Source of the DNA: Escherichia coli
GTDB taxonomy: Bacteria > Pseudomonadota > Gammaproteobacteria > Enterobacterales > Enterobacteriaceae
DNA length: 64,000 bases
Assembly (NCBI RefSeq): GCF_024700885.2
Contig: NZ_CP117016.1
Strand: one strand, 5' to 3'
Shown here: positions 1 to 64,000 of the stretch, in pieces
How positions within the stretch are numbered: the first letter of the stretch is position 1
Layout of the letters: the number at the start of each line of letters is the position of its first letter
Notes under the pieces: model-generated
What the model saw: the letters and a program-made list of their open reading frames with translations, nothing else
What the model was told of the DNA's origin: nothing
Database searches by the model: none
Position numbers and translations under genes: made by a program

Positions 1-18
1 CCGGAAAAATCAACCTTG

Positions 19-840
19 TTACCTAGTTACCTTTTTTAACTGCCGCTCAGCCCATGCTTCTTCAATATCAAACCGGGTCACCAGCGCATCATAGAATTTC
101 TTAACTGTTTTTTCCCATGACGCGCGTGTTATCTGGTTTGTCACCTCGCATATAGCATTAAATGCCTCCGTTGATGGTAGCCTTTCATAGCCACGACCAC
201 CACAACGCTGGCAGTCTCTGATAACAGGCATACCACGTTTTACCGACTCTTCACGATGAATGGCGACACCACGCCCACGGCAATCCTTACAGGCGGTGGA
301 AACCTCACCCTTCCCGCCACACTCCGGACAGGCAACTTTTACCACCTCCCTGACTTTTTTCCATTCTTCCCAGTAAGACGGATACACACCTTTCGTACAC
401 TTTGCCCATACCGGCGGCTTACCATCCGGATACTGGACCTTGTTTGTAAAAACTACGCTTTCAATAAATTTTTCCCCATAGCAACAAGGGCACAGCTTTT
501 TACTCGCTGCGCTGCGGGCATAATCCTCAAAAGCGCACGAAGCCATAATGCGCATCACTACCGGTTTTATTTCTGCCGGAAGTTTTCTCAACGCCGCCAC
601 ACGATCGCACCGACTGAGTGCATAATCTGCCAGTAATTCTGTTGCCCGCGCCCTGTCATTCATACTGATGCCCATCTTCCCCAGGAACGCAGAAAACCCC
701 ATCTCAGCCCGATTCTGTGTCATGCCCTGCGCGGCCATCACATCAGTGATACTCAGCGCATCTTTTGACGTTGAGGCCGATGCATCGGTCAGGCAAGGGG
801 ATTTTGGGGAGTAGTATTTCGGTAAATCTTCCAGTTTCAT
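19..840 (-). CDS. phage late-gene antitermination protein Q-like (QuuQ-type, zinc-finger)
   Basis: 273-aa ORF with repeated CxxCxGxG zinc-finger motifs (CPECGGKG, CKDCRGRG, CQRCGGRG); lies downstream of rusA and the DUF968 gene, the position of Q in lambdoid nin/late-control regions. Family call from memory. Confidence 0.55.
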   Translation of the reverse strand: MKLEDLPKYYSPKSPCLTDASASTSKDALSITDVMAAQGMTQNRAEMGFSAFLGKMGISMNDRARATELLADYALSRCDRVAALRKLPAEIKPVVMRIMASCAFEDYARSAASKKLCPCCYGEKFIESVVFTNKVQYPDGKPPVWAKCTKGVYPSYWEEWKKVREVVKVACPECGGKGEVSTACKDCRGRGVAIHREESVKRGMPVIRDCQRCGGRGYERLPSTEAFNAICEVTNQITRASWEKTVKKFYDALVTRFDIEEAWAERQLKKVTR

Positions 841-1211
841 TTTTTGACCTGCTCTTCATGCATTATGGGGTAAATCTTCACCCCCAGACGTCCACCAGAT
901 ACTGGCTGACCACGAACGATATTGATTTCATCAAACTGCTCATCGTCCATTAACACTCCCGCATGCGTCAGCGCATCCAGCGGTGCTTTCAGGATATTGT
1001 CCAGGTCGCGACGACGCTTATCCGGTGGCTCTGCAATCACCTTTATCGCCAGCCTTCCGGACAGGCTTAATTTCAGCCGCTGCTGGCGAACAATAAGCGC
1101 CACAGCACGGCGATAACGCTTTCCCTCCTCCGAGATAAAATATGTGCTGCCACGGCGTCGCCAGTAAGTGTTCACCGTCGGCGGGTAAGGTAAAACCAAA
1201 TCTATGAGCAT
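837..1211 (-). CDS. rusA: RusA-family Holliday junction resolvase
   Basis: 124-aa ORF with the RusA signature DKRRRDLDN and overall RusA-like pattern; start overlaps the upstream gene stop. Confidence 0.8.
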   Translation of the reverse strand: MLIDLVLPYPPTVNTYWRRRGSTYFISEEGKRYRRAVALIVRQQRLKLSLSGRLAIKVIAEPPDKRRRDLDNILKAPLDALTHAGVLMDDEQFDEINIVRGQPVSGGRLGVKIYPIMHEEQVKK

Positions 1212-1223
1212 CAGTCACCTCTT

Positions 1224-2273
1224 TTACCCAAGCACGCCAGTTGCAAAGGCGTGATCAAGAAAACGAAAAATTAAATCAACCTGAGAACCATGCTTTTCTT
1301 CGAACGCCAGCGGATCCGCATGAAGCTCGTTGTGATGCTCCCGACACAGCGGTAGCGTGAAAATATCGTGAGATTTTGTCCCCATTCCGCCCTGACCATG
1401 ACCAATCAGGTGATGGGGATCGTCGGCTGGCTTACCACAACACGCACACGGCTGTGTCTTCACCCAGCGTGTGTATTTCTCGTTAACCCAGCGGCGACGT
1501 TTAGGTCGTTTCATGAAAGATTCCGGAGACTCAGGATCAACGGCAATGCTGACCACCGTCTTTTCCTGTGGTGGGTTCTGTTGCTGGTGGGCGTGAGGCA
1601 GCGGCGCAAGATTTTTTGTGCGCTGTTTCAGTATGCTGGTGGCGGTCTGCTCTCCCGGTACGATGTCGCTTTCACGGTACATTGAGCGGATTTTTTCCGC
1701 ACGCAACCCCAGCGAACGACGTAATACCGCTTCCGGTAGCGCGTCCGCCACCTGATTGCGGACCGCCCACCAGGATAATTCAGCCAGAGATAATTCACGC
1801 TCCTGCGTACCGCTTATTGCGTGACCGATGACGTCAATCATCCATGCTGACAGGTTTTGATGAGCAACTTGCTCGAGTGATTCGGATGTCTGGTCACGCA
1901 GCTGGTTGTCGCAGTGCCAGCACAACACCATTGCGCCGGTACCATAACGGTGAATGACGGTTTCGCTGTGATGATAATCGCCGTGTGGCCACTGGCAGGA
2001 TTTAATATGGCGCAACAGCCAGTCAGACAATGCACCAGCACCACCAGCAGCACGAATCACCCGTGCGTTACTGAAAAACGGCAGCAATGTTTTGTCTTCC
2101 ACCAGCGGCTGGCGAGCGGCAGGAACGACCCCGGACGGCAGATTACGCATGCTTTTCGGTTCCGGCTCCACCAGTAACCGGGTATTGTGGAATACCGGCA
2201 TGGATTCACGGCCCGGCTTAACGATCACCAGCCCGAGTTCCGGTACCAGAACAGGTCGAAGTAATACCCGCAC
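1224..2273 (-). CDS. DUF968 (YdfU-like) prophage protein with C-terminal HNH-like Cys/His motif
   Basis: 349-aa ORF; C-terminus CACCGKPADDPHHLIGHGQGG...CREHHNELH resembles the HNH-like motif of the DUF968 family found next to Q in Qin-type prophages. Confidence 0.6.
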   Translation of the reverse strand: MRVLLRPVLVPELGLVIVKPGRESMPVFHNTRLLVEPEPKSMRNLPSGVVPAARQPLVEDKTLLPFFSNARVIRAAGGAGALSDWLLRHIKSCQWPHGDYHHSETVIHRYGTGAMVLCWHCDNQLRDQTSESLEQVAHQNLSAWMIDVIGHAISGTQERELSLAELSWWAVRNQVADALPEAVLRRSLGLRAEKIRSMYRESDIVPGEQTATSILKQRTKNLAPLPHAHQQQNPPQEKTVVSIAVDPESPESFMKRPKRRRWVNEKYTRWVKTQPCACCGKPADDPHHLIGHGQGGMGTKSHDIFTLPLCREHHNELHADPLAFEEKHGSQVDLIFRFLDHAFATGVLG

Positions 2274-2274
2274 G

Positions 2275-2664
2275 TTACCTCCAGATGCGTTGCTGGAATG
2301 TGCGGGATGGACGCGGTGGGCGTTCGGAGTAAGGCAATCTGACTGAGATTATCCAGTGACGGTAGTCGAGGCTAAGGGCTTTTTTAACCTCGTATCCGCG
2401 CCTGCGGTAACACTGAATTATCCATTCAGCCTGCTCTTCAGTGCATGGTGGATGCTGGAACCAGTCCGATTTGAATGCATGAAAACGCCGTCCGCACCTG
2501 CTGGCAAAGACGGCAGAATCATCAGAATTGTGTAATTTGGTATCGTGCGCCATCGGTTGTCTCTGCTGGCGCAGCAGGTGCCAGTTGTTCAGGCTGGCGT
2601 ATAAAGTATAAATAAACTGGTTCCAGTGTAAAGCCCCTACATTAATGGAATAAAAGTCAAACAA
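2275..2664 (-). CDS. hypothetical prophage protein (position of rem in Qin-like prophages); true start may be an internal Met
   Basis: 129-aa ORF directly upstream of and abutting the DUF968 gene; no recognisable motif. Confidence 0.3.
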   Translation of the reverse strand: MFDFYSINVGALHWNQFIYTLYASLNNWHLLRQQRQPMAHDTKLHNSDDSAVFASRCGRRFHAFKSDWFQHPPCTEEQAEWIIQCYRRRGYEVKKALSLDYRHWIISVRLPYSERPPRPSRTFQQRIWR

Positions 2665-2919
2665 CAGATTGTTGGGATAAACACAACGCTTATTATTAAA
2701 AGCGATTAGATAAATTAAATTTTAATGTTATGCAATTTTACCAGATCATCATAACATCTCGTTTGAAACCACCGAAACAACAACCATATCAATATTGATT
2801 ATGTTAAAGTGAGTAAATATGGAAAACAACAAATCTGCACATTACGCTCCTTTTTTATCTGTGATACTTTTTGTTTTATGCTGTGTGTGGGCATTATTTT
2901 TATAAAAATATTCACAGAT

Positions 2920-2943
2920 AAAATAAACCCGCCGAAGCGGGTT
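2920..2943 (-). terminator. rho-independent terminator at the 3' end of the hok transcript
   Basis: On the minus strand, hairpin AACCCGCTTCGGCGGGTT followed by a T-tract (plus strand aaaataaacccgccgaagcgggtt), about 70 nt downstream of the hok stop. Confidence 0.55.
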
Positions 2944-3011
2944 AAGTGCGGGTGCATTGAGGATGCCTGACACATCCGAGGTGGCGAGGGATTTCTCCCT
3001 CGCCGGGTCTC

Positions 3012-3167
3012 TTACTCCTCAGGTTCGTAAACTGTGAAGACAGCGACCTCCGTCTGGCCGGTTCGGATTCGTACCTCGCAGAGGTCTTTCCTCGTTACCA
3101 GTGCCGTCACTATGACGGTTAAACAGATGACGATCAGGGCGATTAACATCGCCTTTTGCTGCTTCAT
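3012..3167 (-). CDS. hok: Hok/Gef-family type I toxin (51 aa membrane peptide)
   Basis: Minus-strand ORF below the 60-aa cutoff of the ORF track; translation MKQQKAMLIALIVICLTVIVTALVTRKDLCEVRIRTGQTEVAVFTVYEPEE is essentially the HokD/Hok sequence as I recall it. Structured GC-rich 3' region and upstream leader present. Confidence 0.85.
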   Translation of the reverse strand: MKQQKAMLIALIVICLTVIVTALVTRKDLCEVRIRTGQTEVAVFTVYEPEE

Positions 3168-3424
3168 AGCCTGCTTCTCCTTGACCTTTCGGTCCGTAAG
3201 AGGCTAATCTCTATGTGTCGCATAGATATGGCCTCAGATTAATGTTAAACGTCTTGCAGGACGCGTAATGTTACCTGGGGCTTTTCTCTATCTGCCGTTG
3301 GTGTTCATGCCCGAGGCAGATAGCCTCAAGCACCCGCAGTCATTCTACTTAACTAAGATTTCCCCGCAAACCGTTTTTGTCCAGCACAATAAATATCCAA
3401 CTAAACCAATGGAGTTCGCTGTAT

Positions 3425-3604
3425 TTACCGCCAGTATTCAATGCACATGACCGCCATGAACACCCCTAAAAAAAGGGCATTTATATATCCAAATATTAAT
3501 ATCAAAACATCAACTTTTTCCATATACCTTGCTGTGAAGATGATGGGCATACATGATACGAACAACCAGAACGCAACAAACAAAAACTGCAATGCGTTTT
3601 TCAT
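3425..3604 (-). CDS. hypothetical small hydrophobic (membrane) protein
   Basis: 59-aa ORF from internal Met (MKNALQFLFVAFWLFVSCMPIIF...) in an AT-rich stretch; two predicted hydrophobic segments; no family assignment. Confidence 0.3.
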   Translation of the reverse strand: MKNALQFLFVAFWLFVSCMPIIFTARYMEKVDVLILIFGYINALFLGVFMAVMCIEYWR

Positions 3605-4144
3605 TATTCCTCCTACAATCAATGTGCAATTACATTTAAACACACCTCAATTTGGCCGGACATATAAATATCTAAACTAGAAAAAATCACTTACATAGCG
3701 TTACAAACTCTTTAGTCTAAAGGTTCATCGTAAAACATTCCCCATACTTATCAGTCCGTTCCGCGCCAGGTAGCTTATTGCCTTATCTGGCAACCTATAA
3801 TCAGGTTTCCGCTTTTTCAGTTGGCTGGTCGTTTAACCGACATAGTTAACCCATTAATCTAGTTGCCGGATGTTGGTGGATTTTCGCGTTTTAGTTGTTC
3901 ATAAAAGTGCACAGCTTTAACCAGTTCTTCTGATGTAACCAGGGCTGGTGAGGCAGTGAATAAGGCCTGAATTTGATAGTTCGGCCTGTCGTTACAATCC
4001 TCTTTTTTCGGTACATATTTCCAGTCAACAGACCACTACTTCTCCTGAAAGTCCGTAACGCCTTTTTTCACGTAGCGATATCGCCATGCCACTGGTTTTG
4101 CTTGCCCCGCCGTTTCATACCCTTCCTGATAATTAATCTCGCTC

Positions 4145-4319
4145 ATTCATCGCCCCACTCATCACAATATGCTTCGACCGGATTTTTTCCTGCTTCATAA
4201 TCATCACGCCATGCTTCAGCATCAGCAGCACTGCCACCACGTAACTCTGCATAGTCCATTAACAGTTCATGCCATTTTTCAAAACTGACGTTGTATTTAG
4301 TTGAACCAAAATCAGCCAT
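4145..4319 (-). CDS. hypothetical small acidic protein (58 aa)
   Basis: ORF MADFGSTKYNVSFEKWHELLMDYAELRGGSAADAEAWRDDYEAGKNPVEAYCDEWGDE; start overlaps the stop of the upstream 60-aa ORF; below the ORF-track cutoff. Confidence 0.3.
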
Positions 4320-4494
4320 TTTGCTCTTCCTCTTCGTCTTTTATTTCGTGATATGAGTAATTGCAGTAGTTAAAGAAAATACCTTTTGCTTCGTCATGTA
4401 TTTCATCAGGCGTCGCATCAGCATCCACTTCGAATTCATCCTCGAAATCTCCACCAGCCATTCCCGTTTCAATAATTATTTTGAACTTTCGCAT
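4312..4494 (-). CDS. hypothetical small highly acidic protein (60 aa)
   Basis: ORF rich in D/E (GDFEDEFEVDADATPDEIHDE...DEEEEQ); translationally coupled to the next small ORF. Confidence 0.3.
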   Translation of the reverse strand: MRKFKIIIETGMAGGDFEDEFEVDADATPDEIHDEAKGIFFNYCNYSYHEIKDEEEEQNG

Positions 4495-5001
4495 TTCACT
4501 ACCGCCCTTTCGGGTGGCCTCCTGCTGTTCTGAGGGTGCAGAAATCCCTCCGGTTAAGGATTAAATTTTTAACAGTGCTAAATTTAATTATTCAGTTTTG
4601 GATTTTGTCACCCTGCGTATCCGCGCTTTCCCGTTACGCTCAATCTGAATTAGCTTTTCTATATTTTTTCGCCTTTCCCGTTCCTCCTGGCGCAAGAGCC
4701 TTACATCATCTGCCAGTCTGGTTTCTCTTTTCGCCACAGAGAGCATCCAGTCAAATGGCTCCACAACTGCACCGCAGATTTTACAGCGGACCTGACGCTC
4801 TTTTTCGTCAACCCGGACAGAAGCGTGATGGCAATATGGTCTTTCCGATGGCTCATAAAGAAAATTAACCTGATTACGAGGGTCATCCTCTTTTATCGGA
4901 AATAAAACGATATTGCTTAACTAATCCTCTGGTTTTATTTCCATGCTCCTCTCCTTTGATGCGAATGCCAGCGGCAATTGAAGCCTGATAGCTAATTTCA
5001 C

Positions 5002-5424
5002 TCACAGTACCGCCTCCTGAAAATTACCCTGATAGAAAGCCAGTACACGCTGCATAGCTTCGCTCTTCCGGCACTCGCGACAGATTATATTCAGGCGCCT
5101 GTCGTAGCGGCGTATTTCTCCGTCTGGTAATGACCAGATTAGGTCCGGATCAACCGCAGATGGTTTCTTCGGCTTTGCCCTTGAGAGCTTTTTACGGGCA
5201 TTTTGCCAGTCCTTACGCGCCTGTTCAGACGGGAATAACCCGTAACCAGAGTTGTATACATCGCCACTGGCAACCAGCTCTCTGGCCAGAACGCTCATCA
5301 GATATCTTGTTGCCCCAGTTTTAGTTTCCAGTCGTCGTAACGTCTCGCGCCCACTCTGGCGTACGAGTTCAACAACCTGCCCTTTAATTTTTTCCCGCTC
5401 TTCTTGTGTAAAAACTTTTGCCAC
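5002..5424 (-). CDS. hypothetical prophage protein (140 aa)
   Basis: ORF immediately downstream of the replication gene in the same operon orientation; basic, with a CRECRK motif; no confident family. Confidence 0.4.
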   Translation of the reverse strand: MAKVFTQEEREKIKGQVVELVRQSGRETLRRLETKTGATRYLMSVLARELVASGDVYNSGYGLFPSEQARKDWQNARKKLSRAKPKKPSAVDPDLIWSLPDGEIRRYDRRLNIICRECRKSEAMQRVLAFYQGNFQEAVL

Positions 5425-5464
5425 AAGCCCTCCTGAAAATTACCTCATGACCAGAAATTAACAC

Positions 5465-6541
5465 TTACCCCCTGAAGCCCGGCGGAATTTCGTTATCCGG
5501 TTCAGAAATATGATTCACACAACGCTGGTTGTTCGTGCCGCTTACCGGGAGCAACCAGGGGTTCTCAAAATTCCGGTCCGGTCCAAAAAACGTCGTCGCT
5601 CGCTGAACAAATTCCGTTCCCGTTTTCCCGGTAGCCGCCAAGTATCTTGCGTAACGCCTCACGCCATCCAGCATGGCCTCTGGTGGCACCCCCTCGCGTA
5701 ATCTGGCCTTCCAGGCACTGAAAGCGGATTTCTTCGGGTTTGCTCCGGCACGCAACGGGTACTCCCGCCAGACCTGTTCGAACACATCCGGATAATCCAC
5801 TCGTCCCACAGACTGCCCGGTGTTTTCCGGGACTACCCGATCGGCTTCCCGCTGAATGGCGGAATCGGCTTCGGGCTGCTGCAGTTGGTGTGATTGCTCC
5901 GGCCTTGCGGTCATCACCTGCTGCACAGCGCCCGAATCGGCTTTCAGCGCATACGCTGAATCGGCTTCCGGTGTCGTGCCTGCTGGCTGACCAAGATTGA
6001 CGGTCTGAACATCCCCTGCCTGGTTCGTGGCGTTTTTTACGCCATGGACCATAGTGTTTTGATCTTCTTGATCTGTATCTTTATCTGTATCTTTATCTGT
6101 CGTGACTCGTCGTGACATGTGCGTGACATTTCGTGACGCGCCGTGACAATCGCCATTTTGTTCCCGCTTTCTTTCCCTCTCTCGCTGCGCCCTCTTGCGC
6201 TCTGCAGGAGATTTTGCGGTTTGCGAAATATTGCCGTTGTCCTCTTTAAGCACCTGGCGTTTTTCCCATCCAGTGATTAAATCACCATCAAGTACCCGCC
6301 CCTGCATCGTCTGCAAAATTGAATCAATTACCTCTTCTGTCACGTCGAGCGCACTTGCCAAATCTTCTGTCGTGACATCAATGTGACCTCGCGTGACATT
6401 TCGTGACGCGCTCACCAGGAGGTGGATATACACTGCCATCACTGTTGCAATTGGCTGCCCTGACACCCTGGCAATTGTTCGCCACTTAGGGTCATTTGGC
6501 ATGTCATGCCATAATCTGAGCCAGGCGTTAGCCATACTCAC
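5465..6541 (-). CDS. putative phage replication initiation protein (lambda O-like / YdaU DUF1376-like)
   Basis: 358-aa ORF downstream of the cro-like and YdaT-like genes; embeds two arrays of CGTGAC repeats at about 10-bp spacing, as lambda ori lies within O; contains a DKDTDKDTD linker repeat. Confidence 0.6.
   Translation of the reverse strand: MSMANAWLRLWHDMPNDPKWRTIARVSGQPIATVMAVYIHLLVSASRNVTRGHIDVTTEDLASALDVTEEVIDSILQTMQGRVLDGDLITGWEKRQVLKEDNGNISQTAKSPAERKRAQRERERKREQNGDCHGASRNVTHMSRRVTTDKDTDKDTDQEDQNTMVHGVKNATNQAGDVQTVNLGQPAGTTPEADSAYALKADSGAVQQVMTARPEQSHQLQQPEADSAIQREADRVVPENTGQSVGRVDYPDVFEQVWREYPLRAGANPKKSAFSAWKARLREGVPPEAMLDGVRRYARYLAATGKTGTEFVQRATTFFGPDRNFENPWLLPVSGTNNQRCVNHISEPDNEIPPGFRG
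6101..6147. repeat. iteron-like array: 5 x CGTGAC at 10-11 bp spacing (candidate phage ori)
   Basis: CGTGAC at 6101, 6111, 6122, 6132, 6142; preceded by tandem 12-bp repeat atctgtatcttt at 6071-6100. Confidence 0.55.
6371..6407. repeat. second iteron-like array: 4 x (C/T)GTGAC at 10-11 bp spacing
   Basis: Repeats at 6371, 6382, 6392, 6402; shares an identical 20-bp block gcgtgacatttcgtgacgcg with the first array (6121-6140 vs 6391-6410). Confidence 0.55.
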
Positions 6542-6606
6542 CTCTTTTGATACCGAATCTTTTTACTCACAAATTGCCGGAAGTGATCCGGTATGAATAT
6601 TGCGAG

Positions 6607-7032
6607 TCAATGCACAGCCACAATATTTCCTGCAGGGCCACCACGATTCATCTGGTTGAAACCAGCGATCGCCACTGCGACAAAATCATCAGCGTCTCTC
6701 ACCAGTCGTTCCCGCGTCTCCACTAGTTCCCGAAAATAGGCTGAGCTATGACTGCGCATTCGGGCCACCAGCAGAGGTGGCATTGCTTTTTCGATAGCTG
6801 GTAACAACGCCTGAATTTTTTTAACCGCATCAGGGGTGTCTTTCTCCACCCAGCGGAAAATTTTCTGAGTATTGCGAGCCAGGGCTTCCGGATGGCTGTC
6901 GTCATACAGTTCCGGGAACGTCATTCCCAGCTCGAAATACGCTTTGGTAATTTTCACAGCCGGTACTTTTTCGCCGTCCGGATGCGCCCAGGCATTCATC
7001 GCCATGCGGATGTGTTCATGCTTGATTTTCAT
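6607..7032 (-). CDS. YdaT-like prophage protein
   Basis: 141-aa ORF MKIKHEHIRMAMNAWAHPDGEKVP... matching my recollection of Rac YdaT; follows the cro-like gene with ATGA overlap. Confidence 0.6.
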   Translation of the reverse strand: MKIKHEHIRMAMNAWAHPDGEKVPAVKITKAYFELGMTFPELYDDSHPEALARNTQKIFRWVEKDTPDAVKKIQALLPAIEKAMPPLLVARMRSHSSAYFRELVETRERLVRDADDFVAVAIAGFNQMNRGGPAGNIVAVH

Positions 7033-7283
7033 GAATCAACTCCCATCAGCTTTTTCGTAGTAGTTTTATTCCTGCCAATAGTTAAAATTGCATCGGCAGA
7101 AAATAATCCGTTTGATGCAAGAGCGATTTTTTCAGCGTAATTTGTTTCGCCGGTATATTCTGTGCGAGGCAATTTTCCGTTATCCATCCATTTATAGATT
7201 GCTCTTTGGCTGACACCACAAACGTCGGCCACAACAGCAACGCGAACAGTTTTGATTACATCTTCAAGTGTTTTCTGGTTCAT
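7029..7283 (-). CDS. Cro-like / YdaS-like HTH regulator
   Basis: 84 aa from internal Met (MNQKTLEDVIK...); HTH-like segment VCGVSQRAIYKWM; divergent from the DicA-like repressor gene. Start chosen to leave a 79-bp operator region. Confidence 0.55.
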   Translation of the reverse strand: MNQKTLEDVIKTVRVAVVADVCGVSQRAIYKWMDNGKLPRTEYTGETNYAEKIALASNGLFSADAILTIGRNKTTTKKLMGVDS

Positions 7284-7362
7284 ATCACCCTCACAATGTG
7301 AACTTTGAGTACATGCTATAACAGAACTGACAGTACATTCAAGAGCGAATATCATTGAACTT

Positions 7363-7782
7363 ATGGTTCATGAAGATAAAGCGCGTAAAGAGTTCGCCAG
7401 TAGGCTTGCGCTAGCCTGTGAAAACGCTGGTTATGAACAACATGGAAGGCAGGCAGAAATTGCCCGTCGAATGAAATTAACACCAAAAGCGGTTAGCAAA
7501 TGGTTTAATGGCGAAACAATTCCTCGCCGGGAGAAATTAAGGGAATTAGCAACACTAATAGGAACAACACCAACCTATCTTTTGGGAGAGGATACAGAAG
7601 AAAGTGGACAGGTACGTTTCTATCAGGAGTTAAATCCAAGACAAAAAATCATCATTGACCTTCTGGACGAGCTCCCTGACAGTGAGACAGATGAACTTTT
7701 AAAAACTCTTGAAGAGAAAAAACAGAAGTACAATGCAATTTACGAAGAGTTAGCACGAAAGAAAAAACAAAAAGCCTCTTAA
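7363..7782 (+). CDS. DicA/RacR-like XRE-family HTH repressor (immunity repressor)
   Basis: 139-aa ORF with N-terminal HTH and acidic C-terminal helix; heads the ydfABC-dicF-dicB module as dicA does in Qin. Confidence 0.6.
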   Translation: MVHEDKARKEFASRLALACENAGYEQHGRQAEIARRMKLTPKAVSKWFNGETIPRREKLRELATLIGTTPTYLLGEDTEESGQVRFYQELNPRQKIIIDLLDELPDSETDELLKTLEEKKQKYNAIYEELARKKKQKAS

Positions 7783-8079
7783 ACCAGCATAAATCCGGTA
7801 GCGCCTTCCTCCGGGTTTGTGCTTCACTTTATCCCATCTCATTTTTTTACACACAAAATGTACTAAAAGTACTTTACAACAATGAACGCAAAGTACATTA
7901 TATACCTACCACCCACCCCGCCCCACAGAATGCAGGGCAATACTTCGAGTTACCAGGCAGTGGTCAGGGGTTAAGTAGCCAGCCCGAGGCGTAAGAACAT
8001 GACGGCAGGGTTCAACTTTAATAACTATGCAGCAGGTTTTTGTTCCGCTACCCCGGCGTTAAGGGGAAATGAGGTCAGC

Positions 8080-8235
8080 ATGGATACTATCGATCTTGGC
8101 AACAACGAATCTCTGGTGTACGGCGTGTTTCCCAACCAGGACGGCACCTTCACCGCAATGACGTATACCAAAAGCAAAACGTTTAAAACCGAATCTGGAG
8201 CGCGTCGCTGGCTGGAAAGAAATTCAGGTGGGTGA
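8080..8235 (+). CDS. ydfA: YdfA-like small prophage protein
   Basis: 51-aa ORF MDTIDLGNNESLVYGVFPNQDGTF... with good SD (aaggggaaatgagg); matches my recollection of Qin YdfA. Confidence 0.55.
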   Translation: MDTIDLGNNESLVYGVFPNQDGTFTAMTYTKSKTFKTESGARRWLERNSGG

Positions 8236-8236
8236 T

Positions 8237-8368
8237 ATGGATTTCGACACAATCATGGAAAAGGCTTACGAAGAATACTTCGAAGGCCTTGCCGAAGGCG
8301 AAGAAGCTCTCAGCTTCAGCGAATTTAAACAGGCGCTTTCCAGTTCGGCAAAATCTAACGGCTGATAA
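8237..8368 (+). CDS. ydfB: YdfB-like small prophage protein
   Basis: 43-aa ORF MDFDTIMEKAYEEYFEGLAEGEE... immediately after ydfA (1-bp gap). Confidence 0.5.
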
Positions 8369-8394
8369 GCGAAACAGCACCGCGAGGAATCAGC

Positions 8395-8613
8395 GTGCAG
8401 AAACGAGAACCCGTCATCATCGCGCCAGACTATACCGATGATGAACTTTATGAGTGGATGCGCCAGAAAATTAATGCAGCGCAGGATCTGAAATGGGCTA
8501 ATGAAGCCAGGGCTAAGCAGGCTGAAAATCTGTCCGCTCTGGAGCAGGATATCACCAATCTGGAAAAAGCAGCGGCATTAAGCATTGCCAGAATGATTAC
8601 ATACCCGCGTTAG
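8395..8613 (+). CDS. ydfC: YdfC-like prophage protein
   Basis: 72-aa ORF MQKREPVIIAPDYTDDELYEWMRQKINAAQDLKWANEARAKQ...; order ydfA-ydfB-ydfC as in the Qin dicB operon. Confidence 0.55.
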   Translation: MQKREPVIIAPDYTDDELYEWMRQKINAAQDLKWANEARAKQAENLSALEQDITNLEKAAALSIARMITYPR

Positions 8614-8954
8614 TAGCTAATCAACAAAGCTAAGGTTAGTAATTAAGGAGTTCTCCACGGGTGAGGTGGAGTGCGTGCGCCGGACACGGGTGAGCATCCG
8701 GCACTGACAGTTTACTGAAAGGATATTTCCCTGAAAAGTCAGACCATAACGCGAAAGCGCACGGCGAGGTAGCTGGTTCATAGATAGCCTGTCGTTAAAT
8801 TTTCGTCGACCGTGCGCTTCCGGTTGTGGCAATCCGCGAAATGGCGCGGCGGTAAGTATGGCGGGGTTATTCCTTCCCCCGTTGAGGACACCGGGTTGTC
8901 AGGTTGACCATACGCTTAAGTGACAACCCCGCTGCAACGCCCTCTGTTATCAAT

Positions 8955-9007
8955 TTTCTGGTGACGTTTGGCGGTATCAGTTTTACTCCGTGACTGCTCT
9001 GCCGCCC
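8955..9007 (+). ncRNA. dicF: DicF small RNA (ftsZ-targeting sRNA processed from the dicB operon transcript)
   Basis: 53-nt stretch tttctggtgacgtttggcggtatcagttttactccgtgactgctctgccgccc followed by TTTTT; matches the DicF sequence as I recall it and sits between ydfC and dicB. Confidence 0.75.
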
Positions 9008-9181
9008 TTTTTAAAGTGAATTTTGTGATGCGGTGAATGCGGCTAAGCGCACGCGGAACAGTTAAAACCAAAAACAGTGTTATGGGTGGATTCTCTGTAT
9101 CCGGCGTTAATTGTTAACTGGTTAACGTCACCTGGAGGCACCAGGCACCGCATCACAAAACTCATTGTTGAGGGCGCGATA

Positions 9182-9370
9182 ATGAAAACGTTATTACCAA
9201 ACGTTAATACGTCTGAAGGTTGTTTTGAAATTGGTGTCACTATCAGTAATCCTGTATTTACTGAAGAGGCCATTAACAAAAGAAAACACGAACGGGAGTT
9301 ATTAAATAAAGTATGCATTGTTTCAATGCTGGCCCGTTTACGTCTGATGCCAAAAGGATGTGCACAATGA
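9182..9370 (+). CDS. dicB: cell-division inhibitor DicB
   Basis: 62-aa product MKTLLPNVNTSEGCFEIGVTISNPVFTEEAINKRKHERELLNKVCIVSMLARLRLMPKGCAQ is near-identical to DicB as I recall it. Confidence 0.85.
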   Translation: MKTLLPNVNTSEGCFEIGVTISNPVFTEEAINKRKHERELLNKVCIVSMLARLRLMPKGCAQ

Positions 9371-9558
9371 ATCCAGTATTTGCACTTATTCTGACGGTTT
9401 TTCTTGTTTCCGGAGAGCCAGTTGATATTGCAGTCAGTGTTCACAGAACAATGCAGGAATGTATGGCAGCAGCAACCGAACAGAAAATTCCAGGCAACTG
9501 TTATCCGGTCGATAAAGTTATTCACCAGGATAATAACGAAATCCCGGCAGGATTTTAA
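9367..9558 (+). CDS. ydfD: YdfD-like small protein with N-terminal hydrophobic segment
   Basis: 63-aa ORF MNPVFALILTVFLVSGEPVDIAV...; ATGA overlap with dicB stop. Confidence 0.65.
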   Translation: MNPVFALILTVFLVSGEPVDIAVSVHRTMQECMAAATEQKIPGNCYPVDKVIHQDNNEIPAGF

Positions 9559-9651
9559 AACAGCACCGTAATAAATATCCAGTTTCATTCTTATATGTCA
9601 GCAATGGCAGAGATTTGTTCACCCTTAAATCTGTGATGAGGTTTATCAATA

Positions 9652-12093
9652 ATGAGCACTGATAAAGAAGAATTTGCACTATATTGCGAAGCAAAAAATG
9701 ACAAAGTAAGAAAACGCCTAGGAATTAAAGGTGGTTTTTACTGGACTACAGCAAAAAAATTATCTGTTGCAATCTCCCGCTGCATTACCGCAATGGATGA
9801 CAACGATTATGATGAAGACGACTTTAAAAAACCCGTCCGCGTCAATTTGCCCGTTGTTGACGACCTTCCGCCAGAAGGCGTGTTTGATACTGAATTCTGC
9901 AACCGCTATGAAAAAGGCGGGAAAGATGGCATCACAATGACATTTATCGGCCCTTCCCCCTCTGTTCAGGACAAATCAGCCAGCACTGATAATACCAACA
10001 TCAACGGCGAAGACATGACTGAGATTGAGGAGAGCATGCTTCTACCTGTCTCCGGTCAGGAACTGCCCATTCGTTGGCTTGCTCAACACGGCAGCGAAAA
10101 ACCAGTAACGCACGTTTCACGCGACGAACTCCAGGCATTACACATTGCACGGGCTGAAGAACTACCGGCTGTTACTGCCCTGGCTATTTCGCATAAAACC
10201 AGTCTGCTCGACTCGCTGGAGATTCGCGACCTCCACAAACTGGTTCGTGACACTGACAAAGTTTTCCCTAATCCTGGTAATTCAGACCTGGGACTAATAA
10301 CTGCTTTTTTCGAAGCATACCTGGACGCTGACTACACTGATCGGGGTCTGCTGACAAAAGAGTGGATGAAAGGAAATCGTGTTTCACGCATCACCCGCAC
10401 GGCTTCCGGTGCTAATGCTGGCGGTGGGAACAAAACCGATCGCAGTCCGAATTTAGTACACACCCTCGACACACTGGATGTGGAGATTGCAGCAGCCACA
10501 CTTCCGATGGATTTTAATATTTATGAAATTCCGGGCAGCGTTTATCGTCGCGCAAAAGAAGTAGTCCTGAAAAAAGAAAGTCCGTTCAAAGAATGGTCCG
10601 CAGCACTTCGTGCAACCCCGGGTATTCTGGACTATTCCCGCGCCGCTATTTTTGCACTTATCCGAAGCGCACACCCTGAATTTTATCACTACCCGGGACG
10701 CCTTCAGGGGTATATCAACGCCTATTTGACGGAAACTGATCACGAGAACCCCAGCAAGGAAACTCTCACAGCTGCCCGGCATACGCCGGAAAAAGATATC
10801 CTGGAAGAAATTAACCGCGAGGTGGTTACTGAGCGTGAAACAGAAGAAGAAAAACCACAACCATCTGACGCAATGGCAGGTGAACAGGCAACAACTGAAA
10901 CAATGGAACCGGATACAACTGAACATTGCCAGAACGCGCAGTCGCTGGATGCTCAGTCGCAGGTGAGTTCCGCTAACCAAGTAAAAGTCACCGCTGACGA
11001 AGTAAACAAAATTATGCAGGCAGCCAATATCAGCCAGCCTGACGCCGATAAGTTACTTGCTGTATCGCGTGGTGAATTTGTTGAGGGGATTAGCGACCCT
11101 AATGATCCGAAATGGGTCAAGGGGATCCAGACTCGCGATTCTGTGAACCAGAACCAGCATGAATCGGAACGGAACGACCAAAAAGCGGAACAAAACAGCC
11201 CAAATGCGTTACAAAACGAGCCAGAAACGAAACAATCCGAACCAGTAGCGCAACAGGAACCGGAAAAAGTCTGCACCGCCTGCGGTCAGAGCGGTGGCGG
11301 CAACTGCCCTGATTGTGGCGCGGTGATGGGCGACGCAACATACCAGAAAACATTCGATGAAGAGAATCAGGTTGAAGTTCAGGAAAATGATCCGGAGGAA
11401 ATGGAAGGCGCTGAACATCCACACAAGGAGAATGCTGGCAGCGCTCAGGACCACGCCAGCGATAGTAAAACTGGCGAGACGGCAGATCCCTTAATTACGG
11501 TGAATGGTCATCACGAAATCACATCCACCAGCAGGACGTGTGACCATCTAATGATCGACCTTGAAACCATGGGAAAAAATCCTGATGCCCCGATCATCTC
11601 AATAGGTGCAATATTTTTCGATCCGCAAACCGGAGATATGGGACCGGAATTTAGTAAGACTATCGATCTGGAAACTGCTGGCGGAGTCATTGATCGGGAC
11701 ACCATTAAATGGTGGCTTAAGCAATCACGCGAAGCGCAATCTGCCATTATGACCGATGAAATCCCGTTAGATGATGCACTGTTACAATTGCGGGAATTTA
11801 TCGACGAAAACTCCGGTGAATTTTTTGTTCAGGTCTGGGGAAATGGAGCCAACTTCGACAACACGATTTTGCGCCGTTCATACGAACGGCAGGGGATCCC
11901 CTGCCCGTGGCGTTACTACAACGATCGCGATGTACGCACAATCGTTGAGCTGGGGAAAGCCATAGACTTCGATGCCAGAACGGCTATTCCATTCGAAGGT
12001 GAGCGCCATAATGCACTTGATGACGCTCGTTACCAGGCAAAATACGTTTCAGCTATCTGGCAAAAACTGATCCCGAGTCAGGCTGATTTTTAA
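9652..12093 (+). CDS. YdfE-like large prophage protein with C-terminal DEDDh (DnaQ-like) 3'-5' exonuclease domain
   Basis: 813-aa ORF; the C-terminal ~190 aa carry exonuclease motifs (MIDLETMG..., ...[13 protein letters not shown]..., ...HNALDDAR); preceded by an acidic low-complexity linker and a Cys4 zinc ribbon (CTACG...CPDCG); in the ydfE position between ydfD and xis. Confidence 0.6.
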
Positions 12094-12151
12094 TGTTCAA
12101 CCCTGATCGCCGCTAACCGCATATAGTTAGCGGCGGTTATGAGATATAGCT

Positions 12152-12355
12152 ATGAGCAGCTTATTTTTAACCGAAGATGAATTGCTAATATTAACGGGCT
12201 GCAAATATGCAAGCCACCAGCGAAAATGGTTAATGGAAAACGGGCTTCCGTTCTATACCAATCGTAGTGGCAAACCGATTGTCAGCCGGGATCTATTTAC
12301 CTGCAATAAAACTTTACCACCACGCGAGGTAGAGCCGAATTTTGGTGCGATCTGA
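12152..12355 (+). CDS. xis: excisionase (Xis-like)
   Basis: 67-aa ORF immediately upstream of and overlapping (ATGA-type) the integrase start. Confidence 0.6.
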   Translation: MSSLFLTEDELLILTGCKYASHQRKWLMENGLPFYTNRSGKPIVSRDLFTCNKTLPPREVEPNFGAI

Positions 12356-13380
12356 TGGGAAGACGAAGGAAAAATCCTGAACACGAAAAATTACCTCCAA
12401 ATGTATACCCAAATAAATATAGTTATGTATGGAAACCAACATCCAGAGAATCTGTAACACTAACCGCCATCAAGGATGGTTTAGCTGCTTTATGGAAAAA
12501 GTATGAGGAAACTGTAAATAATCGCGATCGTGCAATGACATTCGGTCGCTTGTGGGAAAAATTCCTCGCCAGCGCCTGTTACAGTGACCTTAGCCCAAGA
12601 ACACAAAAAGATTATCTGCAACATCAAAAAAAGTTGCTTGCCGTATTCGGTAAGGTACCAGCGGATTCCATAAAACCAGAACACATCCGTCGATACATGG
12701 ACAAAAGAGGGGAACAGAGCAAAACGCAAGCCAACCATGAAAAAAGCAGTATGTCCCGCGTTTACAGTTGGGGATATGAGCGAGGGTACGTGAAGGTTAA
12801 CCCATGTGCAGGTGTAAGTAAATTCAAGGCCAAAAACCGCGAACGATATGTAACCGACAAAGAATACCAGGCAGTATTAAGCGTTGCACCTCTTCCTGTT
12901 TTTATCGCAATGGAAATTGCCTATCTGTGTGCAGCGAGGGTTTCCGATGTGTTATCGCTGAAATGGGAGCAGATTGGAAACGACGGGATCTTTATCCAGC
13001 AAGGGAAAACAGGGAAAAAACAGATAAAAGCATGGAGTCCACGATTACAGGCGGCGATCGAAAAAGCAAAACAGTTACCAACATCCGCCTATGTAATCAG
13101 CAATCAATACGGCAACCGATATATGTACAAAGGCTTTAACGAAATGTGGGTAGAAGCAAGAAATCGCGCAGGCAAAATTTCAGGTATTTTAACCGACTTC
13201 ACCTTTCATGATCTGAAGGCGAAAGGAATTTCAGACTATGAAGGAAGCAGTCGGGATAAGCAACTTTTCTCTGGTCACAAAACCGAGGGGCAAGTGCTAA
13301 TCTATGACAGGAAGGTTAAAGTTTCACCGACACTTGATGTCCCGTTACCTGAAAATATTCCAAGAAAATATTCCAAGTAA
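12355..13380 (+). CDS. int: lambda-family tyrosine integrase
   Basis: 341-aa ORF starting MGRRR... like lambda Int; transcribed toward the tRNA-Ser 3' end, which lies 52 bp downstream. Confidence 0.85.
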   Translation: MGRRRKNPEHEKLPPNVYPNKYSYVWKPTSRESVTLTAIKDGLAALWKKYEETVNNRDRAMTFGRLWEKFLASACYSDLSPRTQKDYLQHQKKLLAVFGKVPADSIKPEHIRRYMDKRGEQSKTQANHEKSSMSRVYSWGYERGYVKVNPCAGVSKFKAKNRERYVTDKEYQAVLSVAPLPVFIAMEIAYLCAARVSDVLSLKWEQIGNDGIFIQQGKTGKKQIKAWSPRLQAAIEKAKQLPTSAYVISNQYGNRYMYKGFNEMWVEARNRAGKISGILTDFTFHDLKAKGISDYEGSSRDKQLFSGHKTEGQVLIYDRKVKVSPTLDVPLPENIPRKYSK

Positions 13381-13432
13381 TTCCAAGTGTGATTTTTGTC
13401 ACTGACTTAATGATGTATAAGTGATTGAATTT

Positions 13433-13522
13433 TGGCGGAGAGAGGGGGATTTGAACCCCCGGTAGAGTTGCCCCTACTCCGGTTTTCGAGACCGGTCCGT
13501 TCAGCCGCTCCGGCATCTCTCC
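13433..13522 (-). tRNA. serU: tRNA-Ser (anticodon CGA)
   Basis: Reverse complement reads GGAGAGATGCCGGAGCGGCTGAACGGACCGGTCTCGAAAACCGG...CTCTCTCCGCCA, a 90-nt class II tRNA with anticodon CGA and encoded CCA. Confidence 0.9.
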
Positions 13523-13615
13523 GTTCAGATGGTTGCCATGATGCCAGGAAATTTGGCATTTTAACAGTCCCTGTCCGTGCAATTTTGTTCAAGTGACGAG
13601 TTTGCGAGCAAAACG

Positions 13616-14413
13616 ATGATTAAGTGGCCCTGGAAAGTACAAGAATCAGCACATCAAACTGCCCTTCCCTGGCAGGAAGCACTATCGATCCCCCTTTTAA
13701 CGTGTCTGACGGAACAGGAACAAAGCAAATTAGTCACTCTTGCCGAACGTTTTTTACAGCAAAAGCGGCTTGTTCCTTTACAGGGCTTTGAACTGGATTC
13801 ATTAAGAAGCTGCCGGATAGCACTTCTATTTTGCCTGCCCGTTCTGGAGTTAGGACTGGAATGGCTGGATGGTTTTCATGAAGTCTTAATTTATCCTGCG
13901 CCATTTGTGGTCGATGACGAATGGGAAGACGATATCGGTTTGGTGCATAACCAACGTATTGTTCAGTCAGGTCAGAGCTGGCAGCAAGGGCCTATCGTTT
14001 TGAACTGGTTGGATATACAAGATTCTTTTGATGCTTCTGGTTTTAACCTGATTATTCATGAAGTCGCTCATAAGCTGGACACCCGTAATGGCGATCGCGC
14101 CAGCGGAGTTCCCTTTATTCCGTTGCGTGAGGTTGCTGGCTGGGAACACGATCTTCATGCTGCAATGAACAATATTCAGGAAGAAATCGAATTAGTTGGC
14201 GAGAATGCGGCGAGCATCGATGCTTATGCTGCCAGTGATCCTGCTGAATGTTTTGCCGTACTTTCTGAATATTTCTTTAGCGCCCCAGAACTTTTTGCTC
14301 CTCGTTTCCCTTCATTGTGGCAACGTTTCTGCCAATTTTATCAACAAGATCCTTTGCAGAGACTGCATCACGCTAATGATACAGACTCGTTTTCGGCGAC
14401 GAATGTTCATTAA
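13616..14413 (+). CDS. mtfA: Mlc titration factor A (MtfA/YeeI)
   Basis: 265 aa from internal Met [14 protein letters not shown]...; HEVAHKLD zinc-peptidase-like motif; conserved serU-mtfA-asnT synteny of E. coli. Confidence 0.85.
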
Positions 14414-14466
14414 TTAACAACTTTGCAGATTAATTAACCAATTGAAATGGCTTATGAAATTTAGTG

Positions 14467-14495
14467 TTGACAGACAAGGTACCGCTAAGTAATAT
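14467..14495 (+). promoter_or_regulatory. sigma70 promoter of asnT (TTGACA-17bp-TAATAT, GC-rich discriminator)
   Basis: ttgaca at 14467-14472 and taatat at 14490-14495, followed by gcgcccc; the same architecture precedes all four tRNA-Asn copies. Confidence 0.55.
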
Positions 14496-14513
14496 GCGCC
14501 CCGTTCTCACGAT

Positions 14514-14589
14514 TCCTCTGTAGTTCAGTCGGTAGAACGGCGGACTGTTAATCCGTATGTCACTGGTTCGAGTCCAGTCAGAGGAGCCA
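14514..14589 (+). tRNA. asnT: tRNA-Asn (GUU)
   Basis: 76-nt TCCTCTGTAGTTCAGTCGGTAGAACGGCGGACTGTTAATCCGTATGTCACTGGTTCGAGTCCAGTCAGAGGAGCCA; its 3' end is the HPI attachment site. Confidence 0.95.
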
Positions 14590-14750
14590 ATTTTCTGTTT
14601 TCTTGCATCCTTGCGAATCTTTATCTGATGTTGATTCAACAGGTTAGTGTGAAAACTCTTCTCGGTGCATTTTGATTTTACCCTACGCATCGGGAAAAAT
14701 TGGTGGTCAAATCTGGGGTCGGGTTAGTTCGATAATGGAGTGACCCCCAT

Positions 14751-16013
14751 ATATCCCTTACCGACGCAAAAATCCGCACCCTCAAGCCTTCTGATAAACC
14801 CTTTAAAGTCTCCGATTCTCACAGTCTGTATCTGCGGGTCAAGCCGGGTGGCTCCCGCCACTGGTATCTCAAATACCGTATTAGCGGTAAAGAATCCCGC
14901 ATTGCGCTGGGTGCCTATCCAGCCATCTCCCTGTCTGATGCGCGACAGCAACGTGAAGGTATCCGTAAAATGCTGGCGCTGAATATCAACCCGGTACAGC
15001 AGCGGGCTGCTGTACGTGGCTCACGAACACCGGAGAAAGTTTTTAAAAACGTGGCGCTGGCGTGGCATAAAAGTAACAGGAAATGGTCGCAGAACACCGC
15101 CGACCGTCTGCTTGCCAGCCTGAACAATCACATCTTTCCGGTCATCGGGAACCTACCTGTATCAGAACTTAAACCCCGTCATTTCATTGACCTGCAGAAA
15201 GGGATCGAGGAAAAAGGTCTGCTGGAGGTTGCGTCCCGCACACGGCAGCACCTGAGTAACATAATACGCCATGCGGTCCATCAGGAGTTAATCGATACGA
15301 ACCCTGCAGCAAACCTTGGCGGCGTGACCACACCTCCTGTCAGACGGCACTATCCTGCCCTGCCGCTGGAGCGGCTGCCTGAACTGCTTGAACGTATTGG
15401 GGCATATCATCAGGGCCGTGAACTGACCCGGCATGCCGTTCTGCTGATGCTGCATGTGTTCATTCGCTCCAGTGAACTGCGTTTCGCCCGCTGGTCAGAG
15501 ATTGATTTCACAAACCGAGTCTGGACGATACCCGCGACGCGAGAACCCATTATTGGCGTGCATTATTCCGGCCGCGGGGCAAAAATGCGAATGCCGCATA
15601 TCGTCCCCCTCTCAGAACAGTCCATCGCCATTCTGAAACAGATTAAGGATATCACCGGTAATAATGAACTGATCTTCCCCGGCGACCATAACCCGTATAA
15701 GCCAATGTGTGAAAACACGGTCAATAAGGCACTGCGGGTGATGGGTTACGACACGAAAAAGGATATCTGCGGTCACGGCTTCCGGGCAATGGCATGCAGT
15801 GCGCTGATGGAATCGGGTTTATGGGCAAAGGACGCAGTAGAACGCCAGATGAGTCATCAGGAGCGCAATACCGTGCGCATGGCTTATATTCATAAGGCAG
15901 AGCACCTGGAAGCCCGCAAAGCGATGATGCAGTGGTGGTCGGATTATCTGGAAGCATGCCGAGAATCTTATGCACCGCCTTATACAATTGGTAAAAATAA
16001 GTTTATCCCATAG
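14751..16013 (+). CDS. int: P4-family tyrosine integrase of the High-Pathogenicity Island; no canonical start codon in frame
   Basis: Frame open from stop at 14733 to 16013; in-frame N-terminal region ...SLTDAKIRTLKPSDKPFKVSDSHSLYLRVKPGGSRHWYLKYRISGKESRIALGAYPAIS... is the P4-type arm-binding domain, but there is no ATG/GTG/TTG before the Met at 14970 (codon 14751-14753 is ATA). The 5' coordinate is therefore uncertain. Confidence 0.75.
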   Translation: MSLTDAKIRTLKPSDKPFKVSDSHSLYLRVKPGGSRHWYLKYRISGKESRIALGAYPAISLSDARQQREGIRKMLALNINPVQQRAAVRGSRTPEKVFKNVALAWHKSNRKWSQNTADRLLASLNNHIFPVIGNLPVSELKPRHFIDLQKGIEEKGLLEVASRTRQHLSNIIRHAVHQELIDTNPAANLGGVTTPPVRRHYPALPLERLPELLERIGAYHQGRELTRHAVLLMLHVFIRSSELRFARWSEIDFTNRVWTIPATREPIIGVHYSGRGAKMRMPHIVPLSEQSIAILKQIKDITGNNELIFPGDHNPYKPMCENTVNKALRVMGYDTKKDICGHGFRAMACSALMESGLWAKDAVERQMSHQERNTVRMAYIHKAEHLEARKAMMQWWSDYLEACRESYAPPYTIGKNKFIP

Positions 16014-16206
16014 TATACTAACGAATCCCACACTCTGGCAAATTACCACCACCTCCACAGGAGGTGGTTCTATATAGACTTTTATCAACTTCATGACGAA
16101 AAACACCTATTTTATCCCAAAAGAAGACAATAGAGTCACAGAGGAATCAAAGAGCGACTCAATTGTCTTTGGACAGTCTGGTTGTGAGGTTAGAAAACAG
16201 TTACTC

Positions 16207-17511
16207 CTACACCATTAAATAGGGCGCAATGCTCGCTAATTTCTCCCGGGTTTCTGTCAGTTCGCGTTCCGGCGTAGATTGCGCGATGATTCCCGCCCCC
16301 GCCTGTATCCAGCAGCGCTGGCTATCCTGAAATACGGAACGCAGAACTAGCGCCGCATCAAAGCGCGTATCGTCCAGCAGCAGGATTGCGCCGGAATAAA
16401 GCTCTCGCGGCGTCTTCTCAATTTGCATAATCGCGTTCAGAGCAGCATTTTTAGGGATACCTGAGGCGGTAATCGACGGAAACAGCACGGTAAACGCATC
16501 CCAGGCATCCTTGTTTTCCGCAAGCTGACCGCTCACGCCAGACCCCAGATGCTGAACGCTGCCGCGCTGGCGAACCGACATTAAATCTTCAACCACCACG
16601 CTGCCCGGCTGGCAAACAGCCTCCAGTTCAGCAATAGCTTCTTTGACAGAAAGGATATGCTCAAGCACCTCTTTACTGTCGTGCAGCAGTTCTGCCTCTT
16701 TCGCCTTATTATGCTCCGGGTTTCCCATGCGATCGCGGGTGCCCGCAAGCGGTTCAGTGACCACTTTATTGCCCGTCACTGACATCACCAGTTCCGGGCT
16801 AAAGCCCAGCGCTTCGCGTCCTTCCTGACGGAACATAAACGAGCGCACAGGCGTGTTTGCCTGCCGCCCGTATAACAGCGTGGCGGGCATATCAATCCGC
16901 GATGGCAGGGGAATGGCGCGCGAGACAATCACTTTGACATACTCGCCACGGCGGATCTCCGCAACGGCGCGCGCAACCTGTTGTTTATATGCCTCACCAT
17001 TGAGGGCGGTATCCACCGCCAGTGGTGCGTTCTGCGTCGTTGTACCGGCCTCTTTTACCCACTCGCACAAACGTCGGCACCCGTCGGCGGAGTCCGCATA
17101 AACGGTGACATTTCCCTTTTCAAAAATAAGTTCTTCACGGGGAACGGTTAACGTCAGCAGCGGCCACTCCCCGGCGTTAAAGGCAATCCCCCGCGCATGC
17201 GCCGCAAAGTTGAACCCAACCTGTCCATATACCCGACGTCCTTTCACCTGAGGATGCGCCATAAAACGACGCGCGCAGTCGGCAATGGAATCCACCGCCC
17301 ATTTTTGCTCCCCAGCATCATCAATAAATGTCGCCTGCGTTCCGTCGGCATTAATGTGCAGCCGTGCCTGGCACCCTTTGCCTAAATACCAACAGGGTTG
17401 ACGCTCATAGACATAACACTCTTCTTCTGCGAACTGGCGTAAAACGCCAGAAATCGTCGGTAGCCATTGTTCCTCTGGTAACGCCAGATGTAGAAATTCA
17501 CTGATTTTCAT
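16207..17511 (-). CDS. ybtS: salicylate synthase YbtS (Irp9)
   Basis: 434-aa chorismate-utilising enzyme ORF; last gene of the ybtPQXS operon, next to int as in the Yersinia HPI. Confidence 0.9.
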   Translation of the reverse strand: MKISEFLHLALPEEQWLPTISGVLRQFAEEECYVYERQPCWYLGKGCQARLHINADGTQATFIDDAGEQKWAVDSIADCARRFMAHPQVKGRRVYGQVGFNFAAHARGIAFNAGEWPLLTLTVPREELIFEKGNVTVYADSADGCRRLCEWVKEAGTTTQNAPLAVDTALNGEAYKQQVARAVAEIRRGEYVKVIVSRAIPLPSRIDMPATLLYGRQANTPVRSFMFRQEGREALGFSPELVMSVTGNKVVTEPLAGTRDRMGNPEHNKAKEAELLHDSKEVLEHILSVKEAIAELEAVCQPGSVVVEDLMSVRQRGSVQHLGSGVSGQLAENKDAWDAFTVLFPSITASGIPKNAALNAIMQIEKTPRELYSGAILLLDDTRFDAALVLRSVFQDSQRCWIQAGAGIIAQSTPERELTETREKLASIAPYLMV

Positions 17512-17538
17512 CCCTTACCTCTCTGTGTTATTCCCGGA

Positions 17539-18819
17539 TCAATCAATTGCGCTTGTCATCAGTTCTCTTGCCGAATGCAGCCGGATATAAGCAACCCACG
17601 CCGCCAGCAACGTGAATGCCCCGGCAAACAGGAAGCAGGCCGCATAGCCAAAATGTTGAGCAACAACGCCACCGATAACGCCAGCCAGAATGGCGATTGC
17701 CGCGTCAGTACATTGAAAGAGGGTGAAGTCGACACCGGCCTGCAAAGGCGATGAAAGCGACATCAGCGTGGCGTAAAGACAGACCAGCGCGCAGGCCAGC
17801 GAAATGGACTGGACAATGACCAGACACTGGAGAATCTGCAGCAGCAGATGACCCGGCGCCATCATGAGCGTCATCACCACCGCCAGCAGCGCGATCCCCT
17901 GGACGCCATAAGCCGTCAACAGCGCTCTGCCGGGTGAGGTGTATTTCATCAGCAATCCGCCGGCCAGCGTTCCTGCTATGCCCGCTGCAATATTGCCGCC
18001 GCTGAACAGCGCGCCCAATGCGGACATGCTCAACCCATGATCCAACAACAGCGGTGCCAGAAGAGGCAGCACAAACCGCATGCCTGAATTCAGCATCAAT
18101 ACCAGCAGTAAGCCCAGGCGCGCCTGCTTCCTCCTTAGCGCATAACCTAACGCCGGAACATGCGGGATAGTCGCTGTTCGCGTCGGCTCCGTAATGCGCC
18201 ACAGCGGGAGTGACAGCGCCATAATCAGCACCGCCATCATCAGCATGGCGACAGGCCAGCCGGATGCCGCCGACAGCATCAGGAACACCCCGCCGCCGCA
18301 CATCATTCCCAGATAGCTGCCGCCGACCTGCACGCTGTTTCCCCAGCCGTAACCCGTGCGGGTCAGTTGATCGACACAAAAGCCGTCGCTGGCGATATCA
18401 ATGGTGGAGGCGACCGTGCCTGCCACCATAAACAGAACAAATAACGCGACGATTTGCGTATCGGGGAATCCCCCTTCTCGCCCAAACCAGCCAATCGCTG
18501 CGGCAATAGTCAGGATCGCCGCTAGCGCGACCTGACCACGCAGGATTAACATGCGGGAACGGCGTTCCTGGCTACCGGGCGGAAGCCGCCAGCGCTCGAT
18601 CCACGGCGCCCAAATAAACTTCAGCGCCCAGGGCAGCATAAACAGGGTTGTCGCACCGGCAAGCGCCAGCGAACCGCCAGCAGCGCGCACCAGCGCGGGT
18701 AAGGACTGCATAGACAGCGCCGATACCAGACTCTGCGTCACATAGACGCCGGCAATAGCAAAAATCACCCGCCCGGTCGTCAACGTCAGAGGTTTCACAT
18801 TCGACTGAACATCACTCAT
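17539..18819 (-). CDS. ybtX: MFS-type inner-membrane protein YbtX (Irp8)
   Basis: Polytopic membrane protein; start set at internal Met (MSDVQSNVKPLTL...), giving 426 aa and an 8-bp overlap with the ybtQ stop; the 467-aa extended ORF is probably not used. Confidence 0.85.
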   Translation of the reverse strand: MSDVQSNVKPLTLTTGRVIFAIAGVYVTQSLVSALSMQSLPALVRAAGGSLALAGATTLFMLPWALKFIWAPWIERWRLPPGSQERRSRMLILRGQVALAAILTIAAAIGWFGREGGFPDTQIVALFVLFMVAGTVASTIDIASDGFCVDQLTRTGYGWGNSVQVGGSYLGMMCGGGVFLMLSAASGWPVAMLMMAVLIMALSLPLWRITEPTRTATIPHVPALGYALRRKQARLGLLLVLMLNSGMRFVLPLLAPLLLDHGLSMSALGALFSGGNIAAGIAGTLAGGLLMKYTSPGRALLTAYGVQGIALLAVVMTLMMAPGHLLLQILQCLVIVQSISLACALVCLYATLMSLSSPLQAGVDFTLFQCTDAAIAILAGVIGGVVAQHFGYAACFLFAGAFTLLAAWVAYIRLHSARELMTSAID

Positions 18820-20614
18820 GCACCCACTCTCCAGACGCGGAACCCCCGTCGTCGCGCCACACGCGCGCGGCCATTTGCGCCTGCCACAGCGCCTGATAAC
18901 GTCCATGATGTGAGAGCAATTGCGCATGAGTACCCTGCTCAACCACCTGTCCCTCTTCCATCACCAGAATGTTTCCGGCCCCGGCGATGGTGGATAAACG
19001 GTGAGCGATGATAATCACCGTCCGGTTGTGAACCAGGTTATCGATCGCTTTTTGCACCGCCAGCTCGCTTTCAATATCCAGCGCGGCAGTCGGTTCATCG
19101 AGAATGACGACCGGCGCGTTTTTCAATAACGCTCTGGCAATGGAAATCCGCTGGCGCTCGCCGCCCGATAGCTGGCCGCCCATCTCTCCCATTGGCGTCA
19201 GCCAGCCTTGCGGAAGACGGGAAATAAACTCAAGGCACTGCGCCGCGCGGGCGGCCTCTTCTACCTCCTGCCGCGTCGCCTGTGGGCGCGCGATACGGAT
19301 ATTCGCCAGCAGCGTGTCATCAAACAGCCAGACATCCTGGAAAACAACAGAAATCAGGCTATTGAGCTGTTCCGGCGTCAGGCGGCGAATATCGACGCCG
19401 CCAATAGAAATCTGCCCTTGCTGCGGATCGGCATAGCGCATTAACAGTTTGGTGACCGTAGTTTTGCCTGCGCCGGAGGCACCCACCAGCGCGCTCATAC
19501 TGGCTGCCGGGAACGTCAAAGAAACATGATTAAGCGCGTGGCCGTCACCTTCTTCGTAGCGATAGCTGACGTTGTCAAAGCGGATATCGTAACGTTCCGG
19601 CATCTCGCTTTGCTCTGCGACGGGAAGCGGTGCTATCGCCATAAACTGCTCAATCCGTTGCAGGGCGCTGGCGATCAGTTCCACAACCGAGGTGTAGCTG
19701 ATAAACATCGCCATCGGTTCTGCGAAGCGCATAATCATCGCGACGGCGGCAATCAAAAAGGCGAGGTTCAGAGTGCCCGTCACTACCCAGACGATCCCGG
19801 ATAACACCACCACCTGTAGGCCCAACTCCACGACGCTGGCGATCAGCATCGTTGCGCCAGCGCCCTGACGGTGAGTGCGGGTCTGTAAGTTTTCCAGCGC
19901 ATTGAAATGCGCCAGCAGCGCCCGGCTTTTATCGGCATCGCTGCCGCAGGTGCGCAATACCATCATCCCCTGAGCAAATTCAACGATATCGCCGCTCAGA
20001 CGCTGGTGCGCTTCCCCCAGCGTCTGCATTTGTCGCCGCATCGCCGGGCGGCGCCAGTAATAAAACGGCACCAGCAGAGGGAAGATCAGCAACATCACCA
20101 GCCCCAGCCGCCAGTCTATCCACAATGTCGCCAGCGACGCCGTCAGCGGCGTGACAATGGTGAGCAGCAAAATATTGGCTATCGCAATAACATAATTGAG
20201 GTTTTCATCCACGCTGCCCAGCAGCAAGGCGTTCATTTCACCCGCCCTGCCGCGCTGGAGCTTATCCAGCGGCACGCGGCGTAACTGCTCGCCAAGTCGC
20301 AGGCGCAACTCATGGGTAGCCTGCGCCAGATGACCACGGTATTCAAAGCCCAGGCCATACCAGCGTAGCACCAGCGTCACAATTGCGGCGACGCTGAAGG
20401 CCATAGCCCAGTTAAGAAGTTGCGGCGCGTCTCCCCGTAACAGCGCATCAATGATCGGATAAAGACAGGCAAAGGCGATCCCCTGCATGAATGCCGCCAG
20501 CAACAGCGCCAGCATACTGCGTCGCAGCATCCTGGCCTGACTGCCAACGCTGGAGATAAGCTGGCGCCAGATGACGCGCCAGGCCAGGTTATCCGCAGGA
20601 TTATTGTCTTTCAT
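18812..20614 (-). CDS. ybtQ: ABC transporter permease/ATPase fusion YbtQ (Irp7)
   Basis: 600 aa from internal Met; N-terminal six-TM exporter-type domain plus Walker A GASGAGKTT and signature LSGGERQRISIARAL; overlaps ybtP stop by 14 bp. Confidence 0.9.
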   Translation of the reverse strand: MKDNNPADNLAWRVIWRQLISSVGSQARMLRRSMLALLLAAFMQGIAFACLYPIIDALLRGDAPQLLNWAMAFSVAAIVTLVLRWYGLGFEYRGHLAQATHELRLRLGEQLRRVPLDKLQRGRAGEMNALLLGSVDENLNYVIAIANILLLTIVTPLTASLATLWIDWRLGLVMLLIFPLLVPFYYWRRPAMRRQMQTLGEAHQRLSGDIVEFAQGMMVLRTCGSDADKSRALLAHFNALENLQTRTHRQGAGATMLIASVVELGLQVVVLSGIVWVVTGTLNLAFLIAAVAMIMRFAEPMAMFISYTSVVELIASALQRIEQFMAIAPLPVAEQSEMPERYDIRFDNVSYRYEEGDGHALNHVSLTFPAASMSALVGASGAGKTTVTKLLMRYADPQQGQISIGGVDIRRLTPEQLNSLISVVFQDVWLFDDTLLANIRIARPQATRQEVEEAARAAQCLEFISRLPQGWLTPMGEMGGQLSGGERQRISIARALLKNAPVVILDEPTAALDIESELAVQKAIDNLVHNRTVIIIAHRLSTIAGAGNILVMEEGQVVEQGTHAQLLSHHGRYQALWQAQMAARVWRDDGGSASGEWVHE

Positions 20615-22403
20615 TTTCCACCACCTCTTCCTGTGTTCCACCCGGCACCCAATGCTGCGCCTGCTGATAGTGTTGCCAGAGCCGTTGATACAGGCCGCCC
20701 TGCGCCAACAGTTGCGTATGGTTCCCCATTTCCCTGAGTTGTCCGTCGGAAAACAGCAATATCACATCGGCCTGAGTCACCATTGAGAGACGATGCGCGA
20801 CCATGATGACCGTCCGGCCACGCATGGCCGCCGCGAGCGCCTTGATAAGCGCCGCTTCGTTTTCCGGGTCAGCAAACGCCGTCGCCTCATCGAGCACCAG
20901 GATGGGGCGATCCTGCAAAAGCGCCCGGGCGATAGTAATGCGCTGCCGCTGGCCGCCGGAGAGAAATACCCCACGTTCCCCGACTCGAGTGTTGTAACCT
21001 TCTGGCAGAGCGCTAATAAAATCATGGGCCTGCGCCACTCTGGCCGCCGCTATAACCGCCTCCAGCGGCGTATCCGGCGCGCCCAGACGAATGTTATTGG
21101 CTATCGTGTCGGCAAAAAGGAAGTTGTCCTGAAACACAAACGAGAGTTGCTTCATCAGGGTGTCCGTCTGCATATCACGCAGATCCACGCCGCCAATACG
21201 GATATGGCCTTTGTCCGGGTCGGCGTAACGCAGCAGCAAGCGCGCCACGGTGCTTTTTCCGGCGCCGCTTGGCCCGACCAGCGCCACAATTTGCCCGGCA
21301 GGCACATGAAAGCTCACCTCCTGCAACGCGGCGCCAGTACGCGCTTGCGGATAATGAAAGCTCACCTGCTCAAAGGTAATGCTCGCCTCTTGCGGCTGCT
21401 GGTCAGACTGCGGCAGCGATAACTCCGGCATCGCGAGAACCTGATAAATACGCTGAATGCTTAAACGCGTTTGCGCGACCAGGTTATTGAGCATCATCAT
21501 TGGCATTACGGCTTCGGCCATTCCGCTGCCCAGCAGTAAAACGGCCACCCACGCGATAAAATCGAAACTGCCATAGTGCAACAGGCCGTATCCCGACCAG
21601 ATCAGGACAAACAGGGTCGGGAGAGGATTCAGAATCGAGAAGGAAAAACGCGCTGAAAAACCGGCTTTGCGATACCAGGTTTTGAGCACATCGACCCACT
21701 CTTCAAGGGCGCGTTGATAGCGCAAAAAACTGGTGCTGCCGCTATCAAACGTTCTCACCACGGGCATGGCCTGCACGAACTCAATAACCGCCGCGCTAAC
21801 CTGCTCGCGCGCCTTATGATAACGCTGAGCCATATTTTCCGAACGCTGGCGGGCGAGCACGAGAACAACCGATCCAAACGCCAGTACCCCCAGCGTCGCG
21901 ATTGCCAGCCGCCAGTCCAGCCAGAACAAGATAACGATTGTCGCCAGCGGCATGATGATCGCGCGGGCATAGAGCGGCGTGCTGTCGGCCACAAAAATAT
22001 GTAACGACTTCACGTCATCCAGCATCACTTTCGCCACTGACCCGCTGCCCATTTGCTGTAACACGCCAGGCGGAAGCTGCAATGCTTTACGGGCTAACCT
22101 GCTGCGCAGAATGTTCTCCAGATGAAAAGCCGCGTAATGAGAGGTGTTGAACGCCTGTAAGCGCAGAACAAAAGTTAAGACCACGCAGCCGATCACGCCG
22201 CCCAGCGGCCAGGCCGGAATAGCGTCAGGCGTCGCGCGAATGTCACGCAGGCTCCACGCCAGAAAAAGGAGCGCCCCCAGGCTGGTTAATGCCGCCAGCC
22301 CCGCCAGCGCCATAGCTAAAATAACCTTCCTGCGAACCGGTGTAATCACCTGCCAGAGAGGAAATCGGGACAGCGATTCAGTATTGGATGATTGAGATGA
22401 CAT
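20601..22403 (-). CDS. ybtP: ABC transporter permease/ATPase fusion YbtP (Irp6)
   Basis: 600-aa ORF; Walker A GPSGAGKST, signature LSGGQRQRITIARAL; first gene of ybtPQXS, divergent from ybtA. Confidence 0.9.
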   Translation of the reverse strand: MSSQSSNTESLSRFPLWQVITPVRRKVILAMALAGLAALTSLGALLFLAWSLRDIRATPDAIPAWPLGGVIGCVVLTFVLRLQAFNTSHYAAFHLENILRSRLARKALQLPPGVLQQMGSGSVAKVMLDDVKSLHIFVADSTPLYARAIIMPLATIVILFWLDWRLAIATLGVLAFGSVVLVLARQRSENMAQRYHKAREQVSAAVIEFVQAMPVVRTFDSGSTSFLRYQRALEEWVDVLKTWYRKAGFSARFSFSILNPLPTLFVLIWSGYGLLHYGSFDFIAWVAVLLLGSGMAEAVMPMMMLNNLVAQTRLSIQRIYQVLAMPELSLPQSDQQPQEASITFEQVSFHYPQARTGAALQEVSFHVPAGQIVALVGPSGAGKSTVARLLLRYADPDKGHIRIGGVDLRDMQTDTLMKQLSFVFQDNFLFADTIANNIRLGAPDTPLEAVIAAARVAQAHDFISALPEGYNTRVGERGVFLSGGQRQRITIARALLQDRPILVLDEATAFADPENEAALIKALAAAMRGRTVIMVAHRLSMVTQADVILLFSDGQLREMGNHTQLLAQGGLYQRLWQHYQQAQHWVPGGTQEEVVENERQ

Positions 22404-22481
22404 GGGAGTAACTGAATTTCCTGATGAATTTTTACGGACGCCAAAAACGACAATTCAGGGTGGCGTTCTGAGAATTAATGT

Positions 22482-22536
22482 GAATAATAACCATTATCAA
22501 TAACTCATCTACCCCATTCGGTTCTATTTATACCCG
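22482..22536 (-). promoter_or_regulatory. ybtP promoter region: Fur-box-like sequence plus YbtA repeat (RS) in reverse orientation
   Basis: gaataataaccattatc (22482-22498) resembles the Fur consensus; the reverse complement of 22509-22536 (cgggtataaatagaaccgaatggggtag) parallels the RS palindromes upstream of irp2 and fyuA. Confidence 0.45.
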
Positions 22537-22569
22537 CATTGGTCTAAGCCACAGGGAGATAACCAGGTC

Positions 22570-23529
22570 ATGACGGAGTCACCGCAAACGCAATCTGAAA
22601 TCTCTATTCACCAGTTGGTGGTCGGGAAACCTGCAAACGATGGCAATATTCCTGCTCAGTGTGAACTGCTGCGCTGTTCGTTGCAGGAAGGTATGGATAT
22701 TTTGCTCTGGAGGGGCCATTTTGCGCGGCCAGAGACGTTGCAGCTACACGACGATCTGGGCAGGATTAACTTCTCGTGCATCCTGGAAGGCACATCGCGC
22801 TTTGCGATTCAGGGACTCCGGCGCCACACCGACTGGGAGCTTGCGCGCAATCGCCATTACATTACCCATACGCCAGACTGTCGCGGCAGCGCCTCCTATT
22901 GTGGCCGATTCGAGAGCATTACCCTCTCCTTCAGCCCTGAAACCCTCGCGCTGTGGGTGCCGGATATTAGCGCGGTCATTAAGAATAAGATCGACTCCCA
23001 CTGCTGTTGCCAGCAGCAGCGTTGTAATGCTGAAACCCACTTAACGGCTCAGGCCTTGCGTCACGCGCTGATGCGCATGCACGGCGGCTTCAGTCATGAA
23101 CAAAAGCCGTCGACGCTATGGTTGCAGGGGCAAAGTCTGGTCATGCTCAGCCTGGTGCTGGATGAACATCGCGAAGACGCCAGTTGCCTCTCCTGCCACT
23201 TCAACCCGATGGAACGCCAGAAACTGCTGCGGGCGAAGGATCTGCTGCTGGCTGATCTGACGCAAGCGCCGGGCGTCGCGGAGCTGGCCAGAGAGTCCGG
23301 TCTGAGCGTTCTCAAAATTAAGCGAGGCTTCCGCGTTCTGTTCAACAACAGCGTCTATGGCCTGTTTCAGGCTGAACGAATGCAGGAAGCCAGAAGACGC
23401 CTGGCCAACGGCAATACCTCCGTCATGACGGTGGCGGCCGATCTGGGCTATGCCAACGCCAGCCATTTCTCTGCCGCCTTCCAGAAACAGTTTGGCGTAA
23501 CTCCTTCGACCTTTAAACGCGGGATGTAA
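22570..23529 (+). CDS. ybtA: AraC-family transcriptional activator YbtA
   Basis: 319-aa ORF with C-terminal AraC-type HTH (...GYANASHFSAAFQKQFGVTPSTF); located between ybtP and irp2. Confidence 0.9.
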   Translation: MTESPQTQSEISIHQLVVGKPANDGNIPAQCELLRCSLQEGMDILLWRGHFARPETLQLHDDLGRINFSCILEGTSRFAIQGLRRHTDWELARNRHYITHTPDCRGSASYCGRFESITLSFSPETLALWVPDISAVIKNKIDSHCCCQQQRCNAETHLTAQALRHALMRMHGGFSHEQKPSTLWLQGQSLVMLSLVLDEHREDASCLSCHFNPMERQKLLRAKDLLLADLTQAPGVAELARESGLSVLKIKRGFRVLFNNSVYGLFQAERMQEARRRLANGNTSVMTVAADLGYANASHFSAAFQKQFGVTPSTFKRGM

Positions 23530-23563
23530 CCGGGGTCGCGCCCCCCTAAACTCCTCCCTGACA

Positions 23564-23598
23564 GAGGCCCGGATACCCCATCCGGGCCTCTGTTCTTT
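23564..23598 (+). terminator. rho-independent terminator after ybtA
   Basis: Inverted repeat agaggcccgga / tccgggcctct followed by gttcttt. Confidence 0.5.
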
Positions 23599-23611
23599 CC
23601 GCCTGTTACCA

Positions 23612-23676
23612 ACCCGAAACGGGCATAAATAAACCCGTTTCGGGTAGCATCCAATTGTTAATAATTATTATTCTCA
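23612..23676 (+). promoter_or_regulatory. irp2 promoter: 38-bp RS palindrome (YbtA site) plus Fur-box-like sequence
   Basis: acccgaaacgggcataaataaacccgtttcgggtagca (23612-23649) is near-identical to the element at 42895-42932 upstream of fyuA; AT-rich Fur-like ttgttaataattattattctc at 23656-23676. Confidence 0.55.
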
Positions 23677-23719
23677 TATGAGTAATGCTTTTCGGTAAGA
23701 CGTGCCATCAGGAGGAAGA

Positions 23720-26700
23720 ATGATTTCTGGCGCACCATCTCAGGATTCGCTGTTACCGGACAACCGCCACGCGGCTGATTACCAACAATTACGCGAGCGG
23801 CTCATACAGGAACTGAATTTAACGCCGCAGCAGTTACATGAAGAGAGCAACCTGATCCAGGCCGGCCTGGATTCCATAAGATTGATGAGATGGTTACACT
23901 GGTTTCGTAAAAATGGCTACCGCCTTACCCTTCGCGAGCTGTATGCCGCCCCCACGCTGGCGGCATGGAACCAGTTAATGCTCAGCCGGTCGCCGGAGAA
24001 CGCGGAAGAAGAAACGCCGCCCGACGAATCATCCTGGCCGAACATGACCGAAAGTACCCCCTTCCCATTGACGCCAGTACAGCACGCCTACCTGACGGGC
24101 CGCATGCCGGGGCAGACGCTTGGCGGCGTGGGTTGCCACCTGTATCAGGAGTTTGAAGGCCATTGTCTGACGGCGTCGCAGCTGGAGCAGGCCATCACGA
24201 CCTTGCTGCAACGCCACCCAATGCTGCATATCGCCTTTCGCCCCGACGGGCAGCAGGTCTGGCTACCGCAACCTTACTGGAACGGCGTCACCGTTCATGA
24301 TTTACGCCATAACGACGCTGAAAGCCGCCAGGCCTATCTGGACGCACTGCGCCAGCGCCTGAGCCACCGTCTTTTACGCGTGGAAATCGGCGAAACGTTT
24401 GATTTTCAGCTGACGCTCTTGCCGGACAATCGCCACCGCCTCCATGTCAATATTGACCTGCTGATTATGGATGCCTCCAGCTTTACGCTTTTCTTCGATG
24501 AGCTTAACGCCCTGCTGGCCGGAGAATCGCTGCCGGCTATCGACACCCGCTATGATTTCCGCTCGTATTTGCTGCACCAGCAGAAGATTAATCAACCACT
24601 GAGAGACGACGCGCTCGCTTACTGGCTGGCGAAAGCATCGACGCTTCCCCCCGCGCCCGTCTTGCCGCTGGCCTGCGAACCCGCCACGCTATGTGAAGTC
24701 CGTAATACCCGACGCCGCATGATTGTCCCGGCAACACGCTGGCACGCCTTTAGCAACCGGGCCGGCGAGTATGGCGTGACGCCGACAATGGCACTGGCGA
24801 CCTGTTTTTCTGCCGTGCTGGCTCGCTGGGGCGGCCTGACGCGTCTGCTGCTTAACATCACCTTATTCGACCGCCAGCCGCTGCACCCGGCGGTTGGCGC
24901 GATGCTTGCCGACTTCACCAATATTCTTCTGCTGGATACCGCCTGCGATGGCGATACCGTCAGCAACCTGGCGCGTAAAAACCAGCTCACGTTTACGGAG
25001 GACTGGGAGCATCGCCACTGGTCCGGCGTCGAATTACTCCGTGAACTCAAACGCCAGCAGCGCTACCCCCACGGCGCCCCGGTGGTATTTACCAGCAATC
25101 TGGGGCGTTCCCTCTACAGCAGCCGCGCAGAATCGCCGTTGGGCGAGCCGGAATGGGGCATCTCGCAAACGCCGCAGGTCTGGATAGATCATCTGGCGTT
25201 CGAGCATCACGGCGAGGTCTGGCTACAATGGGACAGCAACGACGCGCTGTTCCCTCCGGCGTTAGTCGAAACATTGTTCGACGCCTACTGCCAGTTGATT
25301 AACCAACTCTGCGATGACGAAAGCGCCTGGCAAAAGCCGTTCGCAGATATGATGCCCGCCAGCCAGCGCGCGATACGCGAACGGGTCAACGCCACCGGCG
25401 CCCCCATTCCCGAAGGCTTGCTGCATGAAGGCATTTTCCGTATCGCTCTGCAACAGCCGCAGGCGCTGGCGGTAACGGACATGCGTTATCAGTGGAATTA
25501 TCATGAGCTGACAGACTATGCCCGCCGTTGCGCGGGCAGGTTAATCGAGTGCGGGGTTCAGCCCGGCGATAATGTGGCTATCACGATGTCGAAAGGCGCA
25601 GGACAACTTGTTGCGGTTCTGGCCGTCCTGCTGGCCGGGGCGGTTTACGTTCCGGTTTCGCTGGATCAGCCTGCCGCACGGCGCGAGAAAATCTACGCTG
25701 ACGCCAGCGTCCGGCTGGTGCTCATTTGTCAGCACGACGCCAGCGCCGGGTCAGACGATATTCCCGTCCTTGCCTGGCAGCAGGCCATTGAGGCGGAGCC
25801 GATCGCCAACCCGGTAGTACGCGCCCCCACGCAACCGGCCTACATTATCTACACCTCCGGCTCTACCGGTACGCCGAAAGGGGTAGTCATTTCTCACCGG
25901 GGAGCGCTTAACACCTGTTGCGATATCAATACCCGCTATCAGGTTGGCCCGCATGACAGGGTGCTGGCCCTCTCCGCCCTACATTTTGATTTATCGGTTT
26001 ACGACATTTTTGGCGTACTGCGCGCGGGCGGCGCGCTGGTGATGGTGATGGAAAATCAACGGCGCGATCCTCACGCATGGTGTGAGCTGATCCAGCGCCA
26101 TCAGGTCACGCTCTGGAACAGCGTCCCGGCGCTGTTCGATATGCTGCTGACCTGGTGTGAAGGTTTCGCCGACGCCACGCCGGAAAACCTGCGCGCAGTG
26201 ATGCTTTCCGGCGACTGGATCGGGCTTGACCTCCCCGCCCGTTATCGGGCCTTCCGGCCACAAGGACAATTTATCGCGATGGGCGGTGCCACCGAGGCGT
26301 CTATCTGGTCTAACGCCTGCGAAATTCACGACGTCCCCGCCCACTGGCGCTCCATCCCTTACGGTTTTCCGCTAACCAACCAACGCTACCGGGTGGTGGA
26401 TGAACAGGGCCGGGACTGCCCTGACTGGGTGCCGGGTGAATTATGGATTGGCGGCATTGGGGTCGCGGAAGGCTATTTCAACGATCCCCTGCGTAGCGAG
26501 CAGCAATTTTTGACGCTCCCGGACGAGCGCTGGTATCGCACCGGCGATCTCGGCTGCTACTGGCCAGATGGCACAATCGAGTTCCTCGGTCGTCGTGACA
26601 AGCAGGTCAAAGTCGGAGGATATCGCATCGAGCTGGGCGAAATCGAAAGCGCGCTCAGCCAGCTGGCGGGGGTGAAACAAGCAACCGTTCTGGCGATCGG

Positions 26701-29700
26701 CGAAAAAGAAAAAACGCTGGCGGCATACGTTGTTCCTCAGGGCGAGGCTTTTTGCGTTACCGATCATCGGAACCCGGCACTGCCGCAGGCGTGGCACACG
26801 CTTGCGGGAACGTTGCCCTGTTGCGCCATCTCGCCAGAGATCTCCGCAGAACAGGTAGCCGATTTCCTTCAGCATCGCCTGCTAAAACTGAAGCCGGGTC
26901 ACACCGCTGGCGCCGATCCTCTCCCCCTGATGAACTCACTCGCTATCCAGCCGCGCTGGCAGGCCGTGGTGGAACGCTGGTTAGCATTTCTGGTGACACA
27001 ACGGCGACTGAAGCCCGCTGCTGAAGGTTATCAGGTCTGCGCTGGTGAAGAACGCGAGGATGAGCACCCGCACTTCAGCGGACATGATTTAACGTTATCG
27101 CAAATTCTTCGCGGTGCCCGTAACGAACTGTCGTTACTGAACGACGCGCAGTGGTCGCCGGAAAGCCTGGCCTTTAACCATCCGGCCAGCGCCCCGTATA
27201 TTCAGGAACTGGCGACAATTTGCCAACAGCTTGCACAGCGCTTACAGCGCCCGGTACGCCTGCTTGAGGTGGGAACCCGCACTGGCCGCGCCGCAGAATC
27301 GCTGTTAGCACAGCTCAACGCCGGACAGATTGAGTATGTCGGGCTTGAGCAGAGCCAGGAGATGCTGCTGAGCGCCCGGCAGAGGCTCGCCCCCTGGCCT
27401 GGCGCCCGTCTGTCCCTCTGGAATGCAGACACGCTGGCGACGCACGCTCACTCGGCGGACATTATCTGGCTTAATAACGCCCTGCATCGTCTGCTGCCGG
27501 AAGATCCCGGGCTCCTTGCGACATTACAACAGCTTGCCGTTCCCGGCGCGCTGCTCTACGTGATGGAGTTTCGCCAGTTAACGCCGTCCGCCCTACTCAG
27601 CACGCTCCTGTTAACCAATGGGCAGCCGGAGGCCTTGCTGCATAACAGCGCCGACTGGGCGGCATTATTTAGCGCGGCCGGCTTCAACTGTCAGCATGGC
27701 GATGAGGTCGCGGGGTTACAACGCTTCCTCGTACAATGTCCTGACAGGCAGGTGCGCCGCGATCCCCGTCAACTTCAGGCCGCCCTCGCCGGGAGTCTGC
27801 CGGGGTGGATGGTGCCGCAACGGATCGTATTCCTCGACGCCTTACCGCTGACGGCTAACGGGAAAATTGACTACCAGGCGCTGAAGCGTCGTCATACCCC
27901 TGAAGCGGAAAACCCGGCCGAAGCGGATTTACCCCAGGGCGACATTGAAAAACAGGTTGCCGCCCTCTGGCAGCAACTCTTATCAACTGGCAATGTCACC
28001 AGAGAAACCGACTTCTTCCAGCAAGGCGGCGATAGCCTGCTGGCGACCCGTCTGACCGGGCAACTTCATCAGGCAGGTTATGAAGCGCAATTAAGCGACC
28101 TGTTTAATCATCCCCGGCTGGCGGATTTTGCCGCCACGCTGCGGAAAACCGACGTCCCGGTCGAACAACCATTCGTCCACTCCCCTGAAGATCGCTACCA
28201 GCCCTTTGCGCTTACCGACGTGCAGCAGGCTTACCTGGTGGGGCGTCAGCCGGGCTTTGCCCTGGGCGGCGTCGGCTCACATTTCTTTGTTGAATTTGAA
28301 ATTGCCGATCTGGACCTCACCCGGCTGGAGACGGTCTGGAACCGATTAATCGCCCGCCACGATATGCTGCGCGCCATCGTGCGTGATGGACAGCAACAGG
28401 TGCTCGAACAGACGCCCCCTTGGGTGATACCCGCACACACCCTCCATACGCCTGAAGAGGCGTTGCGGGTGCGCGAAAAACTGGCGCATCAGGTACTCAA
28501 CCCCGAAGTGTGGCCGGTATTCGATCTCCAGGTCGGATACGTGGACGGGATGCCTGCCCGCCTGTGGCTGTGTCTGGATAACCTGTTGCTTGACGGTCTG
28601 AGCATGCAGATCCTGCTGGCGGAGCTGGAGCACGGCTACCGCTACCCGCAACAGCTGCTTCCGCCGCTGCCCGTCACCTTCAGGGATTATCTGCAACAAC
28701 CCTCGCTACAGTCGCCCAATCCAGATTCTCTGGCATGGTGGCAGGCGCAGCTTGATGATATTCCTCCGGCGCCTGCGTTGCCGCTGCGCTGCTTGCCTCA
28801 GGAGGTTGAAACACCGCGCTTCGCCCGCCTGAACGGCGCACTGGACAGCACGCGCTGGCATCGGCTGAAAAAACGGGCGGCTGACGCCCATCTCACCCCG
28901 TCGGCCGTACTGTTGTCGGTGTGGTCAACGGTTCTCTCTGCATGGAGTGCACAGCCTGAGTTCACGCTTAACCTTACGCTTTTCGACAGGCGACCGCTGC
29001 ACCCGCAAATCAACCAGATTCTGGGCGATTTCACCTCGCTGATGCTGCTGAGCTGGCATCCCGGCGAAAGCTGGCTGCACAGCGCGCAGTCACTACAGCA
29101 GCGGCTGAGCCAGAACCTCAACCACCGCGATGTGTCAGCCATCCGCGTGATGCGTCAACTGGCGCAACGGCAAAACGTGCCTGCCGTTCCGATGCCCGTC
29201 GTCTTTACCAGCGCACTGGGCTTTGAGCAGGATAACTTCCTCGCCCGGCGTAATCTGCTCAAACCGGTCTGGGGCATCTCCCAGACGCCGCAGGTCTGGC
29301 TCGATCACCAGATTTATGAATCCGAAGGCGAACTGCGCTTTAACTGGGATTTTGTCGCCGCGCTGTTTCCTGCCGGGCAGGTGGAGCGCCAGTTTGAACA
29401 GTATTGCGCATTGCTAAACCGAATGGCCGAGGATGAAAGCGGCTGGCAACTGCCGCTCGCCGCGCTGGTGCCTCCCGTTAAACACGCAGGGCAATGCGCA
29501 GAGCGCTCACCGCGCGTATGCCCTGAGCACTCTCAGCCACACATTGCGGCGGACGAGAGCACCGTCAGCCTGATTTGCGACGCCTTCCGCGAGGTGGTTG
29601 GCGAGTCTGTCACGCCCGCAGAAAACTTCTTTGAGGCGGGCGCAACGTCGCTGAATCTGGTGCAACTGCACGTTTTGTTACAACGTCACGAATTTTCCAC

Positions 29701-29827
29701 CCTGACGTTGCTTGACCTCTTCACCCACCCTTCTCCTGCTGCCCTGGCCGATTATCTGGCCGGCGTCGCCACGGTGGAGAAAACAAAACGACCTCGCCCT
29801 GTTCGCCGTCGTCAGCGGCGGATATAG
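23720..29827 (+). CDS. irp2: yersiniabactin NRPS HMWP2 (ArCP-Cy-A-PCP-Cy-PCP)
   Basis: 2035 aa from Met at 23720 (strong SD aggagg); carrier-protein Ser motifs [24 protein letters not shown]; cyclisation DxxxxD motifs DLLIMDASS and DNLLLDGLS; adenylation core [12 protein letters not shown]. Confidence 0.92.
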
Positions 29828-29914
29828 CGCGAAGCAAACTGATTTTCCCCGGAACGCCATCGCGAACGCATGGCGTTCCATTGACTTTGTGAATCTTAGG
29901 AAACGGGACCGATT

Positions 29915-32900
29915 ATGGATAACTTGCGCTTCTCTTCTGCGCCGACAGCAGATTCCATTGATGCATCGATCGCTCAACACTACCCGGACTGCGAACCTGT
30001 CGCGGTTATCGGCTACGCCTGCCATTTTCCTGAATCGCCGGATGGCGAAACGTTCTGGCAAAATCTGCTGGAAGGTCGTGAATGCAGCCGACGCTTTACG
30101 CGCGAAGAGCTTCTGGCCGTCGGTCTGGATGCCGCCATCATTGACGATCCTCATTATGTCAATATCGGTACGGTGTTAGACAACGCCGACTGCTTCGACG
30201 CCACCCTGTTTGGCTATTCGCGACAGGAAGCGGAGTCGATGGACCCGCAGCAGCGCCTGTTTTTGCAGGCGGTCTGGCATGCGCTGGAACATGCCGGTTA
30301 TGCCCCCGGCGCCGTCCCCCATAAGACCGGCGTTTTCGCCTCTTCCCGGATGAGTACCTACCCCGGTCGCGAAGCATTGAACGTGACAGAAGTCGCGCAG
30401 GTAAAAGGTCTGCAATCTCTGATGGGCAATGATAAAGACTATATTGCCACCCGCGCCGCGTACAAACTCAACCTGCACGGCCCGGCGTTATCGGTACAGA
30501 CCGCCTGCTCCAGCTCGCTGGTTGCCGTGCATCTGGCCTGTGAAAGCCTGCGCGCAGGCGAATCCGATATGGCGGTGGCCGGCGGCGTGGCGCTCTCTTT
30601 CCCCCAGCAGGCGGGCTATCGCTACCAGCCCGGAATGATTTTCTCTCCCGATGGCCACTGTCGTCCTTTTGACGCCTCGGCTGAGGGCACCTGGGCCGGT
30701 AATGGTCTCGGCTGCGTGGTTCTGCGTCGCCTGAAAGACGCGCTACTGTCAGGCGATCCGATTATCTCGGTGATCCTCTCCAGCGCGGTCAATAACGACG
30801 GCAACAGAAAGGTCGGCTATACCGCCCCTTCCGTCGCCGGGCAGCAGGCGGTCATCGAAGAGGCGTTAATGCTGGCGGCCATCGACGACAGGCAGGTAGG
30901 TTACATTGAAACCCACGGCACCGGCACACCGCTGGGCGATGCGATTGAAATAGAAGCGTTACGCAACGTCTATGCGCCGCGCCCGCAGGACAGGCGCTGT
31001 GCGCTCGGTTCCGTGAAAAGCAATATGGGGCATCTGGATACCGCGGCAGGCATTGCCGGACTGCTGAAAACCGTTCTGGCCGTCAGTCGCGGACAAATTC
31101 CACCCTTATTGAATTTCCACACCCCCAACCCGGCGCTGAAGCTTGAGGAGAGCCCCTTTACCGTACCAGTGTCGGCGCAAGCGTGGCAGGATGAAATGCG
31201 CTATGCGGGCGTATCCTCCTTTGGTATTGGCGGCACCAACTGCCATATGATCGTCGCCTCGCTGCCCGATGCGCTCAACGCGCGCCTCCCCAATACGGAT
31301 GGCGGCAGAAAAAGTACTGCGCTGCTGCTCAGCGCCGCCAGCGACAGCGCGTTGCGGCGGCTGGCGACGGATTATGCCGGGGCGCTGAGGAAGAATGCGG
31401 ATGCCAGCGATCTGGCCTTCACGGCCCTGCACGCGCGCCGTCTCGATCTTCCTTTCCGCCTGGCGGTGCCATTAAACCGTGAAACCGCCGACGCGCTCAG
31501 CACCTGGGCTAGTGAGAAATCGGGGGCGCAGGTATACAGCGGCCACGGCGCCAGCGGCAAGCAGGTGTGGCTGTTTACCGGCCAGGGCTCGCACTGGCGC
31601 ACTATGGGCCAAACGATGTACCAGCACTCAACGGCGTTTGCCGACACGCTGGATCGCTGTTTTTCCGCCTGTAGCGAAATGCTCACGCCGTCACTGCGCG
31701 AAGCGATGTTTAACCCCGATTCGGCGCAGCTGGACAATATGGCCTGGGCGCAGCCGGCGATTGTCGCGTTTGAAATCGCGATGGCGGCGCACTGGCGTGC
31801 TGAAGGACTGAAGCCAGACTTCGCCATTGGGCATTCCGTCGGTGAATTTGCCGCTGCCGTTGTCTGCGGACACTATACGATTGAACAGGTCATGCCACTG
31901 GTTTGTCGGCGCGGCGCGCTAATGCAGCAGTGCGCAAGCGGCGCGATGGTGGCGGTATTTGCAGACGAAGACACGCTGATGCCGCTGGCTCGCCAGTTTG
32001 AGCTGGATCTCGCCGCCAACAACGGTACGCAACATACGGTATTTTCCGGGCCGGAAGCCCGTCTCGCGGTATTTTGCGCCACGCTCTCGCAGCATGACAT
32101 TAACTATCGTCGCCTGAGCGTAACCGGTGCGGCGCACTCCGCTTTACTGGAGCCGATACTCGATCGGTTCCTGGACACCTGCGCGGGACTGCACGCGGAG
32201 CCGGGGCAAATACCGATTATTTCCACGCTCACCGCCGACGTCATTGATGAGTCAACGCTCAACCAGGCGGATTACTGGCGCCGACACATGCGCCAGCCGG
32301 TGCGTTTTATCCAGAGTATTCAGGTGGCGCATCAGCTCGGCGCCCGCGTTTTTCTGGAGATGGGGCCCGATGCCCAGTTGGTTGCTTGCGGGCAGCGCGA
32401 ATACCGCGATAACGCATACTGGATAGCCAGCGCCCGGCGTAACAAAGAGGCGAGCGATGTCCTCAATCAGGCCCTGCTCCAGCTTTACGCTGCCGGCGTC
32501 GCCCTACCGTGGGCCGACCTGCTGGCGGGCGATGGACAACGTATCGCTGCGCCATGTTATCCGTTTGATACTGAACGTTACTGGAAAGAGCGCGTCTCCC
32601 CGGCCTGCGAGCCTGCCGACGCAGCGCTGTCTGCCGGGCTGGAGGTGGCGAGTCGCGCCGCGACAGCGCTCGATCTCCCTCGCCTGGAAGCGCTTAAACA
32701 GTGCGCCACGCGACTGCACGCCATCTACGTCGATCAACTGGTACAACGCTGTACCGGCGATGCCATTGAGAACGGCGTGGACGCCATGACCATCATGCGC
32801 CGTGGACGTCTGCTGCCCCGCTACCAGCAGCTACTCCAGCGCCTGCTGAATAACTGCGTGGTCGACGGCGATTACCGCTGCACCGACGGGCGATACGTCC

Positions 32901-35900
32901 GCGCCCGCCCCATTGAACATCAACAGCGGGAATCACTGCTGACGGAACTTGCCGGTTATTGTGAAGGTTTTCAGGCTATTCCCGACACCATCGCCCGTGC
33001 CGGCGATCGGTTATATGAAATGATGAGCGGCGCGGAAGAACCGGTGGCGATTATCTTCCCGCAAAGCGCCTCCGACGGCGTGGAAGTGCTGTATCAGGAA
33101 TTCAGCTTTGGCCGCTATTTCAACCAAATCGCCGCCGGGGTATTACGCGGCATTGTCCAGACGCGTCAGCCCCGCCAGCCGTTGCGTATTCTTGAAGTTG
33201 GCGGCGGAACCGGCGGCACCACCGCGTGGCTGCTGCCGGAACTCAACGGCGTTCCGGCACTGGAGTACCATTTCACCGATATCTCGGCGCTGTTCACCCG
33301 TCGCGCCCAGCAGAAATTCGCCGACTACGATTTTGTGAAGTATAGCGAGCTGGATCTCGAAAAAGAGGCGCAGTCTCAGGGTTTCCAGGCACAGTCTTAC
33401 GATCTTATCGTGGCAGCGAACGTGATTCACGCCACCCGCCATATTGGCCGCACGCTCGATAATCTGCGCCCCCTGCTCAAGCCGGGCGGGCGCCTGCTGA
33501 TGCGCGAAATCACCCAGCCAATGCGTCTGTTTGACTTCGTTTTCGGCCCGCTGGTTCTTCCGCTACAGGATCTCGACGCCCGCGAAGGTGAGTTATTCCT
33601 CACCACCGCTCAGTGGCAACAACAGTGCCGCCACGCCGGATTCAGCAAAGTGGCGTGGCTACCGCAGGATGGCAGCCCGAACGCCGGGATGAGCGAACAT
33701 ATCATTCTCGCCACGCTGCCCGGTCAGGCGGTTAGCGCCGTAACATTCACCGCGCCATCAGAACCCGTGTTGGGGCAGGCGCTGACGGATAACGGTGATT
33801 ATCTCGCCGACTGGTCTGATTGCGCAGGTCAGCCCGAACAGTTTAACGCCCGCTGGCAGGAGGCATGGCGTCTGCTTTCACAGCGTCATGGCGACGCTCT
33901 GCCTGTGGAACCGCCCCCCGTCGCCGCCCCGGAGTGGCTGGGGAAGGTTCGCTTAAGCTGGCAAAACGAAGCCTTTTCCCGCGGTCAGATGCGCGTTGAA
34001 GCCCGTCATCCTGCTGGCGAGTGGCTGCCGCTATCGCCCGCCGCGCCTCTTCCTGCGCCGCAAACGCATTATCAATGGCGCTGGACGCCCCTCAACGTCG
34101 CCAGCATTGACCATCCGCTTACCTTTAGCTTCAGCGCCGGTACGCTTGCGCGCAGCGACGAGCTGGCGCAATACGACATCATTCACGATCCGCACGCCTC
34201 TTCACGACTGATGATTGTTGAGGAGAGCGAGGATACGCTGGCCTTAGCGGAGAAAGTGATAGCAGCGCTCACCGCCAGCGCAGCCGGATTGATTGTGGTT
34301 ACTCGCCGCGCGTGGCGAGTCGAGGAAAATGAAGCACTCTCTGCATCCCATCACGCGCTATGGGCCTTGCTTCGCGTCGCGGCCAACGAACAGCCGGAAC
34401 GGTTGCTTGCCGCCATCGATCTCGCCGAAAACACCCCGTGGGAAACGCTGCATCAAGGGTTGAGCGCAGTCTCACTATCACAGCGCTGGCTCGCCGCACG
34501 GGGTGACACCCTTTGGCTTCCTTCACTGTCGCCCAATACGGGATGCGCCGCTGAATTACCGGCAAACGTGTTTACCGGCGATAGCCGCTGGCATCTGGTG
34601 ACCGGAGCGTTTGGCGGATTAGGCCGCCTTGCCGTGAACTGGCTCAGAGAAAAAGGGGCGCGACGCATCGCCCTGCTGGCGCCGCGCGTGGATGAGTCAT
34701 GGCTACGCGACGTGGAGGGCGGGCAGACGCGCGTCTGCCGTTGTGATGTGGGCGATGCCGGGCAACTGGCCACGGTTCTTGACGATCTGGCGGCCAACGG
34801 CGGCATTGCCGGAGCGATTCATGCCGCTGGCGTATTGGCTGACGCGCCCTTGCAGGAGCTTGATGACCACCAGCTGGCTGCCGTTTTCGCGGTAAAAGCG
34901 CAGGCGGCAAGCCAGCTGTTGCAAACCCTGCGCAACCACGACGGACGCTATCTTATTCTCTACTCTTCCGCTGCCGCCACCCTCGGCGCGCCGGGTCAGA
35001 GCGCCCATGCGCTGGCCTGCGGCTACCTGGACGGGCTGGCCCAGCAGTTTTCCACCCTTGATGCGCCGAAAACGCTCTCTGTCGCCTGGGGCGCATGGGG
35101 AGAAAGCGGTCGGGCGGCCACGCCGGAAATGCTGGCGACGCTCGCCAGCCGAGGTATGGGCGCGTTAAGCGATGCCGAAGGCTGCTGGCACCTGGAACAG
35201 GCGGTGATGCGCGGCGCCCCGTGGCGACTGGCGATGCGCGTTTTTACCGACAAAATGCCCCCGTTACAACAGGCTCTGTTTAACATCAGCGCCACAGAAA
35301 AAGCCGCAACGCCGGTCATTCCTCCTGCTGATGACAACGCCTTTAACGGCAGCCTGAGCGATGAAACAGCGGTGATGGCATGGCTGAAAAAGCGGATTGC
35401 GGTTCAGCTAAGGCTGAGCGATCCGGCGTCACTGCATCCAAACCAGGATCTGTTGCAACTCGGCATGGACTCGCTGCTCTTCCTTGAACTCAGTAGCGAT
35501 ATTCAGCACTACCTGGGTGTACGCATCAATGCGGAACGGGCGTGGCAGGATCTGTCTCCTCATGGACTCACGCAGCTTATCTGTTCTAAGCCAGAGGCGA
35601 CGCCTGCCGCTTCGCAGCCGGAAGTGTTGCGGCACGACGCCGACGAGCGTTATGCGCCCTTCCCTTTGACGCCCATTCAGCACGCCTACTGGCTGGGGCG
35701 AACCCACCTCATTGGCTATGGCGGCGTCGCCTGTCACGTCCTGTTTGAGTGGGATAAACGCCACGATGAGTTCGATCTCGCCATACTGGAGAAAGCATGG
35801 AACCAGCTCATCGCACGCCACGATATGTTGCGTATGGTGGTTGATGCCGACGGGCAGCAGCGAATCCTGGCGACAACGCCGGAGTATCACATCCCGCGTG

Positions 35901-38900
35901 ACGATCTGCGCGCGCTTTCCCCGGAAGAACAGCGCATCGCGCTGGAAAAACGGCGGCATGAACTGAGCTATCGCGTTTTGCCTGCCGACCAGTGGCCTCT
36001 TTTTGAGCTGGTGGTCAGCGAAATCGACGATTGCCATTACCGTCTGCATATGAACCTCGACCTTTTGCAGTTTGATGTGCAGAGTTTTAAAGTCATGATG
36101 GACGACCTGGCGCAGGTCTGGCGCGGTGAAACGCTGGCACCGCTCGCTATTACCTTCCGTGATTATGTGATGGCTGAACAGGCGCGCCGACAGACATCGG
36201 CATGGCACGATGCCTGGGATTACTGGCAGGAAAAACTGCCGCAACTGCCCTTAGCGCCAGAGCTGCCGGTGGTTGAGACGCCCCCGGAAACGCCACACTT
36301 CACCACCTTCAAATCGACGATCGGCAAGACAGAATGGCAGGCCGTGAAACAGCGCTGGCAGCAGCAAGGCGTCACACCGTCTGCCGCGCTGCTCACGCTG
36401 TTTGCCGCCACCCTTGAGCGCTGGAGCCGTACCACAACATTTACGCTGAACCTGACGTTCTTCAATCGCCAGCCGATCCATCCGCAAATCAACCAGTTGA
36501 TTGGTGATTTTACCTCCGTCACGCTGGTTGATTTTAACTTCTCAGCGCCGGTGACGTTGCAAGAGCAGATGCAACAGACCCAACAGCGCCTCTGGCAAAA
36601 CATGGCGCACAGTGAAATGAACGGTGTTGAGGTGATCCGTGAGCTGGGCCGCCTGCGCGGATCACAACGTCAACCGCTGATGCCGGTAGTGTTTACCAGT
36701 ATGCTGGGGATGACGCTGGAAGGCATGACTATCGATCAGGCGATGAGCCATCTGTTCGGCGAACCCTGCTATGTATTCACGCAAACGCCGCAGGTCTGGC
36801 TGGATCATCAGGTCATGGAGAGTGACGGCGAGTTGATGTTTAGCTGGTACTGCATGGACAACGTGCTGGAACCCGGCGCTGCCGAGGCGATGTTTAATGA
36901 CTATTGCGCCATCCTGCAAGCCGTCATCGCCGCCCCTGAAAGCCTGAAGACTCTCGCCAGCGGCATCGCCAGGCACATTCCCCGCCGACGCTGGCCGCTG
37001 AACGCGCAGGCGGACTACGACCTGCGGGATATTGAGCAGGCGACGCTCGAATACCCCGGCATCCGGCAGGCCAGAGCGGAAATAACCGAACAGGGCGCGT
37101 TGACGCTGGATATCGTGATGGCCGACGATCCTTCGCCATCAGCGGCGATGCCTGATGAGCACGAACTTACCCAACTGGCGCTGCCGTTGCCTGAGCAGGC
37201 GCAGCTTGATGAGCTGGAGGCGACCTGGCGCTGGCTGGAGGCGCGTGCGCTACAGGGGATCGCGGCTACGCTAAATCGTCACGGCCTGTTTACCACGCCG
37301 GAGATCGCCCATCGCTTTAGCGCAATAGTACAGGCGCTGTCCTCGCAAGCGTCTCACCAGCGTCTGCTGCGCCAGTGGCTACAGTGTCTGACGGAAAGAG
37401 AGTGGTTAATCCGCGAAGGTGAAAGCTGGCGCTGCCGCATTCCGCTCAGCGAGATTCCTGAGCCTCAGGAAGCGTGCCCGCAAAGCCAATGGAGCCAGGC
37501 GCTGGCGCAGTATCTGGAAACCTGCATCGCCCGGCACGACGCCCTCTTCTCCGGGCAGTGTTCTCCGCTGGAATTGCTGTTCAACGAGCAGCATCGCGTT
37601 ACCGACGCGCTGTATCGCGACAACCCCGCCAGCACCTGTCTGAATCGCTATACCGCGCAGATTGCCGCCTTGTGCAGCGCAGAACGGATTCTGGAGGTTG
37701 GCGCCGGAACCGCAGCCACTACCGCGCCGGTGCTGAAGGCCACGCGGAACACGCGACAGTCGTACCACTTCACGGACGTCTCCGCGCAGTTCCTCAATGA
37801 CGCCAGAGCCCGTTTCCATGATGAATCGCAGGTGTCTTATGCCTTGTTCGACATCAACCAGCCGCTGGATTTCACCGCCCACCCGGAGGCGGGTTACGAC
37901 CTGATCGTTGCCGTCAATGTGCTCCACGACGCCAGCCATGTCGTCCAGACGTTGCGCAGATTAAAACTGTTGCTGAAAGCCGGCGGACGTTTGCTGATCG
38001 TTGAAGCGACGGAGCGAAACAGCGTATTCCAGCTGGCGAGCGTGGGCTTTATTGAGGGATTAAGCGGATACCGCGATTTCCGCCGCCGGGATGAGAAACC
38101 GATGCTCACCCGCTCCGCATGGCAGGAGGTTCTCGTTCAGGCCGGGTTTGCAAACGAGCTGGCGTGGCCCGCGCAGGAATCGTCGCCGCTGCGCCAGCAT
38201 CTGCTGGTAGCGCGTTCGCCTGGCGTAAATCGCCCGGATAAAAAAGCCGTGAGCCGCTATTTACAGCAGCGCTTTGGCACCGGTCTGCCCATTTTACAGA
38301 TCCGGCAAAGAGAAGCGTTATTTACGCCGCTGCATGCCCCGTCTGATGCGCCGACTGAGCCAGCCAAACCCACGCCAGTTGCCGGGGGGAATCCGGCACT
38401 GGAAAAACAGGTGGCTGAACTCTGGCAATCGCTGCTGTCTCGCCCCGTGGCAAGGCATCACGACTTTTTCGAACTGGGCGGCGACAGCCTGATGGCGACA
38501 AGGATGGTCGCGCAGCTAAACCGGAGAGGGATTGCCAGGGCTAACCTTCAGGATCTGTTCAGCCATTCGACGCTGAGCGACTTCTGCGCCCATCTACAGG
38601 CGGCTACGTCAGGAGAGGACAACCCGATACCCCTTTGCCAGGGCGACGGTGAGGAAACCCTGTTTGTCTTCCACGCTTCAGACGGCGATATCAGCGCCTG
38701 GCTGCCGCTCGCTAGCGCGTTGAACAGGCGCGTTTTCGGCCTGCAAGCAAAATCGCCGCAGCGCCTTGCCACGCTCGACCAGATGATCGATGAGTATGTC
38801 GGGTGCATCCGTCGTCAGCAGCCTCACGGCCCTTATGTGCTGGCGGGTTGGTCGTATGGCGCGTTTCTTGCGGCGGGCGCCGCACAACGCCTGTACGCCA

Positions 38901-39406
38901 AAGGCGAGCAGGTTCGGATGGTGTTAATCGATCCCGTGTGCCGACAGGATTTCTGTTGCGAAAACCGGGCGGCCCTGCTGCGCCTGTTAGCCGAAGGACA
39001 AACGCCTCTGGCACTGCCCGAACATTTCGACCAGCAGACGCCCGACAGCCAGCTTGCCGACTTTATTAGCCTCGCTAAAACGGCCGGTATGGTGTCGCAA
39101 AACCTGACGCTGCAAGCGGCAGAAACGTGGCTCGACAACATCGCGCATCTGCTGCGTTTACTGACTGAGCATACGCCGGGCGAAAGCGTTCCGGTCCCCT
39201 GTCTCATGGTGTATGCCGCCGGGAGACCCGCGCACTGGACGCCAGCAGAAACCGAGTGGCAGGGCTGGATAAACAACGCCGACGACGCTGTGATTGAAGC
39301 CAGCCACTGGCAAATCATGATGGAAGCCCCCCACGTTCAGGCTTGTGCGCAACACATTACGCGCTGGCTTTGCGCAACCTCAACGCAACCGGAGAACACG
39401 TTATGA
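29915..39406 (+). CDS. irp1: yersiniabactin PKS/NRPS hybrid HMWP1 (KS-AT-MT-KR-ACP-Cy-MT-PCP-TE)
   Basis: 3163-aa ORF; KS active site TACSSSLVA, AT GHSVGE, SAM motifs ILEVGGGTGG and ILEVGAGTAA, KR GAFGGLGR, ACP LGMDSLL, Cy DLLQFDVQS, PCP GGDSLMATRM, TE GWSYGA. Confidence 0.95.
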   Translation: MDNLRFSSAPTADSIDASIAQHYPDCEPVAVIGYACHFPESPDGETFWQNLLEGRECSRRFTREELLAVGLDAAIIDDPHYVNIGTVLDNADCFDATLFGYSRQEAESMDPQQRLFLQAVWHALEHAGYAPGAVPHKTGVFASSRMSTYPGREALNVTEVAQVKGLQSLMGNDKDYIATRAAYKLNLHGPALSVQTACSSSLVAVHLACESLRAGESDMAVAGGVALSFPQQAGYRYQPGMIFSPDGHCRPFDASAEGTWAGNGLGCVVLRRLKDALLSGDPIISVILSSAVNNDGNRKVGYTAPSVAGQQAVIEEALMLAAIDDRQVGYIETHGTGTPLGDAIEIEALRNVYAPRPQDRRCALGSVKSNMGHLDTAAGIAGLLKTVLAVSRGQIPPLLNFHTPNPALKLEESPFTVPVSAQAWQDEMRYAGVSSFGIGGTNCHMIVASLPDALNARLPNTDGGRKSTALLLSAASDSALRRLATDYAGALRKNADASDLAFTALHARRLDLPFRLAVPLNRETADALSTWASEKSGAQVYSGHGASGKQVWLFTGQGSHWRTMGQTMYQHSTAFADTLDRCFSACSEMLTPSLREAMFNPDSAQLDNMAWAQPAIVAFEIAMAAHWRAEGLKPDFAIGHSVGEFAAAVVCGHYTIEQVMPLVCRRGALMQQCASGAMVAVFADEDTLMPLARQFELDLAANNGTQHTVFSGPEARLAVFCATLSQHDINYRRLSVTGAAHSALLEPILDRFLDTCAGLHAEPGQIPIISTLTADVIDESTLNQADYWRRHMRQPVRFIQSIQVAHQLGARVFLEMGPDAQLVACGQREYRDNAYWIASARRNKEASDVLNQALLQLYAAGVALPWADLLAGDGQRIAAPCYPFDTERYWKERVSPACEPADAALSAGLEVASRAATALDLPRLEALKQCATRLHAIYVDQLVQRCTGDAIENGVDAMTIMRRGRLLPRYQQLLQRLLNNCVVDGDYRCTDGRYVRARPIEHQQRESLLTELAGYCEGFQAIPDTIARAGDRLYEMMSGAEEPVAIIFPQSASDGVEVLYQEFSFGRYFNQIAAGVLRGIVQTRQPRQPLRILEVGGGTGGTTAWLLPELNGVPALEYHFTDISALFTRRAQQKFADYDFVKYSELDLEKEAQSQGFQAQSYDLIVAANVIHATRHIGRTLDNLRPLLKPGGRLLMREITQPMRLFDFVFGPLVLPLQDLDAREGELFLTTAQWQQQCRHAGFSKVAWLPQDGSPNAGMSEHIILATLPGQAVSAVTFTAPSEPVLGQALTDNGDYLADWSDCAGQPEQFNARWQEAWRLLSQRHGDALPVEPPPVAAPEWLGKVRLSWQNEAFSRGQMRVEARHPAGEWLPLSPAAPLPAPQTHYQWRWTPLNVASIDHPLTFSFSAGTLARSDELAQYDIIHDPHASSRLMIVEESEDTLALAEKVIAALTASAAGLIVVTRRAWRVEENEALSASHHALWALLRVAANEQPERLLAAIDLAENTPWETLHQGLSAVSLSQRWLAARGDTLWLPSLSPNTGCAAELPANVFTGDSRWHLVTGAFGGLGRLAVNWLREKGARRIALLAPRVDESWLRDVEGGQTRVCRCDVGDAGQLATVLDDLAANGGIAGAIHAAGVLADAPLQELDDHQLAAVFAVKAQAASQLLQTLRNHDGRYLILYSSAAATLGAPGQSAHALACGYLDGLAQQFSTLDAPKTLSVAWGAWGESGRAATPEMLATLASRGMGALSDAEGCWHLEQAVMRGAPWRLAMRVFTDKMPPLQQALFNISATEKAATPVIPPADDNAFNGSLSDETAVMAWLKKRIAVQLRLSDPASLHPNQDLLQLGMDSLLFLELSSDIQHYLGVRINAERAWQDLSPHGLTQLICSKPEATPAASQPEVLRHDADERYAPFPLTPIQHAYWLGRTHLIGYGGVACHVLFEWDKRHDEFDLAILEKAWNQLIARHDMLRMVVDADGQQRILATTPEYHIPRDDLRALSPEEQRIALEKRRHELSYRVLPADQWPLFELVVSEIDDCHYRLHMNLDLLQFDVQSFKVMMDDLAQVWRGETLAPLAITFRDYVMAEQARRQTSAWHDAWDYWQEKLPQLPLAPELPVVETPPETPHFTTFKSTIGKTEWQAVKQRWQQQGVTPSAALLTLFAATLERWSRTTTFTLNLTFFNRQPIHPQINQLIGDFTSVTLVDFNFSAPVTLQEQMQQTQQRLWQNMAHSEMNGVEVIRELGRLRGSQRQPLMPVVFTSMLGMTLEGMTIDQAMSHLFGEPCYVFTQTPQVWLDHQVMESDGELMFSWYCMDNVLEPGAAEAMFNDYCAILQAVIAAPESLKTLASGIARHIPRRRWPLNAQADYDLRDIEQATLEYPGIRQARAEITEQGALTLDIVMADDPSPSAAMPDEHELTQLALPLPEQAQLDELEATWRWLEARALQGIAATLNRHGLFTTPEIAHRFSAIVQALSSQASHQRLLRQWLQCLTEREWLIREGESWRCRIPLSEIPEPQEACPQSQWSQALAQYLETCIARHDALFSGQCSPLELLFNEQHRVTDALYRDNPASTCLNRYTAQIAALCSAERILEVGAGTAATTAPVLKATRNTRQSYHFTDVSAQFLNDARARFHDESQVSYALFDINQPLDFTAHPEAGYDLIVAVNVLHDASHVVQTLRRLKLLLKAGGRLLIVEATERNSVFQLASVGFIEGLSGYRDFRRRDEKPMLTRSAWQEVLVQAGFANELAWPAQESSPLRQHLLVARSPGVNRPDKKAVSRYLQQRFGTGLPILQIRQREALFTPLHAPSDAPTEPAKPTPVAGGNPALEKQVAELWQSLLSRPVARHHDFFELGGDSLMATRMVAQLNRRGIARANLQDLFSHSTLSDFCAHLQAATSGEDNPIPLCQGDGEETLFVFHASDGDISAWLPLASALNRRVFGLQAKSPQRLATLDQMIDEYVGCIRRQQPHGPYVLAGWSYGAFLAAGAAQRLYAKGEQVRMVLIDPVCRQDFCCENRAALLRLLAEGQTPLALPEHFDQQTPDSQLADFISLAKTAGMVSQNLTLQAAETWLDNIAHLLRLLTEHTPGESVPVPCLMVYAAGRPAHWTPAETEWQGWINNADDAVIEASHWQIMMEAPHVQACAQHITRWLCATSTQPENTL

Positions 39407-40503
39407 TGCCGTCCGCCTCCCCAAAACAACGCGTACTGATTGTGGGCGCCAAATTTGGCGAAATGTACCTGAATGCCTTTATGCAGCCCCCGGAGGGGCT
39501 GGAACTGGTCGGCCTGCTGGCGCAGGGAAGCGCCCGTTCAAGAGAGCTGGCTCATGCGTTTGGCATTCCGCTGTATACCTCGCCGGAACAGATAACCAGG
39601 ATGCCGGATATCGCCTGTATTGTCGTGCGTTCGACCGTCGCCGGAGGAACCGGTACGCAGCTTGCCAGACACTTTCTGACGCGCGGCGTACACGTCATTC
39701 AGGAGCATCCCCTCCACCCGGATGACATCAGTTCCTTACAAACGCTGGCGCAGGAACAGGGCTGCTGCTATTGGGTAAACACGTTTTATCCGCATACGCG
39801 CGCGGGACGCACATGGCTTCGCGATGCGCAGCAGCTGCGTCGCTGTCTGGCTAAGACGCCGCAGGTGGTCCACGCCACCACCAGCCGACAGTTGCTCTAC
39901 TCCACTCTGGATTTGTTGTTGCTGGCTCTGGGCGTTGATGCCGTCGCCGTGGAGTGCGACGTGGTTGGCAGCTTTAGCGATTTTCACTGTCTGAGACTCT
40001 TCTGGCCGGAGGGAGAAGCCTGCCTGCTGCTTCAGCGCTATCTCGATCCTGACGATCCAGATATGCATAGCCTTATCATGCACCGCCTGCTGCTGGGCTG
40101 GCCGGAAGGTCATCTTTCGCTGGAGGCGAGCTACGGCCCCGTCATCTGGTCATCCAGCCTGTTTGTCGCAGACCATCAGGAGAACGCCCACAGCCTCTAC
40201 CGCAGACCGGAGATCCTGCGCGATCTGCCGGGTCTGACGCGCAGCGCGGCGCCCCTGAGCTGGCGCGACTGCTGCGAAACCGTCGGGCCGGAGGGCGTCA
40301 GCTGGTTGCTACACCAGTTGCGCAGCCATCTGGCGGGCGAACATCCACCAGCGGCCTGCCAAAGCGTACATCAGATCGCGTTATCACGTTTATGGCAGCA
40401 GATTTTACGTAAGACCGGCAATGCGGAGATCAGACGCCTGACGCCGCCGCACCACGACCGGTTAGCCGGTTTCTACAACGATGATGATAAGGAGGCGCTG
40501 TGA
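39403..40503 (+). CDS. ybtU: thiazolinyl reductase YbtU (Irp3)
   Basis: About 366 aa from Met overlapping the irp1 stop (ttATGATG); N-terminal NAD(P)-binding-like VLIVGAKFGEMY. Confidence 0.85.
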   Translation: MMPSASPKQRVLIVGAKFGEMYLNAFMQPPEGLELVGLLAQGSARSRELAHAFGIPLYTSPEQITRMPDIACIVVRSTVAGGTGTQLARHFLTRGVHVIQEHPLHPDDISSLQTLAQEQGCCYWVNTFYPHTRAGRTWLRDAQQLRRCLAKTPQVVHATTSRQLLYSTLDLLLLALGVDAVAVECDVVGSFSDFHCLRLFWPEGEACLLLQRYLDPDDPDMHSLIMHRLLLGWPEGHLSLEASYGPVIWSSSLFVADHQENAHSLYRRPEILRDLPGLTRSAAPLSWRDCCETVGPEGVSWLLHQLRSHLAGEHPPAACQSVHQIALSRLWQQILRKTGNAEIRRLTPPHHDRLAGFYNDDDKEAL

Positions 40504-41303
40504 CGCAATCTGCAATGTGCATACCGCTGTGGCCCGCCCGGAACGGCAATACTGCGCATCTGGTCATGTGCCCTTTCGCTGGCGGCAGCAGTAGCGCGTT
40601 TCGCCACTGGCAAGCTGAGCAACTGGCTGATTGCGCGCTTTCTCTGGTGACCTGGCCGGGGCGCGATCGCCTTCGCCATCTGGAACCGCTCAGAAGCATT
40701 ACACAACTGGCGGCACTGCTGGCGAACGAGCTGGAAGCATCCGTATCGCCTGACACGCCGCTTTTACTCGCCGGGCACAGCATGGGGGCGCAGGTGGCGT
40801 TTGAAACCTGCCGACTTCTGGAGCAACGGGGGCTTGCGCCACAAGGACTGATTATTTCCGGGTGCCATGCCCCGCATCTGCATTCTGAACGCCAGCTCAG
40901 CCATCGCGATGATGCCGACTTTATCGCTGAGCTGATAGACATTGGCGGATGTTCTCCTGAACTGCGGGAAAACCAGGAATTAATGTCGCTGTTTCTTCCT
41001 CTTCTGCGCGCTGATTTTTACGCCACCGAGAGCTATCACTACGACTCGCCCGACGTCTGTCCGCCGCTGCGCACGCCTGCGCTGTTATTGTGCGGCAGCC
41101 ACGATCGCGAAGCCTCCTGGCAGCAGGTCGATGCCTGGCGTCAGTGGCTGAGCCACGTTACAGGCCCGGTGGTGATTGACGGCGATCATTTCTATCCCAT
41201 TCAACAAGCCCGGTCCTTTTTTACGCAGATTGTCCGCCATTTTCCCCACGCATTTTCTGCAATGACCGCGTTGCAAAAACAGCCCAGTACTTCAGAAAGG
41301 TGA
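40500..41303 (+). CDS. ybtT: type II thioesterase YbtT (Irp4)
   Basis: 267-aa ORF with GxSxG nucleophile GHSMGAQVAFE; GTG start overlapping the ybtU stop (GTGA). Confidence 0.88.
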   Translation: MTQSAMCIPLWPARNGNTAHLVMCPFAGGSSSAFRHWQAEQLADCALSLVTWPGRDRLRHLEPLRSITQLAALLANELEASVSPDTPLLLAGHSMGAQVAFETCRLLEQRGLAPQGLIISGCHAPHLHSERQLSHRDDADFIAELIDIGGCSPELRENQELMSLFLPLLRADFYATESYHYDSPDVCPPLRTPALLLCGSHDREASWQQVDAWRQWLSHVTGPVVIDGDHFYPIQQARSFFTQIVRHFPHAFSAMTALQKQPSTSER

Positions 41304-41306
41304 CGC

Positions 41307-42884
41307 ATGAATTCTTCCTTTGAATCTCTGATTGAACAGTATCCCTTACCCATTGCCGAACAGTTGCACCACTGGGCGGCCCGTTATGCCTCGCGAATTG
41401 CCGTCGTTGATGCAAAGGGGTCGTTAACCTACAGCGCGCTTGATGCACAAGTTGACGAACTTGCCGCAGGTCTGTCATCACTGGGTTTGCGTTCGGGGGA
41501 GCATGTAATTGTGCAGCTTCCCAACGACAATGCGTTTGTTACCCTGCTGTTCGCCTTGTTAAGACTGGGCGTTATCCCCGTGCTGGCGATGCCCTCGCAA
41601 CGGGCGCTGGATATCGACGCGCTGATTGAGCTGGCGCAACCCGTCGCTTACGTTATTCACGGGGAAAACCACGCAGAGCTGGCCCGACAGATGGCGCACA
41701 AACACGCCTGCTTGCGTCATGTTCTGGTCGCTGGAGAGACCGTGAGCGACGATTTTACGCCGCTCTTCTCCCTTCACGGTGAGCGACAGGCATGGCCGCA
41801 GCCTGATGTTTCCGCCACCGCGTTGTTGTTGCTCTCAGGCGGCACAACCGGCACGCCCAAACTCATCCCGCGCCGACATGCCGACTATAGCTATAACTTC
41901 AGCGCTTCTGCTGAACTGTGCGGCATCAGCCAACAGAGCGTGTATCTCGCCGTCCTCCCGGTGGCGCATAACTTTCCGCTGGCCTGCCCCGGTATTCTGG
42001 GAACGCTTGCCTGCGGCGGAAAAGTGGTGCTGACCGACAGCGCCAGCTGTGATGAGGTGATGCCTTTAATCGCGCAGGAAAGAGTGACTCACGTCGCCCT
42101 GGTTCCGGCGCTGGCGCAATTATGGGTGCAGGCCAGGGAGTGGGAAGACAGCGACCTTTCGTCGCTGCGCGTCATTCAGGCAGGCGGCGCCCGGCTCGAC
42201 CCGACGCTTGCTGAGCAGGTTATCGCCACCTTTGACTGTACCCTGCAACAGGTTTTCGGTATGGCGGAAGGCCTGCTCTGTTTTACCCGGCTGGACGATC
42301 CGCATGCCACCATTCTCCACAGCCAGGGGCGCCCGTTGTCCCCTCTGGATGAAATCCGCATCGTTGATCAAGACGAGAACGACGTCGCGCCGGGCGAAAC
42401 CGGGCAATTGTTAACGCGCGGCCCTTATACCATTTCGGGCTATTACCGCGCCCCTGCCCACAACGCGCAGGCCTTTACCGCGCAAGGGTTTTACCGCACA
42501 GGCGACAATGTCAGGCTGGATGAGGTGGGGAACCTGCACGTTGAGGGACGCATAAAAGAGCAGATCAACCGCGCCGGAGAAAAAATAGCCGCGGCTGAAG
42601 TGGAATCGGCACTGCTGCGTTTAGCGGAAGTGCAAGATTGCGCGGTGGTCGCCGCGCCGGACACGCTGCTTGGCGAGCGGATTTGCGCGTTTATCATCGC
42701 GCAGCAGGTGCCAACTGACTATCAGCAGTTGCGTCAACAACTGACCCGTATGGGGCTCAGCGCGTGGAAAATTCCTGACCAAATCGAGTTTCTGGACCAC
42801 TGGCCGCTCACCGCCGTCGGCAAGATAGACAAAAAACGCCTGACGGCTCTCGCCGTCGACCGTTATCGCCATTCTGCCCAATAA
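41307..42884 (+). CDS. ybtE: salicyl-AMP ligase YbtE (Irp5)
   Basis: 525-aa stand-alone adenylation enzyme; core motif SGGTTGTPKLIPRRH and C-terminal GKIDKKRL. Confidence 0.92.
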   Translation: MNSSFESLIEQYPLPIAEQLHHWAARYASRIAVVDAKGSLTYSALDAQVDELAAGLSSLGLRSGEHVIVQLPNDNAFVTLLFALLRLGVIPVLAMPSQRALDIDALIELAQPVAYVIHGENHAELARQMAHKHACLRHVLVAGETVSDDFTPLFSLHGERQAWPQPDVSATALLLLSGGTTGTPKLIPRRHADYSYNFSASAELCGISQQSVYLAVLPVAHNFPLACPGILGTLACGGKVVLTDSASCDEVMPLIAQERVTHVALVPALAQLWVQAREWEDSDLSSLRVIQAGGARLDPTLAEQVIATFDCTLQQVFGMAEGLLCFTRLDDPHATILHSQGRPLSPLDEIRIVDQDENDVAPGETGQLLTRGPYTISGYYRAPAHNAQAFTAQGFYRTGDNVRLDEVGNLHVEGRIKEQINRAGEKIAAAEVESALLRLAEVQDCAVVAAPDTLLGERICAFIIAQQVPTDYQQLRQQLTRMGLSAWKIPDQIEFLDHWPLTAVGKIDKKRLTALAVDRYRHSAQ

Positions 42885-42894
42885 GCGCAAACCG

Positions 42895-42964
42895 ACCCGA
42901 AACAGGTTGAAATAAACCCGTTTCGGGTAGCACTACTATTAGAAATAGTTATCATTTTCAATTC
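42895..42964 (+). promoter_or_regulatory. fyuA promoter: RS palindrome (YbtA site) plus Fur box
   Basis: acccgaaacaggttgaaataaacccgtttcgggtagca (42895-42932) and ttagaaatagttatcattttcaattc (42939-42964) with Fur-consensus-like core. Confidence 0.55.
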
Positions 42965-43014
42965 ACCATTGTCGGTATTTTTGGCGTTTCGCCGTCTTAC
43001 AGGGACTCACAACA

Positions 43015-45036
43015 ATGAAAATGACACGGCTTTATCCTCTGGCCTTGGGGGGATTATTGCTCCCCGCCATTGCTAATGCCCAGACTTCACAGCAAGACGA
43101 AAGCACGCTGGTGGTTACCGCCAGTAAACAATCTTCCCGCTCGGCATCAGCCAACAACGTCTCGTCTACTGTTGTCAGCGCGCCGGAATTAAGCGACGCC
43201 GGCGTCACCGCCAGCGACAAACTCCCCAGAGTCTTGCCCGGGCTCAATATTGAAAATAGCGGCAACATGCTTTTTTCGACGATCTCGCTACGCGGCGTCT
43301 CTTCAGCGCAGGACTTCTATAACCCCGCCGTCACCCTGTATGTCGATGGCGTCCCTCAGCTTTCCACCAACACCATCCAGGCGCTTACCGATGTGCAAAG
43401 CGTGGAGTTGCTGCGAGGCCCACAGGGAACGTTATATGGCAAAAGCGCTCAGGGCGGGATCATCAACATCGTCACCCAGCAGCCGGACAGCACGCCGCGC
43501 GGCTATATTGAAGGCGGCGTCAGTAGCCGCGACAGTTATCGAAGTAAGTTCAACCTGAGCGGCCCCATTCAGGATGGCCTGCTGTACGGCAGCGTCACCC
43601 TGTTACGCCAGGTTGATGACGGCGACATGATTAACCCCGCGACGGGAAGCGATGACTTAGGCGGCACCCGCGCCAGCATAGGGAATGTGAAACTGCGTCT
43701 GGCGCCGGACGATCAGCCCTGGGAAATGGGCTTTGCCGCCTCACGCGAATGTACCCGCGCCACCCAGGACGCCTATGTGGGATGGAATGATATTAAGGGC
43801 CGTAAGCTGTCGATCAGCGATGGTTCACCAGACCCGTACATGCGGCGCTGCACTGACAGCCAGACCCTGAGTGGGAAATACACCACCGATGACTGGGTTT
43901 TCAACCTGATCAGCGCCTGGCAGCAGCAGCATTATTCGCGCACCTTCCCTTCCGGTTCGTTAATCGTCAATATGCCTCAGCGCTGGAATCAGGATGTGCA
44001 GGAGCTGCGCGCCGCAACCCTGGGCGATGCGCGTACCGTTGATATGGTGTTTGGGCTGTACCGGCAGAACACCCGCGAGAAGTTAAATTCAGCCTACGAC
44101 ATGCCGACAATGCCTTATTTAAGCAGTACCGGCTATACCACCGCTGAAACGCTGGCCGCATACAGTGACCTGACCTGGCATTTAACCGATCGTTTTGATA
44201 TCGGCGGCGGCGTGCGCTTCTCGCATGATAAATCCAGTACACAATATCACGGCAGCATGCTCGGCAACCCGTTTGGCGACCAGGGTAAGAGCAATGACGA
44301 TCAGGTGCTCGGGCAGCTATCCGCAGGCTATATGCTGACCGATGACTGGAGAGTGTATACCCGTGTAGCCCAGGGATATAAACCTTCCGGGTACAACATC
44401 GTGCCTACTGCGGGTCTTGATGCCAAACCGTTCGTCGCCGAGAAATCCATCAACTATGAACTTGGCACCCGCTACGAAACCGCTGACGTCACGCTGCAAG
44501 CCGCGACGTTTTATACCCACACCAAAGACATGCAGCTTTACTCTGGCCCGGTCGGGATGCAGACATTAAGCAATGCGGGTAAAGCCGACGCCACCGGCGT
44601 TGAGCTTGAAGCGAAGTGGCGGTTTGCGCCAGGCTGGTCATGGGATATCAATGGCAACGTGATCCGTTCCGAATTCACCAATGACAGTGAGTTGTATCAC
44701 GGTAACCGGGTGCCGTTCGTACCACGTTATGGCGCGGGAAGCAGCGTGAACGGCGTGATTGATACGCGCTATGGCGCACTGATGCCCCGACTGGCGGTTA
44801 ATCTGGTCGGGCCGCATTATTTCGATGGCGACAACCAGTTGCGGCAAGGCACCTATGCCACCCTGGACAGCAGCCTGGGCTGGCAGGCGACTGAACGGAT
44901 GAACATTTCCGTCTATGTCGATAACCTGTTCGACCGTCGTTACCGTACCTATGGCTACATGAACGGCAGCAGCGCCGTCGCGCAGGTCAATATGGGTCGC
45001 ACCGTCGGTATCAATACGCGAATTGATTTCTTCTGA
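43015..45036 (+). CDS. fyuA: TonB-dependent yersiniabactin/pesticin outer-membrane receptor FyuA (Psn)
   Basis: 673-aa ORF with N-terminal signal peptide, plug and beta-barrel pattern, C-terminal aromatic residue (...NTRIDFF). Confidence 0.92.
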   Translation: MKMTRLYPLALGGLLLPAIANAQTSQQDESTLVVTASKQSSRSASANNVSSTVVSAPELSDAGVTASDKLPRVLPGLNIENSGNMLFSTISLRGVSSAQDFYNPAVTLYVDGVPQLSTNTIQALTDVQSVELLRGPQGTLYGKSAQGGIINIVTQQPDSTPRGYIEGGVSSRDSYRSKFNLSGPIQDGLLYGSVTLLRQVDDGDMINPATGSDDLGGTRASIGNVKLRLAPDDQPWEMGFAASRECTRATQDAYVGWNDIKGRKLSISDGSPDPYMRRCTDSQTLSGKYTTDDWVFNLISAWQQQHYSRTFPSGSLIVNMPQRWNQDVQELRAATLGDARTVDMVFGLYRQNTREKLNSAYDMPTMPYLSSTGYTTAETLAAYSDLTWHLTDRFDIGGGVRFSHDKSSTQYHGSMLGNPFGDQGKSNDDQVLGQLSAGYMLTDDWRVYTRVAQGYKPSGYNIVPTAGLDAKPFVAEKSINYELGTRYETADVTLQAATFYTHTKDMQLYSGPVGMQTLSNAGKADATGVELEAKWRFAPGWSWDINGNVIRSEFTNDSELYHGNRVPFVPRYGAGSSVNGVIDTRYGALMPRLAVNLVGPHYFDGDNQLRQGTYATLDSSLGWQATERMNISVYVDNLFDRRYRTYGYMNGSSAVAQVNMGRTVGINTRIDFF

Positions 45037-45044
45037 TTATTGTA

Positions 45045-45074
45045 AAAGGGATACCGAAAAGGTATCCCTTTTAC
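45045..45074 (+). terminator. hairpin terminator downstream of fyuA
   Basis: aaaagggatacc-gaaaa-ggtatcccttttac, 9 bp after the fyuA stop; the 3' T-tract is short. Confidence 0.45.
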
Positions 45075-45606
45075 ACCACTAGTTAAAACCAGTAACTCAG
45101 CAGAGTCGCAAAAAATATTAATCCATAGTGATTATTTAAACAATGAAATTGCGATTAGGATAAATAGATTTAACTTTCTCGTTCCTTTCTCTCCTTATAC
45201 TAAAGAAATAATCATATCAAAATAAAAATTCACAACAGTGCAACATTAAAAAATACAACCAACAAACAATCCTATATACAAGGCACATCTCCAGAATATA
45301 AAAGCACAGACAAACAACCTAAAAAAAACAACCCCATACATATAAATTATTTTATAGGTAAAATAGATTATATATTCTCATAGCTACCACAAACTATACT
45401 AGCCTGAACTATATTTATTCTGCTGCAATCAATGCATACATAACACAAATATCACTCAGGTACACTACTCAAACCACGCTGGGATTTTTCCTCAAGTTAT
45501 AATCATCACCCCGAAAATCATTCGGCATTTACTCATTAAATAGTCACCCCAGGTGATGCTGCCAACTTACTGATTTAGTGTATGATGGTGTTTTTGAGGT
45601 GCTCCA

Positions 45607-45882
45607 GTGGCTTCTGTTTCTATCAGCTGTCCCTCCTGTTCAGCTACTGACGGGGTGGTGCGTAACGGCAAAAGCACCGCCGGACATCAGCGCTATCTCT
45701 GCTCTCACTGCCGTAAAACATGGCAACTGCAGTTCACTTACACCGCTTCTCAACCCGGTACGCACCAGAAAATCATTGATATGGCCATGAATGGCGTTGG
45801 ATGCCGGGCAACTGCCCGCATTATGGGCGTTGGCCTCAACACGATTTTACGTCACTTAAAAAACTCAGGCCGCAGTCGGTAA
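45607..45882 (+). CDS. insA: IS1 InsA
   Basis: 91-aa product [24 protein letters not shown]... (GTG start), the zinc-finger InsA. Confidence 0.88.
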
Positions 45883-46304
45883 CCTCGCGCATACAGCCGG
45901 GCAGTGACGTCATCGTCTGCGCGGAAATGGACGAACAGTGGGGCTATGTCGGGGCTAAATCGCGCCAGCGCTGGCTGTTTTACGCGTATGACAGGCTCCG
46001 GAAGACGGTTGTTGCGCACGTATTCGGTGAACGCACTATGGCGACGCTGGGGCGTCTTATGAGCCTGCTGTCACCCTTTGACGTGGTGATATGGATGACG
46101 GATGGCTGGCCGCTGTATGAATCCCGCCTGAAGGGAAAGCTGCACGTAATCAGCAAGCGATATACGCAGCGAATTGAGCGGCATAACCTGAATCTGAGGC
46201 AGCACCTGGCACGGCTGGGACGGAAGTCGCTGTCGTTCTCAAAATCGGTGGAGCTGCATGACAAAGTCATCGGGCATTATCTGAACATAAAACACTATCA
46301 ATAA
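45801..46304 (+). CDS. insB: IS1 InsB reading frame (expressed as InsAB' by -1 frameshift)
   Basis: 167-aa ORF overlapping the insA 3' end in the -1 frame. Confidence 0.8.
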
Positions 46305-46319
46305 GTTGGAGTCATTACC

Positions 46320-46708
46320 CCGTATTGCAGTGTTATATTCTTCGCTAAATCTTTTATTTCTTTTAATGTTGCGTGATCCTGCATAGTCATTGTGACTAAT
46401 GTTAATTTAGTCTGTTCAAGTTTGAGCGCATTAAAGACTTCTAAATTAATTGTCGACGTAACAATTAATAGATGCTTAATTTTATGCAATTCAAGCGCCC
46501 GAATAACAGGAAAGATGGCCATAGCATCGCCAATCTGATCGGGAATATGTATGACAACAAAGTCTGTTTTTTCAATATTAAAATTATAAGCTTTATAATC
46601 GTAGTAACTAAATGCAATACGTCTCAACAATGATACTAAAAACATAACTAACCTCGCCTCCCTACTGGTTATAATGCAATGCAGTCTATCAGAATCATCA
46701 GGGTGCAA
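46320..46708 (-). pseudogene. yeeL: 5' fragment of a glycosyltransferase-family-9-like gene (yeeL-like), truncated by IS1
   Basis: ORF ...LVMFLVSLLRRIAFSYYDYKAYNFNIEKTDFVVIHIPDQIGDAMAIFPVIRALEL... resembles the N-terminus of heptosyltransferase-type GT9 proteins; its reading frame runs into the IS1 end at 46319. Confidence 0.5.
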
Positions 46709-46959
46709 TTTTGTGCATATGCGGACTTTTATGTTTCATATCTCGAACCTGTGGGCCATCTGCTTAATCCTTAAACAACACCAGCAACTCCTGCGCTTTC
46801 ATCTTCCATCGAATTTTTCATGTTGCCGCTAATCAGCCATAAAATCATTTGCAGATGCGCTCTGTCGAGGTAGTCTCATAAGGTTCGTTTATAGATCGAC
46901 GGCAATGTGAGTTACCTTTTCCATACTAATTATAAAAAGACAGTACAAACAGGATCATT

Positions 46960-48276
46960 ATGGACTCCACGCTCATCTCCACTCGTCCCGATGAAGGGAC
47001 GCTTTCGTTAAGTCGCGCCCGACGAGCTGCGTTAGGCAGTTTCGCTGGTGCCGTCGTCGACTGGTATGATTTTTTACTCTATGGCATTACCGCCGCACTG
47101 GTGTTTAATCGCGAGTTTTTCCCGCAAGTAAGCCCGGCGATGGGAACGCTCGCCGCATTTGCCACCTTTGGTGTCGGCTTCCTTTTCCGACCGCTCGGCG
47201 GTGTCATTTTCGGTCACTTTGGTGACCGACTGGGACGTAAGCGCATGTTAATGCTGACCGTCTGGATGATGGGCATCGCGACAGCCTTGATTGGTATTCT
47301 TCCTTCATTCTCGACCATTGGGTGGTGGGCACCTATTTTGCTGGTGACACTGCGTGCCATTCAGGGATTTGCCGTCGGCGGCGAATGGGGAGGCGCAGCG
47401 TTGCTTTCCGTTGAAAGTGCGCCGAAAAATAAAAAAGCCTTTTACAGTAGCGGTGTACAAGTTGGCTACGGAGTAGGTTTACTGCTTTCAACCGGACTGG
47501 TTTCATTGATCAGTATGATGACGACTGACGTACAGTTTTTAAGCTGGGGCTGGCGCATTCCTTTCCTGTTTAGCATCGTACTGGTACTGGGAGCATTGTG
47601 GGTGCGCAATGGCATGGAGGAGTCCGCGGAATTTGAACAACAGCAACATAATCAAGCGGCCGCGAAAAAACGCATCCCGGTTATCGAAGCTCTGTTACGA
47701 CATCCCGGTGCTTTCCTGAAGATTATTGCGCTACGACTGTGCGAGTTGCTGACGATGTACATCGTTACCGCCTTTGCACTTAATTATTCAACCCAGAATA
47801 TGGGGTTACCGCGCGAACTTTTCCTTAATATTGGTTTGCTGGTAGGTGGATTAAGCTGCCTGACAATTCCCTGTTTTGCCTGGCTTGCCGATCGTTTTGG
47901 TCGCCGCAGGTTTTATATCACAGGTGCGTTAATCGGAATGTTGAGCGCATTTCCTTTCTTTATGGCGCTTGAAGCACAATCTATTTTCTGGATAGTTTTC
48001 TTCTCCATAATGCTGGCAAACATTGCGCATGACATGGTGGTGTGTGTGCAACAACCGATGTTTACCGAAATGTTTGGTGCCAGTTATCGCTATAGTGGCG
48101 CTGGAGTCGGTTATCAGGTTGCCAGTGTGGTTGGTGGTGGATTTACACCTTTTATTGCCGCTGCACTCATCACTTACTTTGCCGGGAACTGGCATAGCGT
48201 CGCCATTTATTTGCTGGCTGGATGCCTGATTTCCGCAATAACCGCTTTGTTGATGAAAGACAATCAACGCGCTTGA
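46960..48276 (+). CDS. shiA: shikimate/dehydroshikimate MFS transporter ShiA
   Basis: 438-aa MFS ORF with sugar-transporter motifs (GHFGDRLGRKR); conserved position before amn. Confidence 0.88.
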   Translation: MDSTLISTRPDEGTLSLSRARRAALGSFAGAVVDWYDFLLYGITAALVFNREFFPQVSPAMGTLAAFATFGVGFLFRPLGGVIFGHFGDRLGRKRMLMLTVWMMGIATALIGILPSFSTIGWWAPILLVTLRAIQGFAVGGEWGGAALLSVESAPKNKKAFYSSGVQVGYGVGLLLSTGLVSLISMMTTDVQFLSWGWRIPFLFSIVLVLGALWVRNGMEESAEFEQQQHNQAAAKKRIPVIEALLRHPGAFLKIIALRLCELLTMYIVTAFALNYSTQNMGLPRELFLNIGLLVGGLSCLTIPCFAWLADRFGRRRFYITGALIGMLSAFPFFMALEAQSIFWIVFFSIMLANIAHDMVVCVQQPMFTEMFGASYRYSGAGVGYQVASVVGGGFTPFIAAALITYFAGNWHSVAIYLLAGCLISAITALLMKDNQRA

Positions 48277-48377
48277 TAGCCTGGCGAAGATCATCCGATC
48301 TTCGCCTTACACTTTTGTTTCACATTCCTGTGACATACTATCGGATGTGCGGTAATTGTATGGAACAGGAGACACAC

Positions 48378-49832
48378 ATGAATAATAAGGGCTCCGGTCT
48401 GACCCCAGCTCAGGCACTGGATAAACTCGACGCGCTGTATGAGCAATCTGTAGTTGCTTTACGCAACGCCATTGGCAACTATATTACAAGTGGCGAATTA
48501 CCTGATGAAAACGCCCGCAAACAAGGTCTTTTTGTCTATCCATCACTGACCGTAACTTGGGATGGTAGCACAACCAATCCCCCTAAAACGCGCGCATTTG
48601 GTCGTTTTACTCACGCAGGCAGCTACACCACCACGATTACTCGCCCTACTCTCTTTCGTTCGTATCTCAATGAACAACTTACGTTGCTGTATCAGGATTA
48701 TGGTGCGCATATCTCGGTGCAACCCTCGCAGCATGAAATCCCTTATCCTTATGTCATTGATGGCTCTGAATTGACACTTGATCGCTCAATGAGCGCTGGG
48801 TTAACTCGCTATTTCCCGACAACAGAACTGGCGCAAATTGGCGATGAAACTGCAGACGGCATTTATCATCCAACTGAATTCTCCCCGCTATCGCATTTTG
48901 ATGCGCGCCGCGTCGATTTTTCCCTCGCGCGGTTGCGCCATTATACCGGTACGCCAGTTGAACATTTTCAGCCGTTCGTCTTGTTTACCAACTACACACG
49001 TTATGTGGATGAATTCGTTCGTTGGGGATGCAGCCAGATCCTCGATCCTGATAGTCCCTACATTGCCCTTTCTTGTGCTGGCGGGAACTGGATCACCGCC
49101 GAAACCGAAGCGCCAGAAGAAGCCATTTCCGACCTTGCATGGAAAAAACACCAGATGCCCGCGTGGCATTTAATTACCGCCGATGGTCAGGGTATTACTC
49201 TGGTGAATATTGGCGTGGGACCGTCAAATGCTAAAACCATCTGCGATCATCTGGCAGTACTACGCCCGGATGTCTGGTTGATGATTGGTCACTGTGGTGG
49301 CTTACGTGAAAGCCAGGCCATTGGCGATTATGTACTTGCACATGCTTATTTACGCGATGATCACGTTCTTGATGCGGTTCTGCCGCCCGATATTCCTATT
49401 CCAAGCATTGCTGAAGTGCAACGTGCGCTTTATGACGCTACCAAGTTAGTCAGCGGCAGGCCCGGTGAGGAAGTCAAACAGCGGCTGCGTACAGGTACTG
49501 TGGTAACCACAGATGACAGGAACTGGGAATTACGTTACTCAGCTTCTGCACTTCGTTTTAACTTAAGCCGGGCCGTGGCAATTGATATGGAAAGTGCAAC
49601 CATTGCCGCGCAAGGATATCGTTTCCGCGTGCCATACGGGACACTACTGTGTGTTTCAGATAAACCGTTGCATGGCGAGATTAAACTTCCCGGCCAGGCT
49701 AACCGTTTTTATGAAGGCGCTATTTCCGAACACCTGCAAATTGGCATTCGGGCGATCGATTTGCTGCGCGCAGAAGGCGACCGACTGCATTCACGTAAAT
49801 TACGAACCTTTAATGAGCCGCCGTTCCGATAA
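48378..49832 (+). CDS. amn: AMP nucleosidase
   Basis: 484 aa from Met MNNKGSGLTPAQALDKL...; the supplied ORF begins at an upstream in-frame Met that I consider unused. Confidence 0.88.
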   Translation: MNNKGSGLTPAQALDKLDALYEQSVVALRNAIGNYITSGELPDENARKQGLFVYPSLTVTWDGSTTNPPKTRAFGRFTHAGSYTTTITRPTLFRSYLNEQLTLLYQDYGAHISVQPSQHEIPYPYVIDGSELTLDRSMSAGLTRYFPTTELAQIGDETADGIYHPTEFSPLSHFDARRVDFSLARLRHYTGTPVEHFQPFVLFTNYTRYVDEFVRWGCSQILDPDSPYIALSCAGGNWITAETEAPEEAISDLAWKKHQMPAWHLITADGQGITLVNIGVGPSNAKTICDHLAVLRPDVWLMIGHCGGLRESQAIGDYVLAHAYLRDDHVLDAVLPPDIPIPSIAEVQRALYDATKLVSGRPGEEVKQRLRTGTVVTTDDRNWELRYSASALRFNLSRAVAIDMESATIAAQGYRFRVPYGTLLCVSDKPLHGEIKLPGQANRFYEGAISEHLQIGIRAIDLLRAEGDRLHSRKLRTFNEPPFR

Positions 49833-50174
49833 TAAGTTATGAACCTTCTTATCAGAAATAGATGTGAAGGATTAAGTAAGACATCTGGCAAATAGCCTGC
49901 AATAAACGCGGGCTGTTTGCTTCCTTGGGCAGATGCGAGTTTTATTATCGTCTTAATGATTTCCACATATTAAAAGCAAGTATGCTTTCAAAACACAATT
50001 ATAAAAAATCCCGCCAACAACATTAGTTTTTATAAAATTAAATATAAGATTATGGCTTTAGAATATTTTTATTTCTAATAGACGAGATTTTTCCTGTTAT
50101 GATATAATATGCTGAATTAACACATGTTAACGATTTACCAGTAATGTAAATAAATTTTCGAGGAGATCATTCCA

Positions 50175-50891
50175 GTGGGACGTAAATGGGCCAATATTGT
50201 TGCTAAAAAAACGGCTAAAGACGGTGCAACGTCTAAAATTTATGCAAAATTCGGTGTAGAAATCTATGCTGCTGCCAAACAAGGTGAACCCGATCCAGAA
50301 TTAAACACATCTTTAAAATTCGTTATTGAACGTGCAAAGCAGGCACAAGTTCCAAAGCACGTTATTGATAAAGCAATTGATAAAGCCAAAGGCGGTGGAG
50401 ATGAAACGTTCGTACAGGGACGTTATGAAGGCTTTGGTCCTAATGGCTCAATGATTATTGCTGAGACATTGACTTCAAATGTTAACCGTACGATTGCTAA
50501 CGTTCGCACAATTTTCAATAAAAAAGGCGGCAATATCGGAGCGGCAGGTTCTGTCAGCTATATGTTTGACAATACGGGTGTGATTGTATTTAAAGGAACA
50601 GACCCTGACCATATTTTTGAAATTTTGCTTGAAGCTGAAGTTGATGTTCGTGATGTAACTGAAGAAGAAGGTAATATTGTTATTTATACTGAACCTACTG
50701 ACCTTCATAAAGGAATCGCGGCGCTAAAAGCAGCTGGAATCACTGAGTTCTCAACAACAGAATTAGAAATGATTGCTCAATCTGAAGTTGAGCTTTCCCC
50801 AGAAGATTTAGAAATCTTTGAAGGGCTTGTTGATGCCCTTGAAGATGACGACGATGTACAAAAAGTTTATCATAACGTCGCAAATCTCTAA
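50175..50891 (+). CDS. yeeN: YebC/PmpR-family transcriptional regulator YeeN
   Basis: 238-aa ORF (GTG start) [17 protein letters not shown]..., typical YebC-family N-terminus. Confidence 0.88.
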
Positions 50892-51345
50892 TTATATGTT
50901 AAAGAAATCTGTCTTTATGGCAGATTTCTTTAATCTCATATAATCCTTATAAAAATATAATGTTTAACTCGTCATATTGCTTATAAAAAATCCCCGTTCC
51001 CAGAGAAATAATATTTATTAAAATGGCAGGTCTTCTTTTTCTGATTACCGAAGACAAAGTGGCAATTACGTATAGTTTCCCGATAAAGACGCGACAGCTA
51101 CATCCCGCATAAGGCATTTTTCTCTTTATCTTTGTACGGTACTTCATGGAACAGAATTTTTGACCTTGTGAATCGTGATGTCTGTTGGGGAGGAGCAATT
51201 TGCTCACTGAAGCGTGAGACTCGATTAAGCGCACGAAACACAGAAATCAAAAAACCCGGCCACTTTTTTACAAACTGACCGGGTAAAAATAATTTTTATT
51301 TTTTAACTGCCTTGAGACTCATAGAGATGTCTCAAAACTAAAATT

Positions 51346-51421
51346 TGGCTCCTCTGACTGGACTCGAACCAGTGACATACGGATTAACAGTCCGCCGTTC
51401 TACCAACTGAACTACAGAGGA
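51346..51421 (-). tRNA. asnW: tRNA-Asn (GUU), variant copy with one D-loop substitution
   Basis: Reverse complement is identical to the other three Asn tRNAs except AGTTGGTAG instead of AGTCGGTAG in the D-loop. Confidence 0.93.
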
Positions 51422-51439
51422 ATCGTGAGAACGAGGCGA

Positions 51440-51468
51440 ATATTAGCGATGCCCACCCACAATGTCAA
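51440..51468 (-). promoter_or_regulatory. sigma70 promoter of asnW
   Basis: On the minus strand TTGACA (51463-51468), 17-bp spacer, TAATAT (51440-51445), then GC-rich discriminator. Confidence 0.55.
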
Positions 51469-51521
51469 AGCCTGTTTTTTAAATTTGAAATCGTTTGCTG
51501 AAATAATCTGCATTTTGTTGT

Positions 51522-53009
51522 TTATTCCGACACAACTGGCTTTTTTTCACACTTTTGCGGTTCGGGTCGAGGGTATTTCCATAGCCAACGTCCAGTAACC
51601 ATTCGCCAGTAAAACAGCACGGCCCGCACAGCCCAGTCGGCAAACATTCCCATCCAGACACCAACCACACCCCAGCCAAGCATGATGCCCAGCACATAAC
51701 CGACGACAACCCGGCAACCCCACATGCTCAACATAGAAACCCACATAGCGTAACGGGCGTCACGAGCCCCCTTAAATCCAGCGGGTAGCACCCATGAGGC
51801 GGACCAAATAGGCATAAATAAAGCATTTAGCCAAATCAGAATCACAACGACATGTTTAACCTGTGGATCCTGGGTGTAAAACGATGCCATAACCCCGGCA
51901 AAGGGAGCCGTTAGCCAGGCGATGGCCGTTAATCCAAGAGTGGACAGCCAGAAGACATGCCGCAACTGAATCTCTGCTTGCGCTATCTGCCCTACCCCTA
52001 ACCTTCGGCCTGTAATGATCGTAGAAGCAGAGCCGAGCGCACTTCCGGGTAAGTTGATAAGAGCCGCAATTGAAAACGCGATAAAATTTCCGGCAATAAC
52101 ACTGGTCCCCATCCCGGCAACGAACATTTGGGTTAATAACCGACCACTGGTAAATAACACTGATTCGACACTCGCTGGAATACCAATCCCCATGACTTCC
52201 CAGATAATGCTAAAATTCAGCGGTTTAAAATAGCTCTTTAACGAAATCCTTAGCGCAGGATTAAAACCAATCGCCAGCACCCACAAAATTGCAACTGCGC
52301 CAATATAACGAGAAATGGTTAAACCCAACCCAGCCCCGACAAATCCCAGTCCCGGCCAGGAGAAAAGGCCGTAAATCAATATGCCGCTAATAATAATATT
52401 AAGAATATTCAGGCTACCGTTAATCAGTAGCGGTATTTTCGTATTCCCTGCACCACGAAGTGCCCCGCTACCAATCAAAGTGATGGCAGCTGCTGGATAA
52501 CTGAGTACCGTCAGCTCCAGATAAGTCAACGCCAGTGCTTTAACTTCTGTCGTGGCATCACCCGCGACGAAATCAATAATTTGCTCGCCAAAATGATGAA
52601 TAAGCGTTGCCAACAGTACGGCAAACAACGTCATGATCACCAATGACTGCCGCGTCGCCACCCTCGCTCGTCGTCGATCCCGCTTACCGAGACTAAATGC
52701 CACAACGACAGTAGTACCAAGATCGATAGCAGCAAAAAAAGCCATAATGACCATATTGAAGCTGTCCGCCAATCCCACGCCGGCCATCGCATCTTTTCCC
52801 AGCCAGCTGACCAGAAAAGTGCTCAGAACCCCCATCAACAGGACACAGGCATTCTCCATGAAGATAGGAACAGCAAGCGGGGTTATCTCGCGCCAGAACA
52901 ACACTTTGTAGCTCTTGCGTTTAGCGTGCCAGCGAGTGCCGTGAACAACCTGGCGTAAAGCAGAGGAGATATTCAAAGCCGACCTTAATTGCAGAAAGTG
53001 AAACCACAT
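51522..53009 (-). CDS. yeeO: MATE-family efflux transporter YeeO
   Basis: Polytopic membrane ORF; start set at Met MWFHFLQLRS... giving 495 aa; the 546-aa extended ORF would run into the asnU promoter region. Confidence 0.85.
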   Translation of the reverse strand: MWFHFLQLRSALNISSALRQVVHGTRWHAKRKSYKVLFWREITPLAVPIFMENACVLLMGVLSTFLVSWLGKDAMAGVGLADSFNMVIMAFFAAIDLGTTVVVAFSLGKRDRRRARVATRQSLVIMTLFAVLLATLIHHFGEQIIDFVAGDATTEVKALALTYLELTVLSYPAAAITLIGSGALRGAGNTKIPLLINGSLNILNIIISGILIYGLFSWPGLGFVGAGLGLTISRYIGAVAILWVLAIGFNPALRISLKSYFKPLNFSIIWEVMGIGIPASVESVLFTSGRLLTQMFVAGMGTSVIAGNFIAFSIAALINLPGSALGSASTIITGRRLGVGQIAQAEIQLRHVFWLSTLGLTAIAWLTAPFAGVMASFYTQDPQVKHVVVILIWLNALFMPIWSASWVLPAGFKGARDARYAMWVSMLSMWGCRVVVGYVLGIMLGWGVVGVWMGMFADWAVRAVLFYWRMVTGRWLWKYPRPEPQKCEKKPVVSE

Positions 53010-53125
53010 TTCAAATAATGAGGGAGAATCAGCAAAGCTGCAAAGATTTTCGCCAACAAATTGTCTGCAAATGCAACAAACTGTTGATAGAAACGGCAAA
53101 CAGTTGGGGAATTTAAAAATCGGGT

Positions 53126-53153
53126 TTGACAAAAGATTTTTCGCCGTTAAGAT
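53126..53153 (+). promoter_or_regulatory. sigma70 promoter of asnU
   Basis: ttgaca (53126-53131), 16-bp spacer, taagat (53148-53153), GC-rich discriminator before the tRNA. Confidence 0.55.
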
Positions 53154-53169
53154 GTGCCTCAACAGCGAT

Positions 53170-53245
53170 TCCTCTGTAGTTCAGTCGGTAGAACGGCGGA
53201 CTGTTAATCCGTATGTCACTGGTTCGAGTCCAGTCAGAGGAGCCA
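53170..53245 (+). tRNA. asnU: tRNA-Asn (GUU)
   Basis: 76-nt sequence identical to asnT. Confidence 0.95.
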
Positions 53246-53254
53246 AATTTCTGA

Positions 53255-53281
53255 AAAGCCCGCTTTTATAGCGGGCTTTTT
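53255..53281 (+). terminator. hairpin terminator after asnU (shared with convergent cbl)
   Basis: aaaagcccgc-ttttata-gcgggcttttt. Confidence 0.6.
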
Positions 53282-53282
53282 G

Positions 53283-54233
53283 CTATATCTGATAATCAAT
53301 TTCCTCTTCACTGTTTTCCATCACCTGGCGCTTGATATCCTCAACTGACAGTCCTGCATTACAAAGTTCCAGAAAGCGCCAGACATAGTTACGCTGAAGT
53401 TGTCCTCGCTTGAGTCCCAACCAGACAGTATTAGCATCGAAAAGATGCCGCGTATCCAGGCGGATTAAATTCTTTTCCTCTTGTTCACCGCTGGATTGTT
53501 CGGCAACTAATCCGATCCCAAGCCCAAGAGCAACATAGGTTTTAATGACATCAGAATCCTGCGCACTTAATACAATATCTGCCAGCAAACCTTTGCGGGC
53601 AAATGCGTCATCAATACGTGAGCGCCCCGTAATCCCCTGTCGGTAAGTGATTAACGGCCACTTCGCTATTGATTCCAGCGTCAATGGTGTAATTTGCGTC
53701 AAGGGATGATCGTGTGGAACAAGCAAACTATGGTGCCAACGAAACCACGGGAAGGCGACGAGCTGCGGGTCATTACTCAAACGCTCGCTGGCGATACCAA
53801 TATCAGCTTCGCCATTTTGCAACAACGTCGCAATTTCCTGTGGCGTACCCTGGATTAGCTCCAGCCGAACCTCCGGGAAAAGTTCGCGAAAAGCTTTAAT
53901 GACCTCAGGCAAGCTATAACGTGCCTGAGTATGCGTTGTTGCAATAGTGAGAACGCCAGACGTATCGTTGGTAAACAGGTCTGCAAGCCGACGAACATTA
54001 CTGGCTTCATTCAGAATACGTTCTGCAATGACCAGTAATGCTTTGCCCGGTTCAGTCATGCCCAGCAGTCGCTTACCTCGTCGAACAAATATTTCGATGC
54101 CAAGTTCATCCTCCAGTTCCCGAATATGACGGCTGACGCCGGACTGTGAGGTAAAAAGCATATTCGCAACCTCTGTCAGGTTGTAATCCTGACGTGCAGC
54201 CTCGCGGATTATCTTTAGTTGTTGGAAATTCAC
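53283..54233 (-). CDS. cbl: LysR-family regulator Cbl (cysteine regulon)
   Basis: 316-aa LysR-type ORF MNFQQLKIIREAARQDYNLTEVANMLFTSQSGVSRHIRELE...; nac-cbl pair between asnU and asnV. Confidence 0.85.
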   Translation of the reverse strand: MNFQQLKIIREAARQDYNLTEVANMLFTSQSGVSRHIRELEDELGIEIFVRRGKRLLGMTEPGKALLVIAERILNEASNVRRLADLFTNDTSGVLTIATTHTQARYSLPEVIKAFRELFPEVRLELIQGTPQEIATLLQNGEADIGIASERLSNDPQLVAFPWFRWHHSLLVPHDHPLTQITPLTLESIAKWPLITYRQGITGRSRIDDAFARKGLLADIVLSAQDSDVIKTYVALGLGIGLVAEQSSGEQEEKNLIRLDTRHLFDANTVWLGLKRGQLQRNYVWRFLELCNAGLSVEDIKRQVMENSEEEIDYQI

Positions 54234-54334
54234 GGTAAACTCCGGGCAGTTCAGATTTTCCGTTATTGTTAAAGTCTAATGCCCGGCATAACAAATAATA
54301 AAAACCCGCATCTTATTCCATCCCGATATAACGC

Positions 54335-55252
54335 TTAGCTCACCAATTGCCACTGCCTTTTTTCCATCACTGGAGAACTCATCACTGACATTAACAACTC
54401 TTTCACTGCCTGTGCCTGTGGTGATAAGTTCGCTCTGGCGGGTAAATTTAATGACAAAGAGAGACTCATGGAAGGTGTGGTAATGCGTGACATCCACCCG
54501 TTTACTGCGCCACATAACGAACGCGCGGCCGATTCGGGTAATACTGCAACGCCCATGCCGCTGGCAATCGCTGCGGTAAGCGTGGCAATAGACTCAATTT
54601 CACCAATGACTTTTGCCGTGAGTCGCCGTAGGGAAAAAGCCTCATCAACACGAAGTCTAACAGCACTGTAATCACTGGGAAGAAAGAGGTTCATTTGCGC
54701 AATAGCATTAACATCAACGCTTTGCCCCGGACAATCTTGAGTCCCTACCAGGAAAAGATCTTCTTTCAGTAAAGCCTGACTGGATACACCAGCCACAGGG
54801 GAATGCTCATAAATCACCGCCATATCGAGTTGGTGATTTATCAGTTTTTCGTTAAGCACTGCACCACTATTTTCATGAAGATAGATAACGACCTCCGGGA
54901 ATTCAGCGCGAACCGCCTGTAATAAGGGCATGGTGATGGATGACGCAGCGGTTCCTGGCGCAAAGCCAATCGAGACTTGCCCCGATAATGACTGACCAAC
55001 GTTATGCACCGCCAGTTGGGCCTGCTCACACTGACGTAAAATGGCCCGCGCATGGGTATAGAGAATTTTTCCGGCGTCTGTTGGCGTAACGCCCCGTTTT
55101 GTGCGAATCAAAAGTTGTTGATTTAACTCACCTTCCAGTGTGGCAACCTGCTGGCTGAGCGCTGGTTGTGCGATATGCAATACTTCAGCAGCCTGAGTCA
55201 GGCTACCAATATCTACAATTTTTACGAAGTATTTCAGGCGTCTGAAGTTCAT
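54335..55252 (-). CDS. nac: LysR-family nitrogen assimilation control protein Nac
   Basis: 305 aa from Met MNFRRLKYFVKIVDIGSLTQAAEVLHIAQPALSQQV...; the supplied ORF has a 10-codon upstream extension. Confidence 0.85.
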   Translation of the reverse strand: MNFRRLKYFVKIVDIGSLTQAAEVLHIAQPALSQQVATLEGELNQQLLIRTKRGVTPTDAGKILYTHARAILRQCEQAQLAVHNVGQSLSGQVSIGFAPGTAASSITMPLLQAVRAEFPEVVIYLHENSGAVLNEKLINHQLDMAVIYEHSPVAGVSSQALLKEDLFLVGTQDCPGQSVDVNAIAQMNLFLPSDYSAVRLRVDEAFSLRRLTAKVIGEIESIATLTAAIASGMGVAVLPESAARSLCGAVNGWMSRITTPSMSLSLSLNLPARANLSPQAQAVKELLMSVMSSPVMEKRQWQLVS

Positions 55253-55529
55253 GTTGCCTCCGGTTTTTGAGAATCGGCCCAAGTGCCGCCATTACTTACA
55301 ACCAGACTGCAAGATGCTTGCCAGTTTTATTTTGGCGTTGATGTACAAGCTAACCAACTGTCAAATAAGAGATTATGATAGATTCGTCATTGGCTCTTTT
55401 CACCAGCAGTCGCGTTCCCCTGCCCTATAAAAGGAGGGTATGCACCACGATGGTTCATTACCAATAAGATTGAAATCTCATCACTTTGTTGAAATTGACA
55501 GCAAACAAACAAAAAAATGCATTTCACCC

Positions 55530-55558
55530 TTTGACATCACCATGCACTGCCATTAATA
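55530..55558 (+). promoter_or_regulatory. sigma70 promoter of asnV
   Basis: ttgaca (55530-55535), 17-bp spacer, taatat (55553-55558), gcgcccc discriminator. Confidence 0.55.
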
Positions 55559-55577
55559 TGCGCCCCGTTCACACGAT

Positions 55578-55653
55578 TCCTCTGTAGTTCAGTCGGTAGA
55601 ACGGCGGACTGTTAATCCGTATGTCACTGGTTCGAGTCCAGTCAGAGGAGCCA
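55578..55653 (+). tRNA. asnV: tRNA-Asn (GUU)
   Basis: 76-nt sequence identical to asnT. Confidence 0.95.
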
Positions 55654-55659
55654 AATTCA

Positions 55660-55688
55660 AAAAAGCCTGCTTTCTAGCAGGCTTTTTG
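55660..55688 (+). terminator. hairpin terminator after asnV (shared with convergent ldtA)
   Basis: aaaaagcctgc-tttctag-caggctttttg. Confidence 0.6.
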
Positions 55689-55708
55689 CTTTCTAATTAC
55701 CAACGCTC

Positions 55709-56641
55709 TTAAAACATCTGTCTTGAACCAGAACTAATTTGCACAGGCATTCCCGATCGACGTTGCAACGCAGCATTTGCGCGATTCACATCAACTTCTT
55801 GCCCGTTGATAAACGCCCGCAAAGATGGGGTTACCGGCAATGGCACTTTTCGGTCAGACTCATATTCTGCACGATTGCGCGACAGCGGCTCATGAACTTC
55901 CAGCCAGTTCGAGCCATCTGGTTCAGTGGTGTATTTTACTGGCTGGTCGATAATTTGCACACGCGTTCCAACAGGAACATTATCAAACAGATATTTGATA
56001 TCGTCATTGCGCAGACGAATACAGCCCTGACTTACCCGAAGTCCAATACCAAAATTGGCATTGGTACCGTGGATGGCATACAACCTGCCAATATAAATCG
56101 CGTACAGCCCCATGGGATTATCGGGCCCCGCAGGAACAAATGCGGGCAAACTCTCCCCTCGTTTCGCATATTCGCGCCGAGTGTTCGGCGTTGGCGTCCA
56201 GGTTGGAGCTTCTTGTTTACGTTCAACGGTAGTCACCCAGTTACGCGGGGTTTCTCGCCCAGCCTGGCCGATACCAATAGGAAAGACTTCCACAGTATTA
56301 CTGTCTGGCGGGTAGTAATAAAGACGCATCTCAGCGACGTTAACCACAATCCCTTTACGAACAGTGGCGGGCAAAATCAGTTGCTGCGGAATGGTGAGTT
56401 GCGAGCCAGACTTCGGCAAGAAAACATCAGCGCCCGGATTCGCTTCCAGCATGTTACTTAACCCTTGCCCGTATTGTGCGGCAAAAGTCTCCAGCGGCTG
56501 GGTATTGTGATCAGGAACAGTTACAGTAAGCGACTGCCCCACCAAACGGCTACCCTCTGGAGGTAATGGATAAGTTACCGCCAGGCTAGTATGGCTGGCA
56601 AAAAGCAGAGCAAATGAGCAAAGAATATTTACACGACGCAT
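55709..56641 (-). CDS. ldtA: L,D-transpeptidase LdtA (ErfK)
   Basis: 310 aa with signal peptide and YkuD-type catalytic region (...[20 protein letters not shown]...). Confidence 0.85.
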
Positions 56642-56705
56642 CATGTCCCTTTCCTATGTCGCGAAAGCTATCCGTTAAGTATAGCTTTTATCAGACTTTT
56701 CGTTT

Positions 56706-57785
56706 TTAACTGTTCAAATCAGAAGTCGTATTCCCCGGTAGAACAATATTACTGGCAGCAAGTTCGCCCATGTTGTTATATATCGCACAGGCAGCTTCGA
56801 TGATGGGCATCGCCAGAGCTGCGCCACTCCCCTCACCTAAACGCATCTCCATATTGAGATAAGGCTCCAGCCCCAAATGCGACAGCGCTATACGCGCCCC
56901 TTTTTCTGCCGACAGGTGAGAAGGAATGAGATACGGTTTGATTGCAGGAGACATCTGGCAGGCTGCGAGCGCAGCAGCATAAGAAAGAAATCCATCCAGC
57001 AACACGGGTAAACCGCAGGAAGCAGCGCCTAACATCACGCCAGCCATTCCGACCAAATCAAATCCCCCCACTTTTGCCAGAACATCAACGCCATCCTGCG
57101 GATTTGGTTGATTCAACGTAATCGCCCGGCGCACAACATCAATTTTATTAGCCAGTTTATCTGTCGGCAGGTTTGCGCCAATCCCAACCACTTCTTCAGG
57201 ATCCCGGCCAGTGATTGTGCTGACTATTGCCGCTGCCGGTGTCGTGTTTGCCATCCCCAGTTCACCTACACCAAACAGCGTGACACCGTTTTTTGCCAGC
57301 TCCCGCGTATAACATATGACGTCCAAAAGCAACTTTTCAGCCTGACGGCGACTCATTGCCGGAGCTGAAGCAATATTGCCGCTACCTCGTGCGACACGCA
57401 TGTTGATAAGCCCGGGGATAGGCTCAGCACTATCAATACCAACATCAACTACGTGGACGTTAGCGCCCGCTTGTGCTGCCAGCACACACACGCCGGTTGT
57501 TCCGCGGGTCATATTTTCAGCCTGAATGGCTGTCACTTCTTTTGGGGAAATAGCGACCCCTTCCTCCCAGACGCCGTGATCGGCACACATAACCAGTACC
57601 GCTTTTTTGCCCACATGCGGTATGCCATTCAACCCCGGCATTCCCGCCAGTTGTATGGCAAGCGCCTCCAGCCTTCCCAGGCTACCAACAGGTTTGAGTA
57701 ACCCGTCAATATGCCGTTGTGCACGCGACATAGCGGCAGGATCGATAGCAGGGATCGTATTCAGTAAATCGGCAAGTGTTTGCAT
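56706..57785 (-). CDS. cobT: nicotinate-nucleotide:dimethylbenzimidazole phosphoribosyltransferase CobT
   Basis: 359-aa ORF; cobUST operon order. Confidence 0.9.
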
Positions 57786-57796
57786 GTCACGTCTCT

Positions 57797-64000: not shown

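Follow-up and report, generated by a model that had tools for sequence, protein, structure and literature searches.

Gene content of the early arm

The window analysed here, a 64-kb stretch of Escherichia coli DNA (64,000 nucleotides), is 100% identical to RefSeq record NZ_CP117013.1 (E. coli MLI114 chromosome), from which the annotation was taken. Gene content was read by three independent routes, RefSeq annotation, PHROG profiles (20 ORFs), and Rfam (Table 1). From position 1, the arm carries Q, rusA, a DUF968 gene, hok/sok, small ORFs, a DUF977 gene, the replication initiator gene, the YdaT gene, and cro, and it continues with an HTH-only repressor gene, ydfA, ydfB, ydfC, dicF, dicB, ydfD, the gene of an 813-aa exonuclease, xis, int, and serU. 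The three routes agree with the order from Q to int given by an earlier interpretation made without databases (the sequence-only reading). The latter also saw no frameshift in int, xis, or the replication gene, and all three are indeed full length; the RefSeq flag of a frameshifted int touches only the variable C-terminal tail of the protein. A few accessory genes are annotated as pseudogenes or fragments in RefSeq, besides one nin gene.

Table 1. Features of the early arm and the serU attachment site (positions in the window)
Feature	Position	Strand	Support or remark
Late antiterminator Q, 273 aa	19-840	-	phrog_127 Q-like, E 6.5e-109, full length; RefSeq "antitermination protein"
RusA Holliday-junction resolvase	837-1211	-	phrog_34, E 5.8e-56; RefSeq
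DUF968/YdfU-like HNH protein	1224-2273	-	phrog_96, E 8.7e-175; 85% DNA identity to K-12 Qin ydfU
Small hypothetical protein, 92 aa	2275-2553	-	phrog_1212, unknown function
hokD toxin	3012-3167	-	phrog_251, E 2.8e-32; 98% identity to Qin hokD
sok antisense RNA region	3165-3335	-	Rfam RF01794, 100.8 bits vs 59
nin-region pseudogene (frameshift and internal stop)	3725-4146	-	RefSeq; stop codons on translation
Four small nin ORFs	4143-4319, 4312-4494 (DUF7167), 4588-4911, 4883-5005	-	RefSeq; PHROGs of unknown function
DUF977 protein (PHROG "Ren-like exclusion")	5002-5424	-	phrog_142, E 1.3e-47
Replication initiator, 356 aa	5465-6535	-	phrog_3729, matched 1-356/356, E 5e-258
Candidate ori	6066-6407		Within replication initiator gene; pattern-based
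YdaT-family protein, putative functional CII equivalent	6607-7032	-	phrog_163 CII-like activator, E 1.8e-44; RefSeq "YdaT family"
Candidate YdaT operator, perfect TTGATT-N6-AATCAA	7022-7039		cro/ydaT junction; sole zero-mismatch match in 64 kb
Cro-like HTH regulator	7029-7283	-	phrog_35; RefSeq
OR-like operators, three approximate ATGTAC-N5-GTACAT	7298-7371		Between cro and repressor gene; pattern-based
Prophage repressor, 139 aa, HTH only, DicA-like architecture	7363-7782	+	Pfam HTH_3, HTH_31 only
OL-like operators, two sites, one mismatch each	7858-7898		Pattern-based
ydfA, ydfB, ydfC	8080-8613	+	RefSeq; PHROGs
DicF sRNA	8956-9007	+	Rfam RF00039, 76.7 bits vs gathering 48, model 1-52/52
dicB	9182-9370	+	RefSeq; dicB and ydfD match phrog_1251 and phrog_1092, full length
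ydfD	9367-9558	+	RefSeq; PHROG match full length
813-aa exonuclease	9652-12093	+	Pfam; phrog_607
Excisionase, DUF4224, 67 aa	12152-12355	+	phrog_1266, E 3e-21
Lambda-family tyrosine integrase, 341 aa, ST64B-type serU-targeting subfamily	12355-13380	+	Lambda Int alignment, residues 1-338
Candidate arm-type Int-binding sites, two 13-bp GAAAATATTCCAA units and AATTCCAAG	13351-13387	+	Overlap int stop codon
att core, exact 62-bp repeat of the 3' 62 nt of serU	13433-13494		Second copy 44,419 bp leftward
serU, tRNA-Ser(CGA)	13433-13522	-	ARAGORN; Rfam tRNA, 57 bits

The hok/sok type I toxin-antitoxin system has both of its parts, a Hok-family gene and an overlapping sok RNA. The 92-aa protein was considered as a Rem homologue and rejected (Rem tblastn, best E 0.3). 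In the replication initiator gene, an AT-rich 12-bp unit repeated three times in tandem (6066-6101) is followed by five CGTGAC iterons in a 10- to 11-bp phase (6101-6142) and by a second cluster of three exact CGTGAC and one TGTGAC variant (6371-6402); 8 of the 20 plus-strand CGTGAC sites of the window fall in this candidate origin. By analogy with the lambda origin, which lies inside gene O, we infer that the iteron cluster is the replication origin, and replication would start at the CGTGAC iterons.

The dicBF operon, with DicF between ydfC and dicB, stands downstream of the repressor gene, as in the Qin/Kim lineage. RecE (exonuclease VIII) has a C-terminal 5'-3' nuclease domain and a RecT partner gene. 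The 813-aa exonuclease was rejected as a RecE, since only the noncatalytic Exonuc_VIII N-terminal region matches and the C terminus is an Rv2179c-like DEDD 3'-5' exonuclease domain (Pfam); no recT-like gene is annotated in RefSeq. It had been called "ydfE-like," which is right for its position only, because no similarity could be detected between the protein and the K-12 YdfE fragment, and it was likewise rejected as a relative of the latter.

Attachment site and integrase at serU

The 3' end of serU faces int, and the tRNA gene is restored intact by the core borne by the phage. A search for a repeat of this 3' end, proposed in the sequence-only reading, recovered the exact 62-bp copy to the left, and the two identical cores make both prophage boundaries exact. 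When the flanks are joined in silico, an empty serU site (attB) results. Among 5426 complete E. coli genomes, 4 have this site uninterrupted at 100% identity and 3855 have it uninterrupted with at least 80% coverage. This is consistent with site-specific recombination having placed the prophage at the 3' end of serU, a locus well known for lambdoid integration, where modules are often replaced. A xis-int-serU-mtfA junction of this type is present in 1091 of the 5426 genomes, and an O157:H7 genome has the same junction at 94.3% identity, in a prophage that we take to be Sakai Sp14/CP-933U. The lambdoid prophages at serU in Shiga toxin-producing E. coli (STEC) resemble the present element in integration locus and in this junction but differ in carrying type III secretion effectors or stx and other early modules.

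The N terminus of Int aligns with that of lambda Int (MGRRR...LPPN.Y), and the catalytic residues R195, K218, H285, H308, and Y317 are present, while the position of lambda R311 is occupied by K288. Identity is 58 to 59% to the integrases of ST64B (Salmonella) and KpF5 (Klebsiella) and 51% to that of ZF40 (Pectobacterium), with which Int is collinear through the catalytic Tyr and identical in catalytic motifs, including HDLKAKG. Since K288 is invariant in these three proteins, it appears to be a trait of the subfamily rather than a lesion; the C-terminal tails differ in length. The exact Int sequence occurs in a 1013-member cluster, and the length of 341 aa is that of most full-length members listed, which makes this allele the common one among the listed members.

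The core of attP is the tRNA-Ser 3' end, about 50 bp downstream of int and past repeated arm motifs, a serU/ST64B-type module. The attP sites of ST64B and KpF5 are built alike, with the int stop codon, short arm repeats, a conserved GTCACT...TAAGTG.TTGAAT spacer, and a tRNA-Ser 3'-end core ending at ...TTTTCGAGACCG, the same base as here. The arm repeat is different (TTTTCTCA-like in ST64B and KpF5 and ATTCCAAG here), the ZF40 core has another sequence, and outside int-attP the three phages are unrelated to the present early arm. Two further candidate copies of the arm site lie just inside the opposite prophage end; the unit is present in two copies here and three in L011/L012, and five of the six WATTCCAAG copies in 113 kb fall at most about 110 bp from the two cores. 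Int, with Xis for excision, would act on the 62-bp core and on the WATTCCAAG arm sites of both arms.

Late region and relatives of the prophage modules

To the left of position 1, within the 44,419-bp interval, a full lambda-type late region covers lysis, cos, head, and tail, with genes for holin, lysozyme, Rz, Nu1, A, W, B, C, D, E, FI, FII, Z, U, V, G, T, H, M, L, K, I, J, and tail fibers. Q stands upstream of the lysis cassette, which is followed by a lambda-order head and tail operon with the cos site. The match to the lambda cosN 12-mer is exact, also in its flank, and the RefSeq annotation flags none of the structural genes as a pseudogene; judged from these genes, the essential late functions are all present. 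The sequence-only reading had described a lambdoid early, nin, and Q arm at the serU 3' end that continues beyond position 1, and it named the lack of a matching att repeat, or of late genes there, as the observation that would count against this; the second att core and the complete late region bear the description out. Other lambdoid traits are the divergent repressor and cro genes with, apparently, approximate repeated operators flanking the former, and int and xis adjoining att, with the core duplicated on both sides of the element and the site empty in other strains.

We therefore give a probability of roughly 0.85 to the reading that positions 1 to 13494 form the early half of a mosaic lambdoid prophage, complete and 44.4 kb long, inserted in the 3' end of serU. 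By its sequence, this 44-kb lambda-type prophage is apparently intact, and it is an ordinary prophage in a new mosaic, each module of which has close relatives in known phages. Its late region is 96.8 to 97.0% identical to the isolated phages 2G7b and PhiR63_1 over 97% coverage; across 2G7b, PhiR63_1, ev207, Perceval, and lambda, the terminase-to-tail-fiber region is 83 to 97% covered at 95 to 97% identity, but the early regions and integrases of these phages are others. At least 80% of the 14-kb arm is common to only 60 genomes.

By sequence comparison, the nearest whole-module relative of the early arm is phage Tritos, prophage 3 of the adherent-invasive strain LF82 (OV696610.1). Window positions 5019 to 9656 form one continuous block of 96.8% identity that runs from DUF977 through the replication initiator (96.8% for this gene), YdaT, cro, the 139-aa CI, ydfA, ydfB, ydfC, dicF, and dicB to ydfD, and the DUF977 gene adjoins the replication gene in Tritos, too. 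Further matches are the ydfU region (90.6%), hokD (93.8%), and the 3' half of the exonuclease gene (96.3%). Tritos differs in Q, lacks rusA, and has an ImmA/IrrE-like gene and other nin cargo that are not found here. Its integrase (1281 bp) and excisionase are also different, so its att site is presumably different as well, and the late region here resembles 2G7b, PhiR63_1, and Perceval-type phages, not Tritos.

The label "Qin/Kim-like" holds in part. The order of Q, ydfU, hokD, a cro-type gene, repressor, ydfA, ydfB, ydfC, dicF, dicB, ydfD, exonuclease, and int is shared with K-12 Qin (Kim), as are ydfU and hokD (Table 1), the ydfA-ydfD/dicBF block (96.6% DNA identity over 1.6 kb), and the architecture of the repressor. 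The likeness does not extend to immunity, replication, exonuclease, or int, and no DNA homology to Qin was found across 3181 to 8042 or beyond 9643. DicA is only 29% identical to the repressor here (E 5e-15) and DicC has no similarity to the Cro-like protein, which suggests that the DicA/DicC immunity specificity is not matched. Neither is the IntQ-type integrase with its ydfJ/rspB site, since int and att here are of the serU/ST64B type, and the Qin Rem, relBE, and csp genes are absent from the early arm. What remains of Qin is 20 kb at ydfJ/rspB, with intQ and ydfE pseudogenized and an IS2, whereas the present element is complete and located at serU.

Lysogeny and induction

No S24 peptidase domain was found in the 139-aa repressor by Pfam, and it is therefore not of the LexA-like self-cleaving CI type. 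Its designation as DicA-like stands for the HTH-only architecture but not for the sequence; its gene lies in the Tritos block that holds the Tritos CI gene. This short DicA-type repressor would hold lysogeny through the ATGTAC-N5-GTACAT operators on either side of its gene, silencing two operons, cro-ydaT-replication-Q to one side and ydfABC-dicF-dicB-ydfD-exo-xis-int to the other. Of the 18 matches to this pattern in the window, 6 fall within 7298 to 7907. The OR-like operators overlap a promoter-like site (7327-7355) and the OL-like operators another (7873-7901), the latter placed to drive the ydfA-to-int operon, promoter-like matches being no commoner than in shuffled sequence. YdaT, as a CII equivalent, would drive repressor establishment from its candidate operator, the motif of which was taken from PMC9986795.

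The LexA box CTGT-N8-ACAG is absent from the early arm, the late region has a single copy, within the tape-measure gene and no more than expected by chance, and no Rem homologue or Rem-type antirepressor was found in the whole prophage. With a repressor apparently incapable of self-cleavage and seemingly no LexA box or Rem/Ant gene, induction would be by a spontaneous (bistable) switch or by a trigger in trans rather than by the classical SOS response. Such a mode is probable and agrees with the apparently homoimmune Tritos, nearly identical in its early region, whose virions are produced spontaneously and form plaques on MG1655 hsdR-, and the prophage here is possibly still active, to judge from its genes.

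It is rather unlikely that the prophage, although competent, depends on an antirepressor from another prophage in the cell, by Gifsy-type trans-induction or of the Rem type as for DicA. Antirepressors such as Rem relieve repression by short DicA-type repressors, and in Gifsy phages they can be encoded on other prophages (PMC10448788), which fits the lack of a cis antirepressor in this prophage. Also in its favor, the median number of places matched by the 14-kb query is 3 per genome, which shows lambdoid prophage DNA to be widespread in this set. Yet Rem specificity cannot be assumed, given the low identity of the repressor to DicA, and Tritos is produced without a known partner.

Quite improbable is a cryptic, immobilized remnant like K-12 Qin, with neither excision nor particles, that is kept for host-beneficial cargo (dicBF, hok/sok, IraM, and dgcX). 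The flagged int, the several pseudogene or partial accessory genes, and a noncleavable repressor with no LexA box or antirepressor would fit it, as would the O157:H7 prophage with the 94.3% identical junction, Sp14 being described as excising weakly and not packaged. Against it stand the identical att cores, an Int of full length through the catalytic Tyr and of the majority allele, the exact cosN, and a late region 97% identical to isolated phages. Moreover, the prophage is free of IS insertion, unlike the copies in matches H10-H12 of the 14-kb query, and it has its immunity and replication module in common with the plaque-forming Tritos.

A classical SOS-inducible prophage, induced by mitomycin C through RecA-stimulated repressor cleavage or a LexA-controlled antirepressor, would behave as many lambdoid prophages do, and in the related prophage vB_EcoS-689R5 the repressor gene at the corresponding place is longer (645 bp), but this reading is very unlikely given the architecture shared with DicA, which is described as lacking the Ala-Gly cleavage bond (PMC10448788), the LexA box and Rem results above, and the report of ciprofloxacin induction for Gally and Cyrano and not for Tritos. 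The HTH-only repressor, the lack of a LexA box, and the lack of a Rem homologue together make mitomycin C induction doubtful and spontaneous induction likelier, so that mitomycin C may be the wrong choice of inducer for this prophage.

Extent and composition of the serU prophage

The chromosome of E. coli MLI114, a strain from human stool in Mali that belongs to an ESBL study, carries the first 14 kb of the window at 100% identity on its minus strand (NZ_CP117013.1), and about 60 other complete genomes matched this stretch at 99.8 to 99.9% identity. RefSeq orders the genes of this early arm, from left to right, as Q, RusA, DUF968, a small hypothetical, hokD, one frameshifted nin-region pseudogene, several small ORFs, a DUF977 protein, a 356-aa "hypothetical," a YdaT-family protein, and an HTH regulator, followed by a divergent set of a second HTH regulator, ydfA, ydfB, ydfC, dicB, ydfD, an exonuclease, a DUF4224 protein, an integrase, and tRNA-Ser. 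Profile searches matched the 356-aa protein end to end with a phage replication-initiator family and assigned YdaT to CII-like activators, the DUF4224 protein to excisionases, and the last ORF to integrases. The gene list and order of the sequence-only reading are therefore correct, since RefSeq, the profile searches, Rfam, and ARAGORN agree. In the 813-aa exonuclease, an Exonuc_VIII N-terminal region is joined to an Rv2179c-like 3'-5' exonuclease domain. With the replication protein, the DUF977 protein, Q, and Int, no NCBIfam family exceeded its cut-off, and PHROG searches of three unannotated ORFs gave no match. One of these ORFs (72 aa, with hydrophobic stretches) sits between sok and the nin pseudogene, where the GC content is low (about 41 to 43%); it may be no gene at all, or else a moron for a small membrane protein.

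The phage had been proposed to continue beyond position 1, and both its late genes and a repeat of the attachment core were found there, so that neither of the two outcomes named as refuting this reading, a missing att repeat or missing late genes, was observed. To the left lie, in order, tRNA-Ile, tRNA-Arg, and IraM, a lysis cassette (holin, YdfR, lysozyme, and Rz), a complete lambda-order set from the small terminase subunit to J and the tail fibres, and a low-GC diguanylate cyclase gene. Phages 2G7b and PhiR63_1 covered 97% of the 23-kb structural region at 96.8 to 97.0% identity, and the lambda cohesive end is matched exactly, 12-mer and lambda flank alike, directly upstream of the small terminase gene (window coordinate about -5803). 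The 62 nt of the serU 3' end have one exact second copy, 44,419 bp to the left. We constructed a 786-bp empty site by joining 318 bp of left flank, one core, and 292 bp of right flank; it gave a single unbroken 100% match in 4 genomes and was found at 80% coverage or more in 3,855 of the 5,426 complete E. coli genomes. From the exact repeat and the presence of the reconstructed empty site in other genomes, it follows that a 44.4-kb prophage has integrated precisely here, with serU rebuilt from the phage-borne core.

This locus is a documented site of lambdoid integration. The xis-int-serU-mtfA junction was present in 1,091 of the 5,426 complete genomes, O157:H7 included. The serU prophage of O157:H7 is presumably Sakai Sp14 (CP-933U).

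Coordinates of features in the prophage and its surroundings (window positions unless a region is named)
Feature	Position	Strand	Source or remark
Unannotated ORF	2799-2975		
sok	3165-3335		Rfam
Unannotated 72-aa ORF	3425-3643	minus	
Unannotated ORF	3891-4028		
Block shared with Tritos	5019-9656		
AT-rich tandem and CGTGAC clusters	6066-6407		
YdaT operator match	7022-7039		cro/ydaT junction
Palindrome cluster	7298-7371		cro/repressor gap
Palindrome cluster	7858-7898		just downstream of repressor gene
DicF	8956-9007		Rfam
13-bp unit, two copies	13351-13376		overlaps int stop codon
13-bp unit, three copies	about 1397-1435 (L011/L012)		
WATTCCAAG, three copies	13356-13387		
Likeness past tRNA 3' end	13417-13432; 31702-31720 (L002)		
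62-bp att core	13433-13494		
tRNA-Ser(CGA), serU	13433-13522	minus	ARAGORN; 3' end adjoins int
Compensatory pair	13464, 13475		
asnT to IS1, with high-pathogenicity island	14514-46304		
P4-type integrase	14751-16013		
fyuA	43015-45036		
IS1	45607-46304		
tRNA-Asn genes	51346, 53170, 55578		
tRNA-Ile to iraM	341-1846 (L010)		outside window
Diguanylate cyclase	29219-30550 (L010)	minus	outside window
L002 and L010, region left of the window; L011 and L012, two assemblies compared at the int end.

Relationship to Qin and to phage Tritos

The arm had been called Qin-like, a description that holds for its gene order, which is that of the cryptic K-12 prophage Qin, and for three stretches of DNA, namely ydfU (85%), hokD (98%), and the ydfA-to-ydfD block including dicF and dicB (96.6%), to which DNA homology is confined. 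It does not extend to the repressor, which shares 29% identity with DicA, nor to the cro-like protein and the exonuclease. Homology of these two to DicC and YdfE was rejected, since the former showed no similarity to DicC and the latter none to the K-12 YdfE fragment, so that the label "ydfE-like" is positional only. The early region is closest to Tritos, prophage 3 of strain LF82, with 96.8% identity in a single block from the DUF977 gene via the replication and immunity genes to ydfD. Tritos is spontaneously released, is a siphovirus by imaging, and forms plaques on K-12. vB_EcoS-689R5 and its relatives cover even more of the arm, but such GenBank entries titled as phages (vB_Eco*) are PHASTER-predicted prophages with host genes such as mtfA and are therefore silent on activity.

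The element is an ordinary mosaic prophage of the lambdoid type, well preserved and integrated at a common site. Every module has close known relatives; the combination is new, the kind is not. Its significance is modest, as a natural, apparently intact counterpart of Qin: the dicBF operon for cell division and phage exclusion is carried here by a phage that is complete and whose int/xis, replication, lysis, and lambda-type virion genes look functional. It could serve to find out how dicF and dicB act in the life cycle of a real phage and how DicA-type, non-cleavable repressors are switched off.

Integrase tail and attachment site

RefSeq labels int, reaching 13405, as frameshifted, owing to a 13-bp unit, GAAAATATTCCAA, present in two copies. 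Read as a lesion, the gene would be repaired by removing one unit, yet the exact sequence of the resulting 345-aa Int was not found in a collection of about 15 billion proteins, whereas the 341-aa form is abundant: it belongs to a cluster of 1,013 members, most of the full-length ones listed being 341 aa, and one 341-aa variant was present on 205 contigs. The alignment of this Int to that of lambda runs from the arm-binding segment at the N-terminus through the catalytic region, and R195, K218, H285, H308, and Y317 are conserved. Identity is 58 to 59% with the integrases of phages ST64B (Salmonella) and KpF5 (Klebsiella) and 51% with that of ZF40 (Pectobacterium); all four proteins have a lysine where lambda Int has R311, and they part ways only past the SPTLD motif. 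The abundance of the 341-aa form and this late divergence indicate that the flag marks a naturally variable tail and no lesion.

The copy number of the unit is polymorphic, with two copies here and three in the two other assemblies, which carry a rarer Int of 360 aa. Of six WATTCCAAG copies in 113 kb, two lie just inside the opposite prophage end and three around the int stop codon, and these five are candidate arm-type Int sites. Since the 13-bp unit carries this candidate motif and overlaps the stop codon, one slippage event would alter arm-site number and Int tail together. The variable tail sits directly after the catalytic tyrosine, and the equivalent tail of lambda Int modulates activity. 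That such slippage tunes the efficiency of integration and excision is improbable in our judgment; if functional, it would be a simple repeat-based switch in a very common E. coli prophage family. The variable-copy unit with its putative arm site is the sole slightly unusual point of the prophage.

The attP of KpF5 and ST64B is built as here, downstream of int, with short repeated motifs, a conserved spacer, and a core that corresponds to the tRNA-Ser 3' end and terminates on the same base. Imperfect likeness between phage and bacterial DNA (ATAAGT.ATTGA) runs about 16 to 20 bp past the tRNA 3' end, the K-12 alignment to the window starts at 13417, and the same spacer is kept in both phages, so the functional core may be longer than the exact repeat. 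Within the core, a compensatory pair separates two serU alleles, A/T here, in both cores of the MLI114 prophage, versus G/C in vB_EcoS-689R5 and the two other assemblies; judging from its position, it is expected to fall in the tRNA's long variable arm.

Putative control elements, cargo, and neighbours

We infer all regulatory assignments of the prophage from sequence. The repressor consists of an HTH domain only. Approximate ATGTAC-N5-GTACAT palindromes form two clusters around its gene, 6 of the 18 hits in the window falling within one 610-bp interval, and overlap hexamers that resemble promoters and point towards the repressor gene and the ydfA operon. Because the promoter scan gave hits no richer than in shuffled sequence, these calls are only consistent with the model and are not evidence for it. 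The published YdaT operator, TTGATT-N6-AATCAA, has its sole perfect copy in the window where one would expect an establishment promoter of the CII type, directed at the repressor gene. Inside the replication gene, an AT-rich 12-bp sequence repeated three times in tandem is followed by five CGTGAC repeats in 10- to 11-bp phase, with a second CGTGAC cluster 270 bp away; by analogy with lambda ori in gene O, this is likely the origin. The DNA repeats reappear as peptide motifs (VTxx and DKDTD) in the initiator.

Control through a LexA box was rejected, as the early arm has none and the one match, at chance level, lies inside the tape-measure gene; a homologue of Rem, the DicA antirepressor, was not found anywhere in the 46-kb assembled prophage. 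Ciprofloxacin induction has been reported for Gally and Cyrano, not for Tritos. Together with the HTH-only repressor, these observations lead us to expect that induction would be spontaneous or triggered in trans, not SOS dependent.

Host-affecting cargo includes hok/sok inside the window and, just outside, IraM and the highly expressed diguanylate cyclase DgcX. The tRNA-Ile, tRNA-Arg, DUF3927, and anti-adaptor iraM genes occupy the place where lambdoid phages usually carry morons, with Q on one side and the lysis cassette on the other. The cyclase, a 443-aa membrane-sensor GGDEF protein with RxxD and GGEEF motifs, is encoded by a gene of 29.6% GC, the prophage having 50.4%, which lies at the left prophage end, flanked by the tail-fibre genes and the left att core. 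It shares 99.5% identity with the copy of E24377A, a strain reported to carry dgcX, described as a very highly expressed prophage-associated cyclase (PMC4287979), and was present in 770 of the 5,426 complete genomes. To the right of the prophage, with mtfA alone intervening, asnT and a P4-type integrase introduce the yersiniabactin high-pathogenicity island, which runs from ybtS to fyuA and ends at IS1. Three further tRNA-Asn genes follow. The cargo and the neighbouring island are relevant to strain biology and not new in kind.

Follow-up and report, generated by a model that had tools for sequence, protein, structure and literature searches.

The hok/sok (parB) system of plasmid R1 is the paradigm of its family: a plasmid-borne locus acting in post-segregational killing, with a Hok toxin of 52 amino acids and a mok reading frame of 70 codons that overlaps hok out of frame. 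Mutagenesis in R1 has indicated that translation of mok need reach only the Shine-Dalgarno sequence (SD) or start of hok, and that hok is still translated when stops fall at the hok start or beyond it. A relative carried by lambdoid prophages, hokW-sokW of the Stx2 phages 933W and Sp5/VT2-Sakai of Escherichia coli O157:H7, has been established by experiment as a type I toxin-antitoxin (TA) system that aids phage release: HokW, 44% identical to R1 Hok, is toxic and is made upon prophage induction, and its Sok RNA acts as antitoxin, for which RNase III and Hfq are partly needed (PMC8621323). Toxicity is likewise on record for HokD of E. coli K-12, whose gene (hokD, or relF) lies in the cryptic prophage Qin.

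The locus considered here lies in a window of 64,000 nucleotides of E. coli DNA and is very probably an intact hokD/sok TA locus, set in a lambdoid prophage of the Qin/DicF type with the replication genes on one side of it and the DUF968-RusA-Q module on the other. It is an already known, ordinary copy of hokD that looks complete, and it is not a discovery, since thousands of E. coli genomes carry hokD as a routine annotation. Its worth is as a reference: the complete form, with promoter, the elements tac, ucb, dcb and fbi, mok and Sok, is the common state in E. coli, and the K-12 copy is leaderless. Our analysis bears directly on sequence identity and family membership, on where the elements lie and on which alternative folds are predicted; transcription, processing, the action of Sok, toxicity and biological role we infer by analogy with characterised relatives. 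The toxin gene itself occupies the following positions:

3012 to 3167, minus strand: hok (hokD-type) coding sequence, 51 amino acids, from the open reading frame (ORF) and its translation, Pfam, tblastn and the RefSeq name hokD.

An earlier note on this DNA had described a 51-codon ORF at exactly these positions, and the translation matches the peptide that it quoted residue for residue. Its further claim that the peptide is a canonical Hok/Gef protein holds well, as residues 6-47 cover the full length of the Pfam model HOK_GEF (PF01848; model positions 1-42 of 42, 78.5 bits, E 2.8e-22), and K-12 HokD finds the ORF by tblastn at 98% identity (E 7e-30), with 50 of 51 residues the same and A46V as the sole change. 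In the identical DNA of E. coli MLI114, RefSeq names the ORF hokD (WP_000813256.1). One might still suppose that an ORF so short (51 codons, under the default 60-aa threshold for listing ORFs) had arisen by chance in a structured non-coding region and that its likeness to Hok was spurious, but such an artefact is ruled out by the strength of the full-length Pfam match, the near identity to K-12 HokD, the annotation of hokD in thousands of genomes and an adjacent Rfam match to the leader of 100.8 bits, and its probability is negligible. The Hok models of NCBIfam fell below their curated cut-offs (NF007279, the Hok subfamily, at 45.1 against 73 bits; NF007290, the HokA equivalog, at 38.1 against 89), and the search listed no HokD-specific model. 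As all its Hok matches are sub-threshold, NCBIfam is unusable for the HokD subtype, and the identical protein presumably received its RefSeq name by a rule other than these two models.

Among 61 distinct relatives the hok coding sequence is nearly invariant in nucleotides, synonymous sites included (14 of 156 columns vary; mean minor-allele fraction 0.006), a pattern consistent with a constraint of RNA structure on top of coding. The A46V difference from K-12 (GCU to GUU, 3032-3030) falls in a predicted helix that pairs codons 43-47 with the translation-initiation region of hok, and in that helix (window 3026-3032, minus strand) G-C or G-U pairs are kept in all variants. Next to it is the codon for Tyr47, UAC, whose UACG context does not vary. 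According to a preprint of 2025, hokD mRNA undergoes A-to-I editing at the equivalent of HokB Cys46, and such an edit would turn Tyr into Cys.

The closest experimentally characterised comparison is hokW-sokW, to which the locus shows ~92% nucleotide identity over its whole length in 933W and Sp5. HokW and the window's Hok are both 51 amino acids long and share 47 of 51 residues; four positions differ within the last seven residues (TVYEPEE in the window's peptide against VDYESEK in HokW). The tac, fbi and SD elements are the same, Sok is placed alike and both loci reside in lambdoid prophages, and the leader of hokW-sokW is identical to that of the window over the published knockout and screening primers of Takada et al. 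(PMC8621323). There are also differences: 933W does not have the window's terminator sequence, and its locus sits near the end of the phage, whereas that of the window sits between the replication genes and Q. The resemblance to R1 is one of family and of layout, for the two toxins belong to the same Pfam family and the window's leader fits the Rfam model built for the family, with tac/fbi and ucb/dcb elements, a GAGG SD for mok, 19 mok codons upstream of hok and a Sok of ~65-70 nt on the same logic. Among the differences, the window's Hok has 51 residues, its mok 19 codons, and its setting is a prophage and not a plasmid.

The ends of the hok transcript and its signals were placed as follows:

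2922 to 3335, minus strand: predicted full-length hok mRNA, ~414 nt, from position 1 of the Rfam model, the onset of conservation and the terminator.
3342 to 3370, minus strand: putative weak hok promoter, -35 TTTGCG (3370-3365), 17-nt spacer, -10 TAGAAT (3347-3342), from reading the sequence.
2918 to 2943, minus strand: intrinsic terminator, AACCCGC-UUCG-GCGGGUU followed by a U-run.

The whole element spans ~2922-3370, more than the 2920-3260 first proposed, because the leader reaches 3335 and the -10 hexamer TAGAAT sits at 3342-3347. A scan against Rfam, which the earlier note had suggested as a check, aligned the model RF01794 over all of its 157 positions to 3165-3335 (minus strand) and scored 100.8 bits, where the gathering score is 59. 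Whilst that model is entitled 'sok antitoxin', the match marks the hok leader and not the strand that encodes Sok, since it runs in the sense of the hok mRNA and its last three positions (AUG) are the hok start codon; Sok is the complement of part of this leader. The upstream leader proposed at 3168-3260 is therefore real, but it ends at 3335, ~75 nt further on. From position 1 of the RF01794 model and the onset of conservation at GTTAAGTAGAAT..GGGTGC, the 5' end of the mRNA is predicted at 3335, and a +1 near this position would suit the putative promoter, whose -10 TAGAAT is conserved in alignments with 933W, mEp460 and a Rac-type phage. At the other end, the structured, GC-rich 3' region with a terminator hairpin that had been noted from the letters was readily found again, as a terminator-like hairpin at 2943-2926 (minus strand) with a T-run behind it. 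A generic sigma-70 consensus scan of 2700-3600 called neither the hok nor the Sok promoter, so both were placed by homology; its sole call, at 2825-2798 (minus strand), was set aside as lying downstream of the locus.

The antisense RNA was located with the help of 933W, which annotates mokW, hokW and a 71-nt sokW RNA that could be transferred to the window by alignment:

3217 to 3285, plus strand: predicted Sok antisense RNA, 69 nt, from the 933W sokW misc_RNA transferred by alignment and from its fold.
3181 to 3210, plus strand: predicted Sok promoter, -35 TTGACC (3181-3186), 18-nt spacer, -10 TAATCT (3205-3210), by homology to sokW.

A promoter for Sok had been expected in the leader, and the TTGACC/TAATCT pair ahead of Sok at 3217-3285 supplies one by homology to the characterised sokW. 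The -35 differs between the two loci (TTGACC with an 18-nt spacer here, TTGCCT with 17 nt in hokW-sokW), and the window's -10 is the equivalent of the TAACCT that primers YO-421/422 alter in sokW to give a construct lacking the Sok promoter, a mutant without antitoxin activity (PMC8621323). In its predicted fold (-23.5 kcal/mol) Sok has a largely unstructured 5' tail, where the minimum free energy (MFE) structure shows no more than a hairpin of 3 bp within the initial 11 nt, and a 3' part formed by a long terminator-like stem-loop ending in GGGGCUUUU; the 5' tail is complementary to the region of the mok AUG. At the level of sequence, then, the locus has a predicted cis-encoded Sok with its own candidate promoter and terminator, complementary to the mok initiation region.

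The elements through which the hok mRNA would change its conformation could be assigned from the same sequence and its predicted folds:

3324 to 3335, minus strand: tac element at the 5' end of the mRNA, GGGUGCUUGAGG, pairing with fbi in the full-length MFE structure and with ucb after 3' truncation.
2950 to 2962, minus strand: fbi element, CCUCAAUGCACCC, the complement of tac at the 5' end.
3275 to 3282, minus strand: ucb, or anti-SD box (GCCCCAGG), with GCCCC, the partner of the mok SD in the full-length fold, and of tac once the RNA is truncated.
3200 to 3204, minus strand: dcb box (GCCUC), which, in the conformer truncated at its 3' end, pairs with the region of the mok SD and closes the Sok-target hairpin.
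2983 to 3004, minus strand: stable 3' stem-loop, GGCGAGGGA-GAAA-UCCCUCGCC, from the fold (helix 15).

A 410-nt RNA from the locus folds with an MFE of -169 kcal/mol (z = -7.45 against shuffles), and in the full-length MFE structure nucleotides 1-12 (tac) pair with 2950-2962 (fbi) and the SD of mok pairs with ucb. When the 3' end is truncated in silico to ~2980-2990, tac gives up fbi for ucb, and the mok SD leaves ucb and pairs with dcb in a GAGGC...GCCUC hairpin; the same conformational switch has been described for R1 hok mRNA, in which GAGG is the mok SD and a hairpin equivalent to that at 2983-3004 protects the truncated message (PMC9841398). The stem-loop at 2983-3004 is likely to be the 3' end of the processed, active mRNA. 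Laid over the alignment of 61 distinct relatives, the proposed full-length structure has 96.8% of cells paired, compared with 36-42% in slid controls, and the 12 pairs of the tac/fbi helix (helix 1) reach 99.9% of cells over 61 sequences, with changes only of the G-U type. Compensatory changes occur in two pairs only; in helix 15, 10 sequences have G-C in place of A-U at one pair. Since mean identity among the relatives is ~96% and one of them was the source of the structure, covariation lends weak support, and the alignment speaks for compatibility with the proposed fold and not as strong proof of it.

The leader also holds the mok reading frame and the two SD sequences:

3164 to 3223, minus strand: mok-equivalent leader ORF, 19 codons (MRHIEISLLRTERSRRSRL), from the sequence; the ATG lines up with the start annotated for mokW in 933W.
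3232 to 3235, minus strand: mok SD, GAGG, 8 nt upstream of the mok AUG and sequestered by ucb in the full-length fold.
3177 to 3181, minus strand: hok SD, AGGAG, base-paired in every predicted conformer.

The overlapping mok frame that had been expected in the leader is there, with a GAGG SD, but not as a long overlap, for this mok is a 19-codon upstream ORF: its AUG (3223-3221), at a conserved position, lies 56 nt ahead of the hok AUG, and the TGA that ends it (3166-3164) shares letters with the hok ATG (3167-3165) as AUGA, with no extended overlap. mokW of 933W, by comparison, starts at an offset of 57 nt and runs for 70 codons in frame with hokW. A survey of the offset in 85 related loci, in which the frame varies among L003 to L085, gave the following:

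Offset 57 nt: in-frame extended Hok of 70 aa, ~58 loci.
Offset 56 nt, the window's form: 19-codon ORF, 16 of 85 loci.
Offset 58 nt: 68 aa, 3 loci.
Offset 55 nt: 67 aa, 1 locus.
Offset 63 nt: 15 codons, 4 loci.

Among near-identical hokD/hokW loci, mok thus occurs in all three reading frames, the 67-68-aa products being out of frame. The short form could be read as a frameshift that weakens coupling, and with it the locus as a silent relic, intact in appearance, in which a 19-codon mok and weak promoters uncouple hok so that the native locus never makes Hok, a view already put forward for other hok loci on the chromosome. The contrast with the 67-70 codons of mok in most relatives lends this some colour, as do the frameshifted pseudogene directly upstream in the orientation of hok, a mark of prophage decay, and the chromosomal hokA, hokB and hokC, which, as cited in a recent preprint, were reported unable to mediate post-segregational killing (bioRxiv 10.1101/2025.08.07.668861). 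Yet no cis element is missing and the pairings come out as expected; a mok stop set exactly on the hok AUG is a classic arrangement for coupling, and R1 tolerates stops at or after the hok start; the hok coding sequence is almost invariant among relatives; and the allele is a recurrent one, found in 16 of the 85 sampled loci and, at an identity of at least 99%, in dozens of complete genomes. Since in R1 translation of mok need reach only the hok SD or start, the short allele is probably functional, and a silent relic is unlikely.

K-12 bears on the same question, as its hokD is itself truncated, a precedent for decay in this lineage of loci. Its coding sequence and 3' UTR, fbi and terminator included, are 98% identical to those of the window, and Qin is syntenic with the window's prophage, one flank holding dicB, DicF and ydfA-C and the opposite flank ydfU (DUF968) and Q. 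Homology, however, begins only ~16 nt upstream of the hok ATG, beyond which relE-relB stand in place of the leader, so that K-12 hokD has neither tac, ucb, mok nor Sok, nor a promoter of its own. To judge by the alignment, the K-12 gene is a rearranged, leaderless remnant behind relBE, and the window's copy is the complete, ancestral-type locus. That the window would have no relBE pair upstream, unlike K-12 Qin, had been remarked upon from the letters; a tblastn search of the whole 64 kb for RelB and RelE gave a best E above 4 and no homolog. At the leaderless loci (L002, which is K-12; L053; and three viral contigs whose leader is of the K-12 type), homology is lost at one and the same point, ~16 nt before the hok ATG (…ACAGGAGAAGCAGGCTATG), and the sequence upstream of L053 is unlike K-12 relE, a pattern suggestive of a recombination junction, either recurrent or shared, immediately ahead of the hok SD.

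With the locus taken as intact, the regulatory elements would work together much as in R1. A weak promoter would yield an mRNA of ~414 nt in which the 5' tac pairs with the 3' fbi and ucb holds the mok SD, and because of these two pairings the full-length RNA would be neither translated nor bound by Sok. Slow trimming from the 3' end to the stable hairpin at 2983-3004 would then strip away fbi, upon which the 5' end would pair with ucb and the mok SD enter the Sok-target hairpin. As long as the abundant but unstable 69-nt Sok is present, it would pair with the start region of mok, blocking mok translation and inviting cleavage by RNase III. Were Sok to be lost, the 19 codons of mok would be translated through the hok SD to termination on the UGA over the hok AUG, either opening the site or allowing re-initiation, and the resulting 51-aa Hok would enter the inner membrane and depolarise or kill the cell. 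By analogy, the role of the locus is most likely linked to the prophage: it may assist lysis when the prophage is induced, which has been reported for hokW-sokW, or else serve in prophage retention or in phage exclusion.

Variation within the locus is concentrated in a single short stretch:

~3205 to 3229, minus strand: hypervariable cassette around the mok AUG, alignment columns 107-131, with 18 alleles in 77 loci.

Here the mean minor-allele fraction is 0.225, against 0.006 in the hok coding sequence, and the rest of the locus is almost invariant. The cassette spans both the target of Sok nucleotides 1-13, the 5' recognition tail, and the region from -10 to +1 of Sok; the window and 933W differ at 7 of the 16 positions compared. 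Such a distribution would be understandable if the cassette were under diversifying selection that keeps co-resident lambdoid hok/sok copies orthogonal, each Sok silencing only its own hok, with drift of the mok frame as a by-product, though we regard this as a tentative proposal, more doubtful than not. In all 4 of the contig pairs taken from single genomes the two alleles are unlike, a result with an expectation by chance of ~0.53 and hence uninformative; a literature search on hok/sok cross-talk found a review that has nothing on specificity between hok/sok alleles. If the proposal were true, natural variation would show that the transit of the ribosome, and not the Mok protein, is what matters. 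The occurrence of mok in three frames together with a variable Sok-target cassette could, in any case, serve the study of antisense-RNA specificity and of translational coupling without mutagenesis.

As to the genomic setting, positions 1-11360 of the window are 100% identical to the chromosome of E. coli MLI114, in which the neighbours are an exonuclease, ydfD, dicB, ydfC/B/A, two HTH regulators, YdaT, replication-region genes, hokD itself, a DUF968 protein, RusA and the antiterminator Q. This is a neighbourhood typical of a Qin/DicF-type lambdoid prophage, with such genes on both sides of hok, and it bears out the earlier placement of the toxin gene inside a prophage. The 461-bp locus is matched in 4717 of 5426 complete E. 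coli genomes, and the leader region (3160-3345) is covered to at least 80% in 3554 of the 5426, in up to six places per genome; about 80 phage records carry the locus as well. A DicF small RNA is encoded at 8956-9007 on the plus strand (a full-length Rfam match of 76.7 bits), within a ydfABC-dicB module that is 96.6% identical to that of K-12 Qin. The window further contains five tRNA genes, at 13436-13522 and 51349-51421 on the minus strand and at 14514-14586, 53170-53242 and 55578-55650 on the plus strand. Four of the five share an Rfam score of 72.6 bits, the gene at 51349-51421 has the anticodon GUU (Asn), and these may be repeated genes for tRNA-Asn.

Follow-up and report, generated by a model that had tools for sequence, protein, structure and literature searches.

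Are very small, overlapping open reading frames in a prophage genuine genes, and if so, what could their strongly acidic products be doing in the cell? This question is raised by a window of 64,000 nucleotides of Escherichia coli DNA (contig NZ_CP117016.1 of assembly GCF_024700885.2), in which three such frames, here called ORF1, ORF2 and ORF3, follow each other on the minus strand (Table 1). The initial annotation, made from the letters of the DNA, had described them as a cluster of three tiny, translationally coupled genes for highly acidic peptides, and had speculated that these might be DNA mimics or anti-defence factors. This description is partly confirmed: the locus encodes two real acidic mini-proteins, followed by the head of a dead third gene.

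Layout of the cluster and its prophage setting

The 801-nt segment from 3900 to 4700 of the window is 100% identical to DNA of E. coli MLI114, where the region belongs to a Qin/Rac-like lambdoid prophage. A search of 5,426 complete E. coli genomes with the same query gave matches in 2,347, and in 1,529 of these the match covers at least 80% of it. On the coding strand, a cro-like HTH gene is followed by a YdaT-like gene, an O-like gene, DUF977, two small genes, ORF1, ORF2 and the pseudogene, and further downstream by sok/hokD, DUF968, RusA and the Q antiterminator. A consensus scan of the coding (minus) strand between 3400 and 5500 gave no promoter-like or terminator-like site, and no Rfam RNA family overlaps the ORF1-ORF3 cluster; the ORFs therefore lie within the early-right operon as internal cistrons. 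The gene upstream of ORF1 encodes a CxxC/HH zinc-ribbon-like motif and then a basic coiled-coil-like tail, and it may be 5'-truncated, since its homologue in phage vB_EcoS-640R1 is 137 aa long. A record deposited as 'Actinobacillus phage vB_Apl-pPE4' (PP818812.1) contains DNA with 91% identity to the present lambdoid prophage region of E. coli; its host label, Actinobacillus pleuropneumoniae, looks doubtful.

Table 1. Features of the acidic gene cluster and its surroundings (positions in the 64,000-nucleotide window)
Feature	Position	Strand	Description
ORF1	4312-4494	-	60 aa
ORF2	4143-4319	-	58 aa
ORF3	4036-4146	-	36 aa; remnant, 5' end of pseudogene
Decayed third gene, phrog_660-type	3725-4146	-	RefSeq 'frameshifted; internal stop' in MLI114
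In-frame TAG, codon 37 of third gene	4036-4038	-	from translation
Putative Shine-Dalgarno of ORF1, AGGAG	4519-4523	-	24 nt 5' of ATG (linear distance)
Predicted hairpin GCCACCC-GAAA-GGGCGGU	4501-4518	-	7 bp, GAAA loop; between AGGAG and ORF1 start
Putative Shine-Dalgarno of ORF2, GAGGA	4328-4332	-	8 nt before ATG, inside ORF1 coding sequence
Gene upstream of ORF1	4588-4911	-	RefSeq: ATT start, 107 aa
DUF977	5002-5424	-	from prophage gene order
O-like replication gene	5465-6541	-	from prophage gene order
sok antisense-RNA region	3165-3335	-	Rfam RF01794, 100.8 bits
hokD toxin gene, complete	3012-3167	-	directly downstream of pseudogene
Q antiterminator	19-840	-	from prophage gene order

The three overlapping minus-strand frames are indeed present and ORF1 had been placed correctly, but the coordinates first given for ORF2 (4145-4319) and ORF3 (4038-4148) were 2 nt too high. 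The start-to-stop overlaps are real. The stop of ORF1 and the start of ORF2 share 8 nt, ATGGCTGA at 4312-4319, and the stop of ORF2 and the start of ORF3 share 4 nt, ATGA at 4143-4146; the longer overlap is preserved in 88 of 92 distinct sequences. With this overlap, a common strand and no promoter or terminator in between, ORF1 and ORF2 have what appears to be the layout of translationally coupled genes on a polycistronic mRNA. The initial annotation had also taken conservation in related prophages and the presence of ribosome-binding sites as tests of its genes. ORF1 and ORF2 are kept in hundreds of prophages, and a Shine-Dalgarno sequence can be recognized for both, GAGGA for ORF2 and AGGAG, together with a hairpin, for ORF1. 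ORF3 is preceded by a weak GGGG, 6 nt upstream.

In the start region of ORF1, the AGGAG lies too far from the ATG in the linear sequence. The hairpin between them would restore the spacing, as 6 nt are left before the ATG once its 18 nt are folded, and we infer that the hairpin and the distant AGGAG may together constitute a split ribosome-binding site. The AGGAG is present in 16 of 20 distinct upstream variants, with AGGAA in one and GGGAG in another, while the two variants with a different upstream context have no aligned AGGAG. The window copy of the hairpin has one A.C mismatch in its stem and a fold energy of -10.1 kcal/mol; the value is -15.5 kcal/mol for the commonest variant and -14.0 kcal/mol for a compensated CCACCC/GGGUGG variant with an A-U pair. 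Over the 20 variants, 96% of the hairpin cells are paired and most changes are wobble-compatible C-to-U transitions. A single double change, from G-C to A-U, occurs among them, and the covariation is not statistically significant (143 of 500 shuffles). The hairpin accompanies ORF1 across at least three different upstream contexts.

Distant Shine-Dalgarno sequences are known from genes 38 and 25 of phage T4, where a stable hairpin restores the normal spacing to the AUG. By analogy, the succession of AGGAG, 18-nt hairpin, 6 nt and AUG in front of ORF1 may work in a similar way. The likeness has its limits, however: the ORF1 stem in the window is mismatched, an alternative, weak Shine-Dalgarno sequence (GGCGGU) lies within the 3' arm of the hairpin itself, and the Citrobacter-type relatives of ORF1 abut their upstream gene and have no hairpin.

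Two families of small acidic proteins and a broken third gene

Both ORF1 and ORF2 can be assigned to families that are already catalogued, in each case as uncharacterised proteins to which no function is attached. Residues 2-53 of ORF1 align to the whole Pfam model of DUF7167 (PF23768; model positions 1-60) with 49 bits against a cut-off of 24.4 (E=6e-13), and ORF1 also matches PHROG 1997 (phrog_1997, E=1.7e-28). The matches identify it as a member of DUF7167, and RefSeq labels it a 'DUF7167 family protein'. A core MRKF..IET...FEV.DDAT.EEI..EA..F.N.CNY is conserved, and the stand-alone proteins have about 56-60 aa. Relatives extend to Klebsiella, Citrobacter, Yersinia and Pseudomonas. Outside prophages the family is rare, with 14 phage and 15 plasmid records, and our literature search found no paper on DUF7167. 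The AlphaFold2 model of ORF1, made with an alignment of 34 diverse homologues, has a pLDDT of 87 and predicts a beta-hairpin (2-9, 16-23) that packs against a helix (29-43), with an extended acidic tail at the end. The BFVD hits of this model are all uncharacterised phage proteins with a length of about 57 aa, for example from phAPEC8 (E=1.3e-3, TM 0.7) and Lactococcus phage 949.

The 58 residues of ORF2 align to columns 76-137 of the 143 columns of PHROG 519 (phrog_519, E=5.1e-22), and ORF2 belongs to this family. It covers only part of the profile; some members have additional N-terminal sequence. The family also differs from the PHROG in its range: it occurs on conjugative plasmids as well, which fall outside the coverage of PHROGs. 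Pfam has no family for ORF2, nor does it give a significant match for any of the 31 members of the ORF2 family that were scanned. Among 1.84 billion proteins, the family has 60 representatives at E<=1e-3; long, multi-stretch matches in this search (P0193, P0202) were dropped as low-complexity artefacts. The conserved motif takes the form F..W...GGS.aD..AWR.DY.aG.TP..A..DEWG. The AlphaFold2 model (pLDDT 87, from an alignment of 31 diverse homologues) predicts a three-helix bundle with helices at 13-27, 34-42 and 47-55.

The acidity had been noticed correctly for ORF1 and ORF2, but not for ORF3, which has a net charge of +1. ORF1 consists for 30% of D and E, with a net charge of -13 and a pI of 4.1, while the corresponding values for ORF2 are 26%, -10 and 4.2. 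The window contains 331 ORFs of 50 aa or more, and these two are the most acidic of them. The property is family-wide, as the net charge ranges from -7 to -18 (median -12.5) in the relatives of ORF1 and from -4 to -15 (median -10) in those of ORF2. Both genes are under purifying selection: pN/pS averages 0.105 in ORF1 and 0.103 in ORF2, the comparison of ORF2 between the window and an IncI2 plasmid gives a dN/dS of 0.10, and of 79 distinct variants whose flanks are complete, 77 have an intact ORF1 and 78 an intact ORF2.

Whereas ORF1 and ORF2 thus stand as genuine among the three tiny genes first proposed, ORF3 does not. Intact relatives of the third gene, found in related prophages, encode 171 aa beginning MSEINYQEGHETAGQAKPVAWRYRYVKK. 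In the window, the frame holds 36 codons up to FQEK, then the TAG, and continues as WSVDWKYVPKKEDCNDRPNYQIQALF, with homology running on in frame past the stop. The homology is lost after ENPP, where an internal deletion and further stops occur. ORF3 as an independent tiny gene is ruled out by the homology past the TAG, by the pseudogene call of RefSeq and by the 171-aa relatives; as read from the DNA, it is the N-terminal stub of a gene of about 171 aa, inactivated by the in-frame TAG and subsequently by a deletion. Since the ATG of ORF3 overlaps with the stop of ORF2, the cell may nevertheless produce the 36-codon peptide. The third gene is cut to 104 aa or less in 33 of the 79 distinct variants, and remnants of 36, 40, 70, 76, 85 and 104 aa are seen among relatives, against 171 aa for the intact gene. 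In some phages, an Ead/Ea22-like gene takes the place of the third gene and has only the first few codons (MSEI.YQ) in common with it, which suggests a recombination junction just inside the start of the third gene.

Separate cassettes on phages and plasmids

In the collected viral sequences, ORF1 and ORF2 seem at first inseparable, as both are present in 162 of the 163 viral contigs fetched with either protein. More distant relatives give another picture. Behind Citrobacter-type DUF7167 genes (62% identity), the next gene is, in four contexts, an unrelated ORF of 59 aa, and in Yersinia and Pseudomonas the neighbours of DUF7167 differ again. The 59-aa product (4171-4350 of the extracts) is conserved, non-acidic and begins MKTLERLKAANKDN; together with the Citrobacter-type DUF7167 gene it makes up a second two-gene arrangement with a different partner. 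Conversely, relatives of ORF2 are found where DUF7167 is absent: Enterobacter prophages have them behind Ead/Ea22 genes and P2-like phages behind the replication gene gpA, and elsewhere the preceding gene encodes an Rv2179c-like exonuclease. The DNA homology between the window, an IncI2 plasmid and an Enterobacter prophage runs exactly from the ATG to the stop codon of ORF2. On the IncI2 plasmid, the upstream DUF1187 gene ends on the same ATGGCTGA in front of an ORF2 copy that is 84% identical, and the ORF2 cassette therefore supplies the upstream stop codon and the coupling junction. An obligate ORF1-ORF2 pair is rejected by the different neighbours in Citrobacter, Enterobacter, P2-like phages and IncI2; as far as gene order can tell, ORF1 and ORF2 are shown to be separate single-gene cassettes.

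The cassette of ORF2 is by far not confined to prophages. Homologues are found in 196 phage genomes, about 180 of which belong to virulent Ackermannviridae, and the members of PHROG 519 include Vi01_151c-type proteins of Kuttervirus. In Vi01 itself, Vi01_151c lies just after the major capsid gene and in no obviously early cluster, which argues against an early role. Homologues also occur on 554 plasmids, 516 of which are conjugative. In 415 of the plasmid copies the identity is 80-90%, and all sampled rows of this group are E. coli or Shigella plasmids of about 60 kb. More distant copies, with about 49% identity, occur on large conjugative plasmids of Klebsiella, Providencia and Aeromonas. The plasmid that was inspected, pZJ3920-3, is typed IncI2 and carries mcr-1; its ORF2 copy is WP_000753050 (84% identical; 7001-7177 of the extract), in the order CaiF/GrlA regulator, DUF1187, ORF2, SPFH, NfeD and T4SS. 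The copy is situated at the head of the T4SS cluster and about 16 kb from the relaxase genes, and therefore in no textbook leading region, which argues against a role upon entry.

In two T5-like phages, Escherichia phage EP_H11 (3006-3662 of the extract) and vB_EcoM_IME392, the ORF2 domain is found as the C-terminal 55 residues of a 218-aa protein, whose N-terminal 160 residues make up a NADAR domain (Pfam E=7e-27). This extension is absent from other NADAR proteins of phages. As a clue to function the fusion was set aside, being too rare with only two near-identical phages.

Possible roles of the two acidic proteins

On the basis of these data, it is possible to speculate about the function of the two proteins. 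ORF1 and ORF2 are compact, folded and strongly acidic cytoplasmic proteins of about 60 aa, which would be made from a polycistronic early mRNA. Translation of ORF1 probably relies on the hairpin bringing the distant AGGAG near the start codon; that of ORF2 would restart on the ORF1 stop (ATGGCTGA), and that of the dead third gene on the ORF2 stop (ATGA). The two proteins would act independently and not as a complex, and each is most likely a stoichiometric binder and inhibitor of a host protein, contacted via a conserved surface of acidic and aromatic character, either early in the lytic cycle or upon entry into a new cell, in the service of host-takeover or anti-defence. An early setting is suggested by the lambdoid pR- and pL-side accessory regions and the P2 early operon, in which relatives of ORF1 and ORF2 reside. 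That the locus holds two real early-operon cassettes for independent host-protein binders is the explanation we consider best, although we would put it at slightly less than an even chance. The role of ORF2 is probably generic to incoming DNA, because the same cassette is used by temperate phages, virulent phages and conjugative plasmids, and owing to this spread across mobile elements the anti-defence idea, in itself a reasonable guess, is somewhat better supported for ORF2. ORF1 would be confined to phages. An alternative reason for the preservation in cryptic prophages could be that the lysogen benefits from it.

Small phage proteins with such a role are well known: Gp2 of T7 inhibits RNA polymerase and p56 of phi29 inhibits uracil-DNA glycosylase. 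With about 55-65 aa, an acidic surface and a beta-sheet-plus-helix architecture, they resemble the predicted model of ORF1.

Database searches gave no direct lead. Neither ORF1 nor ORF2 has a match in PADLOC-DB, a library of defence-system proteins, or in NCBIfam; in the PDB, neither single sequences nor family profiles yielded a hit below E=0.01, and no sequence or fold similarity to any solved structure was found, DNA mimics included. The supplements of two phage accessory-gene screens and of a plasmid leading-region study contain no matching sequence, and the paper on IncI2 pcnR does not mention the ORF2-family gene. An apparent literature match to PHROG-519 was a false one, to phrog_5197. 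The only link in the literature is that Kuttervirus members of PHROG-519 have been listed as putative anti-CRISPRs with borderline PaCRISPR scores of 0.48-0.54 (PMC9409062). This score is driven by composition and constitutes weak evidence; ORF1 and ORF2 match no Acr family, and no HTH aca-like gene is adjacent in the window.

It could also be imagined, more tentatively, that ORF2 is the founding member of a pan-mobile-element family that neutralises a widespread host barrier to incoming DNA, in the form of a self-contained cassette supplying its own upstream stop, and that ORF1 is another inhibitor, restricted to phages and built on a new small beta-alpha fold. The family would then range over lambdoid and P2-like phages, Ackermannviridae and T5-like phages, IncI2 mcr-1 plasmids and plasmids of Klebsiella, Providencia and Aeromonas. 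We regard this more far-reaching proposal as possible, at well under an even chance.

Literal DNA mimicry, which the initial annotation had brought up, is an unlikely explanation. In that case the carboxylates of one or both proteins would be arranged like the backbone of DNA, and type I restriction, BREX or other defence enzymes that bind DNA would be blocked in this way. T7 Ocr and ArdA are small, very acidic and expressed early, and ArdA also occurs on conjugative plasmids. ORF1 and ORF2 are likewise small, acidic and probably early, their acidity is extreme and conserved in the families, and ORF2 is common to phages and conjugative plasmids, as are ArdA-type genes. However, both proteins have half the size of Ocr and ArdA or less and are similar to them in neither sequence nor fold, so that beyond charge nothing speaks for mimicry in the literal sense. 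It is similarly unlikely that ORF2, ORF1 or both modulate the replication or recombination of the element itself, for instance via the host helicase, the clamp loader, SSB or RecBCD, and do not target a dedicated immune system.

It seems more doubtful still that ORF1 and ORF2 regulate prophage induction or the choice between lysis and lysogeny, in the manner of the small, non-essential ORFs in the exo-xis region of lambda. In the Stx phage ArgO145 and in several Citrobacter and Enterobacter prophages, the genes do lie in the early-left accessory region, near Ead/Ea22-like genes and xis/int. Yet homologues of ORF2 are common on conjugative plasmids and in the strictly virulent Ackermannviridae, neither of which has to decide for or against lysogeny, and at E<=1 Pfam yields only DUF7167, so that nothing ties ORF1 or ORF2 to the exo-xis proteins.

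There is little probability that ORF1 and ORF2 are subunits of one complex or form a toxin-antidote-like pair. Such a relation would account for the conserved 8-nt overlap and the tight linkage (162/163 loci; 88/92 sequences), but the two genes stay together only as long as near-identical E. coli prophages are compared. DUF7167 genes of 62% identity have another downstream partner; at 84% identity, ORF2 stands behind DUF1187 with the same 8-nt overlap. Furthermore, the large negative charge on both proteins disfavours a tight heterodimer, and no growth-inhibition signal is known for the pair. Finally, that the ORFs are chance open frames or decaying junk of a cryptic prophage is scarcely credible: an open frame alone means little in a window with 331 ORFs of 50 aa or longer, and the description is true of the stub ORF3, but for ORF1 and ORF2 it is refuted by the family HMM matches, pN/pS values of 0.10 and confident predicted folds, and for ORF2 also by a protein sequence that is conserved across phages and plasmids in spite of saturated synonymous divergence.

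As it stands, the outcome is routine, in that it sets the correct limits of two hypothetical prophage proteins, both already catalogued, and of a pseudogene stub. It would gain in importance if ORF2 were an anti-defence or host-takeover factor, as our preferred explanation of independent host-protein binders would have it. The same 58-aa cassette is located in the transfer region of IncI2 plasmids, by which mcr-1 colistin resistance is spread, and also in Kuttervirus and Taipeivirus phages, which are under consideration for therapy. One small target common to such different elements would, if true, be useful knowledge. The succession of Shine-Dalgarno sequence, hairpin and AUG before ORF1 may in addition provide a compact, testable candidate for structure-assisted translation initiation in a prophage.

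Follow-up and report, generated by a model that had tools for sequence, protein, structure and literature searches.

Does an amber codon near the start of a small prophage reading frame mark a gene that has been inactivated, or a gene that is still translated from a rare start codon? The question is raised by a 64,000-nt stretch of the Escherichia coli contig NZ_CP117016.1 (RefSeq assembly GCF_024700885.2), here called the window, in which an initial annotation had noted a minus-strand frame that opens with ATG, meets a TAG and then continues for 110 codons with a C-H-C-C pattern and a basic C-terminus. Translation recovers exactly this frame, and of the two readings offered for it the first is the one that our comparisons bear out. 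The window gene is in all likelihood an ordinary nonsense (amber) pseudogene of a lambdoid-phage early-region accessory gene.

The interrupted reading frame

The zinc-ribbon gene, located on the minus strand at 4588-4944, translates as MEIKPED*LSNIVLFPIKEDDPRNQVNFLYEPSERPYCHHASVRVDEKERQVRCKICGAVVEPFDWMLSVAKRETRLADDVRLLRQEERERRKNIEKLIQIERNGKARIRRVTKSKTE*, or in abridged form MEIKPED*LSNIVLFPIKEDD...CHHASVRVDEKERQVRCKICG...KSKTE*, with 110 sense codons downstream of the TAG (Table 1). The TAG does stand after codon 7, as had been described, but the ATG is followed by six further codons before it and not by seven. The description of the downstream part as lacking a canonical start holds up to codon 61, a GTG at 4764 that lies beyond the last of the four zinc ligands; between the TAG and this codon the frame has no ATG, GTG or TTG, and the only near-start codons in this interval are an ATC (codon 12, 4911) and an ATA (codon 17, 4896). 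The match to the profile of the phage protein family phrog_1621 starts at residue 1, which agrees with the ATG at 4944-4942 as the native start. No promoter-like site was found within 4200-5500, where terminator-like matches were at background level, and an Rfam scan of window positions 1-15000 returned no RNA element overlapping the TAG site, its hits (sok, DicF and tRNAs) lying elsewhere.

Table 1. Features of the interrupted gene and of its surroundings in the window
Feature	Position	Strand	Basis
Nonsense-interrupted 118-codon lambdoid-phage accessory gene (phrog_1621, in all likelihood a pseudogene)	4588..4944	-	translation, profile match, homologues
Native ATG start	4942..4944	-	PGAP start in 7/7 sampled GAG genomes and in Esc1
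Amber TAG, codon 8 (Glu8 = GAG in relatives)	4921..4923	-	alignment, translations, 64-mer counts
Terminal TAA	4590-4588	-	translation
Shine-Dalgarno-like AAGGAGAGGAG, directly upstream of ATG	4946..4956	-	sequence; identical in aligned relatives
CHCC zinc-ribbon core (C38, H40, C54, C57)	4774..4833	-	invariant ligands; AlphaFold2 model
Zinc-ligand codons C38, H40, C54, C57	4833-4831, 4827-4825, 4785-4783, 4776-4774	-	sequence
Predicted long basic C-terminal helix, residues 63-117	4594..4758	-	model and invariant columns
ATC codon 12, RefSeq/PGAP start of 107-aa CDS WP_225104553.1	4909..4911	-	annotation of 100%-identical genome
ATA codon 17 (V17I), TAG-linked marker	4894..4896	-	16/16 TAG copies examined
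40-aa ORF overlapping gene start out of frame	4883..5005	-	ORF list; phrog_37408 match
hokD toxin ORF, adjoining sok	3012-3167
sok antisense RNA	3165-3335		Rfam, 100.8 bits
DicF sRNA	8956-9007		Rfam, 76.7 bits

A conserved phage protein family

The repaired protein matches phrog_1621 with an E-value of 1.4e-55 (residues 1-117 against profile positions 1-120 of 134), and a large protein collection holds full-length relatives, down to ~44% identity, from Escherichia, Salmonella, Klebsiella, Kluyvera, Yokenella, Serratia, Erwinia, Pluralibacter and Yersinia. Searching 1.84 billion cluster representatives with the family profile gave 1,595 matches at E<=0.001, each standing for a 50%-identity cluster; members are mostly 100-190 aa long and have the same layout, and one subgroup of ~175-200 aa carries an additional C-terminal helical extension. 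In a 25-sequence family alignment the four ligands C38, H40, C54 and C57 are invariant, as are F15-P16, F64 and, in the helix, L84, R85, E87, E88, R91, R92, I95, K97, L98, I99, I101, E102, N104, K106, R108, I109 and R110. Glu8, the residue replaced by the stop, is at least 90% conserved in the same alignment and belongs to an acidic N-terminal tail with the motif ExELxN(I/V)VxFP; the C-terminal helix has the motif LRxEExxRRxNIEKLIQIERNAKARIRR.

The window frame keeps the LRxEE...NIEKLIQIERNAKARIRR helix motif, with A105G, and the CHCC ligands. With respect to membership in phrog_1621, the full-length match, the ligands and the helix are all present and an uninterrupted ORF from the ATG is absent. 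The gene shares its start, ligands, helix motif and early-region niche with the family members WP_001296187.1 and WP_000403785.1 of E. coli lambdoid prophages, from which it differs by the TAG at codon 8, by V17I and by two changes relative to the intact allele that fall in the helix, A105G (4632-4630) and R116K (4599-4597).

Protein-guided codon alignments show which frame is under constraint. Between E. coli and Klebsiella, Serratia and Yersinia, substitutions at the first, second and third codon positions number 25, 20 and 69, 44, 25 and 76, and 48, 37 and 77, respectively, and the five other frames are not kept open but are broken differently in each of the three genera. This excess of third-position substitutions, together with the interruption of the other frames across genera, indicates that the zinc-ribbon frame is the coding frame. 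The ORFs at 4536-4868 (plus strand) and 4701-4886 (minus strand) that the initial annotation had called less protein-like are indeed in the ORF list, and their frames are not conserved in the Klebsiella, Serratia and Yersinia homologues; the cross-genus alignments thus favour the zinc-ribbon frame over its overlapping neighbours, where the opposite pattern had been named as the outcome that would speak against it.

The sequence resembles known zinc ribbons at a level below the usual thresholds. The best Pfam assignment is Zn_Ribbon_TF (PF08271; 21.6 bits, E 1.6e-4), under the gathering threshold of 29, no Pfam family covers the zinc-ribbon/helix family as a whole, and an NCBIfam search with the repaired protein found no match. 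An AlphaFold2 model (mean pLDDT 76.8) predicts a disordered, acidic N-terminus, a two-hairpin zinc ribbon at residues 43-54 (beta-hairpins at 43-46 and 51-54) and a single helix from 63 to 117, with pLDDT >90 over roughly residues 80-110. Foldseek comparison of the model with PDB and BFVD returned nothing below E 0.1, the top match being the TFIIB N-terminal ribbon 1pft (E 0.33, probability 0.69), and a sequence-profile search of PDB was empty. The likeness to the TFIIB-type ribbon (PF08271; 1pft) lies in two short beta-hairpins with four zinc ligands and in sub-threshold scores; the phage protein differs from it in having a C-x-H rather than a C-x2-C first knuckle and a 55-residue basic helix where the TFIIB type has cyclin-like repeats. 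The resemblance goes no further than this. From this architecture, we tentatively suggest that the intact protein might be a dispensable, early-expressed factor that uses its basic helix and zinc ribbon to form dimers or to bind nucleic acid or a host protein.

In Klebsiella, Serratia and Yersinia the gene lies in the nin region, translationally coupled to an upstream YbcO, RusA, NinG or NinH gene. Downstream of it, the Klebsiella and Yersinia loci have a small ORF followed by a Q-type antiterminator, and the Serratia ORF at the corresponding position has no Pfam match. In Stx2a phages and phage ArgO145 the gene adjoins Ea22-like genes; in prophages with this Ea22 context, the upstream Ea22-like gene overlaps the start of the zinc-ribbon gene by 23 nt. 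Some database entries join an Ea22-like domain to the zinc ribbon (PF13935 + PF08271), but these fusions are probably frameshift or annotation variants and not a real domain architecture; a Pfam scan of longer family members found such Ea22-like read-through fusions and no informative partner domain. In all loci examined the gene is annotated as 'hypothetical', and the literature search found no paper naming the RefSeq accession and nothing specific on nin-region zinc-ribbon proteins.

Origin of the stop codon

The 651-nt neighbourhood of the gene is 100% identical in E. coli WP8-S18-ESBL-07, 98.5% identical in Esc1 and 96.8% identical in the induced phage vB_EcoS-640R1. Esc1 and vB_EcoS-640R1 both have GAG as codon 8 and match the window throughout the 60 nt around it, ATG and Shine-Dalgarno sequence included. 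The alignment with homologous prophage regions that had been proposed as a check therefore finds a sense codon, GAG (Glu8), in the place of the TAG, and homologous prophages and phages with that codon have the same ATG and Shine-Dalgarno sequence, as expected for an amber-inactivated gene. As read from the aligned sequences, the TAG is one G-to-T transversion that converts GAG into amber.

An exact 64-mer with the TAG is present in 90 complete E. coli genome records, and the corresponding 64-mer with GAG is present in 1190; its presence in 90 records indicates that the TAG is an inherited allele and not a sequencing error. Each of the 16 TAG copies examined carries both G22T (E8*) and G49A (V17I), whereas the sampled GAG copies have GTA at codon 17. 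That the two changes are common to all TAG copies points to a single origin of the allele. None of the sampled phage copies has the stop, nor does any other genus compared.

Decay of the TAG lineage

We compared the window copy and 15 further fetched TAG copies (n=16) with nine GAG copies, seven of which were taken at even steps down the ranking, the others being Esc1 and the phage. Thirteen of the 16 TAG copies carry further lesions that truncate the frame or fall at invariant sites; these 13 copies are phylogenetically non-independent and represent ~8 secondary events, almost all of them disabling or at invariant residues. A second stop replaces the zinc ligand C57 (TGC to TGA) in five strains. 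Three strains have frameshifts near nt 272-275 that derive from two separate events, one of these strains also carrying C54Y, and in one strain ISApl1 is inserted after ~codon 17. R108W is found in three strains, one of them also with I95T, and R85L in one recombinant copy. Across the 16 TAG copies there is a single private synonymous change, G273A. The 'base' TAG haplotype is confined to the window, WP8-S18 and PS_131; the window copy has no second disabling lesion, and its downstream frame is intact apart from the two helix substitutions A105G and R116K.

In contrast, eight of the nine GAG copies are full length, with pairwise differences of 4-7 synonymous versus 1-4 amino-acid changes. Damage among the GAG copies consists of Q100* in E. 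coli AH19K002, and a widespread Ea22-context GAG haplotype carries R110C, which alters an arginine that is invariant elsewhere. Generally weak selection on the gene in E. coli prophages may thus account for part of the decay signal. Judged from these sequences, selection on the gene there is not absolute, but the contrast between the GAG and TAG lineages is clear, and the lesions of the TAG lineage have the pattern of neutral decay. Two marks of a nonsense pseudogene are found together: a stop at a sense codon of the orthologues and relaxed constraint downstream of it (further lesions in 13/16 TAG copies, truncation in 1/9 GAG copies).

A history can be put together from these observations. 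The ancestral gene started at the ATG at 4944, behind a strong Shine-Dalgarno sequence, and encoded 118 aa, until a single G-to-T change turned the near-invariant Glu8 codon from GAG into TAG. Ribosomes starting at the ATG would now stop after seven residues and leave the remaining 110 codons essentially untranslated, with no zinc-ribbon protein being made. The allele arose once, on a haplotype carrying V17I, and by descent and by recombination between mosaic prophages it reached Qin/Rac-like prophages that occupy at least three attachment sites, where its decay continues. The gene is presumably dispensable, like other nin/early-left accessory genes, so that a null allele could persist and drift; loss of the protein might carry no evident cost to the lysogen, although we hold this last step with low confidence.

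Decay of this kind, with a point nonsense mutation in a dispensable accessory gene, further lesions and neighbouring genes that are pseudogenised or IS-struck in related strains, resembles that of cryptic lambdoid prophages of the Qin, Rac and DLP12 type. There is no substantive difference from these cases, the peculiarity here being automatic annotation that masks the lesion by an ATC start and a 40-aa ORF. Biologically the finding is minor: a mosaic E. coli prophage in decay has lost one more accessory gene to a point mutation, with no unusual coding mechanism involved. It does draw attention to the intact gene, which represents a widespread phage family without a Pfam model whose members combine an acidic N-terminal motif with a CHCC zinc ribbon and a long basic helix, and a natural null allele in near-identical prophages is a ready-made comparison for studying this family.

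Spread among prophages and the possibility of selected loss

TAG copies are found in prophages beside tRNA-Ser/mtfA, rspB and ompW. The ompW prophage is continuously similar to the window (99% over window 1-8665), whereas the rspB prophages show patchy similarity in which a DUF977/zinc-ribbon/DUF7167 module (window 5527-3855) is 95-98% identical and is flanked by unrelated immunity and replication modules. Patchy identity of this module across attachment sites implies that the allele moved by mosaic recombination of lambdoid prophages, and homologous exchange between such prophages is documented as a general matter (PMC3945230).

The same pattern might instead reflect an adaptive knockout, in which the intact protein harms the lysogen (e.g. 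by a leaky host-directed early function) and the null allele was selected and spread. A single TAG haplotype shared by prophages that occupy three attachment sites and differ in their immunity and replication modules would fit such a history, as would the IS insertions and additional stops that the gene has suffered in E. coli and Shigella. The intact allele, however, is ~13 times commoner, inducible phages and Stx phages carry it, and ordinary exchange of the kind described in general terms in PMC3945230 explains the spread equally well. We therefore consider an adaptive knockout unlikely. A wider version, in which the amber allele is a selected knockout or a down-tuned, occasionally read-through form of a host-directed early protein, swept by recombination into unrelated Qin/Rac-like prophages at three or more sites because the intact protein burdens the lysogen, has a slightly smaller chance still of being correct; if true, it would suggest that host toxicity or regulation is the activity of an uncharacterised family of about 1,600 50%-identity clusters.

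Annotation of the allele and alternative products

In the 100%-identical genome, PGAP annotates a 107-aa CDS from the ATC at 4911 together with the 40-aa ORF at 4883-5005 (WP_001345625.1). The 107-aa product (WP_225104553.1 and similar) is annotated in several genomes and corresponds to the rare-codon start that had been suggested as the alternative to an inactivated gene. If it were a functional, N-terminally shortened protein, initiated at the ATC or at the ATA at 4896 and perhaps by re-initiation after the TAG, the intact downstream frame of the window copy would be accounted for, and the spacing of the TAG and the ATC, four codons apart, would be favourable in principle, the ATA lying nine codons beyond the TAG. 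Initiation at ATC or ATA is, however, very inefficient in E. coli, and the nearest purine-rich stretch is a GAGGA ~13 nt upstream of the ATC, with no Shine-Dalgarno sequence at 5-10 nt. The shortened protein would also miss the conserved E6, E8 and N11 of the N-terminal motif, which the family alignment places upstream of the ATC, and intact homologues all start at the upstream ATG or at a GTG. Moreover, the second stops, frameshifts, IS element and zinc-ligand changes gained by the TAG lineage are unexpected under selection for such a product. A functional shortened protein is thus very unlikely, and the rare-codon start agrees with the RefSeq model without gaining support from the gene itself; to judge from the sequence context, the ATC start is probably an annotation workaround and not a real start.

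Alternatively, the TAG might be decoded by a suppressor tRNA or by programmed read-through, with full-length protein being made. In its favour, E. coli uses amber less than any other stop codon, some low-level natural read-through of UAG takes place, and the TAG allele persists in 90 genome records. Against this, the stop is not conserved, being restricted to one E. coli haplotype against GAG in 1190 records, in the sampled phages and in other genera, and in the TAG lineage the frame beyond it is decaying. The five tRNAs of the window are tRNA-Ser(cga) and four tRNA-Asn, none of them an amber suppressor, and a TAG followed by T would correspond to no known read-through context. Read-through is therefore highly improbable as an explanation of the allele.

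Even less credible is the idea that one of the overlapping ORFs (4883-5005 or 4701-4886 on the minus strand, or 4536-4868 on the plus strand) is the real gene and the zinc-ribbon frame incidental. All three are open in the window, and the 40-aa ORF has both a PGAP call in TAG genomes and a match to phrog_37408, but conservation and the third-position excess belong to the zinc-ribbon frame, and the other frames are broken across genera. Calls of the 40-aa ORF are confined to TAG genomes, which show 'hypothetical protein (x2)' here where every sampled GAG genome shows one, and in Ea22-context phages and prophages it is cut by a recombination boundary, their homology to the window beginning within it, ~29 nt upstream of the ATG. 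From its restriction to TAG genomes and from the homology boundary, we conclude that the 40-aa ORF is probably a by-product of annotating a broken gene and not a gene; phrog_37408 is a PHROG of similar short calls.

That the TAG is a sequencing or assembly error, as a single-base difference from the common allele could suggest, is refuted by the occurrence of its 64-mer in 90 independent complete-genome records from many hosts and countries, by its constant linkage to V17I and by the later divergence of the lineages that carry it, and has practically no chance of being true.

Reading the allele as an amber pseudogene has a consequence for databases. RefSeq annotation hides the pseudogene and thereby inflates 'hypothetical protein' families, for example WP_225104553.1, WP_001345625.1 and phrog_37408, and the TAG allele is better read there as a pseudogene. 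A pseudogene flag on the gene appears in RefSeq only when a second lesion is present. A frameshift, programmed or mutational, joining the 40-aa ORF to the adjacent zinc-ribbon frame was considered and rejected: in intact relatives the gene starts from the ATG at 4944, which has a Shine-Dalgarno sequence of its own, and close relatives differ near the start only by the G/T at codon 8. One database protein does fuse the two frames, as a one-off indel variant.

Neighbouring genes in the window

Window positions 1-14592 form the left arm of a Qin/Rac-like lambdoid prophage inserted beside tRNA-Ser(cga). Its genes follow in the order Q-type antiterminator, RusA, DUF968, hokD/sok, pseudogene, 58-aa ORF, DUF7167, zinc-ribbon gene, DUF977, O-like protein, YdaT-like protein, repressor region, DicF, dicB, exonuclease and integrase; hokD/sok and DicF are typical cargo of Qin-type prophages. 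Shortly downstream of the zinc-ribbon gene lies a second decayed gene (3725-4146, minus strand) with a frame full of stops, the equivalent of which PGAP describes in related genomes as 'frameshifted; internal stop'. The integrase of the window is an intact 341-aa ORF, and the DUF968 ORF is 349 aa long. The WP8-S18-ESBL-07 prophage has a frameshifted integrase and an IS21-family ISEc62 in the DUF968 gene (at window ~1584-1589), neither of which is found in the window, so that the two represent the same prophage lineage at different stages of decay.

Window positions 14514-45036 hold a tRNA-Asn, an integrase-like ORF (14970-16013) and then a siderophore-type cluster, which is absent at the same place in the otherwise near-identical WP8-S18 genome. 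The cluster includes a chorismate-binding enzyme (16207-17511), ORFs of 2041 aa (23702-29827) and 3163 aa (29915-39406) and a 673-aa TonB-dependent receptor (43015-45036), and it presumably resembles the Yersinia high-pathogenicity island (yersiniabactin).

Follow-up and report, generated by a model that had tools for sequence, protein, structure and literature searches.

A probable replication origin with two phased hexamer arrays inside the initiator gene of a lambdoid prophage of Escherichia coli

Several phages carry a replication origin within the gene for the protein that activates it. In lambda, the origin (ori-lambda) lies in the middle of gene O and consists of iterons and an AT-rich tract (PMC7466680). 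In SPP1, oriL is made up of direct repeats and a DNA-unwinding element inside gene 38, and is bound by gp38 (PMC6316719, PMC5737612). Lambda and the Stx phages have four to six iterons for the O protein, and those of lambda are 19 bp long and dyad-symmetric. Beyond the AT-rich tract, ori-lambda also has a palindrome. In 34 of 314 lambdoid phages, an O-type protein comes with neither a helicase nor a loader gene, and the replication of these phages is described as 'not yet understood' (PMC12315714). The prophage studied here has a one-gene replication module like those 'O-only' lambdoid phages.

We analysed a 64-kb window of the E. coli assembly GCF_024700885.2 (contig NZ_CP117016.1); all coordinates below are positions in this window. 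From the sequence features described here, we propose that the region from about 6020 to 6410 is probably the replication origin of a lambdoid prophage, located inside its own initiator gene. The principle, an origin within an initiator gene, is known, and it appears here in a bipartite layout of which we found no description in the searchable literature. The same literature yielded no description of this origin and no binding, unwinding or autonomous replication data for the initiator family, and the Eru papers on the replication regions of non-lambdoid Stx phages mention neither origins nor repeats.

The initiator gene (5465..6535, minus strand) encodes 356 amino acids from an ATG at position 6535, which is the RefSeq start; an ORF finder began the frame at a GTG at 6541, giving 358 amino acids. 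RefSeq labels the gene 'hypothetical protein' and annotates no origin, while the NCBI family name for the E. coli protein is 'phage replisome organizer'. The protein is matched over its full length by phrog_3729, 'replication initiation protein' (E 5.5e-258), and also by PHROG replisome-organizer families (E 4e-6 and 2e-4). A first-pass annotation of this DNA had called the gene O-like. That label has to be given up, as no significant Pfam domain was found in the protein, including no Phage_rep_O (lambda O); it appears to be a replisome-organizer/DnaD-like protein instead. Phage_rep_org_N (PF09681) gave a borderline match covering model positions 1–119 of 121 (i-E 0.25 with the full protein, 0.034 with the N-domain), and scored at or below 1e-3 in one of 60 relatives. 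Membership in the SPP1-type replisome-organizer family is a plausible reading of the sequence. Like SPP1 G38P, the initiator lacks an AAA+ domain, but sequence similarity between the two is at the noise limit.

The genes that precede the initiator are a DicA-like repressor, a cro-like gene and a YdaT/cII-like gene. A Ren-like gene lies directly downstream, followed by small ORFs and by nin-region genes (NinG/DUF968-like, RusA-like and Q-like). No helicase or loader gene was found downstream of the initiator in the window; loader and DnaB-type helicase genes are present in the relatives Firinga, Cy-LDV1 and the metagenomic loci L092, L093 and L094. Near-identical initiator genes occur in the E. 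coli phages vB_EcoS-689R5, Tritos, Evi and others, and the gene is present at a coverage of at least 80% in 1646 of 5426 complete E. coli genomes.

Within this gene, the hexamer GTCACG (coding strand; CGTGAC on the plus strand) is repeated in two clusters. Array B (6101–6147, minus strand) contains five copies, with CGTGAC starting at 6101, 6111, 6122, 6132 and 6142, that is, at spacings of 10, 11, 10 and 10 bp; the mapped copies agree exactly with the five hexamers at 10–11 bp reported in the first-pass annotation. Four more hexamers had been reported at 6371–6407. Three of these are exact copies (6402–6407, 6392–6397 and 6371–6376), but the fourth, at 6382–6387, is a variant that matches at five of six positions (GTCACA, or TGTGAC on the plus strand). 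This second cluster, array A (6371–6407, minus strand), has spacings of 10, 10 and 11 bp in the coding direction. A 20-bp block, gcgtgacatttcgtgacgcg, which had also been noticed earlier, is common to both arrays and was found at 6121–6140 and 6391–6410, offset by 270 bp. In addition, a single inverted hexamer is located at 6339–6344 (plus strand), 27 bp past array A in the direction of the gene, where it codes for the DVT of ALDVTEE and forms part of a 12-nt inverted match with 6106–6117. This inverted copy was absent from the first-pass annotation.

The array pattern is highly non-random. Nine of the 35 CGTGAC sites of the window fall inside 307 bp, and when the window was scanned for any hexamer with at least four copies at 9–12 bp spacing, the five-copy array B was the sole such array; 100 Markov-1 shuffles used as a control produced none. 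The repeats had been described as iteron-like, but their unit is a 6-bp direct repeat at a period of 10–11 bp rather than a 19-bp dyad-symmetric iteron. Even the largest unit that can be drawn in the arrays is at most a 20–21 bp double unit, without dyad symmetry.

Array B adjoins an AT-rich, strand-asymmetric tract (6057–6100), which is our candidate for the DNA-unwinding element. The 40-mer from 6057 (6057–6097) is the least stable one in the region 5000–7600 and in the initiator gene (dG −44.7, compared with a window mean of −58.2, sd 5.1); A and T make up 73% of it, and pyrimidines 71% of its plus strand. Three tandem 12-mers, TCTTTATCTGTA, are found at 6066–6101 and code for TDKDTDKDTD on the minus strand, as had been noticed for the 12-bp repeats encoding a DKDTDKDTD linker. 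On the coding strand the 12-mer tract reads (GATAAAGATACA)n and includes two GATC sites, and E. coli alleles differ in its copy number, which is between 2 and 5. In style, the three 12-mers are reminiscent of the 13-mers of oriC, of which there are also three; the resemblance in sequence is weak, with two mismatches between one of the 12-mers, GATCTGTATCTTT, and the oriC 13-mer consensus, and carries no weight in our reading. A promoter scan gave no match above chance.

Beyond the AT-rich tract, as seen from array B, lies a GC-rich inverted repeat (6021–6051), a candidate third origin element. Its arms are 13 bp long, with Watson–Crick pairing at 11 of 13 positions, and enclose an AAAAA loop; a hairpin of 11/13 pairs would arise by chance within 130 bp with a probability of 0.003. 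Shigella phage 75/02 Stx retains the palindrome, and there the pair that closes the loop has undergone a compensatory change from T:A to A:T. At the equivalent place, the loci L001 and L095 have C6..G6 palindromes, which code for a recurrent PPxPPEGG peptide. The palindrome shared by the window and 75/02 Stx and these two C6..G6 palindromes are the only hairpins that carry weight; the short hairpins that follow array B in relatives are for the most part at chance level. Read along the gene, the iterons of array B are thus succeeded by the least stable 40-mer and then by the palindrome, as in lambda, so that the anatomy is more lambda-like than the first-pass annotation had suggested.

An AlphaFold2 model of the N-terminal part of the protein was built on 60 relatives. 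Residues 11–90 were modelled at a pLDDT above 90 as three helices, a loop (48–57), a helix-turn-helix (58–79) and a beta wing (80–90), followed by a basic helix (112–128) and a disordered stretch. The predicted winged-helix fold is closest to DnaD-NTD, the N-terminal domain of the replication initiation and helicase-loading adaptor of Firmicutes; a PDB sequence search with the N-domain profile gave no match. Overall, the predicted order in the initiator is winged-helix N-domain, basic helix, disordered linker, helical C-domain and DnaT-like tail. Array B codes for disordered linker (CHGASRNVTHMSRRVTT). The residues coded by it and by the DKDT repeat of the AT-rich tract have a pLDDT below 50 and separate the winged-helix domain and its basic helix from the C-domain. 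Array A codes for the end of helix 3 and the 48–57 loop that precedes the helix-turn-helix (ASRNVTRGHIDVT). The earlier placement of the repeats between two domains is therefore right for array B only, array A being located within the stretch that codes for the DNA-binding domain.

The last 24 residues of the initiator (GTNNQRCVNHISEPDNEIPPGFRG; codons 5468..5539, minus strand) form a DnaT-like tail, a candidate host-recruitment motif. The last 20 residues are EPDNEIPPGFRG. The tail matches PDB entries 6aep, 2ru8 and 9zbt with E values of 0.003–0.07 and aligns to positions 156–179 of 179 of NCBIfam DnaT, that is, to the extreme C-terminus of the host primosomal protein. Through such a tail the initiator might engage the machinery of the host, but the same tail is also present in phage 75/02 Stx, which does have a DnaC-like gene. 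In the 2026 preprimosome paper, the contacts of the last 20 residues of DnaT are not stated.

Arrays of the same kind are found well beyond E. coli. Relatives in Aeromonas, Pseudomonas and Ralstonia, in cyanophages and in dozens of metagenomic viruses retain the layout of two arrays and a (GATAAA/GATACA)n tract. The N-domains of Pseudomonas phage phita81A and Aeromonas phage pAEv1818 are 75–76% identical to that of the E. coli protein, whereas their C-terminal halves are unrelated to it; both phages carry GTCACG arrays at the same two positions of the gene. Array B has five copies in E. coli, three in Aeromonas and four in Pseudomonas. Across the three genera the hexamer and its phase are invariant, whereas the 4–5 bp spacers and the coded peptide vary, and array B always stands directly before a GATAAAGATA... 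tract. The inverted single copy is conserved in the Pseudomonas phages, and in Aeromonas an inverted copy is found a little more downstream. In Ralstonia phage Firinga, inverted copies of that phage's own core occupy the place equivalent to 6339–6344.

In more distant relatives the core itself differs. It is (C/G)GAACGC(A) in a Manatee Spring podovirus and in the metagenomic loci L092, L094 and L095, GCAACG in Firinga and cyanophage Cy-LDV1, and again GTCAC in Microcystis phage MACPNOA1; both arrays of one genome nearly always have the same core and are 200–300 bp apart. Phage 75/02 Stx has a different N-domain and no more than the C-terminal half in common with the E. coli protein. Its arrangement is nevertheless comparable, with AAGGGGCT present twice at 11-bp spacing in the N-domain codons and twice inverted just ahead of a purine-rich (GAACAG)n tract. 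No array was visible in Microcystis phage Mwe-JY25, array A was not recognisable in L093 and some metagenomic loci, and some loci were without any array.

These patterns were quantified in a scan of viral contigs that yielded 36 further distinct loci, scored by a strict exact-hexamer criterion. Array A was found in 29 of the 36, array B in 31 and both in 26, and 90.6 kb of flanking DNA contained one such array. A CCA(GATAAA/GATACA)n tract follows array B in most of the 31 further loci, whichever iteron core they have, and the 40 bp past array B are within the top ~5% of AT-richness of their own gene in 11 of 12 family loci. A preceding scan with the E. coli N-domain as query gave 80 loci with an identical protein and was used for allele variation only. 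Among these E. coli alleles, four singleton SNPs fall in hexamers and singletons are found in spacers too, so that the hexamers are not clearly spared.

Two outcomes had been named in advance as counting against an origin: that the repeats simply reflect a repeated peptide motif (ASRNVT, which occurs twice), or that they are absent from homologous genes. Both bear on the view that the repeats have no function at the DNA level and arose as a peptide motif or by neutral slippage or duplication in a low-complexity linker. It is true that the shared 20-bp block, and it alone, keeps one frame in both arrays and so codes for ASRNVT twice, and that the copy number of the adjoining 12-bp repeat varies like that of a slippage-prone tract. 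The hexamer itself, however, is read in frames 2, 0 and 0 in the exact copies of array A and in frames 1, 2, 0, 2 and 0 in array B, and in the Pseudomonas relative in frames [2,0,1,0] and [0,1,2,0], so that the same six bases code for SR, VT, HM and other residues. Since the hexamers occur in all three frames, the repeat sits in the DNA and not in the peptide, and we rejected a peptide-repeat origin. Frames shift in each array and the peptides differ between genera. Homologous genes do not lack the arrays either, as three genera have them with the same core and Ralstonia, cyanophage and metagenomic relatives with other cores. Neutral slippage was rejected in turn because the hexamer and its phase stay constant from genus to genus, although the spacers, the number of copies and the peptide do not; in other clades the layout persists with another core, and the flanking DNA is nearly free of such arrays. 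Taken together, we consider it extremely improbable that the repeats lack a function in the DNA.

A function in the DNA need not be that of an origin. The arrays could be operators or roadblocks for the initiator or another regulator, serving autoregulation or a handcuffing control of copy number and incompatibility, with the origin elsewhere. The sites do lie inside a transcribed gene, array A lacks an unwinding element, with ~270 bp between it and the AT-rich tract, and plasmid iterons commonly double as control sites. Yet the window holds no other periodic array that could serve as an origin, and array B regularly comes with an AT-rich tract, and in many cases with a palindrome, neither of which regulation needs. 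We therefore regard a purely regulatory role as unlikely; a dual role, regulatory and origin, is possible and is compatible with the origin reading. It is more doubtful still that the arrays are read by another system, such as a host factor, a packaging or recombination machinery, an anti-phage or superinfection-exclusion system or an mRNA signal. A Ren-like exclusion gene directly downstream would fit with such a role, but the neighbouring genes are wholly different in the E. coli, Aeromonas, Pseudomonas and Ralstonia loci, and the arrays track the clade of the N-domain, a linkage that is partly trivial because array A codes for part of that domain. The core also changes independently of the host, which argues against a conserved host factor, and direct repeats at helical period without hairpin potential are atypical of RNA signals. 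As for packaging, pac and cos sites are normally found near terminase genes. Because no other array is present in the window, we also rejected an additional origin at a distance, like oriR of SPP1.

If the region is an origin, as we think probable, the initiator is most likely the protein that binds the arrays. The winged-helix N-domain would bind the GTCACG hexamers; recognition by a winged helix, as in iteron plasmids and oriC, is plausible by analogy. Since the hexamers recur every 10–11 bp, bound subunits would align on one face of the helix, and they may form an oligomeric complex on array B, the presumed core initiator-binding sites. A second complex could assemble on array A, as auxiliary sites 260–270 bp away, and the two may touch, looping the DNA between them. 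Under negative supercoiling, the resulting strain would open the adjoining (GATAAAGATACA)3 tract (6057–6100), and the GC-rich palindrome (6021–6051) would bound the opened stretch. Up to this point the scheme is modelled on two precedents established by experiment, ori-lambda with O and SPP1 oriL with G38P. The C-terminal half, a DnaD-domain-like helical bundle with the DnaT-like tail, would then bring in the helicase machinery, which would be that of the host because no phage helicase or loader gene follows. The proposed origin lies in an early operon of the rightward type (cro-like gene, YdaT/cII-like gene, initiator), and transcription would therefore cross it.

A broader reading, which we put forward tentatively and hold to be possible rather than probable, is that the family represents a widespread bipartite type of origin, with the prophage locus as its type example, defined by two fixed arrays with the same core, a (GATAAA/GATACA)n tract, a one-gene module (in E. 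coli) and a DnaT-mimicking tail. Under this broader reading, the position of array A in the codons of the DNA-binding domain would mean that the sequence of the protein is partly dictated by its own binding site. The (GATAAA/GATACA)n tract might be an unwinding or a single-strand-binding element, and the DnaT-mimicking C-terminal tail might recruit the host primosome or DnaB–DnaC.

Compared with ori-lambda, the proposed origin has the same location, inside the initiator gene and in the codons of an inter-domain linker, and the same order in the direction of the gene of repeats, AT-rich strand-asymmetric tract and palindrome. Both are transcribed from an early operon, and in both the N-domain and the origin are exchanged as one module and the C-domain as another. 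Unlike O, however, the prophage initiator is not an O homologue; its sites are 6-bp direct cores every 10–11 bp instead of dyad-symmetric iterons, a second array with the same core lies in the codons of the DNA-binding domain, and a P-type loader gene was not found after the initiator. SPP1 oriL shares the presence of direct repeats and an adjoining AT-rich element within the organizer's own gene. SPP1, in contrast, has a distant oriR and the loader and helicase genes 39 and 40 downstream, whereas both prophage arrays are in one gene, 270 bp apart, and no such genes follow. A short core at helical period, a fixed second array and a conserved (GATAMA)n tract set the prophage locus apart from both of these origins. 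In iteron plasmids (RepA, pi, RepE) and in oriC, arrays of initiator sites likewise adjoin tandem AT-rich repeats, but the iterons of lambda and of plasmids are units of 17–22 bp, compared with a core of 6 bp here, and plasmid iterons are intergenic, whereas the prophage arrays lie inside a gene. The Rep proteins and DnaA also have no homology to the initiator, and no DnaA box was found between 5300 and 6800 at up to one mismatch.

For the prophage, whose type is very common, the location of the origin would open a way to study replication in situ, the dynamics of induction and lateral transduction. For the family in Proteobacteria and cyanophages, two phased hexamer arrays with the same core, followed by (GATAMA)n, would serve as a signature for finding origins, and GTCACG, GAACGC and GCAACG would form a natural specificity series for studying recognition by winged-helix initiators. 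The way in which lambdoid phages with a one-gene module load the host helicase would become testable. If true, a bipartite origin combined with recruitment through a DnaT mimic would explain the replication of the 'O-only' lambdoid phages.

About 30% of complete E. coli genomes carry the initiator gene (window 5465-6535; RefSeq WP_001262357.1). RefSeq nevertheless labels its product a 'hypothetical protein', and the names given to it in GenBank phage records range from 'DNA replication protein O' through 'Primosomal protein I' to 'replisome organiser'. In the 47 E. coli alleles compared (loci L007-L086), the 12-bp GATAAAGATACA repeat, which encodes DKDT and lies at window 6066-6101, is present in 2 to 5 copies, so that the AT-rich tract is polymorphic in length. 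The neighboring palindrome (window 6021-6051; 2554-2582 in the relative locus L002) contains one C-A mismatch pair in the window. Two E. coli polymorphisms, 495 C>T and 517 A>G in gene nucleotides, both fall at this single mismatch, and either one alone would restore pairing. The palindrome of Shigella phage 75/02 Stx has C-G at the same position, and its loop-closing pair shows a compensatory exchange.

A second repeat, GAATCGGCTTC (AAGCCGAT on the coding strand), occurs in four copies at window 5840-5971. The copies lie at gene nucleotides 575, 599, 671 and 695, share one reading frame, and specify (P)EADS/EADR motifs within the linker ahead of the C-domain. Phage 75/02 Stx carries two copies that differ synonymously, which suggests that the repeat is a motif at the peptide level. 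The sole other periodic match within 3001-9000 is GAAGCA, present three times at 21-bp spacing on the minus strand (window about 4170-4222), within a short reading frame (4143..4319) that lies downstream from the replication gene; this periodicity may be due to chance.

The array A-encoded peptide of family proteins P0002-P0120 (e.g. RNVT, NATERG or NANERG) reappears in the array B-encoded linker of the same protein, where it is followed by low-complexity runs of DKDK, DTDT, ETET, DSDS or DADA and often then by PPxPPEGG. The origin elements can thus be recognized from the protein sequence alone. The locus at 2083-2754 of L093 (Logan contig SRR26888840_42408) has a mosaic appearance: it has a NADERG-class loop in the N-domain, array A is not visible, GAACGC-like words lie upstream, and array B consists of three GTCAC(A/G) words ahead of (GAGACA)n. 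In Pseudomonas phage PACT201 (L088, about 1968-2500), translation of the initiator gene, which is without annotation in its record, is broken by several frameshifts and stops, but both GTCACG arrays are intact. The PACT201 gene may be a pseudogene or may carry sequencing errors.

Downstream of the initiator (window 1-5464) come only Ren-like, DUF968/NinG-like, RusA-like and Q-like genes and small ORFs, and none for a helicase, primase or loader. This is a one-gene replication module, a type found in 34 of 314 lambdoid phages and described as 'not yet understood' (PMC12315714). The final 24 residues of the initiator (..VNHISEPDNEIPPGFRG; window 5468-5539, minus strand) are closely similar to the extreme C-terminus (..INSVSEPDNHIPPGFRG) of DnaT, a host primosomal protein, and the tail matches the DnaT structures PDB 6aep, 2ru8 and 9zbt. 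The tail may mimic DnaT as a means of engaging the host machinery for replication restart or helicase loading.

Follow-up and report, generated by a model that had tools for sequence, protein, structure and literature searches.

Genes and candidate control sites

The window, by which we mean the whole 64,000-nucleotide stretch of Escherichia coli DNA that was analyzed, carries a putative prophage immunity region in which a cro-like gene and a repressor gene diverge from a 79-bp interval at 7284-7362 (Table 1). The limits of this interval agree with those given in an earlier note on this DNA, as the cro-like gene starts with a CAT at 7281-7283 on the minus strand and the ATG of the repressor gene is at 7363. 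A Pfam search with the repressor returned HTH_3 only, with the S24 peptidase domain absent, and in alignments a DicA-type tail of about 50 residues stands in place of the S24 domain. In a comparison with PDB sequences, P22 C2 was the only match to the repressor, and a weak one (E 0.006), the cro-like protein had none, and neither result was informative on specificity.

Table 1. Coordinates of genes, predicted promoter elements and candidate operators in the window (positions counted from its first nucleotide; a dot marks features for which a strand does not apply).
Feature	Position	Strand	Description
YdaT, functional equivalent of CII	6607..7032	-	Pfam YdaT_toxin; E 6e-80 to PDB 8bt1 (CP-933P YdaT), 4e-90 to 3c4r
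YdaT operator OM, TTGATTTTCATGAATCAA	7022..7039	.	zero mismatches to TTGATT-N6-AATCAA; at the cro/ydaT junction
HK022-type Cro homologue, 84 aa (WP_001072337.1)	7029..7283	-	60% identity to HK022 Cro, E 1e-33
Shine-Dalgarno of the cro-like gene, GAGGGTG	7287..7293	-	5 nt upstream of the ATG at 7283
OR1-equivalent, GTGAACTTTGAGTACAT	7298..7314	.	one mismatch to ATGWACT-N3-AGTWCAT; contains the first AGTACAT
Predicted PR -10, TATAGC	7315..7320	-	between OR1 and OR2 (7-bp gap)
OR2-equivalent, CAGAACTGACAGTACAT	7322..7338	.	two mismatches; contains the second AGTACAT
Predicted maintenance promoter of the repressor	7327..7355	+	CTGACA (7327-7332), 17 nt, TATCAT (7350-7355)
Predicted PR -35, TTGAAT	7337..7342	-	16-nt spacer to the -10
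OR3-equivalent, TTGAACTTATGGTTCAT	7355..7371	.	two mismatches; centered on the repressor ATG
Immunity repressor, 139 aa (WP_000233320.1)	7363..7782	+	HK022/933W-type HTH (~aa 1-77) and DicA-type C-terminal domain
OL operator, ATGTACTAAAAGTACTT	7858..7874	.	one mismatch; overlaps the -35 of the PL/dicB-operon promoter
Predicted PL-like promoter	7873..7901	+	TTTACA, 17 nt, CATTAT; from promoter scan
OL operator, ATGAACGCAAAGTACAT	7882..7898	.	one mismatch; within the PL-like promoter (spacer and -10)

Two copies of AGTACAT in the interval had been interpreted in the earlier note as a plausible operator pair. The first lies at 7308-7314 as described, whereas the second, placed at 7335-7341, is actually at 7332-7338 and was off by 3. 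AGTACAT forms the right-hand half of the near-palindrome ATGWACT-N3-AGTWCAT (17 bp; W = A/T), and its interpretation as an operator half-site holds, but the count of two does not: three candidate sites are present at OR, and a further pair, designated OL, is located outside of 7284-7362. The right half of OR3 coincides with repressor codons 2-3 (Val-His), and, as OR3 is centered on the ATG, these codons might have to co-evolve with the repressor's own DNA specificity. OR2 overlaps the predicted -35 elements of both PR and the maintenance promoter. A scan with the 17-bp pattern ATGWACTNNNAGTWCAT at up to three mismatches resulted in 11 matches, compared to 4.61 +/- 1.94 expected (0 of 100 shuffles reached 11); at up to two mismatches the window contains six matches, five of them within 7298-7898 and one elsewhere in the 64 kb.

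The two OL sites are 24 bp apart and are located just 3' of the repressor stop codon. The PL-like promoter reads into ydfA-ydfB-ydfC-dicF-dicB, genes that are annotated in a 100% identical record, and the DicF small RNA (76.7 bits, 8956-9007, plus strand) is found downstream of it. A sok antitoxin RNA (100.8 bits, 3165-3335, minus strand), which implies a hok/sok locus, lies beyond the replication genes. The ORF list holds no cargo ORF, including any of the paaA2-parE2 kind, from the end of the repressor gene to OL (7782-7858), whereas in CP-933P the paaA2-parE2 toxin-antitoxin genes separate the repressor gene from OL. Among the loci examined, relatives do carry cargo at this location, namely HigB/HigA in Salmonella (L003, 3553-4220) and a 480-amino acid AAA/SMC-like ATPase in Raoultella (L006, 3808-5250); in lambda, rexAB is found here.

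Promoter prediction, a check that the earlier note had suggested, gave a mixed result. The maintenance promoter was called by the scan with 10 of 12 matches, but the predicted PR -10 was not, as its sixth base is not T. TATAGC is a weak -10 element and counts against the OR reading. Relatives have CATAAT, CTTAAT or TATAAT at this position and TTGCGT or TTGAAT at that of the -35, and the pR annotation of 933W gives CATAAT and TTGCAA, respectively. Since the -10 falls in the gap between OR1 and OR2, the predicted start of PR lies under OR1. When 80 prophage copies from E. coli were compared, the substitutions found across the 121-bp OR segment were concentrated at 7314-7317, i.e. the last base of OR1 and part of the predicted PR -10, and variants of TATAGC in these copies include TATAGT, TATAGA, TATAAC, TATACC and TATGGC. 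This variation may reflect either promoter tuning in resident prophages or relaxed constraint.

The elements of the maintenance promoter, CTGAYA or CTGAAA followed by TATNAT, keep their position in 93 distinct upstream segments from related loci (described below), and the pM annotation of 933W has the same elements. The -10 ends 7 nt before the repressor ATG and a Shine-Dalgarno sequence is absent, so a leaderless or almost leaderless mRNA is predicted for the repressor. The cI mRNA of 933W carries a Shine-Dalgarno sequence according to a review (PMC5977221), which conflicts with a simple leaderless reading for this HK022/933W operator family. PaaR2 of CP-933P and lambda cI are leaderless (PMC8630535), and CP-933P resembles the window both in this predicted property of the repressor gene and in having OR and OL operator sets (PMC8630535).

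Likeness to the HK022 and 933W operators

A search of HK022 with the pattern from the window located GTGAACTTATGGTTCAT at -65, CGGAACTGATAGTACAG at -41 and TTGAACTTATGGTTCAA at -8 from the cI ATG. HK022 and the window share all three positions, the motif TGWAC-N5-GTWCA within the 17 bp, and a 14-nt gap from the cro ATG to OR1; OR3 of HK022 overlaps the cI ATG as its equivalent overlaps the repressor ATG in the window, and its sequence is almost identical (TTGAACTTATGGTTCA). The OL pair of HK022 has the same 24-bp spacing, with ATGTACTATTGGTACTT (compare 7858-7874) and, 24 bp after this partner, ATGAACTTTAAGTACAT. Two additional sites were located in HK022 (L255, 1163-1179 and 2209-2225): beyond OR there is a far operator at a distance of 332 bp, and OL includes a third site that is 53 bp away from the pair. 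No equivalent of either was found when the window was scanned with the 17-bp pattern. The number and spacing of the HK022 sites agree with the footprints of Carlson and Little as described second-hand in PMC8053113.

The GenBank record of 933W (AF125520) annotates oR1, oR2, oR3, pR and pM at equivalent positions, with oR3 overlapping the cI ATG. The 933W sites are at -64, -40 and -8, the first two being 1 bp off from the -65 and -41 of the window. Experiments of the Koudelka laboratory defined the 933W operator as a symmetric 15-bp site with G at position 2, A at position 4 and C at position 5, whereas position 3 favors T over A; there are five natural sites (PMC3317979). The window sites have in common with these the half-site core GWAC and a T or C at position 6 (PMC3317979). 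Both 933W and the window have three OR sites and only two OL sites, and the pR and pM hexamers are in the same places. The window is thus assigned an OR and OL of the HK022/933W type.

The proteins fit this assignment in part. In a search of phage-genome proteins, the identities of the repressor's DNA-binding domain over approximately 72 residues were 58% with HK022 CI and 51% with 933W CI. A stretch of it, TPKA(V/I)SKWFNGE, is near-identical to that of HK022 CI and corresponds to recognition-helix residues S41-K46 of 933W, and the 933W CI recognition-helix residues K42, S45 and K46 are conserved in the window repressor. The helix-turn-helix domain, the three OR operators, a divergent HK022-type Cro and the OL operators were thus all found, while S24 was not. 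HK022 CI has an S24 autocleavage and oligomerization domain where the window repressor has a DicA-type C-terminus, and as HK022 CI is taken to bind cooperatively through the S24 domain, cooperativity across the 24-bp spacing is only putative for the S24-less repressor of the window. The CI of 933W also has an S24 domain, unlike the window repressor, and, according to reports, binds adjacent sites without cooperativity. Elsewhere in the region, HK022 has cII where the window has ydaT with OM, 933W has a lambda-type CII instead of YdaT, and PL of HK022 leads into nun/N-type genes whereas the PL-like promoter of the window leads into the dicB operon.

We consider it probable (roughly 0.85, as judged from sequence) that 7284-7362 is the right operator/promoter region in the immunity switch of a lambdoid prophage, and that its operators belong to the HK022/933W type. 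The observations on which this is based are the sites themselves, the exact conservation of their positions, their co-inheritance with the DNA-binding domain, and a layout and motif identical to those of HK022. The proposal of the earlier note that the interval is the divergent control region of an immunity switch is supported by the positional conservation in 231 loci described below, by the identity to HK022 in layout and motif, and by the close similarity to 933W.

A point on which the window operators might depart from these phages is the effect of OR2 on the maintenance promoter. The predicted -35 of this promoter falls inside OR2, at about -33 from the repressor ATG, and activation mediated by OR2, as reported for 933W and other lambdoids (PMC5977221), is not obviously allowed by such an arrangement. 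The sites could then be true operators whose occupancy at OR2 represses the repressor promoter, giving purely negative autoregulation unlike that of lambda, HK022 and 933W. The conserved CTGAYA at the center of OR2 is consistent with this, as class II-type activation would need a center near -41. However, activation of PRM followed by its repression is reported for the repressor of 933W, in which the geometry is the same (PMC5977221), and PaaR2 in CP-933P activates its own promoter at low levels (PMC8630535). Purely negative autoregulation is rated as rather unlikely, but with more weight than the alternative readings discussed below.

Conservation of the sites and the alternative readings

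The comparative sample comprised 231 loci with the same DNA-binding domain, defined as the first 77 residues of the repressor, at 67-100% identity. After removal of duplicates these loci yielded 93 upstream segments, which originate from E. coli, Salmonella, Raoultella/Klebsiella and metagenomic viral contigs. A first scan of viral contigs using an alignment of the DNA-binding domain returned 100% identical E. coli copies only, and the diversity of the sample was reached via queries of the S24 type. As the 17-bp pattern was derived from the same window sites that it describes, the comparative data are the independent support for it. Sites are located at exactly -65 (OR1) and -41 (OR2) from the repressor ATG in 93 of 93 segments, always 24 bp apart, and at the -8 site (OR3) the TGAAC and GTWCA cores are near-invariant whereas the adjacent cro leader diverges freely. 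The downstream OL pair has the 24-bp spacing in 214 of the 231 loci, at 494-3111 bp past the ATG. In four loci (L008-L010 and L174) cro is absent and the operators are kept, which indicates that the sites follow the repressor domain. The S24-type repressors of these four loci (2446-3000) face a Q-antiterminator gene that is followed by holin and lysis genes, a much-reduced form of the switch layout.

The specificity control consisted of 22 loci (129.5 kb) that have the same types of C-terminal domain and another DNA-binding domain. No match to the 17-bp pattern at up to two mismatches was found in these 22 loci, and their half-sites are instead TTAAC, CTACC, TGTTAG and GTTTACC. In at least one control group (L210-212) the geometry is almost unchanged (-64, -40 and -8), and another (L242-253) also has a palindrome centered on the repressor ATG; both halves of the ATG-centered site change together in the control groups. 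Different half-sites accompany a different DNA-binding domain, so the motif follows the DNA-binding domain and not the C-terminal domain. In several specificity groups the right half of the ATG-centered third operator can be read from repressor codons 2-3, with GTTCAT giving MVH, GTTAAG giving MVK and GTAGAA giving MVE, and the non-coding left half changes to match.

This result bears on the description of the repressor as DicA-like in the earlier note, which is appropriate for its overall homology and C-terminal domain but not for its operators. Over its full length the repressor is 29% identical to DicA (112 residues, E 5e-15), the LPxSE...EEL block near its C-terminus aligns with DicA, and the C-terminal part is in common with an O157 prophage repressor. 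Qin and the window each encode a short S24-less repressor with a homologous C-terminal domain, next to a divergent cro-like gene, and in both a PL-like promoter precedes the ydfABC-dicF-dicB operon; in Qin, dicCp and dicBp have three operators each (PMC10448788). On these grounds the interval could be a DicA/DicC-type control region in which the repressor recognizes DicA-like operators and the AGTACAT copies are incidental. The DNA-binding domain, however, is only distantly related to that of DicA and far closer to that of HK022 CI (58%), and the motif tracks this domain rather than the C-terminal one. The comparison with the dicA-dicC operators that the earlier note had recommended was run and found DicA sites to be of the TGTTAG type, unrelated in sequence to those of the window, so that HK022/933W is the right comparator for the operators. 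DicA-type operators (TGTTAG...CTAACA) were accordingly rejected as candidates, since the Qin intergenic and dicBp sequences are unlike the window sites and the window holds no site of the TGTTAG-N-CTAACA type; conversely, the 17-bp motif of the window has no match near dicA in Qin. A DicA/DicC-type control region is thus already contradicted as far as the operators are concerned and is considered very improbable.

Comparison with CP-933P of O157:H7 similarly separates the modules. YdaT is nearly identical in the two and an exact OM is present at the cro/ydaT junction, and the motif and position of OM in the window are those footprinted in CP-933P (PMC9986795). The PaaR2 operators, by contrast, are 18-bp palindromes with the consensus GTTTAGTAA, four of them in OR, and differ from those of the window, and YdaS of CP-933P belongs to a different Cro family from the window Cro.

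It could also be argued that AGTACAT recurs by chance, or simply as promoter sequence in an AT-rich stretch, and that the repeats do not serve as operators. The AGTACAT 7-mer alone is not enriched in the 64-kb window (7 matches versus 4.07 +/- 2.05 expected, with 12 of 100 shuffles reaching 7), and the 17-bp pattern was drawn post hoc from the same sites. However, four of the seven AGTACAT copies lie inside 591 bp, two on either side of the repressor gene, and each of these pairs sits in 17-bp sites with starts 24 bp apart; the chance that some four of seven random positions would fall as close together is approximately 1e-4. Chance matches would also have to account for exact positions kept in 93 distinct segments despite diverging flanks, for the recurrence of a similar pair, again spaced by 24 bp, at a second promoter in 214 of the 231 loci, and for a layout that is that of the experimentally defined HK022 operators and closely similar in 933W. 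A chance origin of the sites is regarded as exceedingly unlikely.

The interval would be mostly coding if the cro-like gene began at 7355 (108 amino acids), 7 bp from the repressor gene; the ORF coordinates confirm this spacing, the ORF from the ATG at 7355 is open and uninterrupted, and this start is used in the record of phage Tritos, but 7355 has no Shine-Dalgarno sequence before it, the operators and both promoters would have to serve as coding sequence for the N-terminal extension, and the start is very unlikely given the evidence for the internal Met at 7283. The latter, the start preferred in the earlier note, is the RefSeq/PGAP start and has the GAGGGTG listed in Table 1; GGAGG or GAGGG is present at the same place in the three relatives checked (L003, L004 and L006), which also carry in-frame stops 3-6 codons upstream of the Met. 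All 59 distinct homologues of the cro-like protein (48-60% identity) start at the equivalent Met, and HK022 Cro (MNEVTF...) aligns from residue 1.

The proposed switch, its distribution and its surroundings

From the layout we infer a lambdoid switch of the HK022/933W operator type in which OR1-OR3 are interleaved with two back-to-back sigma-70 promoters. To the left, PR would transcribe the HK022-type cro, ydaT and the replication genes; to the right, the maintenance promoter would transcribe the repressor gene, the ATG of which is at the center of OR3. A repressor dimer is expected to bind OR1 and OR2 via its HK022-like helix-turn-helix, and also the pair at 7858-7898. Repressor bound at OR1/OR2 and at the OL pair would block PR and the PL-like promoter of ydfABC-dicF-dicB, and once OR3 is occupied the maintenance promoter would be silenced. 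For the Cro homologue we expect binding to the same sites with the opposite order of preference, and YdaT at OM would drive an establishment promoter. By analogy to DicA, which is relieved by the antirepressor Rem and not by RecA (PMC10448788), the S24-less repressor would likely be inactivated via an antirepressor; a consensus LexA box was not found in the 64-kb window at up to three mismatches, and no SOS-controlled antirepressor was identified.

The immunity region is common. At least 80% of a 1.1-kb query around it is present in 1044 of 5426 (approximately 19%) complete E. coli genomes, and the region is also present in phage Tritos, of which a literature search returned no mention. In the 231 loci the DNA-binding domain is fused either to a DicA-type tail (E. 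coli and Salmonella) or to an S24 peptidase (Raoultella, Klebsiella and metagenomic phages), and in phages of Klebsiella, Raoultella and Citrobacter the same DNA-binding domain and operators go with an SOS-cleavable S24 repressor. This is a natural example of domain shuffling, in which one DNA-binding domain with its operator set is combined with two C-terminal modules. If the specificities truly coincide, the repressors of resident prophages would cross-talk with their S24 relatives. We tentatively suggest that, in that case, joining an HK022-type DNA-binding domain, operators and Cro to a DicA-type tail that RecA cannot cleave would give SOS-proof immunity against HK022-like phages, a possibility to which we give somewhat less than even odds.

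The assignment provides a specific operator code and promoter layout for a widespread E. coli immunity region, and ties it to HK022/933W and not to DicA. The region is a mosaic of known modules with an operator family that is already characterized and is thus real but ordinary, and the HK022-type assignment leaves the understanding of such switches unchanged.

The prophage adjoins a tRNA-Ser gene (anticodon cga) at 13433-13522, within the region 12355-13522, and a 341-amino acid ORF just inside this end of the prophage is probably an integrase. Four tRNA-Asn genes follow the tRNA-Ser gene (14514-55653), an arrangement that resembles the serU/asnT-asnW-asnU-asnV region of the E. coli chromosome.
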